Source: Stramenopiles sp. TOSAG23-2 (lineage: Eukaryota). From it: a stretch of DNA of 57,244 nt. The stretch covers positions 1-57,244 of the forward strand of contig LT649257.1 in the NCBI GenBank assembly GCA_900128395.1. The letters run 5' to 3'. The notes under the pieces were generated by a model that was given only the letters and a program-made list of their open reading frames with translations, was not told the origin of the DNA and made no database searches. Numbering within the stretch: the stretch's first letter is position 1; each line of letters begins with the position of its first letter. The position numbers and the translations under genes are program-made. This document shows, one piece after another, positions 1 through 57,244 of this stretch.

Positions 1-336
1 GAGAACGATACAGAACGATACTTTATTTTGGACCTCAATGCTATTCCCATGCTAACGTATCGTTCTCTAAAAAAAATTGACTGGGCTAGCTGGGCTAGCT
101 ATCTAGACTAATAAGCAGGCGTGCAGGCCCGGCAGGCCCGGCACAGGCTCTAATAAAATAATTAATCGAAGCACCTAATAATTGAAATAATACATTTACC
201 TGTACTATTATTACTGTACCAGGTGGTAGTATCCTAATAAATAATAATAAAATACATGCTCTGTAATATAATAGTAGTCCAGGTAGTGTGCAAAAAATAT
301 ATAATAATACAATTGTATATATACTTTTTGATGAAG

Positions 337-750
337 AAAAAATGAAAAAGAATTTTCAGAAATAAAAAAATATAAATAATGGTATATTTAATTGATTTAT
401 CAACGTTTATAGCACATTTTTCTATTTCTGTCTTTCTTTTCTCTGTTCTCTTTCCACCTCTTAACATAAAATATGAAACCATTGAGTGAGTTGGTAGGCA
501 GCAGGCAACGGAAGGATATAGTTCATTTTGAAACAATTTTAAAAAAAATGAAAAAGAATTTTCAGAAATAAAAAAATATAAATAATGGTATATATAAATG
601 ATTTATCAACGTTTATAGCACATTTTTCTATTTCTGTCTTTCTTTTCTCTGTTCTCTTTCCACCTCTTAACATAAAATATGAAACCATTGAGTGAGTTGG
701 TAGGCAGCAGGCAACGGAAGGATATAGTTCATTTTGAAACAATTTTAAAA
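337..750. repeat. Tandem duplication, 206-bp period, two copies
   Basis: ATGAAAAAGAATTTTCAGA starts at 342 and 548. The copies match through ...GAAACAATTTTAAAA except ggtatatttaattg vs ggtatatataaatg. Confidence 0.95.
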
Positions 751-1320
751 GATATCGATGAATATTGGATAGCAGTGGAGAGAAGATACATTATTTTATT
801 TTGTTTTTTGCTGGGATGGAACACATGGAATATTATATATATATGTAATTGCATTTTTGATACTAAATGTGGTTATGGATTTTTGTCTATGTGGAATCTC
901 AGCCACACAATCATTGCTGCAAGCGCAATAAGTTTATTTTTGAAAAATAAACCATTGCAAACTTTAAATAGAGCTAGTGTACATGAAGAAAGATGTCAAA
1001 ATGGTTTATCACTTTTAAATATGTATAGGGACGAAAAAAAGAAAAAAGTTTTTCATGTGAATAATTAAAAAAGGAATGACGCCGCGCTTGTTTGAGAGGG
1101 AAAAAATGATAGAATATCTTTTATAAAATATATATTTGAGTAAAGAGAAGAATTGTAAATTTTTGTAAACAAATTGATTTTAAAATATGTAAAAAAAATA
1201 TTACGATCGTATTAATATTACGCATGGTAGCTGGTTTATAATAAGACCCGGACAAGCTGAGCATTAAAAATATTTACATATTTTAACGTAAAAAAATAAT
1301 ATAAGGATTAATTATAAGTT

Positions 1321-1425
1321 TACGCGTAATTTATGCTTTAATTTACTCATATAATAACTCCTACTCTTCAAAAGAATACAATAATTGAAATAATCTAATC
1401 TCACACTCTAGTGTGTTGATATTCC
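1321..1425 (-). repeat. Dispersed intergenic repeat family A, copy 1
   Basis: Reverse complement GTGAGATTAGATT..TTATTGTATTCTTTTGAAGAGTAGGAGTTATTATATGAGTAAATTAAA aligns with 12896-12985 and partly with 27831-27997. Confidence 0.8.
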
Positions 1426-1861
1426 ATAGCAGTTGATGAAAAACGAATATCATAGGAAGGCGGAGAATAAATTGTACCGGGGTGCTACAAGTCATTAATA
1501 CGACTCACCAATTGCACATTTTAAAGCAAAACGATTATTATAAGCGCAAAGTTTTAATAATCGCAGTTTGTATATCTCTACATGTAGCAGAAATCCAATT
1601 AGAAGCTGCGAGCTCATTTACTTCAGGCTATGTTGGAGATCTTTTTATTTTATATATGCATATATTATATGAGTAAGAGAAAAACACATATCATATATTT
1701 TTATATGATAGGGTATAGAAGTATATTTAAAAATGCAGATCTTATGCATATTAATTTTTATTTTAATTATGCATATGTCTATTATTTAGTATTTTACATG
1801 TATATATATGTGATGTAACTTTTTCATAAGAAAATCAAAAATCATCTTATATGATGTCCCA

Positions 1862-2302
1862 TTACCCAATTCGACTTTGAGCCAAGGTTTTGTAATGATG
1901 TTGTTTTTTCTGATAGACATGTTTCGCAGCAAATAAAAATATCACAAAACAAACAAATTGAAAAACAAAAAAATACCAACTTTCATCAGTATCCAAAGTA
2001 TCACTACCACAACTTCGATACTTTTCTGTAAATTTTACTTCATCCATGATTTTGTCTGGACTTTCAACAACTTTTCCATCATTGGCCGTAATGTTATTTA
2101 TGTTATCTACGCATCTAACTTTAACCCGATGACCAGTTTCCCTACAACCATCGTCTTGTTTATTACTACATTTAATACATTTTTCTATTATTTTACAAGT
2201 TTCAACCAACTTTCTTTTTTTACATTCTACAACATATTGTGATGATAGGACAAATAACAAGAAGCAGACTTGTATAATGTGAAAGTAATAATTTCGTTTC
2301 AT
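1862..2302 (-). CDS. JTB (jumping translocation breakpoint)-like small membrane protein
   Basis: 146 aa: N-terminal signal-like segment, Cys pattern CKIIEKCIKCS..GCRETGHRVKVRC..YRSC, C-terminal TM (YFFVFQFVCFVIFLFAA) and basic tail, as in the JTB family. Confidence 0.65.
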   Translation of the reverse strand: MKRNYYFHIIQVCFLLFVLSSQYVVECKKRKLVETCKIIEKCIKCSNKQDDGCRETGHRVKVRCVDNINNITANDGKVVESPDKIMDEVKFTEKYRSCGSDTLDTDESWYFFVFQFVCFVIFLFAAKHVYQKKQHHYKTLAQSRIG

Positions 2303-3047
2303 CGATTACGTTTACAATCTTATCTTTCCCCTGACATACACTCAATAAAAACAATATATAGATAGAATAATTGTATTTTTCTTTCATGTAACTGTGTAAA
2401 ATGTTTTTTTATTACTTTTCTATTATTTCAATTATTAATTAATTTTTGGAAAGAAGAAGTTTCTTTTTTTGGCTTCTATTTTCTGGCTTTTTGACAAAAA
2501 TCGAGGAGTGAATAGTGAATGGCACGCCCAGCACGCCCAGCACGCAACACGCAAAATACATCTCTACTGTATCAACCTTACTGTATGTATTCTACCAAGC
2601 CTATATACGAAGTACCAATATGATTTTCAACAATACTTCCCTATCAAGTTCTGTAAATACATATACTAATTCTGTACTTAACATGTGGTAAACATATAAT
2701 TTACTGTTTACTTTTTTAAGGGAAAAGTACAAAAATATAGTGTGGGGACAAAAAGTGCAAGAAGGTTAAGGTATAAATTAAAATGTATTATAAATCTTCT
2801 TGCACTTTTCCTTTATGGTTTAACCTAAACCAGTTGCACAGTTGTTGCATCATCACAGTTGTTGTTGCGTTGTTGTGCCTATTAATTATTATTAGGATTA
2901 GATGTGTGCAGTATATAAATATACTGTATATATTAGTTCATATTTATGTTCTTAGTGAGAGATAAATGAATATATGCTGTATTTACAACCACTACTGATA
3001 AAAAATCAATATAGTTAATAAATAAAAATAGTTTATAAATTAACAGT

Positions 3048-4352
3048 ATGTCAGATTTAACAAGTTGGGGCACAGGATTGAAAGACACGGATGATAATAA
3101 TAATAATATGTTAATAAAGCCAATGTCTAGGAGATCCTTTACCGAAGGAAATGGCAATGTTGCTAAGATACCGGCACAAAGAAGATCTCGATCCAATACC
3201 CATAGTGCATCTTTCTTGAAGGATTTTAACCAATATGGTTCAACAGTAAAGACTGAAAAAAATACAAATAAAATATTGTTATTTTATTGCCCGGAAATGG
3301 AACAGGTTGCGAAAGAATGTGTAGAGCTGGCAGACGGGGAAATTGTATTAGGAAATGTTGAATTCAAACAATTTCCAGATGGTTGGCCGAATTTGTTTAT
3401 TAAAAACCAAGGATTGATCAAACAAAACGCTTGCTGTTTCTTAGCTTCATTTCATTCACCGGAAGTCGTTTTTACACAATTATCTGCTATATATGCATTG
3501 GCAAAATATAGAGCAAGAGAGTACAAAGTAATTGTGCCGTATTTTGCAACCGGAACTATGGACAGGGTACCGTAAAATTCTATTCCCCTAAACCTAAAAA
3601 ATGTATCCTCTCTAACACATCACTCATTCATACGCTACGCTCCACAGATAAGCGAACCTGGCGAAGTAGCAACTGCAATGACTATGGCTAGACTTTTAAG
3701 TGCAATTCCCATGTGTGCTACTGGTCCAGCAACACTTCAAATTATTGATATACATGCCTTGCAAGAAAAATTTTATTTTTCAGATCAAGTTTTAATACAA
3801 TTGAAATCTGCTATTTATTTATTATTAGAAAAAATCAAGTTTATATCAGATGAAAGTGGGGAGGATGGTGAAATTATTACTATTGTTTTTCCTGATAATG
3901 GAGCATCAAAAAGATTTAAATCAAAGTTTAATAAATTTGATCAAATTATATGTGAAAAGAAACGTATCGGGGAGGAAAGGGTTATACATATATTGGAAGG
4001 CATAGCTGAAGGGAAGCATTGTATAATTATTGATGATTTGGTCCAAACCGGTGGTACAATATTACAATGTGCGAAATGCCTACTTGCAGCAGGTGCATCA
4101 AAAGTTTCGGCGTACTGTACCCACGCTGTATTTCCGAAGCAGTCATATAAGAAATTTTTTCCAAATGAAGAAACTGGGAAATGTTTATTACACAAATTTT
4201 TCATCACTAATACTGTACCAACCATTGCCACATATTTACAAGATAAAGAACCATTCGAAGTTTTATCAATGGCACCGGTCCTTTGCCACAGTTTGTTGGA
4301 CGATCGTTTAAATTACCAATATACAACTACGGCAATTGAAATGGATTCGTAG
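3048..4352 (+). CDS. Ribose-phosphate pyrophosphokinase, class II (plant PRS3/4-like); join(3048..3566,3648..4352)
   Basis: Motifs FPDGWPNLF, PYFATGTMDR, DIHALQE, VFPDNGA and IIDDLVQTGGT. Removing the GT..AG intron 3567-3647 gives continuous MDR|ISEPGEVATA. Confidence 0.93.
3567..3647 (+). other. Spliceosomal intron (81 nt, phase 0), introner-like
   Basis: GTACCG...CCACAG with an in-frame TAA and a CTAAC branch-like motif; homologous to the intron at 13479-13557. Confidence 0.9.
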
Positions 4353-4568
4353 GAAAAGAGAGTAGGACGTAAATAATTATATAATATGATATATAAAAAA
4401 TTCTCTTATTTATAATTTTATATGATGCGCAATAAAATAATTAATGCAATATATATATACGTATTTAGTATTGATAAAACGCTATTTCAGAAGAAGAAAG
4501 AAGGAGAATGCAGAATAAAATATTATACGATATTTTATCGGGGGTGTCTTAAAATAATCTATATTTTG

Positions 4569-7500
4569 TTACATGACCCCTTTCAACCCGGTTTGCAATT
4601 GGATTTGCAATGCTGGACTCAAATTTTGAACAGCAATTTTAAATCTTACTTGTCCTGTTTTCAACAGTTGCAATGCATAGGTAGCAGCTAATTTTGCGAG
4701 CAATTTGCTCCTATCAATATGTTGAAAAGCTGCGAGAATTTCAATTAAAAAATTTGCAAAATTTTGATCTGATGATAACAAGCCAGCTTGAACAAGCATT
4801 TTAACTGCTATGGTTTTAACTTCATCATCAGTCTCATCATTGTCTCCCGTAGATAATAAAAGAACGATTTCAGTACCGACTAATGCCAAAAGATTTGATG
4901 CAGATAATGCGCCAAATGAATGAATGGTCCGAGAAGAAGCATTTTTATCTGACATCAAGTATTGAATACAACACAATCCACCAAAAATAATAGTATTTGG
5001 ATTTGTTGGATTTAAAGCGTTTTTCAATAAATCAATTGTATCGAAAAATATTTTACTTTGGAAGTTTTCTCTACATAATTTTACTAAGGATATCAAATTA
5101 CATTGCAATGATCCATATGCGTGAGAAGATTGTAAATTCAAACCACCAATACTATTTTCTTCTTTTATTTTTTCGAGTAGGTTTGAACATAAGCTTTCAT
5201 ACAAATCTAAAACTGCATTTTCTTTCAAATTATGCCTTTCTTCAATAGCCGCATTATCTATTTCTTTATCACATTTGATGAGAACATGGACAAACTTTTG
5301 TAACGCGCGTACAACCAATAATGATGTATCATTTTCAACCCGCAATAAAGATGTATGCAAAATAAAAACCAATTTTAAAAGGGAGGCACGATAATTGCTT
5401 CGGGCTTCAGTTGGTAGACACAATGTCACTGTAGTTAACATTTCAAGGGCATTGATAATGGTTCTAACTGCCATTGGTTGTAGCTCAACAGAAGATGAAA
5501 TGGTATCTTTGGTCTTCAACGTATAATGAATAATTCTTGCACAATATTCAATCAATGTGTGGCATAGATCAAAACCTGTAGTTGCTTCCTCGATGAAGCA
5601 GCTTTTCAACCAATCCAAATTTTGTTCAGATATTAGACATGCTAATAAAGCGACAGCTATGGTTGACATAGTTTCAGTACCCGATTCGATTGATCCCAAA
5701 CCATTGGCTAAAATAGAAACAATTTCCACCGCCAGTTCTACTGGTATACGATTTTCATTGACATATTTATTCGAAAACAGCCAACGCAAGACGGTAAAAC
5801 ATCTTGTTGCTTTTGTCAAATCAATTTTATCCCTTGTATCACCAGTTGGCGAGTGTGCTAAACATTGCAAACATACACCTAGTATTAAACTGTAATGGTG
5901 ATCTTCTTCTTCTTCTTCTTCCCCACTTTCTTTTTTCCCTTTTTTTGGCGACACGTCATCGTCTTTCCAAAGTTCCGTACCGAGAAAAGAAGCTGCGGCA
6001 ATTGTCAACGTAGGCCAAAACTGTTCATATATTGGCACAACTTGAAGTGCATCTTCATTATATTCAAGTAATGTTTTTTCAGGAATTCTAAATACTACTT
6101 TGCGCCCAGCCCTAGATGCATTGCCTCGTGCATTTAAAGATACATAATCACGAAGAGCGGTGAACCAATAATTCCGTAGTTGTGGTAAGATATCTTTCAG
6201 CGCTTTTGACAATGCCTTCCTCATGTCAACTGATACTGAAGACGACGTTAGATTCATAACAGTATCATTGCTTTCGCAACAATTCCATACAAACATTTGT
6301 GGTTCCAATGTTGACGCTTGCAACGTTCCTAGCGCAGTTAAGCGAGCAAGTAGTTTGCACATGGTTATGTGTTCTTGGTGTTCCTCGGGCTTTGGAGGCC
6401 TTACAGTTTTTTGGAGGTCAATATCAGCCAATAAAGTTTTAACAGCCCGTCGAGCCATAGCAAGATCGGTACTAATTCCAAGACTTATTAACGACGATAC
6501 GGAGCGACATGCTTGAATTGTTAAAGGAGGATACGAGCCCTTTTTAAAGCATGGCCGAAGCGCTGAATTGATTTGCGCTTCATATTGTAACAGAATTGAT
6601 TTTTTTGGTTCCTTCGGATCTTTTGAGTTTGCAAACATTTCTATAATATCGCCAATAAAACTTATACCTCGTGTTTGTATTTGATAGAGTTCGCCACCGT
6701 CAACCGATGATGTTGACATCACACAAGCTAATTTTACTAGCTCACGAAGGTGATAGATTAGAAATTCAGGACTTTTCTTGTTCTTTTTTGCATCTTCGAT
6801 CAATTTCTTTTTTCGCTTCTTCTCTTTTTTACTATTACTACTGTTAGAATTTTCTTTTTCTGATGGCATATTAAAATGCTTCTCTGAAAATTCAGACAAT
6901 CGAGCCAACTGAAGGAGCTTTTGTAAACATTCTAACGCAACATTTTTAGATTGCCATCTGATTCCATTTAAAGGCCAAAAATCCGGTTCTAGTGGGACTT
7001 CGTATAGTTCTGCTATTTGGTTATATGGGCTTTTCTTTTCAGCTTCAAGTTTTAATTTTTTCCTCTCATCTATTTCCTTCTTCCTCTTCTCCTTCTCTTT
7101 TTTCATTTCTTCATCATCATCGTCTGTATCATCATTATCTTCATCATCGCCATCCCCACTATTAGAAGATGAAGATATAATTACACTTCTTAATATATTG
7201 AACCAACGTGATGTTGATTCACGCGTACATGATGTATCTAGACCAATCATTTCTAACAAAACTTCTCGAACATTTTGTACTAATGCTTGGCGTGACATAG
7301 ATGCATCTGGATCTCGCCCTCGTGGAGAAGTTTGGTGCCTCATACGCAATAATCCAACGCCATCTACAGAATTTAACGGCGGCACGATATTGTGAGAACC
7401 AATAATCGTAGATGAAAGTCCAAACCCACCCATTGCCATAACAGATGGGGCAACTTCTACAGCGGCTTGACTGCAATCAAGAGTATAAAACAAATACGGA

Positions 7501-10500
7501 GCTAATGCAAAAACTAATTTAGGTTCTCTTTCTACGATCCTTCTTATACAATTACATGCTTTTCTTTGTATTAGCAAGGAACCGTTTATTAAATTATCCA
7601 AAATCCATGGCATGGCATCTATAAGGCCAAGATCTTTTGGACAAAACATGGCAACCTGTTCCACATAAAATAAACATTCTTCCTGTATCACTTCAAAATT
7701 TGACTCTTTTAGTTCCTCCCAACAAGACCAAAGTTGTTTCATTCTACCCGACTCTGCAAAACCAAGCAATTCTGGTCCCATACCACCAACCACTGAATTG
7801 ATCAGGCGGCCAAGGCAAAGCAGAACACCCGCATTTATTTGGTCGTCATAAGCTTCCCGCTCACGAGATGTCTCGCTTATACGTCCTGCTAGTAAATGCG
7901 CATCTACAAGTGCCATTGTAGGCTTGACATATTTTTCAAATCCAACACCGACTGAATTTATAACAATCCAAAAGGAGTGTAAACCCCAAGTTCGAATAGG
8001 CTGTGAGATTTCCCTTGACTGGTGATAGAAAAAATTATCAGGGACGACAGAACTACGATACATGCTACCCAATCTTCGTCTTATACACGCCAAAGCAAAT
8101 ATTGCACCTGCGCGATAATGTTTCATGTCCTCTTCATTATTATTACTACTATCTTTAACTTCTAAGCTTTTATGTAATGATTTTTCCACAGATTTTGCAA
8201 ATGACATATCTGTTATTGCTAATGCCATATATCCAATACCTTCAGCTGCGGCGCGTCTAACTAAACTATCACGACTACGTAACGCAGTTATTAATAAACC
8301 CTTACACGTACTTTTCCATTGACCACGAGAGGAAGATAAAACGTTGCTGCTACCATTGGTAGCTGTCGACGACGAAAAAATGTTAACTTTGGTTCCAAAC
8401 GCAACCAATGATTTACTAGCACCCAACATTGCGGCGAATATATTTCTTACTGCAAATGCCGTTGTTGTACTTGACTTGTTATCGGCAGCTTTGATAGACT
8501 TTTTAAACCCATCTAATAAACGTGTACGTGCTTCAGGTGACAATGCAGGGAAGGATACGGCAAAAAGTCCAATTGCAGCATCAACATGGCGTTGAATTGC
8601 AAATGGACTTGGTGAGCAATCAACAGGACGCCAACTGCGTCTTGGAGAAACAATGTCACTACCTCTTCCAGCCCCATTCGCAATTATTGGAACAGCCCAT
8701 GCCATAGCATTTATTAATGCAAATTCTTGCTCTATTAAACTTATTTTGACATAAGCTGAGTCCAACGACAATGCTATAGGTTCTTCAAGAACATCCACAT
8801 CGCTTACAAAATGTATATCCTCCCCTCTGCATCTTGGAATACCAGGCCATTTTCTTTCCCCAATTTGTAAAGATGCATCCCCCGAGTCTAAAAGTGGAAG
8901 ACAATCCAACAACGAAGTCTGTCCATACAAGCCATCTACAAACGCAGTAACAGTAGATTGGACCAGCGATGGCAATGCTCTTGCTAAGGTTTCAGATACT
9001 GGTAACAGAGCACATGCTTCTAATGACGTAGCATATAATGTTATGAACATAATATCAGCTTTCACGTTTTTGGATTGTTTGCTTTTATTCGTACTGCCAC
9101 CAAGGAACGATGCACTAATTGTTTTTGTATTAGAATTAGAATTTGCTAAATTAGATAACGACTGAAGCGGTGGCGACAATGCACTGACAACATTTAATAC
9201 ACATATAACACATTCTTCCATGGATTCTGCATCATCATTTGCTAATGTTGGCCAACTTGCAACTAGCCGAGTTAATGCACACATCGCCGTAGCAACAACT
9301 TCTAGTTCTGACATTGAAGTCGCCGCATTCAAAGAATGCGGAGAACGTGCTCGGCATACTTCTTTTAAAACTGAAATAATATTATGTAGATGCGGACGAA
9401 CAGTCAATGGACCAAGAGCAATAATTCCCATTATTAATGTCCAACCAGCGCGAGCACATGCAGACGCTGCAGTTGCGAGTAGGGCGTCATCATTATATTG
9501 ATGAAGCAATGCAGTAGATAAATACAACACGGTGTTAACAGTTGATCTTGGTACACCCAATGAACATGCAGGAACCGCAAATAAAAGTGCGGCAACCGCC
9601 ATACTTCGTCCACGCAAACCGATCAAAAGCTGTATGACTTCGACTTGTTCTTTTTTTGATGGCTTTTTACGCCCCTTTTTTGACATTGCAATGGTTATAA
9701 GGTCTCCATGATTCTTAACCATATTTTCAACCAGCTCATCAAGCAGTTTGCTACCAAGTGCCGGTATTGCAGCCATAAATGAACGTGCACAGGTAGCTGT
9801 TTCCAGACGCACTGCGTGAGCTGGATGTACAACTAAGTCACTCAAAACGTTTCTGCAATCAGCACCTATCCCACCCGCCGCATCACCCAACGCACTTAAT
9901 AAATGGCTTAACGCAGAAAGCAACACTACAATTTGTAAATCATCCAGTTTATCCACTTTTTTCGGCTTCAATTTATGTAATATCATTTGCGATATTAAAA
10001 TTAAGTGATGTTCAGGACGTTGATATACAATTGCATTGCGTAAGATGTAAGATGTTAAAGCTTGCATATAGTCTTTATGCGAATCAGTGGACGATACTTT
10101 GGAAGTTGTCGGCTTCATTAGAGACAAAATTTTCGAAATCAATGGTGGCAATACCTCTTTTGTCATAGATATATCACTCGTTGAAGGATGCCGAACAACT
10201 TCTATCATAGCTTTTGCTATACCTAATTTCCCTGCTTTTGATGTTGATCTGTTTAATTGTGCACATAAATATGAAACTGCACTTGGCAATGAAAAATTCA
10301 TTGGTGGCTTTTTTTTAGTGCCCAATGATAACTTTCGCGTTTCCACCTTTTTAATGCTTCCCGGTTCTACTGGATTTAAAATGGATATAGTCATCATCGT
10401 CCCAATTGCACGTCCATATGCAAGTCTAACTTTCGGTGATAAATCATCTACACCACGCATGGCCAATGCCATTAAATTGTCCAACGGAAGGGAGTCAAAA

Positions 10501-11210
10501 ATGTTTGTTGCCATCGCAAGAGCTTCAAGTGCAGAGCCTACTATAACTCGAATTTCACTTGATTTATCTTTACTAGCAGTCGTCAAAAATTTTAATGCAG
10601 CTAGATGTGAATGCTTTCCAGCATATCCACAAGAATTGATCACTTCAAAAACGCACATTACCGTAGCTCGTTTCACTTGAATATCTGACAAACGCATTTG
10701 TTTCCCACATGCTGTTAAAACATCTTGAAAATAGGATGAAACATTTTTACCTTGCGTTTTAAATAACATTTCGATAGAGTGCAATACTGTACAACTAACA
10801 TGACGATCTGTTTTTTTATCGTTTAAGATTTCAACCCAACGAGCCAATGTATCAAATAAAGTCCGTGTTCTTCCAGCGAGATACAATAAACCATAACATT
10901 CAGCAATTAAAGTACGTAGAGGACTTGTTAATTGTTCTTGCAATAGCATTAAGACAGCATGCAATAACTTTTCACAATGAACTTGCAGCGTTTCCAATGG
11001 CAATGCTGGCAATTTCTTCTGCTCTTCTTTACTCAGAGCTTTCCGCTTTTTATCTAACTTTAACGCATCTCTCAAGTGATACCTTAATTGAATAATTTGT
11101 CGATATGTTTGTCTTTTAAATTTGGACTTCTTTGCAGTAACACCACCACTTTTTTGTGATTTAATTAATTTTTGTAATCCACGTAAAGTTTCATCAAATT
11201 CTACCGGCAT
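4569..11210 (-). CDS. HEATR5: HEAT repeat-containing protein 5 (HEATR5/Laa1/SWEETIE family)
   Basis: ~2200-aa intronless helical ORF, first ATG at 11210. Family-like segments VRRAAAEGIG, HYRAGAIFALACIRRRLG, RTWGLHSFW, RWQSKNVALECL and ILLQYEAQINSALRPCF. Confidence 0.85.
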   Translation of the reverse strand: MPVEFDETLRGLQKLIKSQKSGGVTAKKSKFKRQTYRQIIQLRYHLRDALKLDKKRKALSKEEQKKLPALPLETLQVHCEKLLHAVLMLLQEQLTSPLRTLIAECYGLLYLAGRTRTLFDTLARWVEILNDKKTDRHVSCTVLHSIEMLFKTQGKNVSSYFQDVLTACGKQMRLSDIQVKRATVMCVFEVINSCGYAGKHSHLAALKFLTTASKDKSSEIRVIVGSALEALAMATNIFDSLPLDNLMALAMRGVDDLSPKVRLAYGRAIGTMMTISILNPVEPGSIKKVETRKLSLGTKKKPPMNFSLPSAVSYLCAQLNRSTSKAGKLGIAKAMIEVVRHPSTSDISMTKEVLPPLISKILSLMKPTTSKVSSTDSHKDYMQALTSYILRNAIVYQRPEHHLILISQMILHKLKPKKVDKLDDLQIVVLLSALSHLLSALGDAAGGIGADCRNVLSDLVVHPAHAVRLETATCARSFMAAIPALGSKLLDELVENMVKNHGDLITIAMSKKGRKKPSKKEQVEVIQLLIGLRGRSMAVAALLFAVPACSLGVPRSTVNTVLYLSTALLHQYNDDALLATAASACARAGWTLIMGIIALGPLTVRPHLHNIISVLKEVCRARSPHSLNAATSMSELEVVATAMCALTRLVASWPTLANDDAESMEECVICVLNVVSALSPPLQSLSNLANSNSNTKTISASFLGGSTNKSKQSKNVKADIMFITLYATSLEACALLPVSETLARALPSLVQSTVTAFVDGLYGQTSLLDCLPLLDSGDASLQIGERKWPGIPRCRGEDIHFVSDVDVLEEPIALSLDSAYVKISLIEQEFALINAMAWAVPIIANGAGRGSDIVSPRRSWRPVDCSPSPFAIQRHVDAAIGLFAVSFPALSPEARTRLLDGFKKSIKAADNKSSTTTAFAVRNIFAAMLGASKSLVAFGTKVNIFSSSTATNGSSNVLSSSRGQWKSTCKGLLITALRSRDSLVRRAAAEGIGYMALAITDMSFAKSVEKSLHKSLEVKDSSNNNEEDMKHYRAGAIFALACIRRRLGSMYRSSVVPDNFFYHQSREISQPIRTWGLHSFWIVINSVGVGFEKYVKPTMALVDAHLLAGRISETSREREAYDDQINAGVLLCLGRLINSVVGGMGPELLGFAESGRMKQLWSCWEELKESNFEVIQEECLFYVEQVAMFCPKDLGLIDAMPWILDNLINGSLLIQRKACNCIRRIVEREPKLVFALAPYLFYTLDCSQAAVEVAPSVMAMGGFGLSSTIIGSHNIVPPLNSVDGVGLLRMRHQTSPRGRDPDASMSRQALVQNVREVLLEMIGLDTSCTRESTSRWFNILRSVIISSSSNSGDGDDEDNDDTDDDDEEMKKEKEKRKKEIDERKKLKLEAEKKSPYNQIAELYEVPLEPDFWPLNGIRWQSKNVALECLQKLLQLARLSEFSEKHFNMPSEKENSNSSNSKKEKKRKKKLIEDAKKNKKSPEFLIYHLRELVKLACVMSTSSVDGGELYQIQTRGISFIGDIIEMFANSKDPKEPKKSILLQYEAQINSALRPCFKKGSYPPLTIQACRSVSSLISLGISTDLAMARRAVKTLLADIDLQKTVRPPKPEEHQEHITMCKLLARLTALGTLQASTLEPQMFVWNCCESNDTVMNLTSSSVSVDMRKALSKALKDILPQLRNYWFTALRDYVSLNARGNASRAGRKVVFRIPEKTLLEYNEDALQVVPIYEQFWPTLTIAAASFLGTELWKDDDVSPKKGKKESGEEEEEEDHHYSLILGVCLQCLAHSPTGDTRDKIDLTKATRCFTVLRWLFSNKYVNENRIPVELAVEIVSILANGLGSIESGTETMSTIAVALLACLISEQNLDWLKSCFIEEATTGFDLCHTLIEYCARIIHYTLKTKDTISSSVELQPMAVRTIINALEMLTTVTLCLPTEARSNYRASLLKLVFILHTSLLRVENDTSLLVVRALQKFVHVLIKCDKEIDNAAIEERHNLKENAVLDLYESLCSNLLEKIKEENSIGGLNLQSSHAYGSLQCNLISLVKLCRENFQSKIFFDTIDLLKNALNPTNPNTIIFGGLCCIQYLMSDKNASSRTIHSFGALSASNLLALVGTEIVLLLSTGDNDETDDEVKTIAVKMLVQAGLLSSDQNFANFLIEILAAFQHIDRSKLLAKLAATYALQLLKTGQVRFKIAVQNLSPALQIQLQTGLKGVM

Positions 11211-11863
11211 GTTGCTTTTTTCAATTAATTTTAATGACAAATTTTCGCTTTAAAACAAAGAAATATGTCGTTGAATGATTTAAATGGTAGTAGATAATAA
11301 TGATATGATATTCTATATGGATGTCGATTATTATTTAGAATGATTATGGCTCTGTATTATTTAATATGGTTATATTATAAATAATAAATAGATATGTAGC
11401 TATTTATAAATATATATATGAGTAGCACAGTAGTCTATATTATTAATAATTTCCTAGTCTATTTTCCTCTCTGCTATTTATCCATTATTTATATTCCTTG
11501 TAAACCAGTAAATAAGAAGACGGATGAAACTCTCCCCAAAACAGGCGTGGTCTAAAATTAGTACAGATTTAGTGGTATAAACATTAAAATACTAAAACGT
11601 ATAGGAAAAAATGGATAGTTTCAAAATACATGTATAGAGAATGGTATACTATAACGATTTGTGCACTTCGAGATCTGAGATTTTATTATTAGTTATAATT
11701 ATTTATTATATATATTATATATATTATATATATATTGTTCGTTGTATGATGATAATAATTATTATCCGGATCCTAAATATCGGAAAGCAACAATACCTTT
11801 TGAAATATTAATATAGATAATTTGATTCGGATAGATATAGAATAGAATATTATTTTGTGTAAC

Positions 11864-12703
11864 ATGTGTATTGGTTTTGGTGGTAGAGATGATGGTGGTG
11901 GGTACAAAGAATATCGTAGTGAACGTGCACGGTGTTTAGGGAAAGCAGTTGGAATTTGTATAGTTTTTCATTTAATATTTGCGTGTGGGCGCATCGTTTC
12001 TTATTCCTTTTTTGCTGCACTTTTTGATTTATATTTAGTATCATTTGGATATTGTGTCATTAGGCGTTATTTTCGCCATCCGGATCGAAAACCTGATCCA
12101 AGTCCTTTATTATTATGCGAATCACAACAGATTTTACTGAATTATATTATGATGTTAGCTTTTGATTTTGGGCTATCCATTCTAACAACTGTCGAATTAT
12201 TGACGTCAAAGCCTACAAATCCGCCACCAGTGGGTGTCCCTGAGTATGACTACCGCACATTGGCTATGTGGCAATGGTGGTCTGGCGTAGTGATATGCAT
12301 ATCAATGCTAATCCTATTCACTATCGAACTAATATTGGTATGGTGGTTATATAAAACTTTAGAAAATGAATATGATGATTTACGATATCCAATGTGGTTA
12401 GAAGAAGCGATACCACCATCCTCACGACAAGCTGGAGGTGGTATGCCACAAAATATGATGAATGGTGGTGCTAACAATTTTAACTTTTCACAAGGAGGAG
12501 GTGGTGGTGGCAATGGTGGTGGTGGAGGAGGAGGTACACCATTTCAATATAACAATAGCAATCGTAATGAAGAGTCTCAAAATTTAATCTCACAGGAGAC
12601 TGGTAATTCTTCTAACACTTTTGTTGGGGAAGGGCGTGCACTTGGTGGTGATAGATTACCACGAGATGCAAGACATTCTAGATTGATTGCAGAAGGGTTG
12701 TAA
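11864..12703 (+). CDS. Hypothetical multi-pass membrane protein with Gly/Asn-rich C-terminal tail
   Basis: Long ORF with about four hydrophobic segments; first ATG at 11864; no family recognised. Confidence 0.7.
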   Translation: MCIGFGGRDDGGGYKEYRSERARCLGKAVGICIVFHLIFACGRIVSYSFFAALFDLYLVSFGYCVIRRYFRHPDRKPDPSPLLLCESQQILLNYIMMLAFDFGLSILTTVELLTSKPTNPPPVGVPEYDYRTLAMWQWWSGVVICISMLILFTIELILVWWLYKTLENEYDDLRYPMWLEEAIPPSSRQAGGGMPQNMMNGGANNFNFSQGGGGGGNGGGGGGGTPFQYNNSNRNEESQNLISQETGNSSNTFVGEGRALGGDRLPRDARHSRLIAEGL

Positions 12704-12895
12704 AAAAAAGAATTCTATAAAAAAAATCATGATGTGTATTAAAATGATATGTATATATATAGATAGCTTTTATTCAAATATACGAGTACGAAGAGTATAT
12801 TTTTTTTATTTTTCTTTTATCATACTAAAATCTAAAATAAAAATATTTTTATTATAAAATTAATATAGATGTATATCTTTGTCCATCTTTCAGTT

Positions 12896-12985
12896 TAGTG
12901 AGATAGATTTGTCTCAGTTATTGTATTCTTTCTGGAGAGTAGGAATTATCATGAGTAAATTAAAAAATAAGTTAATGCATTAATT
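12896..12985 (+). repeat. Dispersed intergenic repeat family A, copy 2
   Basis: GTGAGATAGATTTGTCTCAGTTATTGTATTCTTTCTGGAGAGTAGGAATTATCATGAGTAAATTAAAAAATAA is similar to the reverse complement of 1321-1425. Confidence 0.8.
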
Positions 12986-13064
12986 AAATATTTTATGTTA
13001 TAATATATATATATATATATCCCGGATTAGGAAATTTTACAAAATGCACGCACGAAATATTATT

Positions 13065-14388
13065 TTATGGATATCTTGAACAATGATTCTCCGTAATATT
13101 CATCTTACCATCACCATTTGGTGTGCTTGGATCGATATGAAACGTATCTTTACCACTATTGCCATTATGCCAATTAATATAATGTTTATACGTCAAAACG
13201 CCATTGATCTTAATAGTATCCCAATTGCAACCGTGACAAATACAAGATGTAATAGCACCACCATTTTTTGAAAACTTCATAACTTGTGAATTAAATGCAC
13301 TTAAAAAACTTTTACCATAGTTCAAGATTGCTGTTTCTTCATCATTATTGCATTGAACATTTTTTTCTTTAATACAAGGCACTTGCAATATATTATCCAT
13401 TTGCCATTGATCGTATTTAGAGTTAAAAACGAAAAATGGTGTCTTGATAAATTGCGCCATATGAGGGGACATGAAACACTGGGGAATGTATGACATAAAT
13501 GAGTGATGTGTTAAAGAGAATGTCTTCTATAGGTTTAAAGGAATAGAATTTACTTACATAATATGGTGTTTCTGCATATGTCTTTAAACATTCAGGCATC
13601 AATGCACCTACAGTCAAATTTTGCATGTGATAAATATAATTCATCCAGTTTGGGTAGCTGGAAGAACTGTGAACATAATTAGGATGATCCAAGAAAAAAC
13701 CAACAACTGGGGCAGATTTCAACGGTGCTGCATTTGGGGCTTCTTCTTTTAAACGATTGGCAACATAATCTGAATGTAAAAACGTAGATAAACCACCAGC
13801 ACTACCACCAGTTAAAATTACATTTTCAGCTTGGTCAAGATTTAAATGTTTAAATGCATACGTAAGTGTCTCTTGTATATTAGTAAAACCACGGAAATAT
13901 AATTCTCCAACTTCTTTACCATCTTCTACAACATGCCATGGATCTTTACGGTATCCAGAAAACGATGCCCCATCGCCATATGGCATATAAATGCAATTAC
14001 AGTCCTTTTCAATTTCATTTTTATCGTTTACGTTCATACAATTACATCCCGCTTTTTTTCTAAAAAATTTTGATGAACCTAAACGAGTTTTTGAACGTGC
14101 ATAGCATAATGTTTCGTTGTAACACCAACCACCACCTTGAATCATGATAGTCCAAGATTTTGAACCAGTCGTTGATGGTACAAAATAGAAACCATAAGGC
14201 GAGCCATCAAGACACAAAGCACCTGTTTCGCTTGACAATAAGGTTAATGGCACCATAGTTTTCAATTCGCTTCGACCTATGTTGAAATCTGCAAAATCAT
14301 CATCTGTATCATCCTTAGCAGCAACTACAATTACTGAAATAATCATTAAAACAATGCTACATTGAATTAAAAAAGTAATATTATTCAT
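13065..14388 (-). CDS. Secreted pectinacetylesterase/Notum-family hydrolase; complement(join(13065..13478,13558..14388))
   Basis: Signal peptide, CLDGSP, IQGGGWC, YGDGASFSG, catalytic GGSAGG, FNSKYDQWQ and SCICH. Removing the intron joins TPYY|CFMSPH in frame. Confidence 0.92.
13479..13557 (-). other. Spliceosomal intron (79 nt, phase 0), introner-like
   Basis: GTAAGT...CCCCAG on the minus strand; reconciles the two offset ORFs; homologous to intron 3567-3647. Confidence 0.9.
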
Positions 14389-15414
14389 TATTCTTCTTTC
14401 TTAACTTTTATTTGTAATAACCTTTGCTTTGTTGAATACTTTGTTGTGATGATGTTTTGTGTGTGTGATCTGGTGATTCCTTCCTCTTCAGTCATGGGTG
14501 ATCCCTGGGTTATGCAAAACAAATAATATAACTTTTGGGAAAGTTATATATTCTAGATTCTACAGTATAAGTGTCGTATCTTAATCTATGGATTGCATGC
14601 GATTCTTCTAAAAAAAAATCATAAAATTAATAATCCATATTTTCCCATTTTCGATTTTACACTCCATACAAAAAACAATTTATCCGCAAAAAAAAAAATT
14701 CAAATAGTCGATTTAAGTACAAATAAGAATACTAAATTTTCATAGGTACCAAGTCCACATCTAGTAGGGAGTAGGGCTGGCCGGCTGGCAAGACCACACA
14801 ATACCACAATACCTGGTATTGAACCAAAAAATCTTTATACAGTACAGCATGATAATAGACGACCTATCATGATGAGGGAGTGCTAGAGCTACGAGGACGT
14901 AGCCGCCTAGTGTCTGTACTACATTCGCTCCCTATCATCAGGACCTCCATGATCCGCCATCCATTTTATTTATAATAAAAATAATATCACGTTTATTATA
15001 AAAAAATTGAATAAATGATTGATGATTATATTATAATACTACATGTTTATATATATATACAATGAAAAATACATCACTAGACGACACATTAAATGGTTTT
15101 GTTGTTTATTGTTGTTGCAGATCAAAATATTGTTATACCATTCCAGTCAATTTGTTAACCCCATTTCTTGTTTTATATTTATTTTCAATAGTTCATATCG
15201 ATATTCATATCTAATCTATATTTATACACATTTATTTAGTATATATATATATATAAATATTGATATAAAGATAAATTTTGAACTATCTATTTATTGTTGT
15301 GGATTTGGAAAGTATTTAATATAATAAAAGTCATTATTATATAAATATTATAAACACACATTCACATAAACGTAGTAAAAATAAGAGAAATATTATAGTT
15401 ATAGTATTGTGAAT

Positions 15415-18400
15415 ATGGATATTGACTTAGGTGATGAGATTGACTTGGAGGATGATGAAAACTTTAATGATGGTGGTGCAGAGATTGGTGGTGGTGTGGA
15501 CGATGGTATGAACGAGGAGAACTTTGACGAAGCCATTAATCAAGAACATGTTTGGATCGTTATTACAAAATTTTTCGATGAAAGAGGTCTAGTAAAACAA
15601 CAAATTGATTCATTCGACGAGTTTATTAATACTACGTTACAAACAGCCGTAAATGAGAAAGATACGCACCAAATTTATCCACAAAAGCAGTATATGCCAG
15701 GTGCAGATGACGATTTAACAGATGAGGCAGATACATATTATGAGGTAAAGTTTGATCAAGTATTTTTAGCAGGTCCAACAATTACGGAACAAGACGGTGT
15801 CTCAAGGGCTTTTGATCCACGTGAAGCACGTTTACGGAGTCTGACCTATGCTGCCCCATTGTACGTTGATGTTACCGGTACATGGTACAAAGTTGAGACC
15901 GATATTAGTGTCAGGAGGGAACGTAAATTGAATGGCATGAAAAATTTAGATAATCAATTTGGGGAATCAAAAGAGTTACCTAAACAATATTTAGGTGATA
16001 TACCTTTGATGTTACGTTCACAATTTTGTTTGCTTAGTGGAAAAACTGATAAAGACTTGACAGACTTAGGAGAATGCATTTACGATCAAGGTGGTTACTT
16101 CGTTATCAACGGCGGGGAAAAAGTTATTGTAGCGCAGGAAAGGTTGAATGCAAATACAATATATTGTTTCCAAAAGAAGCAACCAAACAAGTTTTCTTGG
16201 ACATGTGATATTCGTAGTGCGATACCAGGAAATCCAAGGCCACCGCAAGCAGTTGAATTGATGATGTATAATAAAAGTCCAAATGGGCAAAGTCATGAAG
16301 GGAATCAGATATATTGCCAGTTGCCATATTTGCGAACGGCAATACCTGTGGTAATTCTTTTCCGGGCACTCGGGTTAGAATCAGATAGAGAGATTTTACA
16401 GCGTATATGTTACGATTTTAATGATACGGAAATGATGGAACGCTTTCGACCGTCGTTAGAGGAATCGAAAGTGATTACGAGTCAAACTATGGCATTGGAT
16501 TACATTGGAAGTCGTGGTAGTGCTATCAATGTAAGTCGTAACAAGCGTATACAATATGCCAAGAAAGCAGTGTTGCAAAAAAACTTTTTGCCTCATATGA
16601 GTCAAAAAAAAGGCACGGAATCAGAGAAAGCATATTTTTTAGGATACATGGTAAATAAATTATTAAGATGTTCACTAGGTCGAATTACGGAGGATGATCG
16701 TGATCATTACTCCAATAAACGTTTGGATTTAGCAGGGCCTTTAATGGCTCAGTTGTTTCGTACGCAATTCAAAGTTATGGCAGGAGAAATGCATAAATAC
16801 ATGAAGAAACAAATAGACAATGGGAAGCAAATTAATTTAAGTTTAGCAATTAGAGCGCGTATTATTACACACGGTCTACGTTATTCATTGGCAACTGGTA
16901 ATTGGGGCGAGCAAAAAATTGCAAATGGTGGCGGTGTAAAAGCTGGTGTAGCGCAAGTATTAAATCGTATGACCTTCATGGCCTCATTGTCGCATTTGCG
17001 ACGAATTAACACACCATTAGCAAGAAGTGGAAAACAAGCAAGGCCGCGTCAATTGCACAATACGCATTGGGGTATGCTTTGCCCCGCCGAAGTACCAGAA
17101 GGCCAAGCTGTTGGTTTGGTAAAAAATTTAGCTTTAATGTCCTACGTTGCGGTTGGACAAGATGCTGAAAATGTCATTAATAATCTATCTGATTATGGTG
17201 TGGAAAATCTAGAAGAAATTACACCAAGCGATATACACGTCAATTCAAAAGTGTTTGTGAATGGGAAATGGGTAGGTTTAACACGGGATCCAGCGCAATT
17301 GGTTCATTCCTTTCGCAGCTTTCGTCGTGGACATGGAGATGACGAGGCAGTCATTGATATCGAAACAAGTGTTGTTAGAGATATGACGATGAAGGAAGTT
17401 CGATTCTTTACGGATCCTGGAAGAACAATGAGACCATTGTTTATTGTGAAAGATGGAGATTTGTTGATCAAACGGGAACATATTGAGAAGATGAGAGATA
17501 ACAAATTAAGCTTTTCCGGTTTAGTACGCGAAGGTTTAGTCGAGTATGTTGATGTGTCCGAGGAGGAAACCATCATGATTGCTATGGATAGAGATGAATT
17601 GACAACTGGTAAATATTCCAGCACATATACACATTGTGAAATCCACACGGCGATGTTGTTAGGTATATGCGCTTCTATTATTCCATTCCCTGATCATAAC
17701 CAATCGCCTAGAAACACGTACCAAAGTGCTATGGGTAAGCAGGCACTTGGTGTGTACGCATCTAATTACCAAATTCGTATGGATACGTTAGCGCATGTTT
17801 TGTATTACGCGCAATCGCCATTAGTAACGACGCATTCTATGGAATACATGCATTTTCGATTTTTACCCGCCGGTATCAATGCCATTGTTGGCATCATGGT
17901 TTACGGAGGCTACAACCAGGAGGATAGTGTACTTTTTAATCACAGTGCTGTCGATCGTGGTCTTTTCCGTTCTATGTTTTATCGTACATTTAACGATGTG
18001 GAAGAAGGCGATCAAGCAACTGGTACTGGCGGCATGTCATTATTTGGCAAGCCAGAGCGAGATACTCTTGGTTTGAAACAAGGTAATTATGATAAATTAG
18101 ACGATGATGGTTTGGTAGCACCTGGTGTTAGAGTTAGTGCAAATGATGTTTTGATAGGTAAGACGAAACCTATGGCAGATATGATAAGTGAGCAACAGAC
18201 AGGCTCTCAAAGGGTTGTGAAACGCAAAGATGACAGCACTGCAATGAGATCAAATGAAAGTGGTATTGTTGATAAAGTGATGTTGACAACAAATAAGAAA
18301 GGATATAAATTTTGCAAAGTGAGAGTTAGGAACATACGTATACCACAAGTTGGTGATAAATTCGCGTCCAGGCATGGGCAGAAAGGTACTATCGGTATGT

Positions 18401-19119
18401 TGTATAGGCAAGAAGACATGCCATTTACTATGGATGGTATCGTCCCAGATATTATTGTAAATCCACACGCTATCCCTTCACGGATGACAATCGGTCATTT
18501 AGTGGAATGTTTATTAAGCAAAGTCGGTGCATTATCTGGAGAAGAAGGGGATGCTTCTCCATTTTCTGATTTAACAGTGGAAAATGTATCCCAAACGTTG
18601 CATGAATATGGGTACCAAAAACGTGGGAACGAGCAAATGTACAATGGCCATACGGGTAATCCATTACATGCGAAGATATTTTTAGGTCCAACATACTACC
18701 AAAGATTAAAACATATGGTGGATGATAAGATCCACGCTCGTGGCCGTGGCCCTGTTGTTAATTTGACGCGTCAGCCACAAGAAGGTCGTGCGAGAGAAGG
18801 AGGATTAAGATTTGGAGAGATGGAACGGGATTGTATGATTTCACATGGTTCTGTTTGTATGTTACGGGATCGTATGTTTTGGAATTCAGATCCATACCGA
18901 GTTCATGTTTGCGACTCGTGTGGATATTTTTGTAGGGCAGATTTAGACACCCAAACGTTTGTTTGTAAATCACCATCATGTGCTAATCGTAATGTGACAT
19001 TTTCGCAAGTTCATATACCATATGCTTGTAAGTTATTATTTCAAGAGTTGATGGCTATGAGTATCGCACCAAGAATTTTCACCCATACCGAAGATGCTGA
19101 AAAATTTCAAAATAATTAA
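15415..19119 (+). CDS. RPB2: DNA-directed RNA polymerase II second-largest subunit
   Basis: GGYFVINGGEKV, DDRDHYSNKRLDLAGPL, PRQLHNTHWG, DHNQSPRNTYQSAMGKQA, GDKFASRHGQKG and GGLRFGEMERDC; intronless; first ATG at 15415. Confidence 0.99.
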   Translation: MDIDLGDEIDLEDDENFNDGGAEIGGGVDDGMNEENFDEAINQEHVWIVITKFFDERGLVKQQIDSFDEFINTTLQTAVNEKDTHQIYPQKQYMPGADDDLTDEADTYYEVKFDQVFLAGPTITEQDGVSRAFDPREARLRSLTYAAPLYVDVTGTWYKVETDISVRRERKLNGMKNLDNQFGESKELPKQYLGDIPLMLRSQFCLLSGKTDKDLTDLGECIYDQGGYFVINGGEKVIVAQERLNANTIYCFQKKQPNKFSWTCDIRSAIPGNPRPPQAVELMMYNKSPNGQSHEGNQIYCQLPYLRTAIPVVILFRALGLESDREILQRICYDFNDTEMMERFRPSLEESKVITSQTMALDYIGSRGSAINVSRNKRIQYAKKAVLQKNFLPHMSQKKGTESEKAYFLGYMVNKLLRCSLGRITEDDRDHYSNKRLDLAGPLMAQLFRTQFKVMAGEMHKYMKKQIDNGKQINLSLAIRARIITHGLRYSLATGNWGEQKIANGGGVKAGVAQVLNRMTFMASLSHLRRINTPLARSGKQARPRQLHNTHWGMLCPAEVPEGQAVGLVKNLALMSYVAVGQDAENVINNLSDYGVENLEEITPSDIHVNSKVFVNGKWVGLTRDPAQLVHSFRSFRRGHGDDEAVIDIETSVVRDMTMKEVRFFTDPGRTMRPLFIVKDGDLLIKREHIEKMRDNKLSFSGLVREGLVEYVDVSEEETIMIAMDRDELTTGKYSSTYTHCEIHTAMLLGICASIIPFPDHNQSPRNTYQSAMGKQALGVYASNYQIRMDTLAHVLYYAQSPLVTTHSMEYMHFRFLPAGINAIVGIMVYGGYNQEDSVLFNHSAVDRGLFRSMFYRTFNDVEEGDQATGTGGMSLFGKPERDTLGLKQGNYDKLDDDGLVAPGVRVSANDVLIGKTKPMADMISEQQTGSQRVVKRKDDSTAMRSNESGIVDKVMLTTNKKGYKFCKVRVRNIRIPQVGDKFASRHGQKGTIGMLYRQEDMPFTMDGIVPDIIVNPHAIPSRMTIGHLVECLLSKVGALSGEEGDASPFSDLTVENVSQTLHEYGYQKRGNEQMYNGHTGNPLHAKIFLGPTYYQRLKHMVDDKIHARGRGPVVNLTRQPQEGRAREGGLRFGEMERDCMISHGSVCMLRDRMFWNSDPYRVHVCDSCGYFCRADLDTQTFVCKSPSCANRNVTFSQVHIPYACKLLFQELMAMSIAPRIFTHTEDAEKFQNN

Positions 19120-19959
19120 AAAAAACAAGTTATGAAATAGCAAAAAAGCTCCTTTTTATTAAACATGTACAAGACACGTATAAAAAGTAAAATAAATTAC
19201 ACACATATATATATTATATTATATAATATGTAAGAGGTACGATACCTGGTAGTATTATAAAAATGCAAAAAAGTGTTTCTAGATAAATTTTTTGCATATA
19301 CGTCGATCGTAACAATAATAATTTATATCATCCTTGCAGGTACAGTCCATATTTTTTTAATAATACTCTCAGTATTTGTCTATAATAATATCGATAGCTG
19401 GATAGCTGGATAGCCTGGATATATGTAGCCGCCTACCACGTGGTAGCTCTAAGCTGGTAAGCCTGGTAAGCCAGTAAGCCTGGATAGACGACGACACGAC
19501 GACACTAACACGACGACTAATTAATTCTTCTTCTATATCTATCTATCATATCTTCCTAAAAATAATACAAAAATTGTACCTATGTGGTATAAGCTCTAAT
19601 ATAATACATACCACCAGTATACCAAGTACTGATGTGTACTGTGTAATTAATACTCTTACTTACATAATAAAAAAAAAATTGCCGTACGGCGAGAGCCCTG
19701 CATTAGGTCTGGATTTCATTCGAGGGGAGTAGGCACAGCGATGGAGTGTATCGGAAATTAAGGAGGGTTTTGGCAGCTTGATATCAATCTATCTAAATCA
19801 TGATTTAGATTTAGATTCGGTTTAGGTTGGCTAAACATCATAGGGGATATTGGTCTTCTGAGTGTAGTTGAGGCATAGTGTAATATCGTATTTATTGTTG
19901 TAAGGTATTAATATATTAGTGATAATAATTGCAAGAAATTCGGTCTTCATTTAATAGAA

Positions 19960-21934
19960 TTAAGTTGTCAGATGAATGTTGTTTAAGACTACCCCGATTG
20001 GTGAATACTCGATCTTATTATTAGATGCTTCCTCGGTCTTATTATTAGATGCTTCCTCAATCTTATTATTAGATGATTCCTCGATCTTATTATTAGATGA
20101 TTCTAACCCCTTTTTAATACCTAAACTCTTGTTGTTATTTACTAATAAACTTTGTATGTCAGTAATATTAAACCTCTCTTTTTTTCCATATATATTAAAC
20201 CTCTTTTTTTCTTTTTTTTTCATAATATTATTACCAGATAGGTCCAACGTTACATTGTATCTTTTTCTTTTTAATGCATCTTGGATACTTTGTACATCGG
20301 TAATATTATTATCAGCTAGATTCAATTCTGTTAATGCATTGTTTGTTTTCAATCCTTCACCAATACTTTGTACATCGGTAATATTATTATCATAAAAACT
20401 TTGCACATCAGTAATATTATTATTATTTAGGTACAATGACGTTAATGCATTGTTTGTTTTCAATCCTTCACCAATACTTTGTACATCGGTAATATTATTA
20501 TTATATAGGTTCAATTCCGTTAATGCATTGTTTGTTTTCAATCCTTCACCAATACTTTGTACATCGGTAATATTATTATTCACCAATACTTTGTACATCA
20601 GTAATATTATTACTATTTAGGCCCAATATCTTTAATGTATTGTTTCTTTTCAATGCTTCATAAAAACTTTGCACATCAGTAATATTATTATTATTTAGGT
20701 ACAATGACGTTAATGCATTGTTTGTTTTCAATCCTTCACCAATACTTTGTACATCGGTAATATTATTACCATTTAGGTCCAATCTCGTTAATGTATGGTT
20801 TGTTTTCAATCCTTCACCAATACTTTGTACATCGGTAATATTATTATAAGCTAGGTACAAGTCCTCTAATGTATTGTTTGTTTTCAATCCTTCACCAATA
20901 CTTTGTACATCAGTAATATTATTACCCCATAGGTCCAATATCTTTAATGTATGGTTTGTTTTTAATGCTTCACCAATACTTTGTACATCAGTAATATTAT
21001 TATTATTTAGGTACAATGACGTTAATGCTTTGTTTGTTTTTAATCCTTCACCAATACTTTGTACATCAGTAATATTATTACTATTTAGGCCCAATATCTT
21101 TAATGTATTGTTTCTTTTCAATGCTTCATAAAAAATTCGCGCATCAGTACTTGTAATATTATTATTATCTAGGTACAACTTTGTTAATGTATTGTTTCTT
21201 TTCAATGCTTCATAAAAACTTTGCACATCAGTAATATTATTATTATTTAGGTCCAAGTACTTTAATGTATTGTTTATGTTTAATGCATGACCAATACTTT
21301 GAATATTTGCAATATTATTATTATCCAATCGCAACATATATAACGTCTTGTTCGTTTTTAAAAATTCCCCTATAATTTTTACATTTGTAATCTTATTACC
21401 AGTCAAGGTCAATTCCTTTATTGTATTCTTCATTTTTAATATTTTAAAAATTGCGACGCTTTGTTCATATGTGATATTATTATTTTGTAGGTCCATGGCC
21501 TCATTATTATCAGGCCCATTATTATTCAATAGCCGATATATCTCATTTTTCTTTACTATTATGACAGGTGTACTTGGTTTTCTTACAGTTTTCTTGGTCT
21601 TCTTACAATGTTGTAGTCCCAGTATTCCTGGGTTATATAGTATGTTGTTATCCGTATAACATACTGTTCTTCTTTTCCATTTCCATTTTCTTATTCCCGT
21701 TCTTCTCCTATCTGCTTCTTCTTCTCTTTTTCTTTTCTGCTTTGCTGTGAATTGTTTGCTATGCCGATATCTACCTCGTGAAGTGGAGTGTTTTACTCCA
21801 GTTCGATGTTTTGCAACTGCTTCTCTGTTTTTTTTGTTTTTCAACAGGAGTTTCGATTTAATATCCTCTTGCTCTTTTCTATATTTTCGTTTTCTTTCTC
21901 TTTCTCTTTTTTGGTTTAGACTATGCTGTTTCAT
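19960..21934 (-). pseudogene. RI-like leucine-rich-repeat gene (26-aa repeats) with basic N-terminus; frameshifted at ~20579 (ORFs 20576..21934 and 19960..20598)
   Basis: About 15 repeats of type NNITDVQSIGEGLKTNxxLxxLxLxx. A 44-nt deletion relative to the 78-nt module creates TAA at 20576-20578, and the array continues in another frame. The first ORF could still make a truncated 452-aa protein. Confidence 0.85.
20010..20105 (-). repeat. 24-bp coding tandem repeat (EE[A/S]SNNK[I/T]), about 4 copies
   Basis: TCTTATTATTAGATG[CA]TTCCTC recurs with a 24-nt period. Confidence 0.85.
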
Positions 21935-22248
21935 ATGTAATAATCTAATAAAATAATTGATTTCTAAAATGATTTTGTTTAAAAATACACGTACTTCGTA
22001 CTTTACTACCGCTTCTCGGTAATAATATATTTTAACACTCTCCTTCCTTTCTTCTCTCGTTCGTAATGACTTCTCCTGAAAGTCTTAACGTTTTATATTA
22101 ATATTTGAATCCTCTATCTGTATATTACGTATATTTTACACACTCTCTATACCACTTTCTATGTTATATCTGTTATGGCATACATATGTGTGAAAACAAC
22201 AACTTGGATTTATGTTTATCAACACTCCATGCTGTGCTCCTACTAATA

Positions 22249-22482
22249 TTTCAGGCAGGTTTCAGGCAGGTTTCAGGCTGGTTTCAGGCTGGTTTCAGGC
22301 AGGTTTCAGGCAGGTTTCAGGCTAGTTTCAGGCAGGTTTCAGGCAGGTTTCAGGCAGGTCACAGGCAAATCAGGAAATCGCAGGAAAATCGCAGGAAAAT
22401 CGCAGGAAAATCGCAGGAAAATCGCAGGAAAATCGCAGGAAAATCGCAGGAAAATCGCAGGAAAATCGCAGTTAAATCGCAG
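22249..22482. repeat. Two abutting 11-bp tandem arrays: (TTTCAGGCWGG) ~10 copies, then (CAGGAAAATCG) ~9-10 copies
   Basis: Directly visible; followed by two ~38-bp repeats CCCTGCTGTGT..ACAGGTGACGGAAAAG at 22550-22624. Confidence 0.95.
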
Positions 22483-23117
22483 CAGGCATATATGCAAGCA
22501 TATCTGACGAGAAGGGCTGCTGTGCTGCTGTGTTCACTGTACCGTTTAAGCCCTGCTGTGTTCATATGTGACAGGTGACGGAAAAGGCCCCTGCTGTGTC
22601 CATATAATAACAGGTGACGAAAAGTGAAAAAGTAAATGTCCCGGACATATAGTCTAGATGGAATAATATCCTATCAATTATTAAATTACCATTTTTTTTG
22701 TCCGATTCCATAACAGTAAGTGCAATTTATTTTGGTATATTAATAAGTATAAGTCTCTATAGGGAATATTTCCAATTACAGGCCATTTTATAAAAATAAC
22801 AGATTCCCAATTAGAGTACACCAATACCCCCCCCCTAGTACTTTTTCCAACTTAACTATACTACTCTTTCGTACTACAACTAAAACTAATAATTTAAATT
22901 CCTTATTTACTTTTTTAACTTCTTTTCACATATTTTCTTTTCCTTTCCTGGACTACCCTACGCGCACTCTAATGCAGGGGATAAAAAATACACATTCTTC
23001 AAATGTATGTATATACTATAGATTACACACATATGTATATATATGTACATATATATACAACTCACAATTCAACTTATACCCCCCCTCTCCCTGTATTTAT
23101 TTAAGCATACAAACACC

Positions 23118-24266
23118 ATGATACAAGTATTAACGACGAAAGTTCTGCTAAAAAGATCTATTGCCTCAATAAAAAAATCATCTGTCAATAACAATTATAC
23201 TAAACGGAGTTTGAAAAAGATATTTAATAATGGTTTCAACAGTGAGGAAAGGTGTTTTTCCACTTTTCATTCTTGGAATTTTAATCGTATCAGTAATTTC
23301 CCATGTTCTGCCAAGTTGAAGTGTTTGGCTAAGCCACCGTTTTTGGCTGGTACAAACTTTAGCATAAATGGTGTTCTAGGACACATCAATTATTATAATT
23401 ACAACAATGTGAAATATTATAGTAGTAGTGCTTCAAAAAAAGAGGAAGAAGACGAAGATGATTTAAATGACCTTAGTCAAGATGCCGAAGAAGATTATGA
23501 TGATTATCATGACCCACACTCAGTTGAAGATCTTGTTAAAGCGGAAGAGAAATCGAGTTATGAAAAGTATTTGCCAGTTGTAGCAACATGGGGTCCAAGG
23601 ATACTTATTGGTGGTGGTATATCCTATTTAACAACAAAAACATTTTTATATGTTAGTAATACACTGTTAGGAATAACACTTTCTGATGCTGTTTATTTTG
23701 GTTTATTCAGTGGTTTTGTAGGTGCTTCATTATTATACGGAGGCGCCTTTGCATATTATCAAACGTTCCAAAATGTTCGTCCAGAGCCAGTGTTTGCTAA
23801 AGCAATAAAAAAAATGGCGAATAGTGAAGATATTACTGGCATACTTGGAAATATTGGAACATTCAGCTCAATTCAAAGTGGATTTGTACGTGCCTATAAA
23901 TTAGATGGTGGCGATTGGGGCCTAGGTCCAGGTACAAGAGGATTCGCAATACCAACATTTTTAGGAGAAGATAAAAAGTTAGTATTTCGATACCCACGTG
24001 TTCAAATGTGCTTTCAAGTGTATGGTGAGAAACACCAAGCAATGTGTACGGTTGAGGCAATTAATGATCGTGGCAAAATTAAATTTAATTTAATAATGTT
24101 GGATATATTAACAGCACATGATAATGAAGAGTTACAGGATCCAATTTTGGTATATGGTAACGAAGATAGAATGTATGTGCGTGATCAATTGACAGGTTTT
24201 ATTGATTTCAAACGAAATTATTTGGTTGATCCAAAAACATCCGCAGAAACTAGGATGAAACATTAA
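23118..24266 (+). CDS. Mitochondrial inner-membrane TIM21-like protein
   Basis: Basic/Ser-rich presequence and TM segments, then RPEPVFAKAIKKM..RAYKLDGG..MCFQVYGEKHQAMCTVEA..FNLIMLDI, resembling plant/algal TIM21-like proteins. Likely ATG at 23118 (ORF open from 23043). Confidence 0.6.
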   Translation: MIQVLTTKVLLKRSIASIKKSSVNNNYTKRSLKKIFNNGFNSEERCFSTFHSWNFNRISNFPCSAKLKCLAKPPFLAGTNFSINGVLGHINYYNYNNVKYYSSSASKKEEEDEDDLNDLSQDAEEDYDDYHDPHSVEDLVKAEEKSSYEKYLPVVATWGPRILIGGGISYLTTKTFLYVSNTLLGITLSDAVYFGLFSGFVGASLLYGGAFAYYQTFQNVRPEPVFAKAIKKMANSEDITGILGNIGTFSSIQSGFVRAYKLDGGDWGLGPGTRGFAIPTFLGEDKKLVFRYPRVQMCFQVYGEKHQAMCTVEAINDRGKIKFNLIMLDILTAHDNEELQDPILVYGNEDRMYVRDQLTGFIDFKRNYLVDPKTSAETRMKH

Positions 24267-24889
24267 GTTATTAATATATATATATATATACATATTATGG
24301 TAAATATTGTGGTGTATTCAGTAAAAAAGGGGAGTAAAATGCAAGAAATTTTTTTTTATCTATCATACGTACGAATATATTTTTTGAGGAATTTTAACAT
24401 ATATATATATCATACTGATCATATATGAAATTATGCTAGTAACAGTGTGTCTCAATGTCTCAATACATAATGCATAAAATTTTGGAGAAGAATATATATA
24501 TATTCATATATAGTTACCCGGTAAAATCTAAGAGTGTTAATAAAAAATAATTTTACACTCCCCGCGCGTGCTAAGAGTAAATAATATGATGCTCAATTAC
24601 TCAATCGCAAGAATAATATTCTATCCTATGATACTAATAGTAAAGCTCTAATGCACCTCTGCAAACTAATACTCTACAAGCATGAGTAGGTTTCTATCCT
24701 TCCGTGCGCTTTCGTTCAATTTAATGATATGCATAATTTATTTTACTAATATGTGATAAATCGTTAATGCATTAAAATGTTCATTTGGCGAAGAATTATA
24801 ATGAATTATACTCCCTTGGTCACTCTTCAAAATACCAATGGAGATAAATAGATGGTATCAACGTACAGTTGATGGAAAATGTGCTCTTA

Positions 24890-26419
24890 TCATCCCTGTT
24901 GAACTACGTACTTTGAAGTCTTCCTCTGTTTTATTCTATTTTTGAGTGATTTCTTCGCGCCCGTTTCCCTTTCTAATATGACTTTGTATGATTCAAATTT
25001 ACAATCATAAAGTTGTTTCCATCGTGGGATTTTTTTTTTTGCCTTTTTCTTTTTTCGAAGTCCCTCATCATCGTTGGAGTTATTGTCATCAATTACTTTT
25101 TTCCGATTTGCTGCTTCCATTTCAGCACTTAATGCGCTTTCTCTACTTTTTTTAATTTGATCTATGCCACCCAAAGATAGCTGGTGTACTTCTAAAGAAT
25201 TGCGTCTCTCTAATCTATCAGCTTCTAAGGACTGACGAATATGTTGATGACGTTTAGACATTGTCGCTATTTTTTGTTCCTTAGCTTTGTCGTTCATTTT
25301 GAATTTTAAATACGTATTTAATCTTTCAAAATCAGTGTCATATTTGTACAAAGCATATATACATTGGCTATCTCCATCAGTAATACATTGTTTTGCTTTT
25401 ATTGCTAATTCTTTATTTAAAAATCCACGTTTATGCAACATATCAACAACATGTTTTAACTGCATAATCATTTCCGGGTCAAATTCTACATCTGGCGAGG
25501 CATAAAATACATTAGCAGCACTCATTAAGCCCATGAACTGTTCCTTACTATGTTCATTGTGTTTCATAACTGGGACATGGTAATCTACACCATGAACATT
25601 TGTCTTTTGATGTGCTATATCAAAGTTTTTAGATTCAGGAGTATACTCGTTTAATTCAAGTATTTTTTTGAGTAAATGTACATCCCCTGGATTCATTTCG
25701 TATTCAAAAAAAGCTGCCTTTATTTCCACCGCTTGGATATTGTTTTTTAGCATTTGATCTACGCGAATTTTCTCTGCCTGTGTTATTTCATGTTTTTGCA
25801 CCATGACTTCCATCACTTCATCGTAAAGCAATAACTCTTTCGGATCTAAATTCCAGTATTCATCATCTAGAGTTTTTCTTCTCTCAATAGTTGATGAACA
25901 TTTGTCAAGAAAACGCCTAAGGGGTAAAATGGATTCTGATCGTCTATACTTAGATATAGCCATTTTTAAATCCAACAGACAGAACTTTGATTTAAACATG
26001 TATTCAATATGGTCGTAATCATTTTGACTTATTTTTTTACGCTTTAACAATTTGTTTACAAGTTTTCGATAAGCACTCATGTCACCTCTGCTCCATAAAT
26101 CGACACTTGTCCCAGCTTTGCTAGTTGCATCATATTCATGCATCTGGAACGATAGCATATTGTTATAATAAAGGACAAATTCATTGAAATCAATAGCACC
26201 ATCGTTATCGCCATCGATTTTTGCAAATTCGGAAAGTATTCGTTGATTATTTGAATCGTTCGATAACTCAGATGCTGTAAAACAAAGTTTTTCTAACGCA
26301 TTCGTTAATTCCTCTTCATCTATCATACCATCATCATTAGTGTCTATTTCATGAAATATTTCACGTACACGATCCTCAAGATCATGCTGATCAAACAATT
26401 CAGCACTTCTGCTGATCAT
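24890..26419 (-). CDS. EF-hand protein (two N-terminal EF-hands), function unknown
   Basis: Canonical loops DTNDDGMIDEEE and DGDNDGAIDFNE; 509-aa ORF. Confidence 0.85.
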   Translation of the reverse strand: MISRSAELFDQHDLEDRVREIFHEIDTNDDGMIDEEELTNALEKLCFTASELSNDSNNQRILSEFAKIDGDNDGAIDFNEFVLYYNNMLSFQMHEYDATSKAGTSVDLWSRGDMSAYRKLVNKLLKRKKISQNDYDHIEYMFKSKFCLLDLKMAISKYRRSESILPLRRFLDKCSSTIERRKTLDDEYWNLDPKELLLYDEVMEVMVQKHEITQAEKIRVDQMLKNNIQAVEIKAAFFEYEMNPGDVHLLKKILELNEYTPESKNFDIAHQKTNVHGVDYHVPVMKHNEHSKEQFMGLMSAANVFYASPDVEFDPEMIMQLKHVVDMLHKRGFLNKELAIKAKQCITDGDSQCIYALYKYDTDFERLNTYLKFKMNDKAKEQKIATMSKRHQHIRQSLEADRLERRNSLEVHQLSLGGIDQIKKSRESALSAEMEAANRKKVIDDNNSNDDEGLRKKKKAKKKIPRWKQLYDCKFESYKVILERETGAKKSLKNRIKQRKTSKYVVQQG

Positions 26420-26603
26420 GTTGCTTAATCAATTATGTATAAATTTTCCTTTATTTAGACAACATTAATTGAATTGCTAGCTTTATATATATATATATAT
26501 ATATAACTACACTAAATATTATATACATACCTGGTATACCCACACGTATTTATTTTACTATTATTACAATTACTTCAATTACGGTAGTACTTGGTAGTAT
26601 TAT

Positions 26604-26739
26604 TTATTATTTAGGTTCAATTCCGTTAATGCATTGTTTGTTTTCAATCCTTCACCAATACTTTGTACATCGGTAATATTATTACCATTTAGGTCCAATC
26701 TCGTTAATGTATGGTTTGTTTTCAATCCTTCACCAATAC
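26604..26739 (-). repeat. Orphan LRR cassette (about 1.7 modules) related to the LRR gene
   Basis: 26624-26739 is identical to 20708-20823, and 26612-26684 is identical to 20506-20578. Encodes IGEGLKTNHTLTRLDLNGNNITDVQSIGEGLKTNNALTELNLNN with no start codon. Confidence 0.95.
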
Positions 26740-27238
26740 CCCCCCCACAAAAGCTGGAAAAAGCCTACTGGTATTGCAAAAAATCCAAAAATAGCTATAG
26801 CCAATACTTATTTTGATGAATATACTAAGAATATCCGATTTTTGCAATATTAATACCAGTAACTTTGTATCAAATATGCATTAAGAATAATATAATTTAG
26901 ATACTACTGAGCGTCGTGTGTTCCGACTAATTATTAGATACTAAATTATCACTGAAATTAAACCCTAATCCCATCCCAACCACTGCCAAACTTTTTTGCA
27001 GGTACTGTATGCTGGTATGCCTGCACGCCTTAACAAGCCAGCCCAGCCAGCAACAAGGAATAATAATAATGGCCTTAGCACCTAAATGGAAAAAAATAAT
27101 TATGATGGAATTATTAATATATATTAATTGAATTAATCTAGAATTAATAGAATCACATAACAATATACAACAATTACATGTACTTCATATAGAAAATCAA
27201 GTGAAATCAAAAGAAAAACTAAAGGATATAGCGATACA

Positions 27239-27529
27239 ATGGCAGAAGCAATGGACACAGATACCACAGTAGAAAATGTATTGCCTTTGGATACGATTGA
27301 AAAATGTGTTGGAAAAAAAGTATGGGTCATTATGAAAAATAAAAAAGAATTAGTAGGTACACTTAAAGGCTATGACGACTATGTAAACATGGTTATGGAG
27401 GACGTCACTGAATATACAGTAACTTCAGATGGAAAGCAAGTGACAAAACTCGAAAGTATTTTGTTAAATGGCAACAATGTTACGATGTTATCCACAGGTG
27501 AACCGTCAAAGCCGTATAAATTAGAATAA
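27239..27529 (+). CDS. LSM5: U6 snRNA-associated Sm-like protein LSm5
   Basis: [57 protein letters not shown] is the LSm5 signature. Confidence 0.95.
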
Positions 27530-27830
27530 TTGGTACACAACTAAGCAAATTATTTTTGGACATGATTATATATTTAATACATATAGACTATGATACGAGG
27601 AGTATACCAGGATAATAATTGTGAGGAAGGCGAGGATTTAAAATAGTTCGTAGTACGCACGCTTCGTAAAAAAATAGCAAAAAAATACTTAGAAAAGATT
27701 GCAGAGAGGCGGGAGATAGAGAGGAGATGATTTCAAATTAAAATTCTTATTCATATGAGTTGCCTTTTAATATATTACGATTCGTAGACGAAATATATTT
27801 TTCATTTGTATCCTCTTTTTAAAAATATGA

Positions 27831-27997
27831 GAATATCAACACCCTAGCTATTAGTGTGAGATAGATATTATTATATTGCCTCTCAGTCATTTTTGTACGC
27901 GTTCGTACGAAGTGTTAAAATATATATTTTTTTACTCTTTTCAATAAGAAATTAAAATCATATTATGAGTAAATAAAAAAATAAGCGTGTAAATTAA
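27831..27997 (+). repeat. Dispersed intergenic repeat family A, copy 3 (interrupted)
   Basis: GAATATCAACACCCTAG..AGTGTGAGATAGAT..CTCAGTCATT and ATGAGTAAATAAAAAAATAAG match copies 1 and 2. Confidence 0.65.
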
Positions 27998-28359
27998 ATT
28001 ATACGCGCTCGGTGTAATATGATATACGAAGTCGTTATGTAATTACGTGTATATAACACCCTCTTATACAACAACACTCATATCATATAATATGCATATT
28101 TAATATATGATATGTGATATTTATGATACATCCTTCGTATGATATTTCGGTTTATAATATATTAATATCATATAAAATTAATTTACGCATAACTTATTAT
28201 ATCTAATGAAATATGCACATATATATTATATACGTGTATCAAAGCATATGCAACAAAGATTATCATCCTATTCAATAGTAAAAAATGAATCTCTTCTTTA
28301 AAAAATTCATTCTCATATGATAGTTAAACAAATATCATTCATTTGCACTATAACATGTT

Positions 28360-29475
28360 CTAATACAACCTTCCAGCTGAAAAGCCACGGCTAGTCCCAA
28401 CATTATTCCATGAATTAGAAGGATTACTGGTAGCAGTTGTATATAAATTTCTACCTGCAATACCACTAAATGATGAATTACCTGCATTTGTCATTGAATT
28501 TCTCAATGCTGCATTTTGTGTAACTAATGCTTGTCTTTGATTGTATGACATCAACTGCGCTTGGTATTGCGCCAATGCCATTTCATGCCGTGTTTTTCTA
28601 ACATCATTCTCCGTTTGAAATAAACTTGTTTGTATATTATGTGCATAAGTACGCTGTGCTTGACCACGTGTAATATATTGTTGTGCAATTCGTGCTGCAT
28701 TTTGCGCTTGCTGCTGTGCTCGTAATAAATTCGCTTGAGAAAATCTTGCCGCATCAATCGCACGTTGTTCTTCCATCGCCATTTGTTGCGCATATTGCTG
28801 TGCAGCTACGGACGCTTGGCGCTGTTGCAACAATCTCGATTCAGTACGAATCAACGTATGTCGTTTGGCTTCAACTTCTGGAGAGTAAAAGGTAGAAGAT
28901 GATGATAAATTTGACGTTGTTGGAATATACGAAGATGTAGCAGTGTTGTTGTTGATATGACTCATGGCGCTACCGCCCATAGTATTACTTCCTGTTGCCA
29001 TAAGTGGCACTGGTGGTGCAAATTGATTTGCTGGCATGTAATAATTTCCACCTGCCATTGGCAATGGCATTGGAGGCGGAACGCTATTCATTGCCTTTGC
29101 TAAATTAATATTGTTGATAACACTAAGCCTATCATTTTCTAATGATATTATTCTTGATACCAGTTGCTGCAAAACACTTATGGAATCGGCGTCATATCCG
29201 TAAGTATCAGCAATACGTCGTTGGTTTCTGTGTGCTTCATTAGTACGTTCTAGAGCAATTTCAATATTTTCTAATTGTTTCTGCAATTCAAATTCGTAAT
29301 ATTGTGGCATTTGTGTTGGAAACGTTGAACTTGCAAGGAACGGATCATCTTTTACATTGTTTTCTTTCTTAGTATTATCCTCGTCCACTACTTCTTTAAC
29401 ATTATTTTCTTCTACTTTTGTTTCCTCAGTGGCAGGTGGCTCATTCTTTTCTTTTGATTTTTTCGATTTCTTCAT
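28360..29475 (-). CDS. Hypothetical Gln/Ala-rich coiled-coil protein
   Basis: ~370-aa ORF, first ATG at 29475, low-complexity Q/A and Pro-rich segments; no family recognised. Confidence 0.75.
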   Translation of the reverse strand: MKKSKKSKEKNEPPATEETKVEENNVKEVVDEDNTKKENNVKDDPFLASSTFPTQMPQYYEFELQKQLENIEIALERTNEAHRNQRRIADTYGYDADSISVLQQLVSRIISLENDRLSVINNINLAKAMNSVPPPMPLPMAGGNYYMPANQFAPPVPLMATGSNTMGGSAMSHINNNTATSSYIPTTSNLSSSSTFYSPEVEAKRHTLIRTESRLLQQRQASVAAQQYAQQMAMEEQRAIDAARFSQANLLRAQQQAQNAARIAQQYITRGQAQRTYAHNIQTSLFQTENDVRKTRHEMALAQYQAQLMSYNQRQALVTQNAALRNSMTNAGNSSFSGIAGRNLYTTATSNPSNSWNNVGTSRGFSAGRLY

Positions 29476-29917
29476 TGTTTGAAAATTCAATTATACGTTG
29501 TTACTTGTTTATATTTCTTCGTTTTGAATGTTCAGTAATATATCGTTTTATCTGTTTTATGAAAGAATTACCTCACCTGTCTTTGGTTTCTATAACATGT
29601 ATAAATATATCTAATATTGGTCTCAACTGTAACCTAATAAATTAATAATATAATAAATTACCAACGTTTTTTGTAGCAACTGTACGACGTATTATTAGCG
29701 CTTGGAAACTTTCCTGGTGCTATTTAATGCTAATTGCTATTTGTTCAAATCTGTTTCAGAACCCTTAAAAAAGTAGCTTCGGAAAAATAGCATAGGAATA
29801 CAATGGGTTATTTAGCATAGAAATAGTATGGGAAACTCGCTAGTGCAAAGTATATCGGTATTAGTAGTGTAGTCTATAATAGTGCCCTATCAATAATAAT
29901 TTCAAGATCAATAATCT

Positions 29918-30343
29918 CAAAAAGAAAAGAGGTGACACTACCAGCCAATAATACGCCAAAAACCTGGCCAGCCAATTAAGGTTTTCTCTCTTTAACTAGC
30001 ATGAACATAGCATTATACACTAACTACACATCATTGGCCTTCATCTCGAAAAGATATTCTACACATCAATTTATATGATTCATTATTAAATAATCACACA
30101 TACAAACAACTTTCAATAATCAATATCAAAACTTAGTACTCTATCTCCTCCGAGACGAGAAACGTATGATCCCTGAACTTTTTATATGTTTAATAATACA
30201 TATATGAAAGTGTACTAAAGGTATTTTGGAAGAATAATATTGATTTTTAATATATTAAAAAAATTATTATTTCCATTACTTCATTTTGCATTTTTAACAT
30301 ATTATTGCTTATATTGAAAGGTAAAGTTCAATTAAAGTTAATT
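29918..30343 (+). repeat. Left compound terminal inverted repeat
   Basis: Three blocks are the reverse complement of 36068-36497; the long block is near-identical. Confidence 0.95.
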
Positions 30344-30356
30344 ACTAATCATAAAA

Positions 30357-32054
30357 ATGTCTTGTTCCGAGGAAGATGATGATAATAATAATCATCGGAA
30401 TATACTGAGTGAAACATTAGATGATGGATTAGTTGCTATTGAAGATTTGGCTGTTAATGTGTATTTAGATGATTTAGATCAAGCAAATGCAAAGAGAAAT
30501 AACCAATCTAGAGACAATGATTATAATAATAATAATAATATTAATAATAATAATAATAATGTACTATTATCTACTACAGCTTTGTCTCCCCAATCTACTT
30601 CATCTACACAGATAGGTAGTTCGACATTGCCAGATGATAGCACCCATGCTGAAAGTCAAACACGAAAGAAGAAAATCGATACAATATTAAAAAAAGTGCG
30701 CATTGAACCATACCTAAAAGATTTATGTATTAAACGATACAAAGATGTCTTTCCAACTCATTCTCACTGCTGTTTCAAAAAACGTCGTCGTCGTTCTGAA
30801 TATATTGACTTTATTTTCAATCATGGTACAGCAACTAATACATGTGATCCAAATAACAATTTACAATGTCCTGCGAATGAATTTTTATTGTTTATGAATA
30901 ACCTGAAGAAAGAAATAGATGAAATTGTTTTAAAGATGAAACGTGAAGATGAAGCTTTAAAATTACTCCGAAAAAGTGATAGAGAATCTAGATGCACATT
31001 TGCACTTGCAACAGCAATAGAATCATTACCAAAAATACTTGATGATTTTGTTCTTAGTAATAATGCAAATAATGCACTACATAAATATCCTTTAATTGAT
31101 GCAAATATGGAAGATACATTTAAATCTATTATTAAAGAAAGAAGTGAAATAGCATTAACAAATATGAATGTTGCGTTCTTTGATTATCATACAAATGATG
31201 ACTTAGAGAGTGATTTAAATAAAATATATGCAAATTTTAGAAATATTGAATATGGTGGTGTAAATAAGAAAAATATATTATTATCATACAAAATGTTAGC
31301 ACAAGTTTTTTTTATCGATTTTTTATCACCATTATATGAAACTAATTTAGCAAGAGGTGAAATAAAACCAGATTCAGTCCCAGCATTAGATAATCATGGC
31401 AAAACTGCATTGTATTATCTTGGAGGATATATTTTCCATACTATTTGCTCTGAATCAGAACTGAATGATCCAATAAAATCAAAAATTCGCTCCAGTTTCA
31501 AAACATCTCTTGGTGAATTAGATACAAATGAAAGAGGAGAATTACCAACAAAATTAGTGGAACATAATTTTGGTGAAAAATCAGCAACATATTTATCATT
31601 AAAAGCATTTAAATTTTTTTTGCGCTTAGAAGCAATAGTTCATGGATTATCAACATTGAATAACATGCGCCGTGCTAGAACACATTTAATAAATGAATGC
31701 ATAAAATGGGCAAAAAGTGATATCAAATTGAAGGAGTTGGGATTAGACCTTTTGCATCCACGCCGTCGAAGCAGCCGCAGCCGCCGCCGAAGTAAACGTA
31801 ATCATAGTGGTGATATGATTGTATATGAAGAGCAAGTAAATGGTTTGATTGAATTGATTGCTAGGAAATATATGCGCACACGTGTAAAAGCAGCCCTTCG
31901 ATACCTGATGGATGAAATAGGAATTGGAAGTGGTACTGAGATTAGACAGGTGTTGAAGGTTACAGCAGAGCTAAAACTAGAAACTTCAAAAACTGATGAA
32001 ATATTAAAAACATATAATGCAAGTTTAGATGATGAAAATGGTGTATCTAAATGA
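30357..32054 (+). CDS. Transposon second ORF (565 aa) with a region resembling the P-transposase C-terminal domain
   Basis: Intact ORF starting just inside the left TIR. ALYYLGGYIF..FFLRLEAIV..LIARKYMRTRV resembles the L.YIAGYV..E..Y...R pattern at the C-terminus of P/THAP9 transposases (by eye). Confidence 0.7.
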   Translation: MSCSEEDDDNNNHRNILSETLDDGLVAIEDLAVNVYLDDLDQANAKRNNQSRDNDYNNNNNINNNNNNVLLSTTALSPQSTSSTQIGSSTLPDDSTHAESQTRKKKIDTILKKVRIEPYLKDLCIKRYKDVFPTHSHCCFKKRRRRSEYIDFIFNHGTATNTCDPNNNLQCPANEFLLFMNNLKKEIDEIVLKMKREDEALKLLRKSDRESRCTFALATAIESLPKILDDFVLSNNANNALHKYPLIDANMEDTFKSIIKERSEIALTNMNVAFFDYHTNDDLESDLNKIYANFRNIEYGGVNKKNILLSYKMLAQVFFIDFLSPLYETNLARGEIKPDSVPALDNHGKTALYYLGGYIFHTICSESELNDPIKSKIRSSFKTSLGELDTNERGELPTKLVEHNFGEKSATYLSLKAFKFFLRLEAIVHGLSTLNNMRRARTHLINECIKWAKSDIKLKELGLDLLHPRRRSSRSRRRSKRNHSGDMIVYEEQVNGLIELIARKYMRTRVKAALRYLMDEIGIGSGTEIRQVLKVTAELKLETSKTDEILKTYNASLDDENGVSK

Positions 32055-32973
32055 ATGTAAAGTGTGATATGTATTTCTACAATATAAAAAGAATCTATTG
32101 AGATGTTATATATATATATACATATGTTGTATAAAAATAATTTTTATTTGAATATTTATAGTTTATTACATTTTGTACAAAATATATATTTTATCATCTT
32201 TATATATATTTTTATATATATGTGCAGTGTATGCCATAGTATTTAATGGTATGTATATTTTAAGGCAATTGGCACATCACATCGCTTTTGATTGCTACAA
32301 GCATGGCCAAACCATTCCAATTGTACTATAGGCTAAAATGGTCTTTAAGTACAATAATATTTGTATAGAATTATGTACTTAAAGTATACCAAAAAACGAG
32401 TACAATCTATATAGGATAATGCAATAAATGAGGCTGCCTCTATACTGTTTTGTCAATAAATGTATATATTTATGTGTAAAGGTATTATGCTTGTATTTGA
32501 AAAACAAATTAATACCAAATATGACAAACTGGTGGGAGGAGGGTCATTTTTGCGTTTTTTGCATGCAAGTTCACAACAGCACCAATATTTCTGTCTTCAA
32601 CAATGATATGCAGTAAGTAGCTCAAGCTAGTATCCAGCAGATCCAAATTCCTTGCATTTCCAAACTTGCAGGCATACATATGGATTTTGAGGATATTGAA
32701 GGAAAAGGTTTTTTACACTTTTGTTAATTTGTTATGTTATACATTATAATTTTAAGTTGTATATTTATCTATATAATTTAAAGTCCTTAAAACTGAAAAC
32801 AGACTTGCCCGTGGGCAAATCTAAACATTGGTGTCATTTTTTCTTGGCAAACCAGCAAACACTGTTTGTCACTTTCAGACAGCCAATCCTATCATTCTTT
32901 CCCAGCCATTTCCTATTACAACCTAAAATACAGTATGAATAACATTAAATTTTTTTACATGAACACATCACAA

Positions 32974-33263
32974 TAGACTACATCAAGCAAGTTTAAGTAC
33001 ATTTTAGCTATTTTTTAAAGTTGATGAAACACAGGTATTTAACACTATGTACTATGGGAAAAAGGTGTTTTTACAGGTATGGTTTTTAAAAGTGCAAAGC
33101 AGCAACGTTTCTATAGTAAGTAGTGTTATGGGGGCTGCTTTGCACTTTTAAAAACCATACCTGTAAAAACACCTTTTTCCCATAGTACATAGTGTTAAAT
33201 ACCTGTGTTTCATCAACTTTAAAAAATAGCTAAAATGTACTTAAACTTGCTTGATGTAGTCTA
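32974..33263. repeat. Perfect inverted repeat: 130-bp arms (32974-33103, 33134-33263) with 30-bp spacer; possible TA-flanked MITE
   Basis: TAGACTACATCAAGC...GCAAAGCAGC versus GCTGCTTTGC...GCTTGATGTAGTCTA; no mismatch seen. Confidence 0.95.
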
Positions 33264-33607
33264 AAGGATGATAGAATTGGCTAACATATAATTCACAAAA
33301 TATATCCCATACATTTAAGGCAAACAATCTACAATGGCCAATTGTATTACAGTACTAACTGCACAATTCTGATAGAATTGATAGGAGAATATCTTTTTAT
33401 TATACTTAAAGGTTATTTAACACTACCTTGAATATTGAATAAAATGAAAAAATTGTGCAAAAAATAATAGAACATGCAAACCGAAAAATAATTAATAAAT
33501 GAAAAAAATAAAAAAATTTTAGAAATACAAAGAAGCATCAAACAAGTTCAACTAATATAGAGAGATGAGGAAAAATATAATATTCGAAATGAAAAATATA
33601 ACATAGA

Positions 33608-36061
33608 CTAAAAATAATTTATCATGTTTGTTGGTTTTCGAATGAAATTACCAAATGTAAATTCCTTCCCATCAGCTACATTACCTCGTTTGGCATCACC
33701 AATGCTGCTATTAATAAAAGTTGAACCACCATTCCGCTGAAATTGAATAGCTATTTTTGCTGAACGGGCATCATTGGCTGAATCATTTGAACCACGACCT
33801 TGTCGTATCTGCGAAAAGAATTGTTCAGCATTATCCTGGTTGAATGCTCTTGGCCGTGGTTGTAATGCATCTGGTAAACTTGTTGGATAATAATAAGCAA
33901 CTACCATGGGCATTGAAGTACATGATAGTTGCATATCCATCCAAGACTGATATGTGATAAACTGGGGCTTATCATTTTTACGATGGCCACCATCTGTCAA
34001 ACTTGGACCTGGTTTTTCACAATCATCCAACCATGCAAAAAACCAGTCCAAACTATCAGCCAATTCCTTCCATTTATCATTTAAATGTGGTAGAGCTGAA
34101 CGATTATTTAACACATCCCACATTTTATTTATATTTTGCATATATAGTAATAAAGATGTGAAGTCAGATTTATTGTTCTTTTCAACTTCATGCATTACTC
34201 ATAAATACCATGTCAAATAATGCCAGTTTTACAACTGCATCTTGCACAAATTGTATACACATACGAGATGTCAATGTATTTGTGAACCATGCACCAAGTG
34301 GAAATGAATGATGCACCTCACCAGTGGTTGAAACCATCAACACACTGCAGTATCAAGCCAAATCCTTATGTGTAAGGAAATGATGATTGAATCCATTGAC
34401 AAGTTCCTTCATATTCAAAACTTTCTCTCCAACAAATCCTACAATTTGATCAGTATTTGAATCATAGTATACCCCAGTCCGCAGAACCATTGCATCTAAT
34501 GATGCTGCTAGGACTGTTAACTCTTTTTCATTTGATTTAAATTTGTAAATACTATTTTTTTTTTCATCACTAATTTGTTTTAATTGCTTACATAAAATGT
34601 TTACACTCTCTACTGCAACACCATCTGTTGATGGAGCTTTGTATTGAGCACGTTTTAAGTGGCAACGAGTTCATCAAGGTTGAATAATTTATGAATAGGA
34701 TCTGCTGTATTTTCTGCATTAGCTGTAATTTGTACTTTCTCCCAAGCGCTTGTATCATTAGTGACTATTTTCTTTGCCTCTTGTTCAAGTTCACTTGCTC
34801 TTTCCTGTGAAACTTTTAATAGGCTCATCATTGTGGAGAATTTCTTCTCCAAGCGCTTGTATCTTTCCTTTAGATTTTTGAGTTGTGATGAAATCTGTTG
34901 TTTTTTCTCATGTTCAATTTGAAATTTCTCACTAGTTGACTTGACACGTTTTTCATGAGAATCCTTTAAATAACTAGTCATTGCAGCTTTGCATTCATTA
35001 CAACTTGTGCCATGTTTATCAACAGTGATACAACAAGTATTTGGTCGAATAGACCATTTTGATGATGATGGTAATGATGATGGTGATAACAAAAGTCCAT
35101 TCTTATACTCAGTATACATGAGGTGATCAACTTTACTTGAGGAGCTGCTACCACTACTAGAAACAACACAAATACTAGAATCTGGTACTGATTTTGAAGC
35201 AAAACAAATATTATTTAATTTTTTTAAATTTTTAGTATTTTTAGATACACACACATCATCCAATCTATTTTTCTGTGCTTGTACAGCAACAGATAAACTG
35301 AATTTGTGCTTGCATCCTATGCATACATTAAAATTAAAAAAACAAACAATACAGTTCATGGCAGCTTCAATACTAGAAAATCGTTCCACTTCTGATGGTA
35401 TAACTCCAAAATTGATTAATGGTGGTGCATTAATATCAGCAACAATGCTTTCAGAAGATGTTTGTTTCCATTCTACATAATTTCCATTCCATGTTCTGTA
35501 ATTTTCACCATATTCTAAACGTATGATATCATTTTTTTCTAACACAAGGCAACGGCCACGTTTGGTACTGGTACTAGAACCACCATCCCGTGGTTGTACC
35601 ATTTCTGCAATTGGTGGTATATCTTTATGTTTCTCCAAGGGAAGAAATTTATATTGTCTATTTACACTTATTATTTTTAATGGATATTTATTTAGTTTTC
35701 CAACCCCTTCAATAATGCCAGATGCAGGATCTACATATAAAAATACAGAACGCATATGAACTCCATCAATAATTTCAACAACATTTATTGTCATTCTAAA
35801 TTGATTGTAACTGACTTGCAGATGATTATTTGTATTGTTCTCATTCATTTGAAATATCAAGCATTTTAAATTATTATACTTTGAAAGTATTTGATGTTGT
35901 AAACCTGTTAAACAAGGAAAATCAGAATGATCATTATCTTGTTTTGGCAACAATTTTGATCTTTTTAATTTGTTTTGAATTTGTTTTGACCAACTCCATT
36001 GTGGGCCTCGGCCTTTCTTCTTTTTCTTTCGTCCAATTTTCTTTCGTTTACAGCGTGGCAT
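33608..36061 (-). pseudogene. Degenerate P-element/THAP9-type transposase
   Basis: Three segments. ORF 34655-36061; an unlisted frame ~34190-34655 reading ASLDAMVLRTGVYYDSNTDQIVGFV..LA*YCSVLMV..FPLGAWF (TGA at 34353-34355); and ORF 33608-34195 with NKMWDVLN and RAFNQDNAEQFFSQIRQGRGSND. The second catalytic Asp and DxxH region are not seen. Confidence 0.88.
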
Positions 36062-36067
36062 TATTTA

Positions 36068-36497
36068 ATTAACTTTAATTTACCTTTCCATATGCAATAA
36101 TATGTTAAAATTGTAAAATGAAGTAATGGAAATAATAATTTTTTCAATATATTAAAAATCAATATTATTCTTCCAAAATACCTTTAGTACACTTTCATAT
36201 ATGTATTATTAAACATATAAAAAGTTCAGGGATCATACGTTTCTCGTCTCGGAGGAGATAGAGTACTAAGTTTTGATATTGATTATTGAAAGTTGTTTGT
36301 ATGTGTGATTATTTAATAATGAATCATATAAATTGATGTGTAGAATATCTTTTCGAGATGAAGGCCAATGATATGTAGTTAGTGTATGATGCTATGTCCA
36401 TACTGGACAGGTCAATTGTAAGGTATTTTACCGGCCAGGTTTTTGGCGTATGGAAATTACATGGGCTTACCACTAAGAGTCACCTCTTTTCTTTTTG
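36068..36497 (-). repeat. Right compound terminal inverted repeat
   Basis: Reverse complement of 29918-30343; ends a few bp before the transposase ATG at 36061. Confidence 0.95.
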
Positions 36498-36655
36498 ATA
36501 ATCTTAATTATTTAAATATACCATATATATATATATATATTATTTCAATTACTATTGTTTAGTTGAATTTACATTTTGAGTTGTGCGTTGTTTGTTGTTT
36601 GATTTATATATTCTTATTTACATATTGTATTATTGTTTAACGAAATTTTGGAATT

Positions 36656-38084
36656 ATGAATAGATACCAATTAATAGTTTATGTATGCCTTCTTTCAATT
36701 TTTATCTGCAATGTACATGCATATGATAATGGTGCAAAACATTCAAGATTACCACCTTTAGGGTGGTCAAGTTGGGTAGCATTAGGGCCAAATGATGAAC
36801 ATCCAATATTTGATTTTTGCGATGAAGATTCCGTAAAAGCGGCTATTGATGCATTTGTAAGTCCAGAATTGGGGTTATTTGAAGCTGGATATCGCCACTT
36901 TCACTTAGACGATTGTTGGGCAGGCGGTAGAAACTCGAGTGGATATTTGTATCCAGAAAAAGACCACTTTCCAAATGGAATGAAATCTGTGATTGACTAT
37001 GCTCATTCAAAAAATGTTGTTTTTGGCTTATATACATGTGCTGGCACATTTACTTGTGTAGGTGGTCGCCCTGGATCAAAAGGTCATTGGCAACAAGATG
37101 CTGATGTATTTGCCGAATGGGGTGTTGATTGGGTAAAGATGGATTGGTGTAATACAAATGGAATGACCCCCCAAACAACGTATCCAAAAATGTCCCAAGC
37201 TATGAATAAAACTGGATGGCCAATTCATTTTAATATGTGTGAATGGGGTGTAAATAATCCATGGGAATGGGGTGATGCAATAGCACAAAGTTGGCGTATG
37301 AATGGTGACCATACAGGTATATGGAGCTCTACAAAGGAAGTGATACAAAGTGCTTCAAAAATTCCCAGTAAATATAGTGGAAGACCATATGGATGGAATG
37401 ATATGGATATGTTGGAAACTGGTAATTATGATCAAGCAGCACGTAAGTATATATATATATATACATATATTATATATTTCCTTTTTTTTTTAATATATTT
37501 ATGAAGACACCTATTAACACATAATATGATATATATGTAACATAGATGCCAATGGTAAAGAAAGTAATATGACAAGTCTTGAATATAAGACTGAATTTTC
37601 AATGTGGGCAATGGCTGCCTCACCATTAGTAGTTACAACACCAATTATGAAATGTAGCAAGAATAGTGATGAAGGTGGTGATGTAACATGTACACCAACA
37701 ATTACAAATTTACAAAAGGAGATTTTGTTAAATACCGAAGTGATAGCAATTAATCAAGATATAACACCACAAGGTAGACCAGTCAATGATAACTCATTGA
37801 AATATTGGGCTCGTATGCTAAGTGATGGTAATGTTGCCATTGCATTATATAATGAAGACGATAAAGAAGATGATTTTAATTTCAATTTTGAATGGTTAAA
37901 TAAAGGTAATGATCCAATTGTATCTACAAAGATTATGAAAGTTACGAAAGAAACAAAAGCATCGGTAAGAGACCTTTGGAAACATGAAGATTTAGGAGAA
38001 TTTGTTGGTTCTTTTCCAGCAAATGACACTAGTATCAAAGTACCAGCACATGGAACTATGATGCTACGCTTAACAATGCATTGA
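36656..38084 (+). CDS. Secreted alpha-galactosidase (GH27); join(36656..37442,37546..38084)
   Basis: Signal peptide, PPLGWSSW, HLDDCW, GVDWVKMDWC, WNDMDMLETGN, FSMWAMAASPL, VIAINQD and VRDLW. A phase-1 intron GTAAGT..CATAG (37443-37545) joins the ORFs. Confidence 0.95.
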
Positions 38085-38555
38085 ACATGGTAATACTCCC
38101 ATGATAATTCGTATGAGGATACGCTCCAAAAGTATGTACAGTTAATTGGGTTTTGTAAAAATGTATTTTTAAAAATATTTTAAATCAAAATACTCTCTTT
38201 CGAAAACAAAATTAAAGCACACACATATATAATTAATTTACGCATTAATTTATTGTTTTTAATTTACACACATTTATACATATATATTGATGGTTATATA
38301 TATATCATCATTACAACATTATGTACATAATATTTCTTAAGTACGCGTATTTTTTTTTAATTTTTTTTTATTTTTCTATATACACAAACTGTCACGAAAG
38401 AATAACTTAACCAAGCCAACACATTTTTACTAAATATGATAGTATGATATTAAATATATGATATGATAATATATATATGATATCAATACGAAGTATTTTT
38501 AAAAAATATGCATAAAATTATTTACACAAACACATATGCAACACAACACCTATAT

Positions 38556-39827
38556 TTACATTCTACCGAGAATCCATTCATCTACACTCATATATACAAC
38601 ATTTGATGCTTCATTTTTGGCATCTATCTCATCGGCACTATCTTTACATACGCCTAATATGGTACCATACTCTTGCAAATGACGATGGGCTGCGTTCATT
38701 AATGATGCAGTAAATAGTGCATCAAAATCCTTCTTTTGAACATGCAATTTACGTTCACTCGATTTAACATTTGTGGACATTGCCATGTGTAAAGCTACAG
38801 GTGTATGTTTTGAGTCTCTGTAACTTCTGCTTGGATAAACAGCCCCATCATGTAGTCGTTTCGTCCTTGTTCCATATAACCATGTACCAACCGATGCATC
38901 TTCATTCCTCCATTGCTTAAAATTCATAGAATTTTTCGATAAGAAATGAACAGCAGATCGACTTAACATATAAAAAATTCCTGCTGCATATGGTGGATAA
39001 ACTTCAGCTTTAAAATCAGGATCATACCATTTCGACGTTTCTTGTCGAATTGGTTTAGAACGATCATTAATATATCCATAATATAGAAGTTGCTTGCTGT
39101 TTCCATCCGACATCTCTTCTTCCTTAATTTTATATGTACGTGCAATAAACGCTTCCACGTCGAAATATACATCATCATCAATTTTAACTGCAAACGAAGT
39201 TGTTTGCTTTAAGTGAGTGTCTAACCACTTCATTAACAACATGGTTTTTTTGGACAATAAGTTATAACCTTCTCTGAAGTTAGATTCATCTACGTTTAAT
39301 ACGATAATATCACCATGCTTAGCTTTTTCCACTTCAATCCCAAGCATATCGTCTGAATGTCCAACAAAAAATTTAACTTTCATTCCCATACGCAATGCAA
39401 CTGAACCCCAAGTACGTCTAATAACATCACGTAAAATCGAGTTACCACGTGCTGAATTAACCGCAAAAAACACTAAATCACTTATTTGACTAGCCGGTGG
39501 CATGATCTGCGCATACTTATGACGCGACAGTGTTCTTGGTACCAAGAGTTCTTTCTTTGCTCCATCCGATGATGCACCATGATAACTCGGTGAATCAATA
39601 TTATTATTACTAGGTTCCGCTATACAATCTACAAGGGGTGATGGTACAGCACCCTCTATTACTACTACATGGTCAATATTACCTATCATAAATACAAACA
39701 ATAGATGCATGTATAACATCTGCACGATGGTTGTCATTGTTTTATACGATTTCTTCATGTTATGCGAGCTCTTCATTACATATATATAACACATATATCG
39801 ATACATATATGTATACATCCACATCAT
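38556..39827 (-). CDS. GT31 beta-1,3-galactosyltransferase-family protein
   Basis: RDVIRRTWG, FFVG, HGDII, YNLLSKKT, KIDDDVY, YPPYAAGIFYMLS and EDASVGTW. The true start is probably a downstream ATG (39776, 39758 or 39737). Confidence 0.92.
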   Translation of the reverse strand: MMWMYTYMYRYMCYIYVMKSSHNMKKSYKTMTTIVQMLYMHLLFVFMIGNIDHVVVIEGAVPSPLVDCIAEPSNNNIDSPSYHGASSDGAKKELLVPRTLSRHKYAQIMPPASQISDLVFFAVNSARGNSILRDVIRRTWGSVALRMGMKVKFFVGHSDDMLGIEVEKAKHGDIIVLNVDESNFREGYNLLSKKTMLLMKWLDTHLKQTTSFAVKIDDDVYFDVEAFIARTYKIKEEEMSDGNSKQLLYYGYINDRSKPIRQETSKWYDPDFKAEVYPPYAAGIFYMLSRSAVHFLSKNSMNFKQWRNEDASVGTWLYGTRTKRLHDGAVYPSRSYRDSKHTPVALHMAMSTNVKSSERKLHVQKKDFDALFTASLMNAAHRHLQEYGTILGVCKDSADEIDAKNEASNVVYMSVDEWILGRM

Positions 39828-40409
39828 TATTTGTCTATTTATTGTTCTATCAAAGCACCTAATAATAATTTAAATAATAATAATAATAACAAGGATAGTT
39901 TGATAAAAATATTTAATAAGCGTATTAATATTTGCCTGCTAAAACCATGGTATATGTGCCAACGATTAGAGGAAGAAATCCGCCACCAGCCGCCCGCTGG
40001 GCCCGCCGTAAACACGTAGGCCCGGGCCACAACCTTTTTAGGCCAATTAGAATTATTTTCTTAAGGGAAATGCACGAATAATACATGCCAGCATGTGTAA
40101 TAGGTTCAATCCATCTGTATTCATAATTTAATAAATTAGTCCAATAATAAATACAGTATATATAGGCCTAATACAGTACCTCTGGTGGTATAGTAGTATA
40201 GTATATTTTTAATATAATAAAAAAATAAATAATAATCTAAATTTTATTAAATTAGATGACGACTATTAAATTCAATTATTTATTTAATCCATATATATTT
40301 ATGCAAAATCAAATCGTCAAAGATGACTGTACAATAACATACATGAAAAAATATTGAATCAATAACTACACCCACTACCCCCAAAAACATATATTTAATA
40401 TAATTAAAA

Positions 40410-41768
40410 ATGAAACAGAAATATAATAAATTAACATGTTTGATATTTATTATATTGAAAATATTATTGACTACATCTAGTGACTCGATATCCATTTCTG
40501 GCATTTGGAAAGATAATAATAATAATACCATTGTATTAGAGGGCATAAGTAGTAACACAGAGGAAATCGAAAATCATAAGAAAGATGAAAAGGATGAGAA
40601 TATGAAAACAGCTGTTAATGCAAAATGTGTATCCACCGAATGTGCCTGGTTAGAGGCTACTGGTGAACGAAGTGCAGAAGGTCAAGGTGGTATGTTGTCC
40701 ATCACATTTTCATATAAAAAGCCTGATGGTATCGAAAAAGTTGGACCTATCATGGCACGGATAAGTGGTAATGGTCAACAAATTGAATTTTTTCAAAACA
40801 ATGTTTTATGGTATAAAATTGGAGAAGGAACAAATCCTGAACATTTTGACAAATCACCAAACAAATATCATGATACGATTGCATATATTGGTAAACACCA
40901 TCGCATAAAACAATGTAAGCATGGTCTATTTATGTTGAATTATTATGATACATGGGTTAGCCGCAGCTTGGGGTTGTATGGGGAATGGAGTGAATATGAA
41001 GTATCTATTTTCTTAAATTTATTGGAGCCTGGAGATGTAGTCATTGATGCTGGGGCTAATATTGGTAGCTTTACCATACCAATGGCAAAAAAAGTTGGAG
41101 ATGATGGCATCGTATATGCATTTGAACCACAACGATTTTTATCTCAAACGTTATCAACAAATGTTATATTAAATGAATTGTCTAATGTTTACACTATGCA
41201 TATGGCATTGGGTGATCATGTAGGTACATTGAAAGTGCCGAAAATTTTATACAATAAAGTCGGTAACTTTGGCGGGGTCGATTTAATGAAACAATACCCA
41301 TCAAATACCGTTTTACCATTGATGACGATTGATTCATTGATGTTGCCATGCCCAAAATTAATCAAAATCGACGTGGAAGGGATGGAATTTGGAGTTATTA
41401 AAGGTAGCCATAAAACGATTAATAAATGTAAACCATTTTTGTACGTGGAGAATAATTGTGTAAAAGGTTCGAAAGAATTGATATTAGAAATCGATTCCAT
41501 TGGATATGCATTATTTTGGGATATACAACCATATTATAATCCAAATAATTACTTCAATAATCGATTTGATATGTTTCCAACGCATATGATGTCAATCAAT
41601 ATGTTTGGTATTCCAAAAGAAAAATTAAAGTCTATTGATATGTCTACATGGATAAAAATAAATGTAGAAGAAGAAAAATTTTATTTATCACAGTATACAT
41701 TAAATTCGCTCGACAATCAAGTATTTCAAATTAAACAGAATGGTAATTTGACTCATTGCAAACGATAA
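40410..41768 (+). CDS. Secreted FkbM-family SAM methyltransferase
   Basis: Signal peptide; SLGLYGEWS, VIDAGANIG, VYAFEPQR, NFGG, LIKIDVEGME and PFLYVEN. Confidence 0.92.
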   Translation: MKQKYNKLTCLIFIILKILLTTSSDSISISGIWKDNNNNTIVLEGISSNTEEIENHKKDEKDENMKTAVNAKCVSTECAWLEATGERSAEGQGGMLSITFSYKKPDGIEKVGPIMARISGNGQQIEFFQNNVLWYKIGEGTNPEHFDKSPNKYHDTIAYIGKHHRIKQCKHGLFMLNYYDTWVSRSLGLYGEWSEYEVSIFLNLLEPGDVVIDAGANIGSFTIPMAKKVGDDGIVYAFEPQRFLSQTLSTNVILNELSNVYTMHMALGDHVGTLKVPKILYNKVGNFGGVDLMKQYPSNTVLPLMTIDSLMLPCPKLIKIDVEGMEFGVIKGSHKTINKCKPFLYVENNCVKGSKELILEIDSIGYALFWDIQPYYNPNNYFNNRFDMFPTHMMSINMFGIPKEKLKSIDMSTWIKINVEEEKFYLSQYTLNSLDNQVFQIKQNGNLTHCKR

Positions 41769-42079
41769 TAATCGTAGGTAGTACATAATATATATATATA
41801 TATATACACACGTACAAGCGTAGTAGAAATCCAACTGGAAGCTGCAAGCTCCCTTATTATCATAAGATATATATATATATGTCATACCTGTATGATATGC
41901 TATTTATAAATATCAGGAGACTATATATATATATATATCATATATGTGTGTGTGTGTGTGTGTGCGTGTATTTACGTTTGTGGACATAAATTGAAAATAT
42001 ATGTAATCATATACACACATAATTTTCATAATATATACACGCCACACTTTTATATATATATATATATATATATATTTCT

Positions 42080-42514
42080 TTACGTATAGTAATCCAAGTA
42101 TTCTTGATATGATTTACTATGTGGCCTTCCATTTGCATTTGTTGTGAAAGCATCTATAATTTTTTTCTCTTCAATTATTTCTTCAACTGCCAATTTAAAT
42201 TTATTATTTTTAAAGAGTTCCTTCCCCAAACTACTTAATCTCCTACTTTTGCGAGTACTGCTTCTTCGTTTTCCATTATTATTATTAGAAATTAAAGATG
42301 TTCGTCTATTGCTATTAATACTATTACTATTATACACCGAGTTTGTCGTTGATTTTAATGCTTTAATCTCAGTCTTATGTTCCTCCATTTGTGTTTTTAA
42401 CTTAAGATTTTCTTTTCTTAAATAAGTTATTTCCGCATTTGCTTTTGTTAATTCTTGTTGCAAAAATGTCACTTGGTTAACAAGTTGCATCTGTCCAATC
42501 GGATTTATCATCAT
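42080..42514 (-). CDS. Hypothetical coiled-coil protein
   Basis: 144 aa with N-terminal heptads (LQQELTKANAEITYLRKENLKLK). Confidence 0.6.
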   Translation of the reverse strand: MMINPIGQMQLVNQVTFLQQELTKANAEITYLRKENLKLKTQMEEHKTEIKALKSTTNSVYNSNSINSNRRTSLISNNNNGKRRSSTRKSRRLSSLGKELFKNNKFKLAVEEIIEEKKIIDAFTTNANGRPHSKSYQEYLDYYT

Positions 42515-43251
42515 ATTGGTTTATTGTGTAAGTGTGTGTTTGTGTGTTTTGTTCTTTATTGATATCTTTTACATGTTGCAGTACAGTATAATAATTTTAC
42601 ATTGTAAGAAGAATATTCTAAATAATAATATAATAAAAAAAAATTTTTTTTTTTAGAGCCTTATTATTATTATTATATTACTGTACATACATGTATGCTT
42701 ACGTGCTTAGACTTAATTTTCTTCCAGGAGGCCGGAGCATTGCACCATTTTGTGTTTACTTTAAGGAGTCTATAAATAAGTAGTCGTCGAGTGCCAGGAG
42801 TGCCAGGAGTGCTGGAGTGCTGGAGTGCCACGCCGCTGAAAAGGTACCTGTAATAATAATACCTGTAATAAATTCAATAAATAATACAGGTAATAATATT
42901 ACCTGGTATAAACAAAAAAAAAAATATTATAAATTAAGGCCCATTTACATTATTCTAATTTATGCTTATTATATATGCTTATTATTTTATTGAAAATAAT
43001 AATAATATATATCATTTTTTAAAAATATTGAAGAGGAAAGAAAAAAGAAAGTTATATATATATATTATGTATATATACATATATATTCACTCATACAATC
43101 TCTTATCATACCTATGTTATCATCGTTTTTTCCACTAAAATCATATATAAATTACATTAAGTTTAAGTAAAGTAATTGATATCGTATATATATATCGTAT
43201 ATATATAAAAAAATAAAAAATATTAACAACATTAAAATTCTAATAATAACT

Positions 43252-45414
43252 ATGACCAAAATACAATTATTTTATAGAATAATTACTTTAACCGTGGCAT
43301 TATCGTTATTATTTATCATACTTATTACAAATGCGCAGTCTCCACCACCTACTGTTGAACGTTTTTATAAACCTGGTGTAAATCGAAGATATACGTATTT
43401 GAATTATGGACAAACTGTAAATGAAATACAACGTTTAAATCGTGATTATCCAGCGCTGATTGAATTGAATAATGCACAAGATAATTATGGAGTTGCAAGC
43501 CCAGGTTCATGTGGAAACGCACCTTGTAAACAGTACTACATACGCGTGACTGAAGAGCGCACGTTGACACCGGAGAGGCCAGAAGTATTTTTCTCTGGTT
43601 GTTTACATGGCAATGAACGCGTTGGTCCTACAACGGTGGTAGAACTTGCGCGGCTATTGGTTGAAAATTATTACTTTGGCAATAACGAATGGTTGAAAAG
43701 AATGGTACAAACACGTAGTATTTACATTATGCCCAGTGCAAACGCCCTTGGATATTATAAAAATACACGAGAAGAAAATGGTATTGATCCAAATCGTGAT
43801 TTTCCGTATGATACCCCTGCTTCACGTTGCATGAAAACAACTGCAGCCCGGGCTGTTAATGAACTATGGCGCGAACATTTATTTCAATTAGCAATTACGT
43901 TTCATGGTGGCATGAGAGCCATTTCATATGAATGGGGCAGCAATAACCATGCTGGAAGTTCCAAGCATATATCACCAGACGATATTGGATTTGAAACTAT
44001 ATGTCAAGCAATGGGAAAATATGGTGGAAAAAATATCGGTTCAAACTCCCAATATTACCCAGTTGGAATTTTAGATGCTACAGTTTACCCAGTTGGTGGT
44101 GGAATGGAAGATTGGGCATATGCAGCATCATTTGATTCTACAAATTCGCATCCATGTGTCCCTGGAGATCAACCGTTTGGTTCATATCCAACTTCCAAGA
44201 CTCGATATGATTCCAATATGTTGCGCACGTTAAATGTATTAGTCGAAACCGCAGATGCAAAAACACCAAATTCAAATACTCTAGGTCATCTTCAAGGCTT
44301 GTTCGAATCTGGAACAAGCAATGATGGGCATATTGCTAGGAACATACGACTCTGTTTATTGATGACCGATGTTGTGCAGCCATATGTTTTATGGCACAAT
44401 ATGCATCAAATCGAAACGGATGAGCCATCCATTGGTTCAAATTTAACGTTTGGATGGGACGTTGGTGGTGGATTTAGCGTGACTAAAACTTATTTACGTG
44501 CGATTAAAATCGAAGATAATGCTTCTTGCCCACATGAATTGTCAACTAGGCAAAAATTTGCTATAATCTCACACCCTACAAAAGTATTCGATACAACATA
44601 TGATTTAGCATTTAGCTTAGGTGGAGCCCCGCAAGCACCGTATAAAACATTTTGGAGTGAAAGTGAAATGCCACGTTCCAATGTTATTCTTGGTTCTCTT
44701 GGCAGTCCATATAAACAAAGGTTTTCGTCCATTGTAAAACATGATATGTTACCGGTTGGCAATTATCTTTTTGCTGCAATAGCAATAGTCGATAGTGCAT
44801 GGGAACATAAACGGCCTACGTCTTCCCCAAACGTAGATCCTATATCCCATGTCGTGCGTGCTCGAACTAAAGAAAATTATATGGCGGAAAATGGTCAAAT
44901 CAAAATCGTCGGTGGTAAGGAATGGTTTTCAAGACCACGATGTTACAAAATTACCCCGAATAAGATGGTGCATCATAAAACAGAAAAGAAACCTGATGCC
45001 AATCCAACTCCTAATGCTAAAAAAAAAACTACAGAAGATAACAAGAAGCAAAAAGAGGATAATATCACACATATTTTAGGAAATATTACTGATGCTATTC
45101 ATCAATTGGAAGATGGAAGTTGGAGAAAGGAAAGTTTGGAGGTGATGAAGAAAGCCTTGGCTGATACGCTAGTTGCTATTGTTGTTATTCTAGTTCTAGC
45201 AACCATTTGTGCATGTACGTGTAGATGTATGTATTATAAATACTATTATGCAAAGCATACGGAGGAAGAAGTTGAGACATTGACGAGTAAACGTGGAGAA
45301 AGGGATATTGAATTGGTTGGTAACTTTAAGGATAATCCAATGAGTGATGGAAAACCAGCTGCTTGGGGTAATATTGATGATGATGGGATCCATAATGATA
45401 TGGAAATGATATGA
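43252..45414 (+). CDS. M14 zinc carboxypeptidase, type I membrane protein
   Basis: Signal sequence, HGNE zinc motif, DPNRDFPY, ITFHGG, YPVGGGMEDWAY and a C-terminal TM helix. Confidence 0.92.
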   Translation: MTKIQLFYRIITLTVALSLLFIILITNAQSPPPTVERFYKPGVNRRYTYLNYGQTVNEIQRLNRDYPALIELNNAQDNYGVASPGSCGNAPCKQYYIRVTEERTLTPERPEVFFSGCLHGNERVGPTTVVELARLLVENYYFGNNEWLKRMVQTRSIYIMPSANALGYYKNTREENGIDPNRDFPYDTPASRCMKTTAARAVNELWREHLFQLAITFHGGMRAISYEWGSNNHAGSSKHISPDDIGFETICQAMGKYGGKNIGSNSQYYPVGILDATVYPVGGGMEDWAYAASFDSTNSHPCVPGDQPFGSYPTSKTRYDSNMLRTLNVLVETADAKTPNSNTLGHLQGLFESGTSNDGHIARNIRLCLLMTDVVQPYVLWHNMHQIETDEPSIGSNLTFGWDVGGGFSVTKTYLRAIKIEDNASCPHELSTRQKFAIISHPTKVFDTTYDLAFSLGGAPQAPYKTFWSESEMPRSNVILGSLGSPYKQRFSSIVKHDMLPVGNYLFAAIAIVDSAWEHKRPTSSPNVDPISHVVRARTKENYMAENGQIKIVGGKEWFSRPRCYKITPNKMVHHKTEKKPDANPTPNAKKKTTEDNKKQKEDNITHILGNITDAIHQLEDGSWRKESLEVMKKALADTLVAIVVILVLATICACTCRCMYYKYYYAKHTEEEVETLTSKRGERDIELVGNFKDNPMSDGKPAAWGNIDDDGIHNDMEMI

Positions 45415-45609
45415 TACGTAATAAAGCCAGTTAGCCAGTTAGCTACTGTATTCTTTTGTTGGAGAGTAGGAAAATTATCATGCTGGCATGTGCGGGTAAA
45501 TTGAAAAAATAATTTTTTTTCGTACACACATATCTATATATTTTTAATACGAATTAATATACTGACATATACGTATTACGTTCGTAAATATTACGAAGCG
45601 TATAATATT

Positions 45610-48558
45610 TCACTTCCTTTGAAGCTCTTCATCTCCTTCCACCGTTTCCCCTTCATCATCTACTACATCTTCATCATCTACTACATCTTCATCATCTACT
45701 ACATCATCATCTTCTTTTTCTTTTTCTGCTGCTTTCATTTTATCTTCTTCTTGATCAAATCTAGCAAAAGATGCTCTTAAAAATTCTTTTTGGTTTTCTT
45801 GCATTTCAAATGGTCTATCTCCAATTGCAGCTATCACATCATCTTGATTAATTGTTTCCTTTTCTAATAATAATTCTGCCACTGCTATCAATGCTTCTTT
45901 TTTATCTTCCAATAAATCCCTTGTACGCTTATAAGCATTTTGTATGATTAATTTTGCTTCTTCATCAAACAGTTGCGCAGTTGCGTCACTGTAGGGTTTA
46001 TCAAATTGCATTTCCTCGCTTGGTGGAAAAGAAACATTACCAATACTCTCATTCATGCCATATATCCGTACCATACCATAGGCCATTTGCGTGACACGAT
46101 TTAAGTCATCTGATGCACCAGTAGTGACTTTGCCAAACATTAAATCTTCAGCCGCACGGCCACCCAATGCCATACACATCATATCTACAATTTGATCTTT
46201 TGTATGCAATGCAACTTCCTTTGGTAAATATTGCGCAAATCCTAATGCACCTGATCCACGTGGAACAATTGTCACTTTTAACAATGGGTCTGCATGTTCA
46301 AGGAACCACCCGGCAATTGCATGGCCAGCTTCATGGTATGCAACCGTTTTTTTCTCCTTTGGCGTCATTATAGAATTTGGTTTTTCAATACCACCAATAA
46401 CACGTTCAGATGCCTTTTCGAAATCTCGCATTTCAATAGAATCTTTCGCTTCACGGGCTGCAATAATTGCCGCTTCGTTTACAATATTGGCAATCTCTGC
46501 TCCTGCGAAGCCTGGCGTTAGTGCGGCTAAACGTTGTGCAAAGAATGTTCTTACTTCCGGTTCGCTTAATTCCTCTTCATCCATTGCCCGTTCTTTTGCA
46601 TCTTTGTATGACATACCATCTTCAATAAACCGTGCCAAGTGCACAGCTGTGCTATCTAATGTCATGTTTTGCAAATGCACTTCGAATATGTCTTTTCGTC
46701 CTTTAATATCCGGTTTGTCTACTGTTATTTGTCGATCAAAACGTCCAGGTCTCAATATCGCCTTGTCCAAAATATCAGCCCGATTTGTACCTGCTAAAAC
46801 AACAACGCCTTCAGTGGATGAAAAACCATCCATTTCAACAAGCAATTGATTTAAGGTATTCTCTCGCTCGTCGTTTGAGCCGGTAAATCCACCTTTCCCA
46901 CGTGCACGAGCAACAGCATCAATCTCATCAATAAATACAATGCAAGGTGTATTTTCACGTGCTTGCTTAAACAAATCACGAACTCGTGATGGTCCAACAC
47001 CTACAAACATTTCAATAAAATCACTGCCACTAATACTGAAGAAAGGTACGCTCGCTTCGCCAGCAGTTGCTTTTGCTAGCAATGTCTTCCCAGTTCCAGG
47101 GGGGCCAACTAGCAATGCACCTTTTGGTATTTTCGCACCGAGTTTTGTAAACCGAGAAGGATCTTGTAAGAATTGTACGAACTCCATAACTTCCCTTTTC
47201 GCTTCATCTACTCCGGCAACATCTTTAAACGTAACGTCCACCTTTCCATCTTTTGCGAATTTCTTTGCATTGCTCTGCCCAACTTTAAATATGTTGTTCA
47301 TACCACCACCACCACCACCACCCATGCCCATGCCACCACCACCCATGCCGCGCATCAATAATAACCAAAATCCAATAATTAATAATGTTGGGCTGAAACG
47401 CATAAATTCACTACCCCAATTTGTTTCGCTGACATATTGCACTGGAATAAAATCTTGCGTATCAATACCAAGCTCCCTTTGAAACACTTCCAATTTTCGT
47501 TCAAATGCTTCAACACTGCCAATGGTGAAATAAAAGTATCGATCTGGTGCACCACCACGCCTAGATTGAGAACCGTTGCTGCCATTGTAACCTCTTGACA
47601 TGCTATTCTTCTCACCTCGTTGGCTGTTGTAGTATCCTCCAGAGGAATCACTGCCACTATCGGTATTACTTCCACTGCCACTGGTTGCTGGATTATCACC
47701 CCAACGATTTCCACCAGGTTGTTGGCCTTGTTGCGATGAACCGCTAAATGAACCATGATTCAGCGTCGAATCTGGCCTTAAAACAACTTTCACAGTGGAT
47801 TTATTAACAATGATTAAACGTTCTACCTCACCTCTTGCTAATAGTTTTGATTTAAAAGTTTGAAAATTTATTTCTTCCCCATGATCGTCTTTTCCTTTGA
47901 AAAATGCCCACATCACGGCTAGCGAGAGCCCAGCGGTCATCAGACCTTGCATCTCACTGTTTGGACCAGGTGGACCAGGTGCCTCGCCTTTTCCGCTACC
48001 ACTGCTTCCTTTTGCACCGTCCTTTGCTTTGTTGCCCATAGAACGAAAACCTTCTGCCCAACTATTATTGCTACCTCCGGAGGATTTATCTGAAGCTGCA
48101 GCACCACCTTTACCTGCATCTTTTTTGCTATTGTCCTTCTTATTGCTATTCTTGCCACTAGCTTTGCTTTGCTTCTTAGCTTGATTTCCTTTTTTTGGTT
48201 TAAAATTGCCAAAACCGTCACTGCTACTAAATTTGCGTTTTTGTTGAATATTTTTACTATTACTACTACTATTATTGTTACTGTGATTTGCATTTCTTTT
48301 TATATTGTTACGTGATGTCGTGTGAATAGTTTGACGACGATTTCCTACTTGTTTTGACAAGTTGCGGGTCAAACGTAAATAGTTTTTTGCAGCACCATTT
48401 GACAATATGCCACCCGAGCGTAATTGCTGGACATTTGTCCGAGCTGCTGCTTTGACAAACGTTTGCAAGTTTCTATTTTTCGTTAATATACACTGTAATC
48501 TTTTAACATTTTCTTTTCGTAACATTTTATTCAACGCCAACCGTTGCCATGTTCTCAT
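45610..48558 (-). CDS. AFG3: Mitochondrial m-AAA protease subunit (AFG3/paraplegin, FtsH family)
   Basis: Presequence, two TMs, [43 protein letters not shown] and TTGASDDL. Confidence 0.95.
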
Positions 48559-49318
48559 ATTATTATTTTGTTTTTACACAATAATGAAATATGTAATATA
48601 TATATATATATATAGTTATAGTTATATTATATACAATATGATATAATTGAAAATTCTTACGGAGTCTTGTCAATATATAATATATCCATATATATATATG
48701 TGACTAGGTACATCTATGTCTCTACGTAAGTTTGTCTATAATTAAATCAATAGTAATATATATATAAGTATTCCTTTTTAAAAATGATTACTTGGTGGAA
48801 TTTTAAACCGTCTCACTATTGAATTTAAATTTGGAAATAATTTATTTTTTTTTTTGATTATTATTCATTTCATTCATAGAACAACAATATCCTATACTAT
48901 ATCCTTATACTATTCCTATGCTTATATGCTTTGATGGTGGCACGTTCTTGTTCTTGTGTTCTATCACAGTAGTTTCTAGTTCCCAAAAAATAATAGGAAC
49001 CAAATCAATATATGGAATACACAGTATCATACTTAATAAAAATGAAATATATGAAATATATAATACCAGTATAATAGGCCTATTTATCATATTTTCTAAA
49101 AAATAGCAATATACACCTGATGTGTTAATGATGTAGCACAAAATACCTGTAGTATATATATATTGAATATTGGGCCTTATTATTATTCTAATCATTAGCA
49201 GAAAAATAAAATATTAGTAATATCTCTCTGATTATCACATCAATCTTTTTGTTACATATAGATATTAAACATGTTCAACCTCCACACCCCTCTCTTTCAA
49301 TTGTTTTTTTTTTTTTAT

Positions 49319-50278
49319 TTACAGTTTACCTGAAACACTACGTTGTGATCTTAAAAAATTAAATAATTGCCTATCTTTTCTACCACTTGCAGTATTATTT
49401 TGCACCCAATTATTTTTATTATCTATTTCCATTTTTTTTAAATGTTGTTCTAATATTGAATCATACTTTGGCAATTTAATGGATCCTTCCGGTCGGTCTC
49501 CCATGATTGTAACTCGTTGTATTATTCGTTCTGTATTAAAATTTTGAAGAACACAATGTTGTGTACAGCTATTGTCCCAAAATGCAATCGTTTGCCCACC
49601 CGTTTGCCAGGAGTATCTAACTGTATATTTCGGTTTAATGACATGAGAACATAAATATTCCAACAATGTTTTGCTTTCATCAGCTTCCAATTCAACTATT
49701 CGACGAGTAAAATGTTCGTTGACGTATAATGCTTTACGTTTTGTTACAGGGTGAATTCTAACGACTGGGTGTATTGCCATTGAATCTTGTTTATCATGTG
49801 GATCCGCGTCGTGTAATGCTGTTAAGCCATCGCACATATCTTTCATAGGTAATGATAAATCGTCATATGCAGCAGATAAATTGGTAAATAAAGTATCCCC
49901 ACCAATTTCTGCTGCTTTTACCATTTTCATGATAGATAATTTTGCCGGATGTTGTAAAAACGTTAAATCTGTATGCCATTCATCAGCTACTCCACCAGCA
50001 CTTGCTTGCATTTCAAAAATTTCTTTATGTTGCTTTGCTTCTCCTAATAATTTTAAATTTGGATGTCCCTGTAAATGACCATCCATGCTTTGTGCAAAAT
50101 ATTTTCCTAGTTGCACATGCTGTTCAACAGTTAAATGTTGTTTTGGAAAAAATAAGACTTGATGTTTTAATAATAAATCTTGAATAATTTGCGTATCTTT
50201 TTTAGATTTTATTTTTGATGCTAAATCAAAGTTAGTACATTCTGCACCTAACGATGCCGATAATTGTTTGACATTCAT
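49319..50278 (-). CDS. TauD/TfdA-family Fe(II)/2-oxoglutarate dioxygenase
   Basis: LGAE, HQVLFF, WHTD, GGDTLF, HPVVRIHPVT, LYVNEHFT, FWDNSCTQH and IQRVT. Confidence 0.93.
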   Translation of the reverse strand: MNVKQLSASLGAECTNFDLASKIKSKKDTQIIQDLLLKHQVLFFPKQHLTVEQHVQLGKYFAQSMDGHLQGHPNLKLLGEAKQHKEIFEMQASAGGVADEWHTDLTFLQHPAKLSIMKMVKAAEIGGDTLFTNLSAAYDDLSLPMKDMCDGLTALHDADPHDKQDSMAIHPVVRIHPVTKRKALYVNEHFTRRIVELEADESKTLLEYLCSHVIKPKYTVRYSWQTGGQTIAFWDNSCTQHCVLQNFNTERIIQRVTIMGDRPEGSIKLPKYDSILEQHLKKMEIDNKNNWVQNNTASGRKDRQLFNFLRSQRSVSGKL

Positions 50279-50456
50279 TCTTATATTATGTTACATATAT
50301 ATATTTAAAGAGAGCGCGCGAGAGAGACAATTCTTGTTTCTTTTCTTTTTCTCTTTTCCGGGTACCATTACCATTTAAAAGAAACCCAAGAATAAGAAGG
50401 GTTTGACTGGATTACTAAAACTGTATGCGTGTTGTTGTTTATTAAACTTTTATTAA

Positions 50457-51124
50457 AGTGCGTCCCTTTCATTGTTATTAGTGTTAAATGGATCGAATTT
50501 TCGTCCATTTAAGTGCGTTTCCTTTGCTGTGTTCCTATTAGACCCTTTTGATAGACTCATTTATATACAACTTTAAGTACATTTAAGTGCGTTTCCTTTG
50601 CTGTGTTCCTATTAGACCCTTTTGATAGACTCATTTATATACAACTTTAAGTATAAATAAGTGTCATAAATATCGTAAATATGCCTCGTTAAGACCACCC
50701 CATGGCAAAAAACGACTATTCTGCCAAATTACGTCAAAATATCCGCGTATACGCACTATTACGGCAATATATTTTGGCATATTGTTATGTTATTTACGAT
50801 AAGTTTTAAACTATTTATAATATAATAATTTATATTTATTCTAACCCTAACTCTAAGACGGTAAAAATATTCTATGTCACTTTTTCCTTGTTACCCGGGT
50901 AACAAATGATGATGTGCACCTGCTAATATTCATGATTTTCGAGAGGGGTAAAAAAAAAAGTCTTAACGAGGCATATTTACGATATTTTTGTATCAAAAAT
51001 GTACTTGTTACAGTACAAAATACCACCATACAAACAGGCTTAGCATGAACACAGCAAAGGAAACGCACTTAAATGAGTGAAAATTCGATTCATTTAACAC
51101 TAATAACAATGAAAGGGACGCACT
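50457..51124. mobile_element. Non-autonomous TIR element (MITE), Kolobok-like, 668 bp
   Basis: TTAA on both sides (50453-50456, 51125-51128). ~78-bp TIR AGTGCGTCCCTTTCATTG..GCTGTGTTC (50457-50534 / 51047-51124) and inner 28-bp IR (50668-50695 / 50960-50987). AG..CT termini with a TTAA TSD fit Kolobok; no ORF. Confidence 0.85.
50506..50653. repeat. Exact 74-bp tandem duplication inside the MITE
   Basis: CATTTAAGTGCG...CTTTAAGTA at 50506-50579 and 50580-50653. Confidence 0.95.
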
Positions 51125-51211
51125 TTAAACTGTTGTGATGCAATCCTGGCAATACCAGCTGGACCAGGTTAAGGTAACTTCTTTCAGCACACATAGAAGC
51201 CGTTTTATTAT

Positions 51212-51267
51212 ATGAGTGAAAATTCGATTCATTTAACACTAATAACAATGAAAGGGACGCACTTTAA
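51212..51267. repeat. Extra copy of the MITE right end, including TTAA
   Basis: Identical to 51073-51128 (offset 139). Confidence 0.92.
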
Positions 51268-51355
51268 AGCTTTTTCTTCTCCTTTTGCGTGAGGTATTGG
51301 CTGCAAACCCTATCAATTATAGTACAGTCTTTTTTTGAGAATTAACCTTAAGTCT

Positions 51356-51643
51356 TGGAGATACGTATCAAATTTGATACGTATCTCCACCTGTCACTTA
51401 ACAGGTAATAGCATTGCACTCCCAAAATATATTATGTTTTGCCATTCGTAAATTATTAAAACTGGTCAATATACCACAAATAAATTGACAAAAGCGGATA
51501 TTTAAATCAGATACGTATCAAATTTGATACGTATCTCCACCTGTCACTTAACAGGTAATAGCATTGCACTCCCAAAATATATTATGTTTTGCCATTCGTA
51601 AATTATTAAAACTGGTCAATATACCACAAATAAATTGACAAAA
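51356..51643. repeat. 135-bp direct repeat (150-bp period), each copy headed by a palindrome
   Basis: 51359-51493 equals 51509-51643; TGGAGATACGTATCAAATTTGATACGTATCTCCA (51356-51389) is a perfect palindrome. Confidence 0.92.
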
Positions 51644-52201
51644 TCGGCATAAGCTGTGGTACTCCCTCAATTCGCACAAAACGTCATGATCGTCATGACA
51701 CCTCGTTTCTATTTTATAATACTGTGTAGTATATACACACTCCCTAGCTGTAATGCAATATCATTTGTATTGCTATTTTCAGCTAGCATAACAACTTCTT
51801 CTAAAAAGCTGCTGTGATGGTAGCTCATTTTTAATAGGTTCACATCAGCCAGACAGCACTAGGTTAGCCTGGTTAGAGCTATAGCTGGTTAGCATCGTCA
51901 TATAGTCATCTTCAACAAGGGCCATAATTTTTTTTCAATTTCGTAAGAAGCCAACCTGGCCAGCCAGCCAGCTGGCCACCTGCTAAGGCCTGCAAGACGT
52001 CTCGAAAGTGTAAAGAAGTGCTTGTTTTGTTTATTCTCCATACTTACACTATAATAACGTAATAACTGTCAGAGCCACTAAATATATACATAGATATAGA
52101 ATACTATATAGACTTCCTTCATATATCAAGTTGTATATATACAACACATTGTTGATCAAGTGAATATAACTGTAATTAGTTTTGGAAGGCAATAAAACAT
52201 A

Positions 52202-52468
52202 ATGGATCTCGCAACAGCTGGCGGTTTATGTCTCTTTTTTGCTTGTATGTGTTTCGTCAGTTGTTTCTTTGTTAACTTTAGTGACGATCAAGACGCAGGC
52301 GAACAAAAAGATGACGTAAAATATGAAAATGGCTCGGATAACTTTATCCCTTTTGCTATAAATGTGAAAATAGTTCCAGCATGTTTAATAATTGCGGAAG
52401 AAAAAAGCAGCGTACAACATAAGCACGTTATTATTAGTAATAATGAAACAAATATCTTAAACGTATAA
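52202..52468 (+). CDS. Short hypothetical protein with N-terminal hydrophobic helix (possibly the 5' part of a decayed gene)
   Basis: ATG in an AAT context downstream of a promoter-like motif cluster; 88 aa; no family recognised. Confidence 0.35.
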   Translation: MDLATAGGLCLFFACMCFVSCFFVNFSDDQDAGEQKDDVKYENGSDNFIPFAINVKIVPACLIIAEEKSSVQHKHVIISNNETNILNV

Positions 52469-53517
52469 AAATTAGATTGTATATACAAAATTCAAGGTAC
52501 AATTTATAATTCCACAGTTTTAAATTGCACTGAATATAACACGGAAAGTTTACGCAATGGTGGGGTATTATCTCCTCTTAATTTCTATTACAGCGACAAG
52601 TTTAAATACTCGCTGCGTACAGAAATAGAGGAATAAACTTTTAATGTGCACATTGTACATGTAAGAAGAAAAATATAGAAATTTTTGACGTTCTCAAACA
52701 AATGGAATAGATTGAACTTTCTATTGATACTCATCAAAAATGGTCAAAAATGCAATATGGGAACTAAAATGGTGAATATTGAATATCCATCAAACTATAT
52801 CATATTACATGGATGTGGTATTAAAAACATTTAGCATTAAAATATATAAGAGTAAACATAAGAAGAAGCGACATTAACAAGATTATATGAAGATGAAAGA
52901 GATTAGAAGAAATTGTCACCCTGTCTACATTTTTATACACACAAAAGTTTCGAATTCCTAGTTTAGTCTGCGTCGTGTATTTTTTTGAGAGTGACTCCCA
53001 AAATTTTAAAATAATAAAGTACCTTTTAAGTTTTAAGGATTTTACAACATAATGCACTAATGGGCAATTAAGATTTATAAAATTGTATACTTTAAGTACT
53101 AACAACTCTAATGTTCCTCTATGTATCAGCACCAATACCCAATATTTGTGAAGGCATTATATATGGACACAGCACTAGCTCTAGCTATAATTCTCAAAGT
53201 CTATTTCTTCTGGAGAAGAGGCTAACTGGCGGCTAATGGCTAGAGCTAACTGGCTAAATAAAGGCTGGAAACATTAACATCATCAGCACATCCATCATCA
53301 TCACATCATTTTTTTTTTTTTTGAATAATAAATATACATTATATCATAAAAATAAAAACTATTTCAACCAATATGACATAACTTTGTATGTAGAACAAAA
53401 CAAGGATATATATACAATTGCAACCAATATATATATACAAATAATTACATTATCATTTATCTCTCTTCTTGATTGGTCCACTAATAATAAGATTTAGTTG
53501 ACAGTATAATAATAACA

Positions 53518-55353
53518 ATGTCTTATTCAAACGGAGCGGAACATTTATTATCTTCCAATAATAATAGAAAACAACCAATACCATCACCATATCGTAAAGA
53601 AAGATCATCATTTGATTCAGATGATTCAGATGAGAATCGTCATGGTGATCGACGCTCGGTGCAAATTATTGGATATTTACCTGATTTAAAACCATTCATA
53701 CAGCCTACGGAGGAGGAACGTTTATTAAGTGAAAATGCACGCAGGGTCCATTTTAATGATGATATTATGGACAATACTAATACTGGTAATGATGATAGTT
53801 TATTATTTTCCCCTCCACAAACTCCATTTTTACGTATGTTTGATTCAAAAGAAGCGTTTTCATCATGGTTCCGTGAAGGTAGTGTGCGTGGATCTGTATT
53901 TAACCTGTGCAGTGCAACATTAGGTGCTGGTGCATTAGCATTACCATATGCATTTTCACGTGCTGGATGGTTACTTGGTTTTTTTATGTTAATAGTTGGT
54001 GCTATTGGTACGATTTTTTCCATACGAATGCTTGTAGTTGCACGTGATTTGACTGGTTATACCTCATATGAAGATTTGACTGTGAAATTATTTGGTAGAA
54101 AAATGGGATTATTGGTTGAAGTGAACATTATCGTTTTTTGTTTTGGTACTGGCGTTGCATATTTAATTGCAGTGGGAGATATCCTAGAACCAGTCTTTGA
54201 AAATACGGGACTTGGACCATGGATTGCTGGGATTAAACCTGGCACACCATGGGATGAGGAATCAAGACGACATGTACGTGTCTTGGCCATGTCAATCTTT
54301 TTTGCTGTATTGATGTTTCCATTATCATTATTGGAACGTATTAATTCATTAAGATTTACAAGTTTTTTTGGTGTGTTTAGCATATGTTACTTAGTATTTG
54401 CTACAGTATACCATTCAACAAATACAATGATACAAGAAGGTTTTGATGTAACATGGGGTGAAGCGAAATTAATTAATTTTAATATATTGGACTTTGCACA
54501 GGCTATGCCAATTATCATGTTTGCATTTACATGCCAAGTAAATGTTTTTTCAATTTATGATGAGTTAGAACGGCCATCTCCACGTCGAATGGGTAAAGTG
54601 ACAAATTGGGCTATTTTTGTATGTATTGCCGTATATGCATTAACTGGCATGTTTGGTTCTCTTTTGTATCACAAAGATACAAATCCAAATATTTTAAATA
54701 ATTTTTTAGCTGATCAAGCAAAACATCGTGCTGATAATAATAGCGATGAAGAAGGAGGTGGTCAAAATTTAATATTATTGTTATCATTTGTTGCAATGGC
54801 ATTAACAATTGTCATGGCATTTCCATTAGTAGTATTTCCATGTAGATATACATTAGATGTTATGCTATATCATGATGCAGAGCCGAGTTGGTGTAGACAT
54901 TTTGTTTTAACTGCTGTTATTTGTGGATGTACATTGTTGGTATCATTGTTTGTACCAAATATTAGTATCGTCTTCCAATTAATGGGTGGCACAACAAGTG
55001 CATTTGTATGTTTTGTATTACCTGCTGCATTTGCAATACATTTAGAAGGTCAACAACGATTGCAAGATGAACGAGGATTAAATACCAAGCAAACACCTTT
55101 ATATGGAAGTATGGCAGGTAATGATAATAATGTTGATATTGGTAATAATAGTAATAATAATAACAATGGAAATGATACGAATAATAATAATAATGGTTAC
55201 AAGCCAATTTTAACCAATAATAATAAAATCAATGTTAGACGTATATCACGTTGCGAAGTGTATGGTTCATGGATGCTTGCAACAATGGGAGTATTAGTTG
55301 GCCTTGTTTCTACCACGGTAACAATTTATAATTTAGTTACAAATAAAAATTGA
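53518..55353 (+). CDS. AAAP/SLC38-family amino acid transporter
   Basis: SVFNLCSATLGAGALALPYAF, SYEDL, INSLRFTS, FAFTCQVNV, GGTTSAFVCFVLP; about 11 TM segments. Confidence 0.95.
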   Translation: MSYSNGAEHLLSSNNNRKQPIPSPYRKERSSFDSDDSDENRHGDRRSVQIIGYLPDLKPFIQPTEEERLLSENARRVHFNDDIMDNTNTGNDDSLLFSPPQTPFLRMFDSKEAFSSWFREGSVRGSVFNLCSATLGAGALALPYAFSRAGWLLGFFMLIVGAIGTIFSIRMLVVARDLTGYTSYEDLTVKLFGRKMGLLVEVNIIVFCFGTGVAYLIAVGDILEPVFENTGLGPWIAGIKPGTPWDEESRRHVRVLAMSIFFAVLMFPLSLLERINSLRFTSFFGVFSICYLVFATVYHSTNTMIQEGFDVTWGEAKLINFNILDFAQAMPIIMFAFTCQVNVFSIYDELERPSPRRMGKVTNWAIFVCIAVYALTGMFGSLLYHKDTNPNILNNFLADQAKHRADNNSDEEGGGQNLILLLSFVAMALTIVMAFPLVVFPCRYTLDVMLYHDAEPSWCRHFVLTAVICGCTLLVSLFVPNISIVFQLMGGTTSAFVCFVLPAAFAIHLEGQQRLQDERGLNTKQTPLYGSMAGNDNNVDIGNNSNNNNNGNDTNNNNNGYKPILTNNNKINVRRISRCEVYGSWMLATMGVLVGLVSTTVTIYNLVTNKN

Positions 55354-55555
55354 TTTGTATGATGTGGAATATTTAGAGAGAGAAGTTGGAGAGCGAAACG
55401 TGAGAAAAGGTCTAGAAGAGAGAGCCTAAGATTTTAAAAAAATATACGAACGTGACGCGTCGTCGTAAAATATTTTTCTTTTTTATGCATATGATATCAT
55501 ACGTATTGTATTTTTTAACACACATCTCTCTTTTTTTTTTACAAAAAGAAGTTGT

Positions 55556-57070
55556 CTATATTCCCTTCTTTGCCTCGACAAACAAACTAAAATATTTTTT
55601 CTTTCCCTTTTCATCTTCATAATAATGTTCTGCTGCTTCTGAAATATGATCAATTTGCAAATCTTTAAATTTACTACCCATGAATGTTGATTGAATAATA
55701 TCATCACTTTGAAATCCAGAACGCATCAACGCACCTTTCAACGTTTCAAAATCAAAACCGGTTTTATGTGGATTTGTCATATCCAATGATGTTTCCATTC
55801 CTCCTAAATATCTTAATGTTACTGGTAACCTTGTACCAGTAATTGGATCATCCGATACCCATTGCCAAGATGCCCAATTTTGACGTGCAGCTTTCCAAAA
55901 TGGGGCTGGATCTTCTGCTGGAGATATCTTTCTATCACTAGACACATATTGTTCCAACCATGTACGCGCATTTGGAACTATTAAACGCAATACACCACCT
56001 GGTTTCAATACACGATAAATTTCATTCAAAACATAATTTGTATCATCTGGGTATCGTATATGTTCTAGAGTATGTGCAGCATAAACGTATGAACATGTTG
56101 ATTGGTCCATTGGCAACGGGTTTGATGCAATACTCATTGATAATTCAACTGGTCTTGGACCTGGTTTTGTACGTATGGCACGTGTACCGACAATATCAAT
56201 ATTTAACCACCCTAACAATGCACTATCTCCAGCAGCACCTAATTGAACTTTTAAATTTCCTTTTTGACTATCTGTTAATAATTGTGCTGGAATATTTTGT
56301 AATTGTTTATTATTTGCTATTTCCGATAATTTTTCAACATGTTCCACTGCACGTGCTACTAATAAACGAGCTTGCAACAATAGTACACTTGCCTCCGTTC
56401 CTGAATTTTCAACATATACTTCACTTGGCAATGCAGATAATGCTGCAGTTAAATCTAATAATTGTGGTATTAAACTTCTTGCCGATTGCTTCATCATATT
56501 TATCTCAGCTGCTCCAGCAGATGTTTTTGGTGTTGGTACAAATCCTTGTTGCATACTTCCTTGTTGATCATCTTCACCCTCATCATCCATTCTTGCACGT
56601 ATACCTTTCCTAGAAATTTTCTTCACAGAACCTTTTTTAACATTATTATTATTATGTTCAATATCTGCTCCTCCTGCTTTTGATACCGATAAATCTACTA
56701 TTTTTTTTCCATTATTTTTTTGATTAAATTGTGTTGGTATTTGTATTACATTATATTTTCTCTTTCTTTTTTTAGCATTTTCTTTCACAATTCTATCTAA
56801 CACGGTTGTTATACTATGCAACGTTTGCTTTACACGTACATCGTCTAAATTTTGAACATTTGTCGATGTCCCTAATGTGACTAGATCATTTGCTGCGGAT
56901 AACGATGCAATTCCAAGTGCTGAACCATTTGACGTCAAGCGTCTTCCCATATACCTAAATATTAAAAATAAACAGATAATACTTCCAATGCAACATGTTA
57001 TTAAACGTATAAATTGATATCGTAACGATGATGATCCATTCCGCCTTTTTTTACTGCCATTCCCTTGCAT
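55556..57070 (-). CDS. Type II membrane-anchored class I SAM methyltransferase
   Basis: N-terminal signal anchor and long stem, then VQLGAAG..WLNIDI..YAAHTLEHI..EIYRVLKPGGVLRLIVPN. Confidence 0.85.
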   Translation of the reverse strand: MQGNGSKKRRNGSSSLRYQFIRLITCCIGSIICLFLIFRYMGRRLTSNGSALGIASLSAANDLVTLGTSTNVQNLDDVRVKQTLHSITTVLDRIVKENAKKRKRKYNVIQIPTQFNQKNNGKKIVDLSVSKAGGADIEHNNNNVKKGSVKKISRKGIRARMDDEGEDDQQGSMQQGFVPTPKTSAGAAEINMMKQSARSLIPQLLDLTAALSALPSEVYVENSGTEASVLLLQARLLVARAVEHVEKLSEIANNKQLQNIPAQLLTDSQKGNLKVQLGAAGDSALLGWLNIDIVGTRAIRTKPGPRPVELSMSIASNPLPMDQSTCSYVYAAHTLEHIRYPDDTNYVLNEIYRVLKPGGVLRLIVPNARTWLEQYVSSDRKISPAEDPAPFWKAARQNWASWQWVSDDPITGTRLPVTLRYLGGMETSLDMTNPHKTGFDFETLKGALMRSGFQSDDIIQSTFMGSKFKDLQIDHISEAAEHYYEDEKGKKKYFSLFVEAKKGI

Positions 57071-57244
57071 ATTTCAAGTTTTGTTATTATACATATATAT
57101 ATATATATGAAGAAATGATACGTCTCTTTACGAAATCTATACCTATACAAATATATAATTTGGATATGTACATGTTTCTATTTTTTCTTTCATTTTTTTA
57201 AGAAAAGAAAAAAGGCTGGAAAAGGGAGAGGGGGGGGGGGGAAA

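What the first reader, a model, noticed from the sequence alone, without database searches (positions are those of the whole stretch)
3567..3647. Homologous introns in two unrelated genes: an introner family
Seen: the PRPP synthetase intron (gtaccgtaaaattctattcccctaaacct...ctaacacatcactcattcat...ccacag, 81 nt) and the pectinacetylesterase intron (13557-13479; gtaagtaaattctattcctttaaacct...ttaacacatcactcatttat...ccccag, 79 nt) match at 61 of 81 aligned positions by hand count. They share an exact 16-mer, TAACACATCACTCATT. Both are phase 0 and the flanking exons are unrelated. These are two of only three introns found in a window whose 3-7 kb genes are intronless. No clear TIR or TSD is visible. 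Known: repeated introns in unrelated genes define introners. Inference: recent intron gain by a mobile family, possibly not of the TIR/TSD MITE type.
Basis: partly seen in the sequence, partly recalled or inferred. Interest (0 to 1): 0.82.

Follow-up and report, generated by a model that had tools for sequence, protein, structure and literature searches.

The report
Self-copying 80-base intron family
Two short introns in unrelated genes of an uncultured marine microbe belong to a family of near-identical introns that has recently copied itself into dozens of genes, always in the reading direction and without the usual marks of a jumping gene.

Summary
The two GT..AG introns lie at the stated coordinates. 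They share 59 of 81 aligned positions and an exact 16-mer, are both phase 0, and sit in unrelated genes.

The interpretation also holds. RNA contigs from marine metatranscriptomes skip exactly these intervals. In two marine DNA metagenomes, 35-56 contigs with unrelated flanks pile onto the first intron, and the likeness stops at the intron ends.

One pattern scan of public metagenome contigs, followed by a profile search, found 42 distinct insertion sites.
- Cutting the element out restores a long open frame on the element's own strand at 42 of 42 sites.
- Host genes are unrelated to each other.
- Phases are mixed: 19, 13 and 10 for phases 0, 1 and 2.
- Two copies in unrelated genes are 100% identical over 80 nt.
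- There is no target-site duplication, terminal inverted repeat or stable RNA fold.
- A third intron in the window is not a member.

This is a true introner family of the class without TIRs or TSDs, and it inserts only in the sense direction. The kind is known, so I rate it a new member. How it spreads is inferred, not shown. The host genome was not available.

The parts
3567..3647 (+). Introner copy 1: an 81-nt phase-0 intron in the PRPP-synthetase-like gene. It is a young family member, 91% identical to its nearest copy elsewhere.
   Evidence: Sequence. An RNA contig of X17 skips 81 nt with GT..AG ends, and other X17 contigs end at 3566 and begin at 3647. Profile built from 32 other-site copies: E 9e-22. 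Nearest neighbour 0.91.
13479..13557 (-). Introner copy 2: a 79-nt phase-0 intron in the pectinacetylesterase gene. It is an older, more diverged member, 76% identical to its nearest copy.
   Evidence: Sequence. RNA contigs of two studies skip exactly 79 nt (X15 with 126 nt on the shorter side, X17 with 255). Profile E 5.6e-13. Nearest neighbour 0.76.
3575..3595 (+). Conserved 5' internal block of the family (AAATTCTATTCCCCTAAACCT). It matches no splice signal that I know of.
   Evidence: Shared by both window copies. Nearly invariant in the 40-copy alignment, but most of those copies were found with this block as the search pattern. The copies found only by profile keep it with 1-4 changes.
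3611..3616 (+). Predicted branch-point motif TCTAAC, about 32 nt upstream of the 3' splice site. It lies partly within the shared 16-mer at 3613-3628.
   Evidence: TAAC is invariant in 40 of 40 aligned copies. The branch-point role is inferred from the general eukaryotic CTAAC/CTRAY consensus, which I recall and did not test.
3039..4352 (+). Host gene 1: ribose-phosphate pyrophosphokinase-like, two exons (3039-3566 and 3648-4352, measured from stop to stop).
   Evidence: Pfam Pribosyltran_N upstream (below its cut-off), Pribosyltran and Pribosyl_synth downstream.
13065..14400 (-). Host gene 2: pectinacetylesterase family, two exons (14400-13558 and 13478-13065).
   Evidence: Pfam PAE profile positions 5-213 upstream and 230-321 downstream.
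37443..37545 (+). Comparison intron that is not a family member: 103 nt, phase 1, AT-rich, in the alpha-galactosidase gene. It shares only GTAAGT and a TTAACACAT branch region with the family.
   Evidence: It is not hit by the family profile at E up to 10.

Best explanation
The two introns are copies of one introner family: a unit of about 80 nt that is itself a complete spliceosomal intron. Each copy carries a GTAAGT-type donor, a conserved internal block, an invariant TCTAAC branch motif, a G-poor tract and a CACAG acceptor. The host is an AT-rich, gene-dense, intron-poor marine eukaryote that I could not identify.

Shown:
- The family is multi-copy.
- The likeness ends exactly at the intron boundaries.
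- Copies sit in unrelated genes and in all three phases.
- Every copy examined is in the sense orientation of an open reading frame.
- Both window copies are spliced.
- Some copies are identical, while others form a series that decays towards ordinary-looking introns.
- There are no TSDs, no TIRs and no stable fold.

Inferred: because each copy brings all its own splice signals, an insertion is removed from the mRNA and is tolerated.

The mechanism of spread is my commitment, not a demonstration. I think it is a strand-specific process tied to transcription or splicing that makes no TSD. The most likely form is reverse splicing of an excised intron into another transcript, then reverse transcription and recombination back into the gene. 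My odds are about 0.9 that this is a real, recently active introner family, and about 0.35 for the reverse-splicing route in particular. The rest is split among unknown TSD-less DNA elements.
For: Copy number and boundaries. At 3602/3603, 35-39 contigs in DNA run X2 and 55-56 in X4 carry variant letters, with summed depth near 1000 against 6-22 nearby. Loose ends start before 3575 (22 contigs) or 3572 (8) and behind 3647 (28 in X2, 37 in X4). Flank agreement is only 0.37-0.48, and the upstream consensus ends in GGTAAGT.

Copies elsewhere. 45 of 57 matches to a 19-specified-base pattern in metagenome contigs are full family copies. The profile search adds copies in the same contigs. In total, 58 bounded copies collapse to 42 unique sites.

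Sense only. At 42 of 42 sites the open frame spanning the junction after excision is longer on the element's strand, with a median of 377.5 against 56 codons. No copy is intergenic or antisense.

Unrelated hosts. An all-against-all BLASTP of host proteins finds only overlaps on the same contig, three weak paralogue pairs whose intron positions do not coincide, and three short matches of 21-28 residues. 17 of 20 flanking exons hit diverse Pfam families. In locus L122 the ABC_membrane domain continues across the junction, at profile positions 160 and then 166.

Phases are 19, 13 and 10.

Recent activity. The L095 and L097 copies are 100% identical over 80 nt, in a DAO-type oxidoreductase gene and a lipase/FYVE gene. 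L072 and L122 are 99% identical.

No TSD. The mean longest direct repeat is 2.39 against 2.19 (sd 0.26) for shuffled partners, and 2.88 against 2.91 in the second test. No TIR: 6.6 of 20 matching positions against 7.1 for shuffles.

Splicing. RNA contigs skip 13479-13557 in two studies and skip 81 nt at 3566/3567-3646/3647 in one. No DNA contig shows either skip.

Not a general signal. The third intron is not hit by the profile.
Against: - No whole genome was available. Copy number per genome, and any intergenic or antisense copies that assembly or my pattern missed, are unknown.
- The metagenome loci may come from several close relatives. Their GC content of 0.29-0.36 matches the window but does not prove one species.
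- The search pattern was the family's own 5' block, so that block's conservation is partly forced.
- Absence of the introns from orthologues could not be tested. The only orthologous loci found (L103, L076) are 94-99% identical to the window and carry the introns.
- Nothing here shows reverse splicing. Intron positions along host frames show no 3' bias: 14, 18 and 7 in the three thirds, by a crude measure. A model primed by reverse transcriptase from the 3' end might predict such a bias.
- Exon flanks show only a weak G|G preference: 18 of 41 at -1 and 15 of 41 at +1.
- Support for splicing of the first intron is thin. One contig has 29 nt on its shorter side. One contig of RNA run X15 runs unspliced through 3278-3640.
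Confidence: 0.6

Rival explanations
1. The family is a non-autonomous cut-and-paste DNA transposon (a MITE-type introner, as I recall being described for Micromonas pusilla and Aureococcus). Its antisense and intergenic copies have been lost or were simply not sampled.
For: Most introner families that can be classified are TIR DNA transposons: about 82% of the confidently categorised ones (PMC12130899, Results section read). The window holds weak P-element-like transposase remnants at 33608-36064, so DNA transposons occur in this genome. A different short repeat occupies intergenic DNA.
Against: There is no TSD and no TIR in 41 copies. 42 of 42 copies are sense and genic. Selection cannot remove neutral intergenic copies, and the pattern scan took no account of strand or context. 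The unit ends exactly at GT and AG.
Confidence: 0.15
2. The family is a TSD-less, TIR-less DNA element that inserts in a strand-specific way, such as a Helitron-like, Crypton-like or other single-strand transposon. Its orientation is set by transcription or replication.
For: The lack of TSD and TIR together with a strict orientation fit such elements. Helitron and Crypton introners are reported (PMC12130899).
Against: There is no conserved target dinucleotide at the junctions; the flank logo is weak. There is no 3' hairpin or any stable fold. The termini are plain splice sites. No autonomous partner was seen, but only 57 kb plus 217 kb were searched.
Confidence: 0.15
3. There is no mobility. 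The introns look alike because an intron-poor organism imposes long, strict splice signals on all of its introns.
For: The third intron shares GTAAGT and TTAACACAT with the family. The branch motif TAAC is invariant.
Against: The likeness covers the whole 80 nt, including a 21-nt block with no known splice role. Some copies are 99-100% identical. The third intron is not a profile hit. Decayed copies are still placed as introns by the long open frames restored on both sides.
Confidence: 0.03
4. The copies are inherited through gene duplication, or homogenised by gene conversion between paralogues.
For: A few host proteins are weak paralogues at 30-34% identity.
Against: Host proteins are otherwise unrelated, and the intron positions in the paralogue pairs do not coincide. 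The Pfam families are diverse. Four copies in one LRR gene sit in phases 1, 0, 2 and 0.
Confidence: 0.02

Closest known systems
Introners as defined in the pan-eukaryote surveys of Gozashti et al. (PMC9860276: passages read. PMC12130899: abstract and Results read)
   Same: Many similar introns in unrelated genes, with likeness that begins and ends at the intron boundaries. The host is a marine unicellular eukaryote. The length lies within the reported range of family medians (30-654 nt). Families lacking both TSD and TIR, some with copies 100% identical end to end, are reported there.
   Different: Here every copy found is sense and genic. I saw no such strict bias stated in the passages I read. 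That survey included 520 Tara Oceans eukaryotic assemblies, so this family may already be listed in its supplementary tables, which I could not open.
Fungal introner-like elements (PMC3609843, abstract seen in the listing)
   Same: Multi-copy spliceosomal introns. Copies decay in sequence and length until they look like regular introns, as seen here. That fungal elements lack transposon hallmarks is my recollection, not something I read.
   Different: Fungal elements are described as longer than regular introns and as having stable predicted secondary structures. This family has no stable fold: z-scores run from -1.0 to +1.1 and the consensus structure has 0 pairs. It is also no longer than the one non-family intron in the window.
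MITE-type introners of Micromonas pusilla and Aureococcus (DNA transposons with TSDs, and one splice site taken from the duplication; recalled from Huff et al. 2016, a paper I did not read here; TSD-based splice-site recruitment is described in PMC9860276)
   Same: A short non-coding unit creates introns on a genomic scale in a marine picoeukaryote.
   Different: There is no TSD and no TIR, and both splice sites lie inside the repeated unit.
Parmales sp. 'scaly parma' introner family (PMC12130899)
   Same: A single family of unknown mechanism accounts for most recognisable intron gains in a marine protist. Here 2 of the window's 3 convincing introns are family members.
   Different: No sequence comparison was possible. 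The share of all introns in this genome that belong to the family is unknown.

Membership tests
Introner (general definition) | Several sequence-similar introns at non-homologous positions in unrelated genes | tested here: met
   42 unique sites. Host proteins are unrelated and 17 of 20 flanking exons hit diverse Pfam families.
Introner (general definition) | Similarity runs end to end and stops at the exon-intron boundaries | tested here: met
   Loose ends of metagenome contigs start at 3572/3575 and 3647 with unrelated flanks. The alignments with flanks show the same.
Introner (general definition) | Copies are removed by splicing | tested here: met
   RNA contigs skip both window copies. For the other 40 sites this is inferred from the frames that excision restores.
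Introner (general definition) | Recent gain: near-identical copies, and absence from orthologues of relatives | tested here: inconclusive
   Pairs that are 100% and 99% identical lie in unrelated genes. Absence from orthologues could not be tested, because the only orthologous loci are 94-99% identical to the window and carry the introns.
MITE-type / TIR DNA-transposon introner | Target-site duplication flanking the insertion | tested here: not met
   Two direct-repeat tests on 41 sites equal the shuffled-partner expectation.
MITE-type / TIR DNA-transposon introner | Terminal inverted repeats | tested here: not met
   6.6 of 20 matching positions against 7.1 (sd 1.3) in shuffled introns.
MITE-type / TIR DNA-transposon introner | Insertions in both orientations and outside genes | tested here: not met
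   42 of 42 sites are sense and genic, within 274 kb of sampled DNA. The whole genome was not available.
Fungal introner-like elements | Stable predicted secondary structure | tested here: not met
   RNAalifold finds 0 pairs. Six copies fold with z-scores from -1.01 to +1.07. The central hairpin I proposed is paired in 38.5% of cells against 38.1% when shuffled.
Reverse-splicing ('intron transposition') products | Sense-only, exact intron unit, no TSD, only in transcribed DNA | tested here: met
   These features are necessary but not sufficient.
Reverse-splicing ('intron transposition') products | RNA intermediates, dependence on reverse transcriptase, recombination with cDNA | not testable with these tools
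   This needs lariat or branch reads, a reverse-transcriptase inventory of the genome, and experiments.

The most novel reading that the evidence does not exclude
This may be a 'pure' introner with no DNA-transposon ancestry: a minimal 80-nt intron that spreads through the spliceosome itself, by reverse splicing into transcripts and then copying back into the genome. That would explain why all 42 copies are sense, genic, exact and without TSDs. It may also have created most of the introns of an otherwise intron-poor, abundant marine protist, with decayed copies grading into ordinary introns. Because the organism is common in ocean metagenomes and metatranscriptomes, filled and empty alleles and RNA intermediates could be sought directly in existing data.
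Probability: 0.3. Interest if true: 0.85.

Novelty: new member of a known kind. Interest (0 to 1): 0.55.

Why it matters
How new spliceosomal introns arise is an old question. Introners are the only known process that makes them in bursts, and about 72% of known families have no assigned mechanism (PMC12130899).

This family is a clean small case of that unexplained class:
- The whole mobile unit is the intron.
- It is only about 80 nt long.
- It is strictly sense-oriented.
- It leaves no duplication.

Its host is abundant in public ocean DNA and RNA data, so presence/absence alleles and splicing intermediates could be sought without a culture.

It also matters for annotating intron-poor protist genomes. 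A profile of this family locates introns, including ones with unusual donors such as GTACCG.

Tried and rejected
- Own-genome search: no genome is held for this window.
- The 16-mer in viral contigs: 68 matches, all unrelated sequence and mostly one conserved phage-like stretch. None is a family copy.
- Central palindrome (GGATATCC, seen as CGATATCG and GAATATTC in some copies) as a hairpin kept by paired changes: rejected. It is paired in 38.5% of cells against 38.1% when shuffled. RNAalifold finds no pairs.
- Local hopping, meaning that copies on one contig are more alike than others: rejected. Mean identity is 0.721 against 0.721, and 2517 of 5000 permutations are as high. Only the two L118 copies are close relatives.
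- A 3' bias in intron position within host frames: not seen, at 14, 18 and 7 per third. This is a crude measure, because other introns break the frames.
- Rfam on the window at gathering scores, and on 11250-13070 at E up to 1; tRNA scan of the window: nothing found.
- DNA joints that skip from 3647-3649 to other places, or 'go back' 75 or 36 nt: one contig each, with short sides of 21-45 nt, at 80% likeness in metagenomes. I treat them as repeat-induced assembly joins, or possibly tandem copies, and give them no weight.
- Lineage of the host: not determined. Papers on marine single-cell genomes gave nothing that links to this family. My searches for 'introner' together with uncultured stramenopile or single-cell terms listed no paper that holds 'introner' (15 of 252 papers listed).

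Full report
**1. The observation**

The two sequences are at the stated coordinates. One is 3567-3647 on the + strand (81 nt, GTACCG...CACAG). The other is 13479-13557 on the - strand (79 nt, GTAAGT...CCCCAG).

MAFFT aligns them with 59 identical columns of 81. The 16-mer TAACACATCACTCATT is exact in both and occurs nowhere else in the window. A second shared block, AAATTCTATTCCNNTAAACCTA, matches twice where 0.01 is expected, and 0 of 100 shuffles reach 2. In a short-word BLASTN of the window, each intron finds only the other (83% over 54 nt, E 5e-5).

Both introns are phase 0, and the flanking exons translate without stops. The flanks are unrelated. Pribosyltran_N, Pribosyltran and Pribosyl_synth flank the first intron. 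Pectinacetylesterase lies on both sides of the second, with profile positions 5-213 and then 230-321.

The window is a gene-dense eukaryotic stretch of about 33% G+C with long uninterrupted frames, including a 2226-codon HEATR5-like frame and a 1244-codon RPB2 frame. My signal-plus-frame scan found only the PAE intron, the alpha-galactosidase intron at 37443-37545, and one doubtful candidate. Its donor rule missed the GTACCG donor of the first intron.

**2. Splicing and copy number from public reads**

No genome is held for the window. A run search with 3567-13557 found the stretch in 20 of 24 listed runs from 13 studies. Most are marine metagenomes, and six are RNA runs. I laid two RNA runs (X15, X17) and two DNA runs (X2, X4), all held as contigs, on 2900-14500 at 80% likeness.

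RNA evidence:
- RNA contigs skip exactly 13479-13557 in both RNA studies, with 126 and 255 nt on the shorter side.
- One X17 contig skips 81 nt with GT..AG ends at 3566/3567-3646/3647, with 29 nt on its shorter side. Other X17 contigs end at 3566 and begin at 3647.
- No DNA contig shows either skip.
- One contig of RNA run X15 runs unspliced through 3278-3640. This is either retention or DNA carried over.

DNA evidence:
- The first intron is a pile-up. At 3602/3603, 35-39 contigs in X2 and 55-56 in X4 carry variant letters. Summed depth is near 1000, against 6-22 in neighbouring unique sequence.
- Contigs lose their fit before 3575 (22 contigs in X2) or before 3572 (8), and behind 3647 (28 in X2, 37 in X4).
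- The loose flanks agree only 0.37-0.48 with one another, and the upstream consensus ends in GGTAAGT.

So the repeated unit is the intron, no more and no less, and its copies have unrelated neighbours. The second intron attracts only 3-4 contigs, which fits an older and more diverged copy.

**3. Copies recovered as sequence**

The 16-mer alone is not specific. Its 68 matches in viral contigs are all unrelated.

One scan of metagenome contigs with AAATTCTATTCCNNTAAACCT gave 54 loci with 57 matches. Of these, 45 are full family copies and 12 are chance matches. My filter misfiled L101 and L106 in opposite directions, and I corrected that by eye.

A profile built from 34 representatives was searched with nhmmer over the window plus the 217 kb of loci. 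It found further copies in the same contigs. These include four strong copies in one LRR gene (L073) and second copies in five other loci or locus groups: L083/L084/L100, L107/L109/L120, L081, L090 and L096. After assigning boundaries and merging the same site seen in different metagenomes, 58 copies collapse to 42 unique sites, including the two in the window. One more copy (L080) touches a contig end and was left out.

The loci have 0.29-0.36 G+C, like the window. L103 and L076 are the window's own two loci from 94-99% identical relatives, and both carry the introns.

With a profile rebuilt from the 32 copies at other sites, the window has exactly two hits, at E 9e-22 and 5.6e-13. The next best hit has E 0.68. 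The third intron is not hit at all.

**4. Anatomy of the family**

The alignment of 40 copies shows these parts in order:
- a GTAAGT donor, present at 31 of 42 sites; the others are GTACGT, GTTAGT, GTATGT, GTAAGG, GTACCG, GTATAT, and one doubtful GTGTTT;
- a variable spacer of 0-6 nt;
- the conserved block AAATTCTATTCCCCTAAACCT;
- an A-run and a variable middle;
- TCTAAC, in which TAAC is invariant;
- a G-poor tract;
- CACAG as the acceptor.

The conservation of the 5' block is partly forced, because it was my search pattern. However, copies found only by the profile keep it with a few changes.

After excision, the frame that spans the junction is longer on the element's strand at 42 of 42 sites. 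The median is 377.5 codons against 56 on the opposite strand. No copy is antisense or intergenic.

Phases are 19, 13 and 10 for phases 0, 1 and 2. The fact that both window introns are phase 0 is therefore not a family property.

Host proteins do not match each other, apart from overlaps on one contig, three weak paralogue pairs whose intron positions do not coincide, and three short matches of 21-28 residues. 17 of 20 flanking exons hit diverse Pfam families. These include enoyl-CoA hydratase, zinc alcohol dehydrogenase, DAO, lipase/FYVE, TPR, ankyrin, HAD, Dak2/DegV, mitochondrial carrier, D-Tyr-tRNA deacylase, ion channel, ABC transporter, LRR, sodium:sulfate symporter, P450 and Ppx/GppA. 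The other three exons had no hit. In L122 the ABC_membrane profile runs to position 160 before the intron and resumes at 166 after it.

**5. Tests for transposon marks and structure** (41 sites; L101 was dropped because a contig end makes its boundary uncertain)

- No TSD. The mean longest direct repeat between exon ends is 2.39, against 2.19 (sd 0.26) for shuffled partners. Across the two junctions it is 2.88 against 2.91.
- No TIR. There are 6.6 of 20 matching positions, against 7.1 for shuffled introns.
- Exon flanks show only a weak G|G preference: 18 of 41 at -1 and 15 of 41 at +1, with binomial p of 5e-5 and 3e-3 against 17% G.
- No RNA structure. RNAalifold predicts 0 pairs, and six copies fold no better than shuffles, with z from -1.01 to +1.07. 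A central palindrome that looked as if it kept its pairing through matched changes does not survive counting.

**6. Age**

Pairwise identity has a median of 0.72, and nearest-neighbour identity a median of 0.86. L095 and L097 are 100% identical over 80 nt in unrelated genes, and L072 and L122 are 99% identical.

The PRPP-synthetase copy is 91% identical to its nearest relative, and the PAE copy only 76%. Two weak profile hits (E about 1e-3 to 1e-2) are also sense-strand introns with decayed sequence.

The family therefore spans copies from very recent to nearly unrecognisable.

**7. Mechanism**

Each copy brings its own donor, branch site and acceptor. An insertion into an exon can therefore be spliced out and tolerated. 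This step is inferred from the anatomy, and it is supported by the RNA contigs for the two window copies.

A classical TIR transposon fits poorly for three reasons:
- There is no TSD and no TIR.
- The unit ends exactly at GT and AG.
- No intergenic or antisense copy appears among 42 sites, although the scan took no account of strand or context.

Selection could remove antisense copies from exons, but not intergenic ones. This organism does carry another short repeat in intergenic DNA.

The remaining options are a spliceosome-linked route or an unknown TSD-less, strand-specific DNA element. The first would be reverse splicing into a transcript, then reverse transcription and recombination. I favour it, at about 0.35, because it predicts all four features at once. 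Nothing here shows it directly. The crude position analysis shows no 3' bias, and copies within one gene are no more alike than copies in different genes.

**8. Comparison with what is known**

Introners are well established. One survey reports 548 families in 175 of 3,325 genomes, with TSDs in 49 of 130 and TIRs in 72 of 177 assessable families. Some families lack both, and aquatic hosts are strongly over-represented (PMC9860276, passages read). A later survey reports 1,093 families in 201 species, of which about 72% could not be assigned to a transposon class (PMC12130899, abstract and Results read).

This family meets the general definition. It fails the tests for the MITE type, and it fails the structure criterion of fungal introner-like elements (PMC3609843, abstract only). 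It is a new member of a known kind.

The 2022 survey included 520 Tara Oceans eukaryotic assemblies, so the family may already stand in its supplementary tables, which I could not open. I could not determine the host's lineage.

**9. Verdict**

Interest is moderate, because the phenomenon is known. Even so, this is an unusually clean, minimal, strictly sense-oriented family without TSDs. It lives in an abundant uncultured marine protist, where the open question of mechanism could be pursued with existing ocean data.

Noticed in passing
window 12909-12975 (also 1337-1384); L115, L095, L088, L110, L100: A second short interspersed repeat lies in AT-rich intergenic DNA downstream of the PAE gene. 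It draws very large pile-ups in the metagenome contigs (summed depth above 10,000). Parts of it recur near gene ends in five other loci and once more in the window. There is no Rfam match. It could be a MITE or a conserved 3'-end signal.
   Followed up: partly
window 33608-36064 (-): Three consecutive frames on the - strand carry weak matches to the RNase H N- and C-terminal domains of P-element/THAP9-like transposases. Both matches are below Pfam's cut-offs. This may be a decayed or intron-split DNA-transposase gene. Nothing links it to the intron family.
   Followed up: partly
window 19960-22084 (-): A leucine-rich-repeat gene is split into two overlapping frames (19960-20616 and 20576-22084), both with LRR matches. 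This is a frameshift, an assembly error, or an intron that my scan did not recognise.
   Followed up: no
window 37443-37545 (+): The alpha-galactosidase intron (103 nt, phase 1, very AT-rich) is not a family member by profile. It shares GTAAGT and a CCTATTAACACAT stretch with the family's branch region. That stretch is either this organism's general branch signal or the last trace of a decayed copy.
   Followed up: partly
L073:350-2335 (+): One LRR gene carries four family introns within 2 kb, in phases 1, 0, 2 and 0. A fifth, decayed copy lies in a gene on the opposite strand at 4195-4240.
   Followed up: yes
L109:3124-3215 (same site in L104, L107, L120): In this copy the family's own donor has decayed to GGAGT. 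The frame is kept only if an upstream GTATAT is used, which makes a 92-nt intron. This looks like a splice site that slid after insertion. There is no RNA evidence.
   Followed up: partly
window 3572-3647, DNA run X2: Single DNA contigs join 3646 back to 3572, and 3647 back to 3612. These are either tandem or partial tandem copies of the element somewhere in the community, or assembly loops at a repeat.
   Followed up: no
window 11517-11555 and 4374-4414: Two more short intergenic stretches show raised summed depth (hundreds to about 1700) in the DNA metagenome contigs. The second recurs in L096 and L088. The first has no copy in the loci I hold.
   Followed up: partly

Follow-up and report, generated by a model that had tools for sequence, protein, structure and literature searches.

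Within the window (the whole stretch of DNA that was analysed, 57,244 nt), an LRR gene occupies positions 19960–21934 of the minus strand and is made up of about 17 units of 78 nt, distributed over two ORFs. The longer ORF (21934–20576, minus strand; 452 aa) has its likely real start at M147, at position 21496; its N-terminal 150 aa found no relative among proteins of 248–791 aa and are probably non-coding. The second ORF (20598–19960, minus strand; 212 aa) lies in another frame. Unit 10 of the array is a partial unit of only 34 nt (20575–20608, minus strand; a period-34 repeat spans 20545–20612), which shifts the frame and introduces a premature stop, so that the gene does not appear intact in this copy. 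Pfam returned matches to LRR_4 (9.7e-37) and LRR_6 (1.3e-17), and the protein collection holds 246 relatives, the best of them 61% identical. The predicted product is an RNI-type (LRR_6/LRR_4) protein that consists of LRR units only and would be soluble. The original prediction had called the gene receptor-like; it has no signal peptide and no membrane segment, and its maximum 19-aa hydropathy is 0.57, which does not fit that description. Upstream of the gene lie two tandem arrays with 11-nt units, TTTCAGGCAGG (22249–22367, 10.8 copies) and CAGGAAAATCG (22371–22482, 10.3 copies), which together (22249–22482) confirm the internal 11-nt arrays reported earlier, and a 38-nt tandem repeat (22551–22624, 1.9 copies). 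A neighbouring gene had been described as TIM21-like, a name for which we found no basis in Pfam (E ≤ 5), NCBIfam (E ≤ 1) or PDB (E ≤ 1).

Read on the minus strand, the segment around this gene begins with T6-ATC-CCCTGCATTAG and ends with CTAATGCAGGG (19706–19696)-CTCTC-GCCGTACGGC (19690–19681)-AA-T10 (19678–19669), both as originally described. Of these, CCCTGCATTAG (22969–22979, minus strand) and CTAATGCAGGG (19696–19706, minus strand) are the arms of a perfect 11-nt inverted repeat; the former lies 1 nt inside the border defined by the empty site described below, and the latter, which belongs to the conserved end, is recognized both in the sequence and in the family copies. Five nucleotides past that arm stands the 10-nt palindrome GCCGTACGGC (19681–19690, minus strand), and the T10 run that closes the segment (19669–19678, minus strand; A10 on the plus strand) comprises about 6 T of the element and 4 of the target. 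The palindrome had been interpreted as a 3′ stem-loop. As a sequence it holds, being invariant in 6 of 6 copies; as a stable fold it does not (z +0.36 relative to shuffles), and its stem of only 3 bp is energetically weak. Nor does the hairpin partner proposed for the 5′ end fold more stably than its shuffles (z −0.97).

The exact 11-mer of the inverted repeat occurs at only two places in the window, which are the two arms. By itself, however, an 11-nt inverted pair is not rare: 33 perfect 11-nt pairs (at least 6 G+C, within 4 kb) were counted in the window, whereas 50 block shuffles averaged 2.46, and a single foldback at 50.4–51.3 kb accounts for many of the pairs in the window. The pair at the segment's ends is therefore meaningful only because of the evidence from the repeat family and from the empty site.

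A scan of metagenomes for the end motif returned six contigs, five of which are family copies, from at least four assemblies; the sixth (L005), which is GC-rich and has a different spacer, is a chance match. The window and these five unrelated contigs have identical 26-nt ends, CTAATGCAGGG-CTCTC-GCCGTACGGC, after which come AA and a T-run, the latter being T6, T8, T9, T10, T12 or T14 among the six copies. In all six, the conserved end continues for 23 nt plus the T-run past the arm. Homology within the family reaches 250–520 nt inward and ends at the T-run. Identity is 74–90% over the 100 nt inside the conserved end (6 pairs, 4 copies), with the window's own 100 nt before the 26-mer 74–77% identical to L002, L003 and L006, and it falls to 39–61%, the background level, over the 80 nt outside the T-run (15 pairs, 6 copies). 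The conserved end module that the window has in common with L002, L003 and L006 occupies 19673–19925 (minus strand). The end motif was found neither in 596 Gb of prokaryote genomes nor in viral contigs.

A module at the other end of the segment (22790–22953, minus strand) is 88% identical to positions 276–440 of L002 and turns up again, in different surroundings, in three metagenomes. Loose contig ends fall at 22790 in runs X3, X4 and X7 and at 22927 in X4, and further variant copies appear as loose ends and joints in three metagenomes of different studies. In L002 both end modules are present 1 kb apart, with about six copies of the 38-nt repeat unit and no gene between them, a build that reads as that of a HINE-like non-autonomous element. 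The 5′ module is comparable in two copies only, those of the window and L002, which disagree in the last 30–50 nt: the window has the 5′ inverted-repeat arm and L002, which lacks 22 nt there, does not (1 of 2 copies). At up to two mismatches the second arm is absent from L002 and L003, and no 5′ arm lies upstream in L003 (2.7 kb) or L006 (1.9 kb). Rather than being single-copy and without a family boundary, the point at which the original prediction had made itself refutable, the ends belong to a multi-copy family with a sharp border at the conserved end.

One contig in one of three DNA metagenome runs (X3, marine; n = 1, both=1) joins window position 19672 to 22981 and skips 3308 bp; one of its sides measures 29 nt at 90% likeness, and joints of its class are often spurious according to the mapping tool's own flag (between: not known). 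This joint delimits an inserted element of 3308 bp at 19673–22980 (minus strand), or at 19674–22981 under a 1-nt ambiguity. On the minus strand the empty-site junction reads ...TTTTTTAT|TTTTATTATG, that is, a T|T site, and has no target duplication (TSD), in agreement with the earlier description; the same ambiguity also permits an A|T site with a 5′-TC start. One side of the joint lies within the T-run at which family homology stops, and the other lies 1–2 nt outside the second inverted-repeat arm. Of the termini first described, T6-AT (5′ side) and 4 of the 10 T (3′ side) are therefore host sequence. The insertion that had been placed at 19669–22988 is supported by a contig that lacks it, with borders that differ from those first given. 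Other joints (for example, 18465 to 21947, or 19132 to 20597) had 20–23-nt sides, bore no relation to any feature and were discarded. The family and the joint support the view that the segment is a discrete insertion and belongs to a mobile family with multiple copies.

The class to which this family might belong can be approached through its ends, whose anatomy fits that of a non-autonomous HLE2 (Helitron2/Helentron) element. As described by Thomas et al. 2014 (PMC4067079) and in the HELIANO study of 2024 (PMC11417382), HLE2 and Helentron-associated elements have short inverted repeats of 12–16 nt, a T string of 2–5, a palindrome or stem-loop after one repeat, a TT target without TSD and central tandem repeats, and Helitron-like elements have conserved right ends and more diverse left ends. 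An autonomous HLE2 partner encodes Rep (HUH) and a Pif1-like helicase, with DUF6570 as a marker and an endonuclease in Helentrons. Measured against these accounts, the window shares with HINE/DINE-1 and HLE2 the palindrome after one arm, the variable T string at the border, the T|T insertion without TSD (n = 1 joint) and the central tandem repeats, and it shares with HLE2 a family in which one end is conserved and the other more diverse. Short inverted repeats stand at both ends of the window copy, but L002 has the 5′ module without its arm. It departs from them in its arm of 11 nt rather than 12–16, its T string of 6–14 rather than 2–5, its palindrome of only 10 nt and the lack of a 5′ arm in one copy (L002). 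Unlike the known HINE and HLE2 elements, the present family is known without an autonomous partner, and its host is an uncultured marine stramenopile-like protist.

Another parallel is the HLE2-reverse group, for which Proto-Helentron/HelenPi572 of Phytophthora infestans and FoHeli3/4/5 of Fusarium are listed in PMC11417382. As described there, these elements resemble the window in that their inverted repeats are about 12 nt long, with a stem-loop beside one of them and a clear border at one end only, and HelenPi572 also has a stramenopile host (Phytophthora). The HelenPi572/FoHeli group carries extra host-like domains (TIR and SET) inside autonomous elements, whereas the cargo in the window is an entire LRR gene and the copy that holds it is non-autonomous. 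In the same account, HLE2-reverse elements have the stem-loop 5′ with respect to their Rep/helicase gene; setting the polarity of the element in the window would require such a gene.

Several other classes were rejected. A cut-and-paste TIR transposon or MITE, with inverted repeats at its very ends and a TSD around them, does not fit an end that continues past the arm in all six copies and a joint without duplication, and a non-LTR retroposon or SINE, with a 3′ poly(A) tail and a TSD, does not fit a run that is T where 3′ and A where 5′, again without TSD. Canonical Helitrons (HLE1) start with 5′-TC and end with 3′-CTRR, carry a hairpin about 11 nt upstream of that 3′ end, insert at A|T and lack inverted repeats. 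The present element lacks CTRR, its conserved end reads ...GGCAA-T(n), and it has inverted repeats and a palindrome beyond the arm; an HLE1-like 5′-TC start with an A|T target requires that the joint be read in its alternative, 1-nt-shifted form. Gene capture by maize Helitrons (HLE1) was reportedly described by Morgante et al. in 2005, and the window is like such cases in having host gene sequence between the ends and presence/absence differences between genomes.

What the locus shows is a multi-copy family whose conserved end is sharp, a single empty site without TSD and, in this copy only, an LRR cargo. We interpret 19673–22980 as a copy of a non-autonomous HLE2-type family in an uncultured marine stramenopile-like protist that has captured an LRR gene, and we put the probability of this interpretation at roughly 0.6. 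With it we infer a rolling-circle mechanism, a polarity of the element and a route of gene capture. Rep/helicase encoded elsewhere would nick one end and peel off one strand, and the peeling would halt at the conserved signal composed of the arm, the 5-nt spacer, the palindrome GCCGTACGGC, AA and the T-run. The peeled strand would then be pasted between two T of a T-run without duplication of the target. The LRR-only gene and the short-repeat arrays upstream of it would have been picked up between the end modules, as Helitron-like elements do, and the insertion would be present in some genomes of the population and absent from others.

A search for the Rep/helicase that this mechanism calls for covered 28 of the window's 33 ORFs of at least 120 aa, and eight large ORFs from L001, L003, L004 and L006, and found none in either set; the other five window ORFs overlap with larger ones read from the opposite strand or in a different frame, and L002 has no large ORF. 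This result, an inverted repeat that is not kept in L002, a weak hairpin and a single sharp conserved end with 250–520 nt common to the copies are also what would be seen if the family were truly mobile and belonged to another or undescribed class, moved by a tyrosine recombinase, a single-strand IS200/IS605-like enzyme or some other enzyme, with a convergent likeness to HLE2. We consider this unlikely: all of the testable structure fits HLE2, including the arm, palindrome and T string, the T|T site, the lack of TSD and the central repeats, and a variable left end with a conserved right end has been described for Helitron-like elements.

It is also conceivable, but improbable, that nothing was inserted, that the 250–520-nt module is a dispersed small RNA gene or terminator beside an ordinary LRR gene and that the 3.3-kb difference is a deletion between A-runs. 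A stem with a T-run does resemble a terminator, and both breakpoints lie in A/T runs. Moreover, the LRR family also occurs widely by itself, and at 26593–26739 there is an LRR fragment of 146 nt, 96.6% identical to 20679–20823, that lacks the family ends. However, the module gave no Rfam match in the window, L002, L003 or L006, none of 28 predicted pairs covaries in an alignment whose four sequences give low power, and both end modules are present in L002 without any gene. A deletion would, furthermore, be unlikely to begin exactly where family homology ends and to stop 1–2 nt from the matching arm.

In the LRR gene, the residues that vary occupy the x positions of LxxLxLxxN, with 7, 5, 5 and 4 different residues at positions 20, 24, 25 and 22, respectively, among 11 full LRR units read by eye. 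Variability at x positions is a general trait of LRR proteins. In the brown alga Ectocarpus, LRR and TPR genes are fast-evolving and each repeat is an exon, and the authors of the study found no role of transposable elements (Zambounis et al. 2012, PMC3341825). The Ectocarpus case resembles the present one in its stramenopile setting and in having repeat genes with variable residues on the binding face and reshuffled repeats; the window's LRR array, by contrast, is one open frame inside a mobile element.

The original prediction went further and proposed that the family is a vehicle spreading a hypervariable receptor-like LRR gene, and hence a mobile recognition or immune system. An LRR array that is complete here, with its variable residues at the x positions, agrees with that proposal, as does L006, where a RING/U-box-TPR_12 gene abuts the same family end module in the same orientation. 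Nevertheless, LRR units were found in 0 of the 5 other copies, so the claim that the family spreads this gene is not supported, and the gene carries a premature stop here, lacks a signal peptide or membrane segment and has a nearest protein relative only 61% identical. We therefore hold a mobile immune system to be highly improbable. Something of a long shot is the broader notion that in wild marine protists the family serves to shuttle repeat-domain recognition genes, its copies having each acquired a different binding-repeat gene beside the same conserved end, LRR here and RING-TPR in L006; were it true, the presence or absence of cassettes would vary between ocean cells and amount to a transposon-borne, population-level repertoire of recognition genes. 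Least credible of all is that the inverted repeat arose by chance or that the single-cell assembly is chimeric here, which the commonness of 11-nt inverted pairs in the window and the small size of the likely source runs might suggest, and which is largely refuted already by the exact 26-mer and border in five independent contigs from at least four assemblies and by metagenome contigs from three other studies that cover parts of the element.

As an HLE2-type family, the element would offer a well-bounded example from an uncultured marine protist, one seen both empty and filled in natural populations and carrying an entire captured gene. Helitron-like elements are well known to capture genes, in stramenopiles too, and the captured LRR gene is for that reason an extension of a known theme. 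The 34-nt conserved end provides a handle with which the family can be counted and mapped in marine metagenomes and an autonomous partner fished for, and with it one can ask whether the cargo of the family is enriched in repeat-protein genes.

Two smaller observations concern the LRR sequences. A 16-nt stretch, G8 plus TATTGGTG, is common to 22838–22823 and the LRR fragment at 26739, a match no better than those of shuffles, and was set aside. In a poly-A RNA run (X15), no contigs fell on 19305–20108 or 21918–23123, where missing cover proves nothing about expression, and joints at 20220–21820 were dismissed as lying in T-rich low-complexity sequence. Contigs of this run on the LRR array were short and of 90–95% likeness only, and both flanking genes carried long contigs with zero mismatches.

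Contigs of three marine DNA metagenomes (X3, X4 and X7) and one poly-A RNA run (X15) were aligned to window positions 18300-24300 with a likeness threshold of 90%. One X3 contig fuses 19672 directly to 22981 (depth 7.86, shorter side 29 nt, overlap 1 nt). This joint is thinly supported: it comes from a single contig in one of the three DNA runs, its side of less than 30 nt places it in a class that carries a tool warning, and the tool marks it 'between: not known'. We accept it because each coordinate matches a border that the family alignment sets on its own: to the left, the break falls within a T/A-run, where family homology stops, and to the right it falls 1-2 nt outside the second inverted-repeat arm. 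Read on the minus strand, the empty form is ...GTATTTTTTAT|TTTTATTATG..., with no target duplication at the joint. The filled form is therefore a 3308-bp element (19673-22980, minus strand) between two T, without duplicated target; the 1-nt ambiguity also permits an A|T site with an element starting TC. The original prediction of a discrete segment stands, but the joint pulls its borders inward from 19669-22988.

The low-coordinate side of the element carries a conserved end, made up on the minus strand of an inverted-repeat arm, a 5-nt spacer, a palindrome, AA and a T-run. Scanning a metagenome collection with the arm and palindrome joined by a variable gap returned six contigs. One of them was rejected as a G+C-rich chance match with a different spacer (L005). 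In the other five (L001, L002, L003, L004 and L006, from at least four assemblies), a 26-mer identical to the window is followed by AA and a T-run of 6-14, past which the sequence is unrelated among the five contigs and to the window. Identity is 74-90% over the last 100 nt inside the end (six pairs, from the four copies that reach that far) and 39-61%, the background for such sequence, over the 80 nt past the T-run (15 pairs, six copies). Inward, homology extends for ~250 nt between the window and the other copies, at roughly 70% identity, for 340 nt in the case of L003, and for 520 nt between L002 and L006, at 95.6%. Different ordinary genes occupy the flanks of the copies (FtsX-like permeases, a GMC oxidoreductase and a polycystin-type channel). 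The end motif was not found in the viral or prokaryote collections. Single-copy ends without a family border, the outcome contrary to the original prediction, are thus not the case, as the 26-mer and its sharp border recur in five contigs. We put the probability that the segment belongs to a mobile family at about 0.85. L003 also contains, by eye, a ~115-nt direct repeat in two copies 1.14 kb apart (minus strand, ~1712-1600 and 572-460), located upstream of the conserved end module, with a histone H3 gene further upstream.

Among the other copies, only L002 reaches the second, high-coordinate end. There, a module that shares 88% identity with window 22953-22790 is followed by about six 38-nt repeats, the same repeat as in the window element, then by 380 nt of AT-rich sequence and the conserved end. 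This copy is ~1.05 kb long and gene-free, and 22 nt including the inverted-repeat arm are missing from it. Contigs of X3, X4 and X7 agree with the window rightwards of 22790 and leftwards match the reverse complement of L002 441-461 (by eye), and hence L002-type copies are present in all three metagenomes; a further X4 contig departs from the window sequence at 22927. The 22790-22927 core is found in several contexts, and the outermost 30-50 nt differ. Such variability fits a published remark that Helitron-like elements differ more at their left ends than at their right ends. The second arm was not found in L003 (within 2.7 kb) or L006 (within 1.9 kb), and the inverted repeat is established in a single copy only, that of the window.

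In that copy the end strings are as originally described, with T6-ATC-CCCTGCATTAG at one end of the minus strand and CTAATGCAGGG-CTCTC-GCCGTACGGC-AA-T10 at the other, and the 11-nt tandem arrays claimed inside the segment are also present (two arrays, plus the 38-nt repeat). Of the two ends, for which a hairpin and a stem-loop were proposed, neither folds better than shuffled sequence. Taken alone, the 11-nt inverted pair could be due to chance: G+C-rich 11-nt inverted pairs within 4 kb number 33 in the window, many of them concentrated in one foldback, whereas block shuffles give 2.46 on average. The end module of the window copy includes an extra ~40-50 nt (19788-19840) missing from L002, L003 and L006. 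In one X3 contig, 16 different letters stand in place of 19789-19839, so end-module variants coexist in the sea.

Published accounts describe group-2 Helitron-like elements (HLE2, i.e., Helitron2/Helentron) as having short inverted repeats at both ends with a stem-loop after one, T|T insertion without duplication, borders with variable T strings and, in non-autonomous copies, frequent central tandem repeats (PMC4067079, PMC11417382). Every HLE2 feature open to testing is present or nearly present in the element. The CTRR end of canonical Helitrons, in contrast, is not that of the element, nor are the TSD and arms at the very ends of cut-and-paste elements or the poly-A tail and TSD of retroposons. 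Nothing supported the alternative that the conserved module is a small RNA or a terminator, with no Rfam matches and 0 of 28 predicted pairs covarying. The segment is a genuine member of a mobile family, polymorphic, with ends of Helitron2/Helentron-like form and a whole LRR gene aboard, and we lean, with moderate confidence, towards a rolling-circle HLE2 family. Decisive for the class would be a copy that combines these ends with a Rep/helicase; scanned ORFs of the window and of four of the five other loci contain no Rep/helicase domains. Because a related 'HLE2-reverse' type, described from the stramenopile Phytophthora, has its stem-loop at the 5' end (PMC11417382), the element may have either polarity. 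Gene-carrying Helitron-like elements are already well known, stramenopiles included, according to the same account (PMC11417382); the word Helitron does not occur in the ten best-ranked of 64 papers on marine stramenopile single-cell genomics.

The cargo is an LRR array of ~17 units of 78 nt on the minus strand, with the tandem arrays to one side of it and the conserved end module to the other, and with strong Pfam matches (LRR_4, 9.7e-37; LRR_6, 1.3e-17). The long ORF opens with 150 basic, low-complexity residues for which protein comparison found no relative, and the true start is probably M147 at 21496. The protein has 246 relatives at E<=0.001 (best 61% identity), some fused to ankyrin, kinase, NACHT or caspase domains. 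A hydrophobic signal or membrane segment was sought in the protein and none was found. It is a soluble LRR protein of RNI type and, in the membrane sense, not the 'receptor-like' product of the original prediction. Units 8 and 12 are identical. One unit of just 34 nt (20608-20575) leads to an in-frame stop codon, which may be real or a repeat assembly error; another, of 33 nt, keeps the frame. By eye, across 11 full units, ten scaffold positions are invariant and the most variable positions, 20, 24, 25 and 22 (7, 5, 5 and 4 different residues), are x positions of LxxLxLxxN. As an observation, the diversified ligand face of the original prediction holds, but the pattern is the usual one for LRR proteins.

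The further proposal that the family spreads the LRR gene fared poorly, as LRR units occur in none of the five other copies, and a spreading LRR or immune system is very improbable. A 146-nt LRR piece without family ends lies 6 kb from the array (26593-26739, 96.6% identical to 20679-20823), so there are other routes, too, by which LRR sequence moves or decays. This intergenic fragment comprises two units and ends in a C8 run; its junction shares a 16-nt string (G8+TATTGGTG, minus strand) with 22838-22823, which is no better than shuffles. In L006, a RING/U-box and TPR_12 repeat gene (3-1445) enters the conserved end module 17 codons before its stop, and homology with L002 begins sharply ~50 nt ahead of the stop codon. 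This gene could be a second cargo or a gene struck by insertion, the contig being too short to tell.

The surrounding window is AT-rich (G+C ~28-44%) and gene-dense, with ordinary eukaryotic content including RPB2, a HEATR5-like protein, an FtsH-type protease and transporters. In protein comparison, RPB2 shares 93% identity with an unnamed metagenome protein, and its best named relatives are from oomycetes and ochrophytes (~58-59%); from these relationships, the host is most likely an uncultured stramenopile-like protist. The stretch was found in two small runs of one organism and in many marine metagenomes and metatranscriptomes (12 studies). The neighboring gene, originally called TIM21-like, has no family match. 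Were the element removed, a short G+C-rich motif cluster (19393-19517) would lie ~220-290 nt upstream of this gene's start, compatible with a putative promoter role; intergenic regions elsewhere also have clusters like it. Intergenic G+C-rich tandem motifs of 8-13 nt are located at 81-143, 2522-2545, 19393-19517, 42789-42830, 45425-45443, 51956-51982 and 53219-53256, and may be promoter-type elements; the element's internal arrays are of the same style. A foldback-like structure at 50453-51647 may be another small mobile element. Its inverted arms, at 50453-50550 and 51031-51128, are 98 nt long and 89% complementary, and it also contains a tandem duplication of 74 nt (50498-50645) and a duplication of 150 nt (51359-51647, 99%). 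A 195-aa ORF (33608-34195, minus strand) weakly matches a TNP-like (P-element/THAP9-type) RNase H C-terminal domain, below the cut-off (E 7.3e-5, 23.1 bits versus 24), and 337-750 is a 206-nt tandem duplication (2.0 copies, 99% identity).

Follow-up and report, generated by a model that had tools for sequence, protein, structure and literature searches.

An orphan leucine-rich-repeat fragment between the EF-hand and LSM genes of a marine protist: a probable strain-polymorphic insertion with the marks of templated repair

The window, by which we mean the whole 57,244-nt stretch of DNA that was analysed, is AT-rich eukaryotic DNA (33% GC) that harbors a gene built of leucine-rich repeats (LRRs) and, between a gene for an EF-hand protein and one for an LSM-domain protein, a short orphan piece of the same kind of repeat. 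The latter position, which the preliminary description had already given correctly, is bounded by the ATG of the EF-hand gene on the minus strand (about 26419) and by that of the LSM gene on the plus strand (27236). The genes and elements among which the fragment has to be placed are the following:

19963 to 21496, minus strand: LRR gene, an array of 78-nt (26-aa) units with a C-terminal tail, in two frames with a break at 20578/20579
24890 to 26428, minus strand: EF-hand protein gene, recognized by Pfam, one uninterrupted frame
26484 to 26506, no strand assigned: (TA)n microsatellite, about 100 nt left of the insertion
26766 to 26861, no strand assigned: hairpin-forming multi-copy repeat, here called R2, with terminal inverted arms of about 17-19 nt, 17 nt right of the insertion and present in both alleles
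27236 to 27529, plus strand: LSM-domain protein gene, recognized by Pfam, one uninterrupted frame

Sampled 31-mers of the region 22600-28400 are present in 20 of the 24 listed public runs (12 studies). The largest shares, 0.95 and 0.91, belong to two small runs labelled with one organism name, and the same 31-mers are also found in many marine or seawater metagenome and metatranscriptome runs, with 14 DNA runs holding at least half of those sampled. Because of this distribution across runs, we conclude that the source is an abundant marine protist, and that its assembly was probably made from low-input samples.

The first ATG just upstream of the LRR repeats, at 21496, was taken as the putative start of the LRR gene (about 19963-21500). 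Pfam finds LRR_4 (122.6 bits against a cut-off of 27) and LRR_8 (68.5 bits) on its translation P0001, together with LRR_6, and LRR_4 is found again (42.9 bits) in the frame downstream of the break. On the coding strand the 78-nt unit of the array reads NITDVQSIGEGLKTNxxLxxLxLxxN. Two of its units are cut short:

20575 to 20608, minus strand: truncated 34-nt unit, NITDVQSIGE then a stop (...GGTGAA/TAAT), frame shifted, junction at 20578/20579
20386 to 20418, minus strand: twin truncated 33-nt unit, NITDVQSFYDN (...TATGA/TAAT), frame kept, same breakpoint to within 1 nt

Around these units the array (20200-21500) is pieced together from stretches repeated exactly within it (111, 88, 69, 63 and 61 nt), which we read as a sign of recent conversion or unequal exchange. 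Thus, 20330-20390 equals 20519-20579 over 61 nt; 20390-20500 equals 20658-20768 over 111 nt and starts exactly at the junction of the in-frame twin; and 20579-20666 equals 21047-21134 over 88 nt and starts exactly at the frameshift junction. One may picture a truncation that arose once, in frame, and was then duplicated along with its flank, after which a conversion tract ending at that homology break would have left one extra base, and with it the frameshift. The frame downstream of the junction is the true coding frame because it stays open for 205 codons, about 90 of them non-repeat, and because the C-terminal tail matches that of P0154 from an independent ENA contig at 87% identity, the indels between them keeping the frame; the frameshift would accordingly be either recent or strain-specific. 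The protein searches brought up no natural allele reaching the frameshift junction: the best matches to the repeat region are 59-61% identical, orthologues at 90% or more were not found there, and P0154 is closer in the tail only. Rescue of the frame by an intron, for which a 25-nt GT..AG stretch would serve, was rejected as ad hoc because RPB2 and the EF-hand and LSM genes are each one uninterrupted frame and the twin unit needs no intron. A +1 ribosomal frameshift at GAA-TAA could in principle explain the frame break, but nothing supports it. In the tail, a 24-nt tandem repeat of four copies (20008-20103) encodes SNNKIEE(A/S) repeats and is conserved in P0154. Stretches resembling an out-of-frame LRR unit, such as LIIILLMIVEYKVLLMD, are also seen in the LRR relatives P0155, P0156 and P0161 on ENA contigs of 8-102 kb, with the frame regained afterwards in one of them; frameshifted or oddly spliced units may thus be common in the family.

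A BLAST search of the LRR array against the 57-kb window returned 81 HSPs. As all 16 of those that lie off the array fall within 26586-26739, the fragment between the EF-hand and LSM genes is the only orphan LRR piece in these 57 kb, and the further start-less cassettes that one might have looked for are not found there. Its likeness to the gene (132 nt at 97.7-100% identity) is far above chance. The likeness reported in the preliminary description is confirmed: 26612-26684 matches 20506-20578 letter for letter over 73 nt, the match ending on both sides and, in the gene, at the frameshift junction; and an ungapped alignment of 26604-26739 to 20688-20823 has exactly three mismatches, at 26617, 26622 and 26623, which turn SLY into ELN on the coding (minus) strand. 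The longest exact blocks shared with the gene are one of 116 nt (26624-26739, equal to 20708-20823) and the one of 73 nt, and the combination that results is, as had been stated, a mosaic that no contiguous stretch of the present gene matches exactly. Past 26684 the fragment continues with 44 nt (26685-26728) and then with TTCACCAATAC (26729-26739), as the LRR gene does from 20579. It had been proposed that these are exactly the 44 nt missing at the frameshift. The arithmetic is right (34 + 44 = 78), but the point is neither specific nor diagnostic because every full 78-nt unit holds an equivalent stretch; indeed, the fragment's own 44 nt stand in a full unit of the gene at 20769-20812, inside the 116-nt exact block.

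What sets the fragment in its proper frame is an allele that does not have it. Metagenome contigs were searched with the N-terminus of the EF-hand protein, and of the 91 stretches that matched, two encode a relative. The closer one lies on a 4962-nt metagenome contig, L001, whose encoded EF-hand protein is 98% identical over all 197 residues. The other (L002) encodes a protein only 33% identical and was set aside. L001 is collinear with 24798-29824 of the window, the aligned left part (1732 nt) being 99.3% and the right part (2725 nt) 96% identical. At the site itself it reads ...GGTAATATTATTTAT/AAAAGCTGGAAAAAGCC..., or with a longer left context ...ATTACGGTATAGGTAATATTATTTAT/AAAAGCTGGAAAAAGCC..., so that its flanks (...TATTTAT/AAAAGCTGG...) meet exactly at the boundaries of the insert, whereas the window has 141 nt between those same bases. 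The window thus carries, relative to L001, a clean insertion of 141 nt (26608-26748) with zero target bases lost or duplicated, which can be laid out as follows:

26593 to 26607, plus strand: left target flank, GGTAGTATTATTTAT, corresponding to GGTAATATTATTTAT in the empty allele (window-L001 alignment)
26608 to 26739, minus strand: LRR-derived part of the insert, 132 nt or about 1.7 repeat units, coding sense ...IGEGLKTNHTLTRLDLNGN NITDVQSIGEGLKTNNALTELNLNN, absent in L001
26740 to 26748, plus strand: filler between the LRR copy and the right flank, CCCCCCC (26740-26746) and AC (26747-26748), absent in L001
26749 to 26765, plus strand: right target flank, AAAAGCTGGAAAAAGCC, directly adjoining the left flank in the empty allele

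Hence, the edges first drawn for the fragment, 26604-26746, enclose a real LRR copy but do not coincide with the insert, and by alignment to L001 the stretch 26587-26607, though it resembles a diverged cassette edge, is native target sequence. An allele of the L001 type is also present in the metagenome run X3, where the loose contig end before 27148 equals 2261-2290 of the reverse complement of L001. The exact 24-nt pattern of the window's left flank had 0 matches in the metagenome contigs.

The intergenic region as a whole varies strongly between strains, and its several indels range from 6 to about 80 nt in length. At 26529/26530, L001 is longer by about 80 nt, mostly ATT-rich (1731-1810 of its reverse complement), and one metagenome allele covering 27007-27143 of the window shows further indels, among them insertions of 10 and 6 nt at 27074 and 27111. 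The repeat R2, which begins beside the insert, looks like a MITE: as a 95-nt element or thereabouts (L001 2987-3071) it has the arms TACTGGTA..TTGCAAAAA / TTTTTGCAA..TACCAGTA, its DNA fold z-scores are -2.5 and -3.4, and it has no match in Rfam. In three metagenomes its summed contig depth is 45-526 against about 2.6-18 on neighboring covered bins (the left flank is uncovered in X3), and loose contig ends lie at 26766 and 26843. Other copies of R2 have one more inverted pair on their flanks, TTTGATAGAGAG / CTCTCTATCAAA.

The two ends of the insert differ in kind. On the left, the target in the empty allele ends in GGTAATATTATT(TAT), of which GGTAATATTATT is a 12-nt match to the LRR unit. On the insert's strand this motif closes the LRR units and precedes ...ATTATTTAGG, so that copying starts in register save for one extra T. 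In the window the 12-mer occurs seven times on the plus strand (six in the array and one in the insert) and once on the minus strand, at 42892; with a motif so rare beyond the array and the insert, an occurrence right at the junction cannot be put down to chance. The homology at the time of the event can nevertheless be given only approximately, because the left flank of the window has a G, inside the 12-nt match, where the empty allele has an A. On the right, the LRR copy stops at CACCAATAC and goes on as a run of C, and these two together (26731-26746) are a 16-nt exact match to 22819-22834. Runs of at least seven C are found only three times on the plus strand of the 57 kb, and CACCAATA has 16 occurrences, nine in the array, two in the insert and five elsewhere in the window. 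A second template switch, through the 9-nt CACCAATAC to the site at 22819, is therefore probable, though the target may instead, in the lineage of the window, have possessed CACCAATAC with its C-run natively before the event. For the final AC (26747-26748) no template was found. The junctions can thus be summarized as 12 nt of homology on the left, 9 nt at the internal switch and two unexplained bases on the right. Target-site duplication, terminal inverted repeats and poly(A) are all lacking at the ends of the insert; the search for inverted or direct repeats bracketing it was negative, as were scans for Rfam families and tRNAs around it. The sequences from which it may have been copied all lie on the target's own strand, the LRR array about 5.9 kb and the 22819 site 3.9 kb away:

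20692 to 20823, minus strand: candidate donor 1, contiguous in the present gene, with units HTLTRLDLNG and NNALTSLYLNN and 3 mismatches to the insert
20506 to 20578, minus strand: alternative donor (ELN unit) for 73 nt at the left of the insert, abutting the frameshift junction
22819 to 22835, plus strand: candidate donor 2, CACCAATA then nine C, intergenic, beyond the 5' end of the LRR gene

The mosaic nature of the copy can be described in two ways. It may represent 20692-20823 with a 3-nt patch that matches the unit at 20506-20578, or it may represent the latter unit with one change (at 26611), preceded by an intact HTLTRLDLNG unit. The stretch of the gene that differs (unit 20687-20764) belongs to the 111-nt tract now identical to 20390-20500, and must for this reason have been overwritten recently. 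Moreover, since the array is a patchwork of exact tracts, a difference of the size of the 3-nt patch from the present gene is to be expected. The fragment thus plausibly preserves an earlier state of the array or came from another allele, and, as in the version of the preliminary description, the unit at the frameshift junction may once have been full length.

In three marine metagenomes, the listed contigs on 25800-27700 that cover the left flank stop at about 26566-26572, and those on the right start at 26903, 27007 and 27148. No listed contig bridges the junctions of the insert, and none gives a joint; the gap of about 26573-26902 is uninformative, as Logan contigs break at repeats. Depth on the repeats is in keeping with the window, in that an exact 45-mer at 54.9 and a 43-mer at 75.9, against 9.7-11.7, fit the window's five and six copies, with four and five copies being indistinguishable at this resolution. 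RNA contigs over the fragment are pieces of 32-49 nt that are not gene-specific. Contigs matching the LRR core at 26632-26695 with at least 95% identity reach summed depths of 10,762-35,610, and 285 in a poly(A) metatranscriptome; the DNA motif family of this core is extremely abundant in seawater.

We propose that the fragment is a strain-polymorphic insertion, templated and primed by microhomology during the repair of a break or a switch of template in replication, which copied a state or allele of the array that is missing today; this is the account we consider likely. A break or stalled fork at 26607/26749, in the EF-hand/LSM intergenic region, would have exposed a left end in ...GGTAATATTATT(TAT), and this end would have paired with the matching motif that closes an LRR unit about 5.9 kb off on the same strand. 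The pairing would have primed the copying of 132 nt, or about 1.7 units, whereupon the new end in ...CACCAATAC would have switched to the 22819 site with which it shares 9 nt and copied the C-run. Two more bases would then have been added before the joining to the other end of the break, without loss of target. We infer the break itself, the order of these steps, the enzymes and the origin in the cell rather than in the tube. It is speculation that the hairpin element 17 nt away or the (TA)n tract about 100 nt away caused the break. As the copy matches no contiguous stretch of the present gene exactly, it would seem to record how an array under reshuffling by conversion and unequal exchange once looked, or how it looks in another allele. 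A templated repair insertion was one of the two readings that the preliminary description had offered, and it is now backed by the empty-site allele, the primer-like homology of 12 nt and the probable second template at 22819-22834. The fragment itself most likely has no function.

An event of this kind belongs to a known class and opens no new mechanism. Filler DNA in yeast and plants is the same type of patch insertion at repaired double-strand breaks; MMBIR/FoSTeS is a model of repair or replication by template switching; and typical inserts made by polymerase theta are far shorter than the present one and have their template no more than tens of bases from the break. Class 2 templated-sequence insertions are described in PMC5110952 as having no target duplication or poly(A) and as showing microhomology and non-templated bases at their junctions, and for the human events RNA or cDNA patches have been proposed there. 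With these insertions and with filler DNA, the present one shares a short copied stretch whose site is unoccupied in other individuals, junction microhomology, a few untemplated bases and an intact donor, alongside the lack of target duplication and poly(A) (as class 2 is characterized in PMC5110952). It differs in that its candidate donors are close at hand, 3.9 and 5.9 kb off on the same strand, whereas those of the human events given in that source are distant, and in that its host is an uncultured marine protist. With MMBIR/FoSTeS and with polymerase-theta end joining that yields templated insertions (as presented in PMC7165422 and PMC5466332), it has in common serial switches at short homologies (here 12, then 9 nt), templates nearby in cis and a complex insertion as the result; unlike them, it has a last junction without microhomology.

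Could the insert instead have been made in the tube? A displaced 3' end that switched to the LRR array during single-cell whole-genome amplification would give an amplification or library chimera, and the organism would then lack the insert; we hold this to be unlikely, though several observations speak for it. The two small organism-labelled runs that hold the region best (shares 0.95 and 0.91) fit single-cell or low-input samples, and among the listed contigs of the three metagenomes none bridges either junction, so that the filled allele is seen only in the window. Chimeras of multiple displacement amplification (MDA), as characterized in PMC1855051, likewise join segments less than 10 kb apart through microhomology: complementarity of 2 bp or more (21 bp at most) is found at 76.8% of their junctions, a share that rises above 90% for segments within 10 kb. 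However, 406 of the 475 MDA chimeras counted in that source (85%) are inverted two-segment joins, whereas all the segments here are in direct orientation. Three junctions, and hence three switches, would be needed within about 150 nt, and the last would have to return to the exact next target base without any guiding homology; for a repaired break this exact return needs no added assumption because a break has two ends. Furthermore, copying in the tube would be expected to reproduce the gene of the same assembly without change, and the insert differs from it by the 3-nt patch. A misassembly of the De Bruijn type was excluded, the junction homologies of 12 and 9 nt being below the usual k-mers and the junction with the right flank having none.

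Another possibility is that an older LRR paralogue, or a segmental duplication, left the fragment behind as a relic and that L001 lost it by deletion, which would reverse the presumed polarity of the event; the great variability of the intergenic region between alleles, with indels from 6 to about 80 nt, leaves some room for it. We nonetheless deem it very improbable: the 97.7-100% similarity breaks off sharply on either side and is not continued by any decayed LRR sequence, and a deletion would have to have taken precisely the LRR sequence and the C-run filler for the flanks of L001 to meet exactly at the boundaries of the insert. Lampreys and hagfish assemble their VLR genes from flanking LRR cassettes, and VSG, pilS and vls are silent-cassette systems. 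By analogy to these, the preliminary description had raised the alternative that the fragment is a functional silent donor, kept for copying into the LRR gene to restore or vary its frame. A start-less LRR piece in the gene's orientation, near an LRR gene with an incomplete frame, does invite the comparison, as do the use of short homologies in copying, the identity of its first unit to the unit beside the frameshift junction, the signs of active conversion in the array, and the size and abundance of the LRR family in marine metagenomes (summed depth of matching contigs of about 10^4 on the core; 203 relatives). However, in place of an arsenal there is a single fragment in 57 kb, it is missing from the close relative L001, and it appears to have been copied out of the gene rather than into it; a VLR- or VSG-like cassette thus fails on both of the defining features examined, cassette number (in these 57 kb) and conservation in a relative. 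The LRR gene here, in distinction to VLR, has a full array and no non-coding spacer; the 44 nt stand already in the gene's own array at 20769-20812; the frameshift could have come about without a donor, by a 1-nt change in one of two truncated units, the other of which is in frame; the junctions, C-run filler included, resemble repair scars and show no recombination signals; and no transcript contig listed joins the fragment to its flanks. The cassette reading is therefore unsupported, and we give it hardly any credence. Capture of a gene fragment by a transposon (MITE, Pack-type or Helitron) draws on the nearness of R2, a multi-copy element with inverted terminal arms that begins 17 nt right of the insert. 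R2 is also in the empty allele, though, and so did not bring the fragment, and the insert has neither bracketing inverted or direct repeats nor a target duplication, which makes this explanation extremely improbable as well.

If the templated insertion is natural, it offers a cleanly resolved case of a multi-template, microhomology-primed event in an uncultured marine protist, with filled and empty alleles and both candidate templates known; it would show how scraps of coding repeats scatter into promoters, and it would keep a snapshot of a fast-changing LRR array. For annotation, it carries a warning: a start-less gene fragment close to a repeat gene should not be taken for part of a cassette system until the site has been checked for an empty allele. 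On a bolder reading, to which we assign a very small probability, copy-choice primed by homology goes on continually in the LRR arrays of this very abundant marine protist family and reshuffles them, and the fragment is one of its off-target products. This reading is compatible with the long exact tracts of the array, which end exactly at the truncated-unit junctions, and with the out-of-frame LRR stretches on the contigs of relatives. Were it true, it would imply a germline or even clonal diversification of LRRs, comparable to a primitive VLR-type assembly, into which the fragment could feed back.

Some further features of the window may be recorded. Between the LRR gene and the next gene, 22249-22482 is occupied by two adjoining tandem arrays of 11-nt units, TTTCAGGCAGG in 10.8 copies and CAGGAAAATCG in 10.3. 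Runs of at least seven C or G are present at four loci in the 57 kb, where base composition predicts about 0.4. Twelve consecutive G at 57230-57241, which stop 3 nt short of the window's end, follow GGCTGGAAAAGGGAGA; they may be an artefact of the contig end or a native homopolymer.
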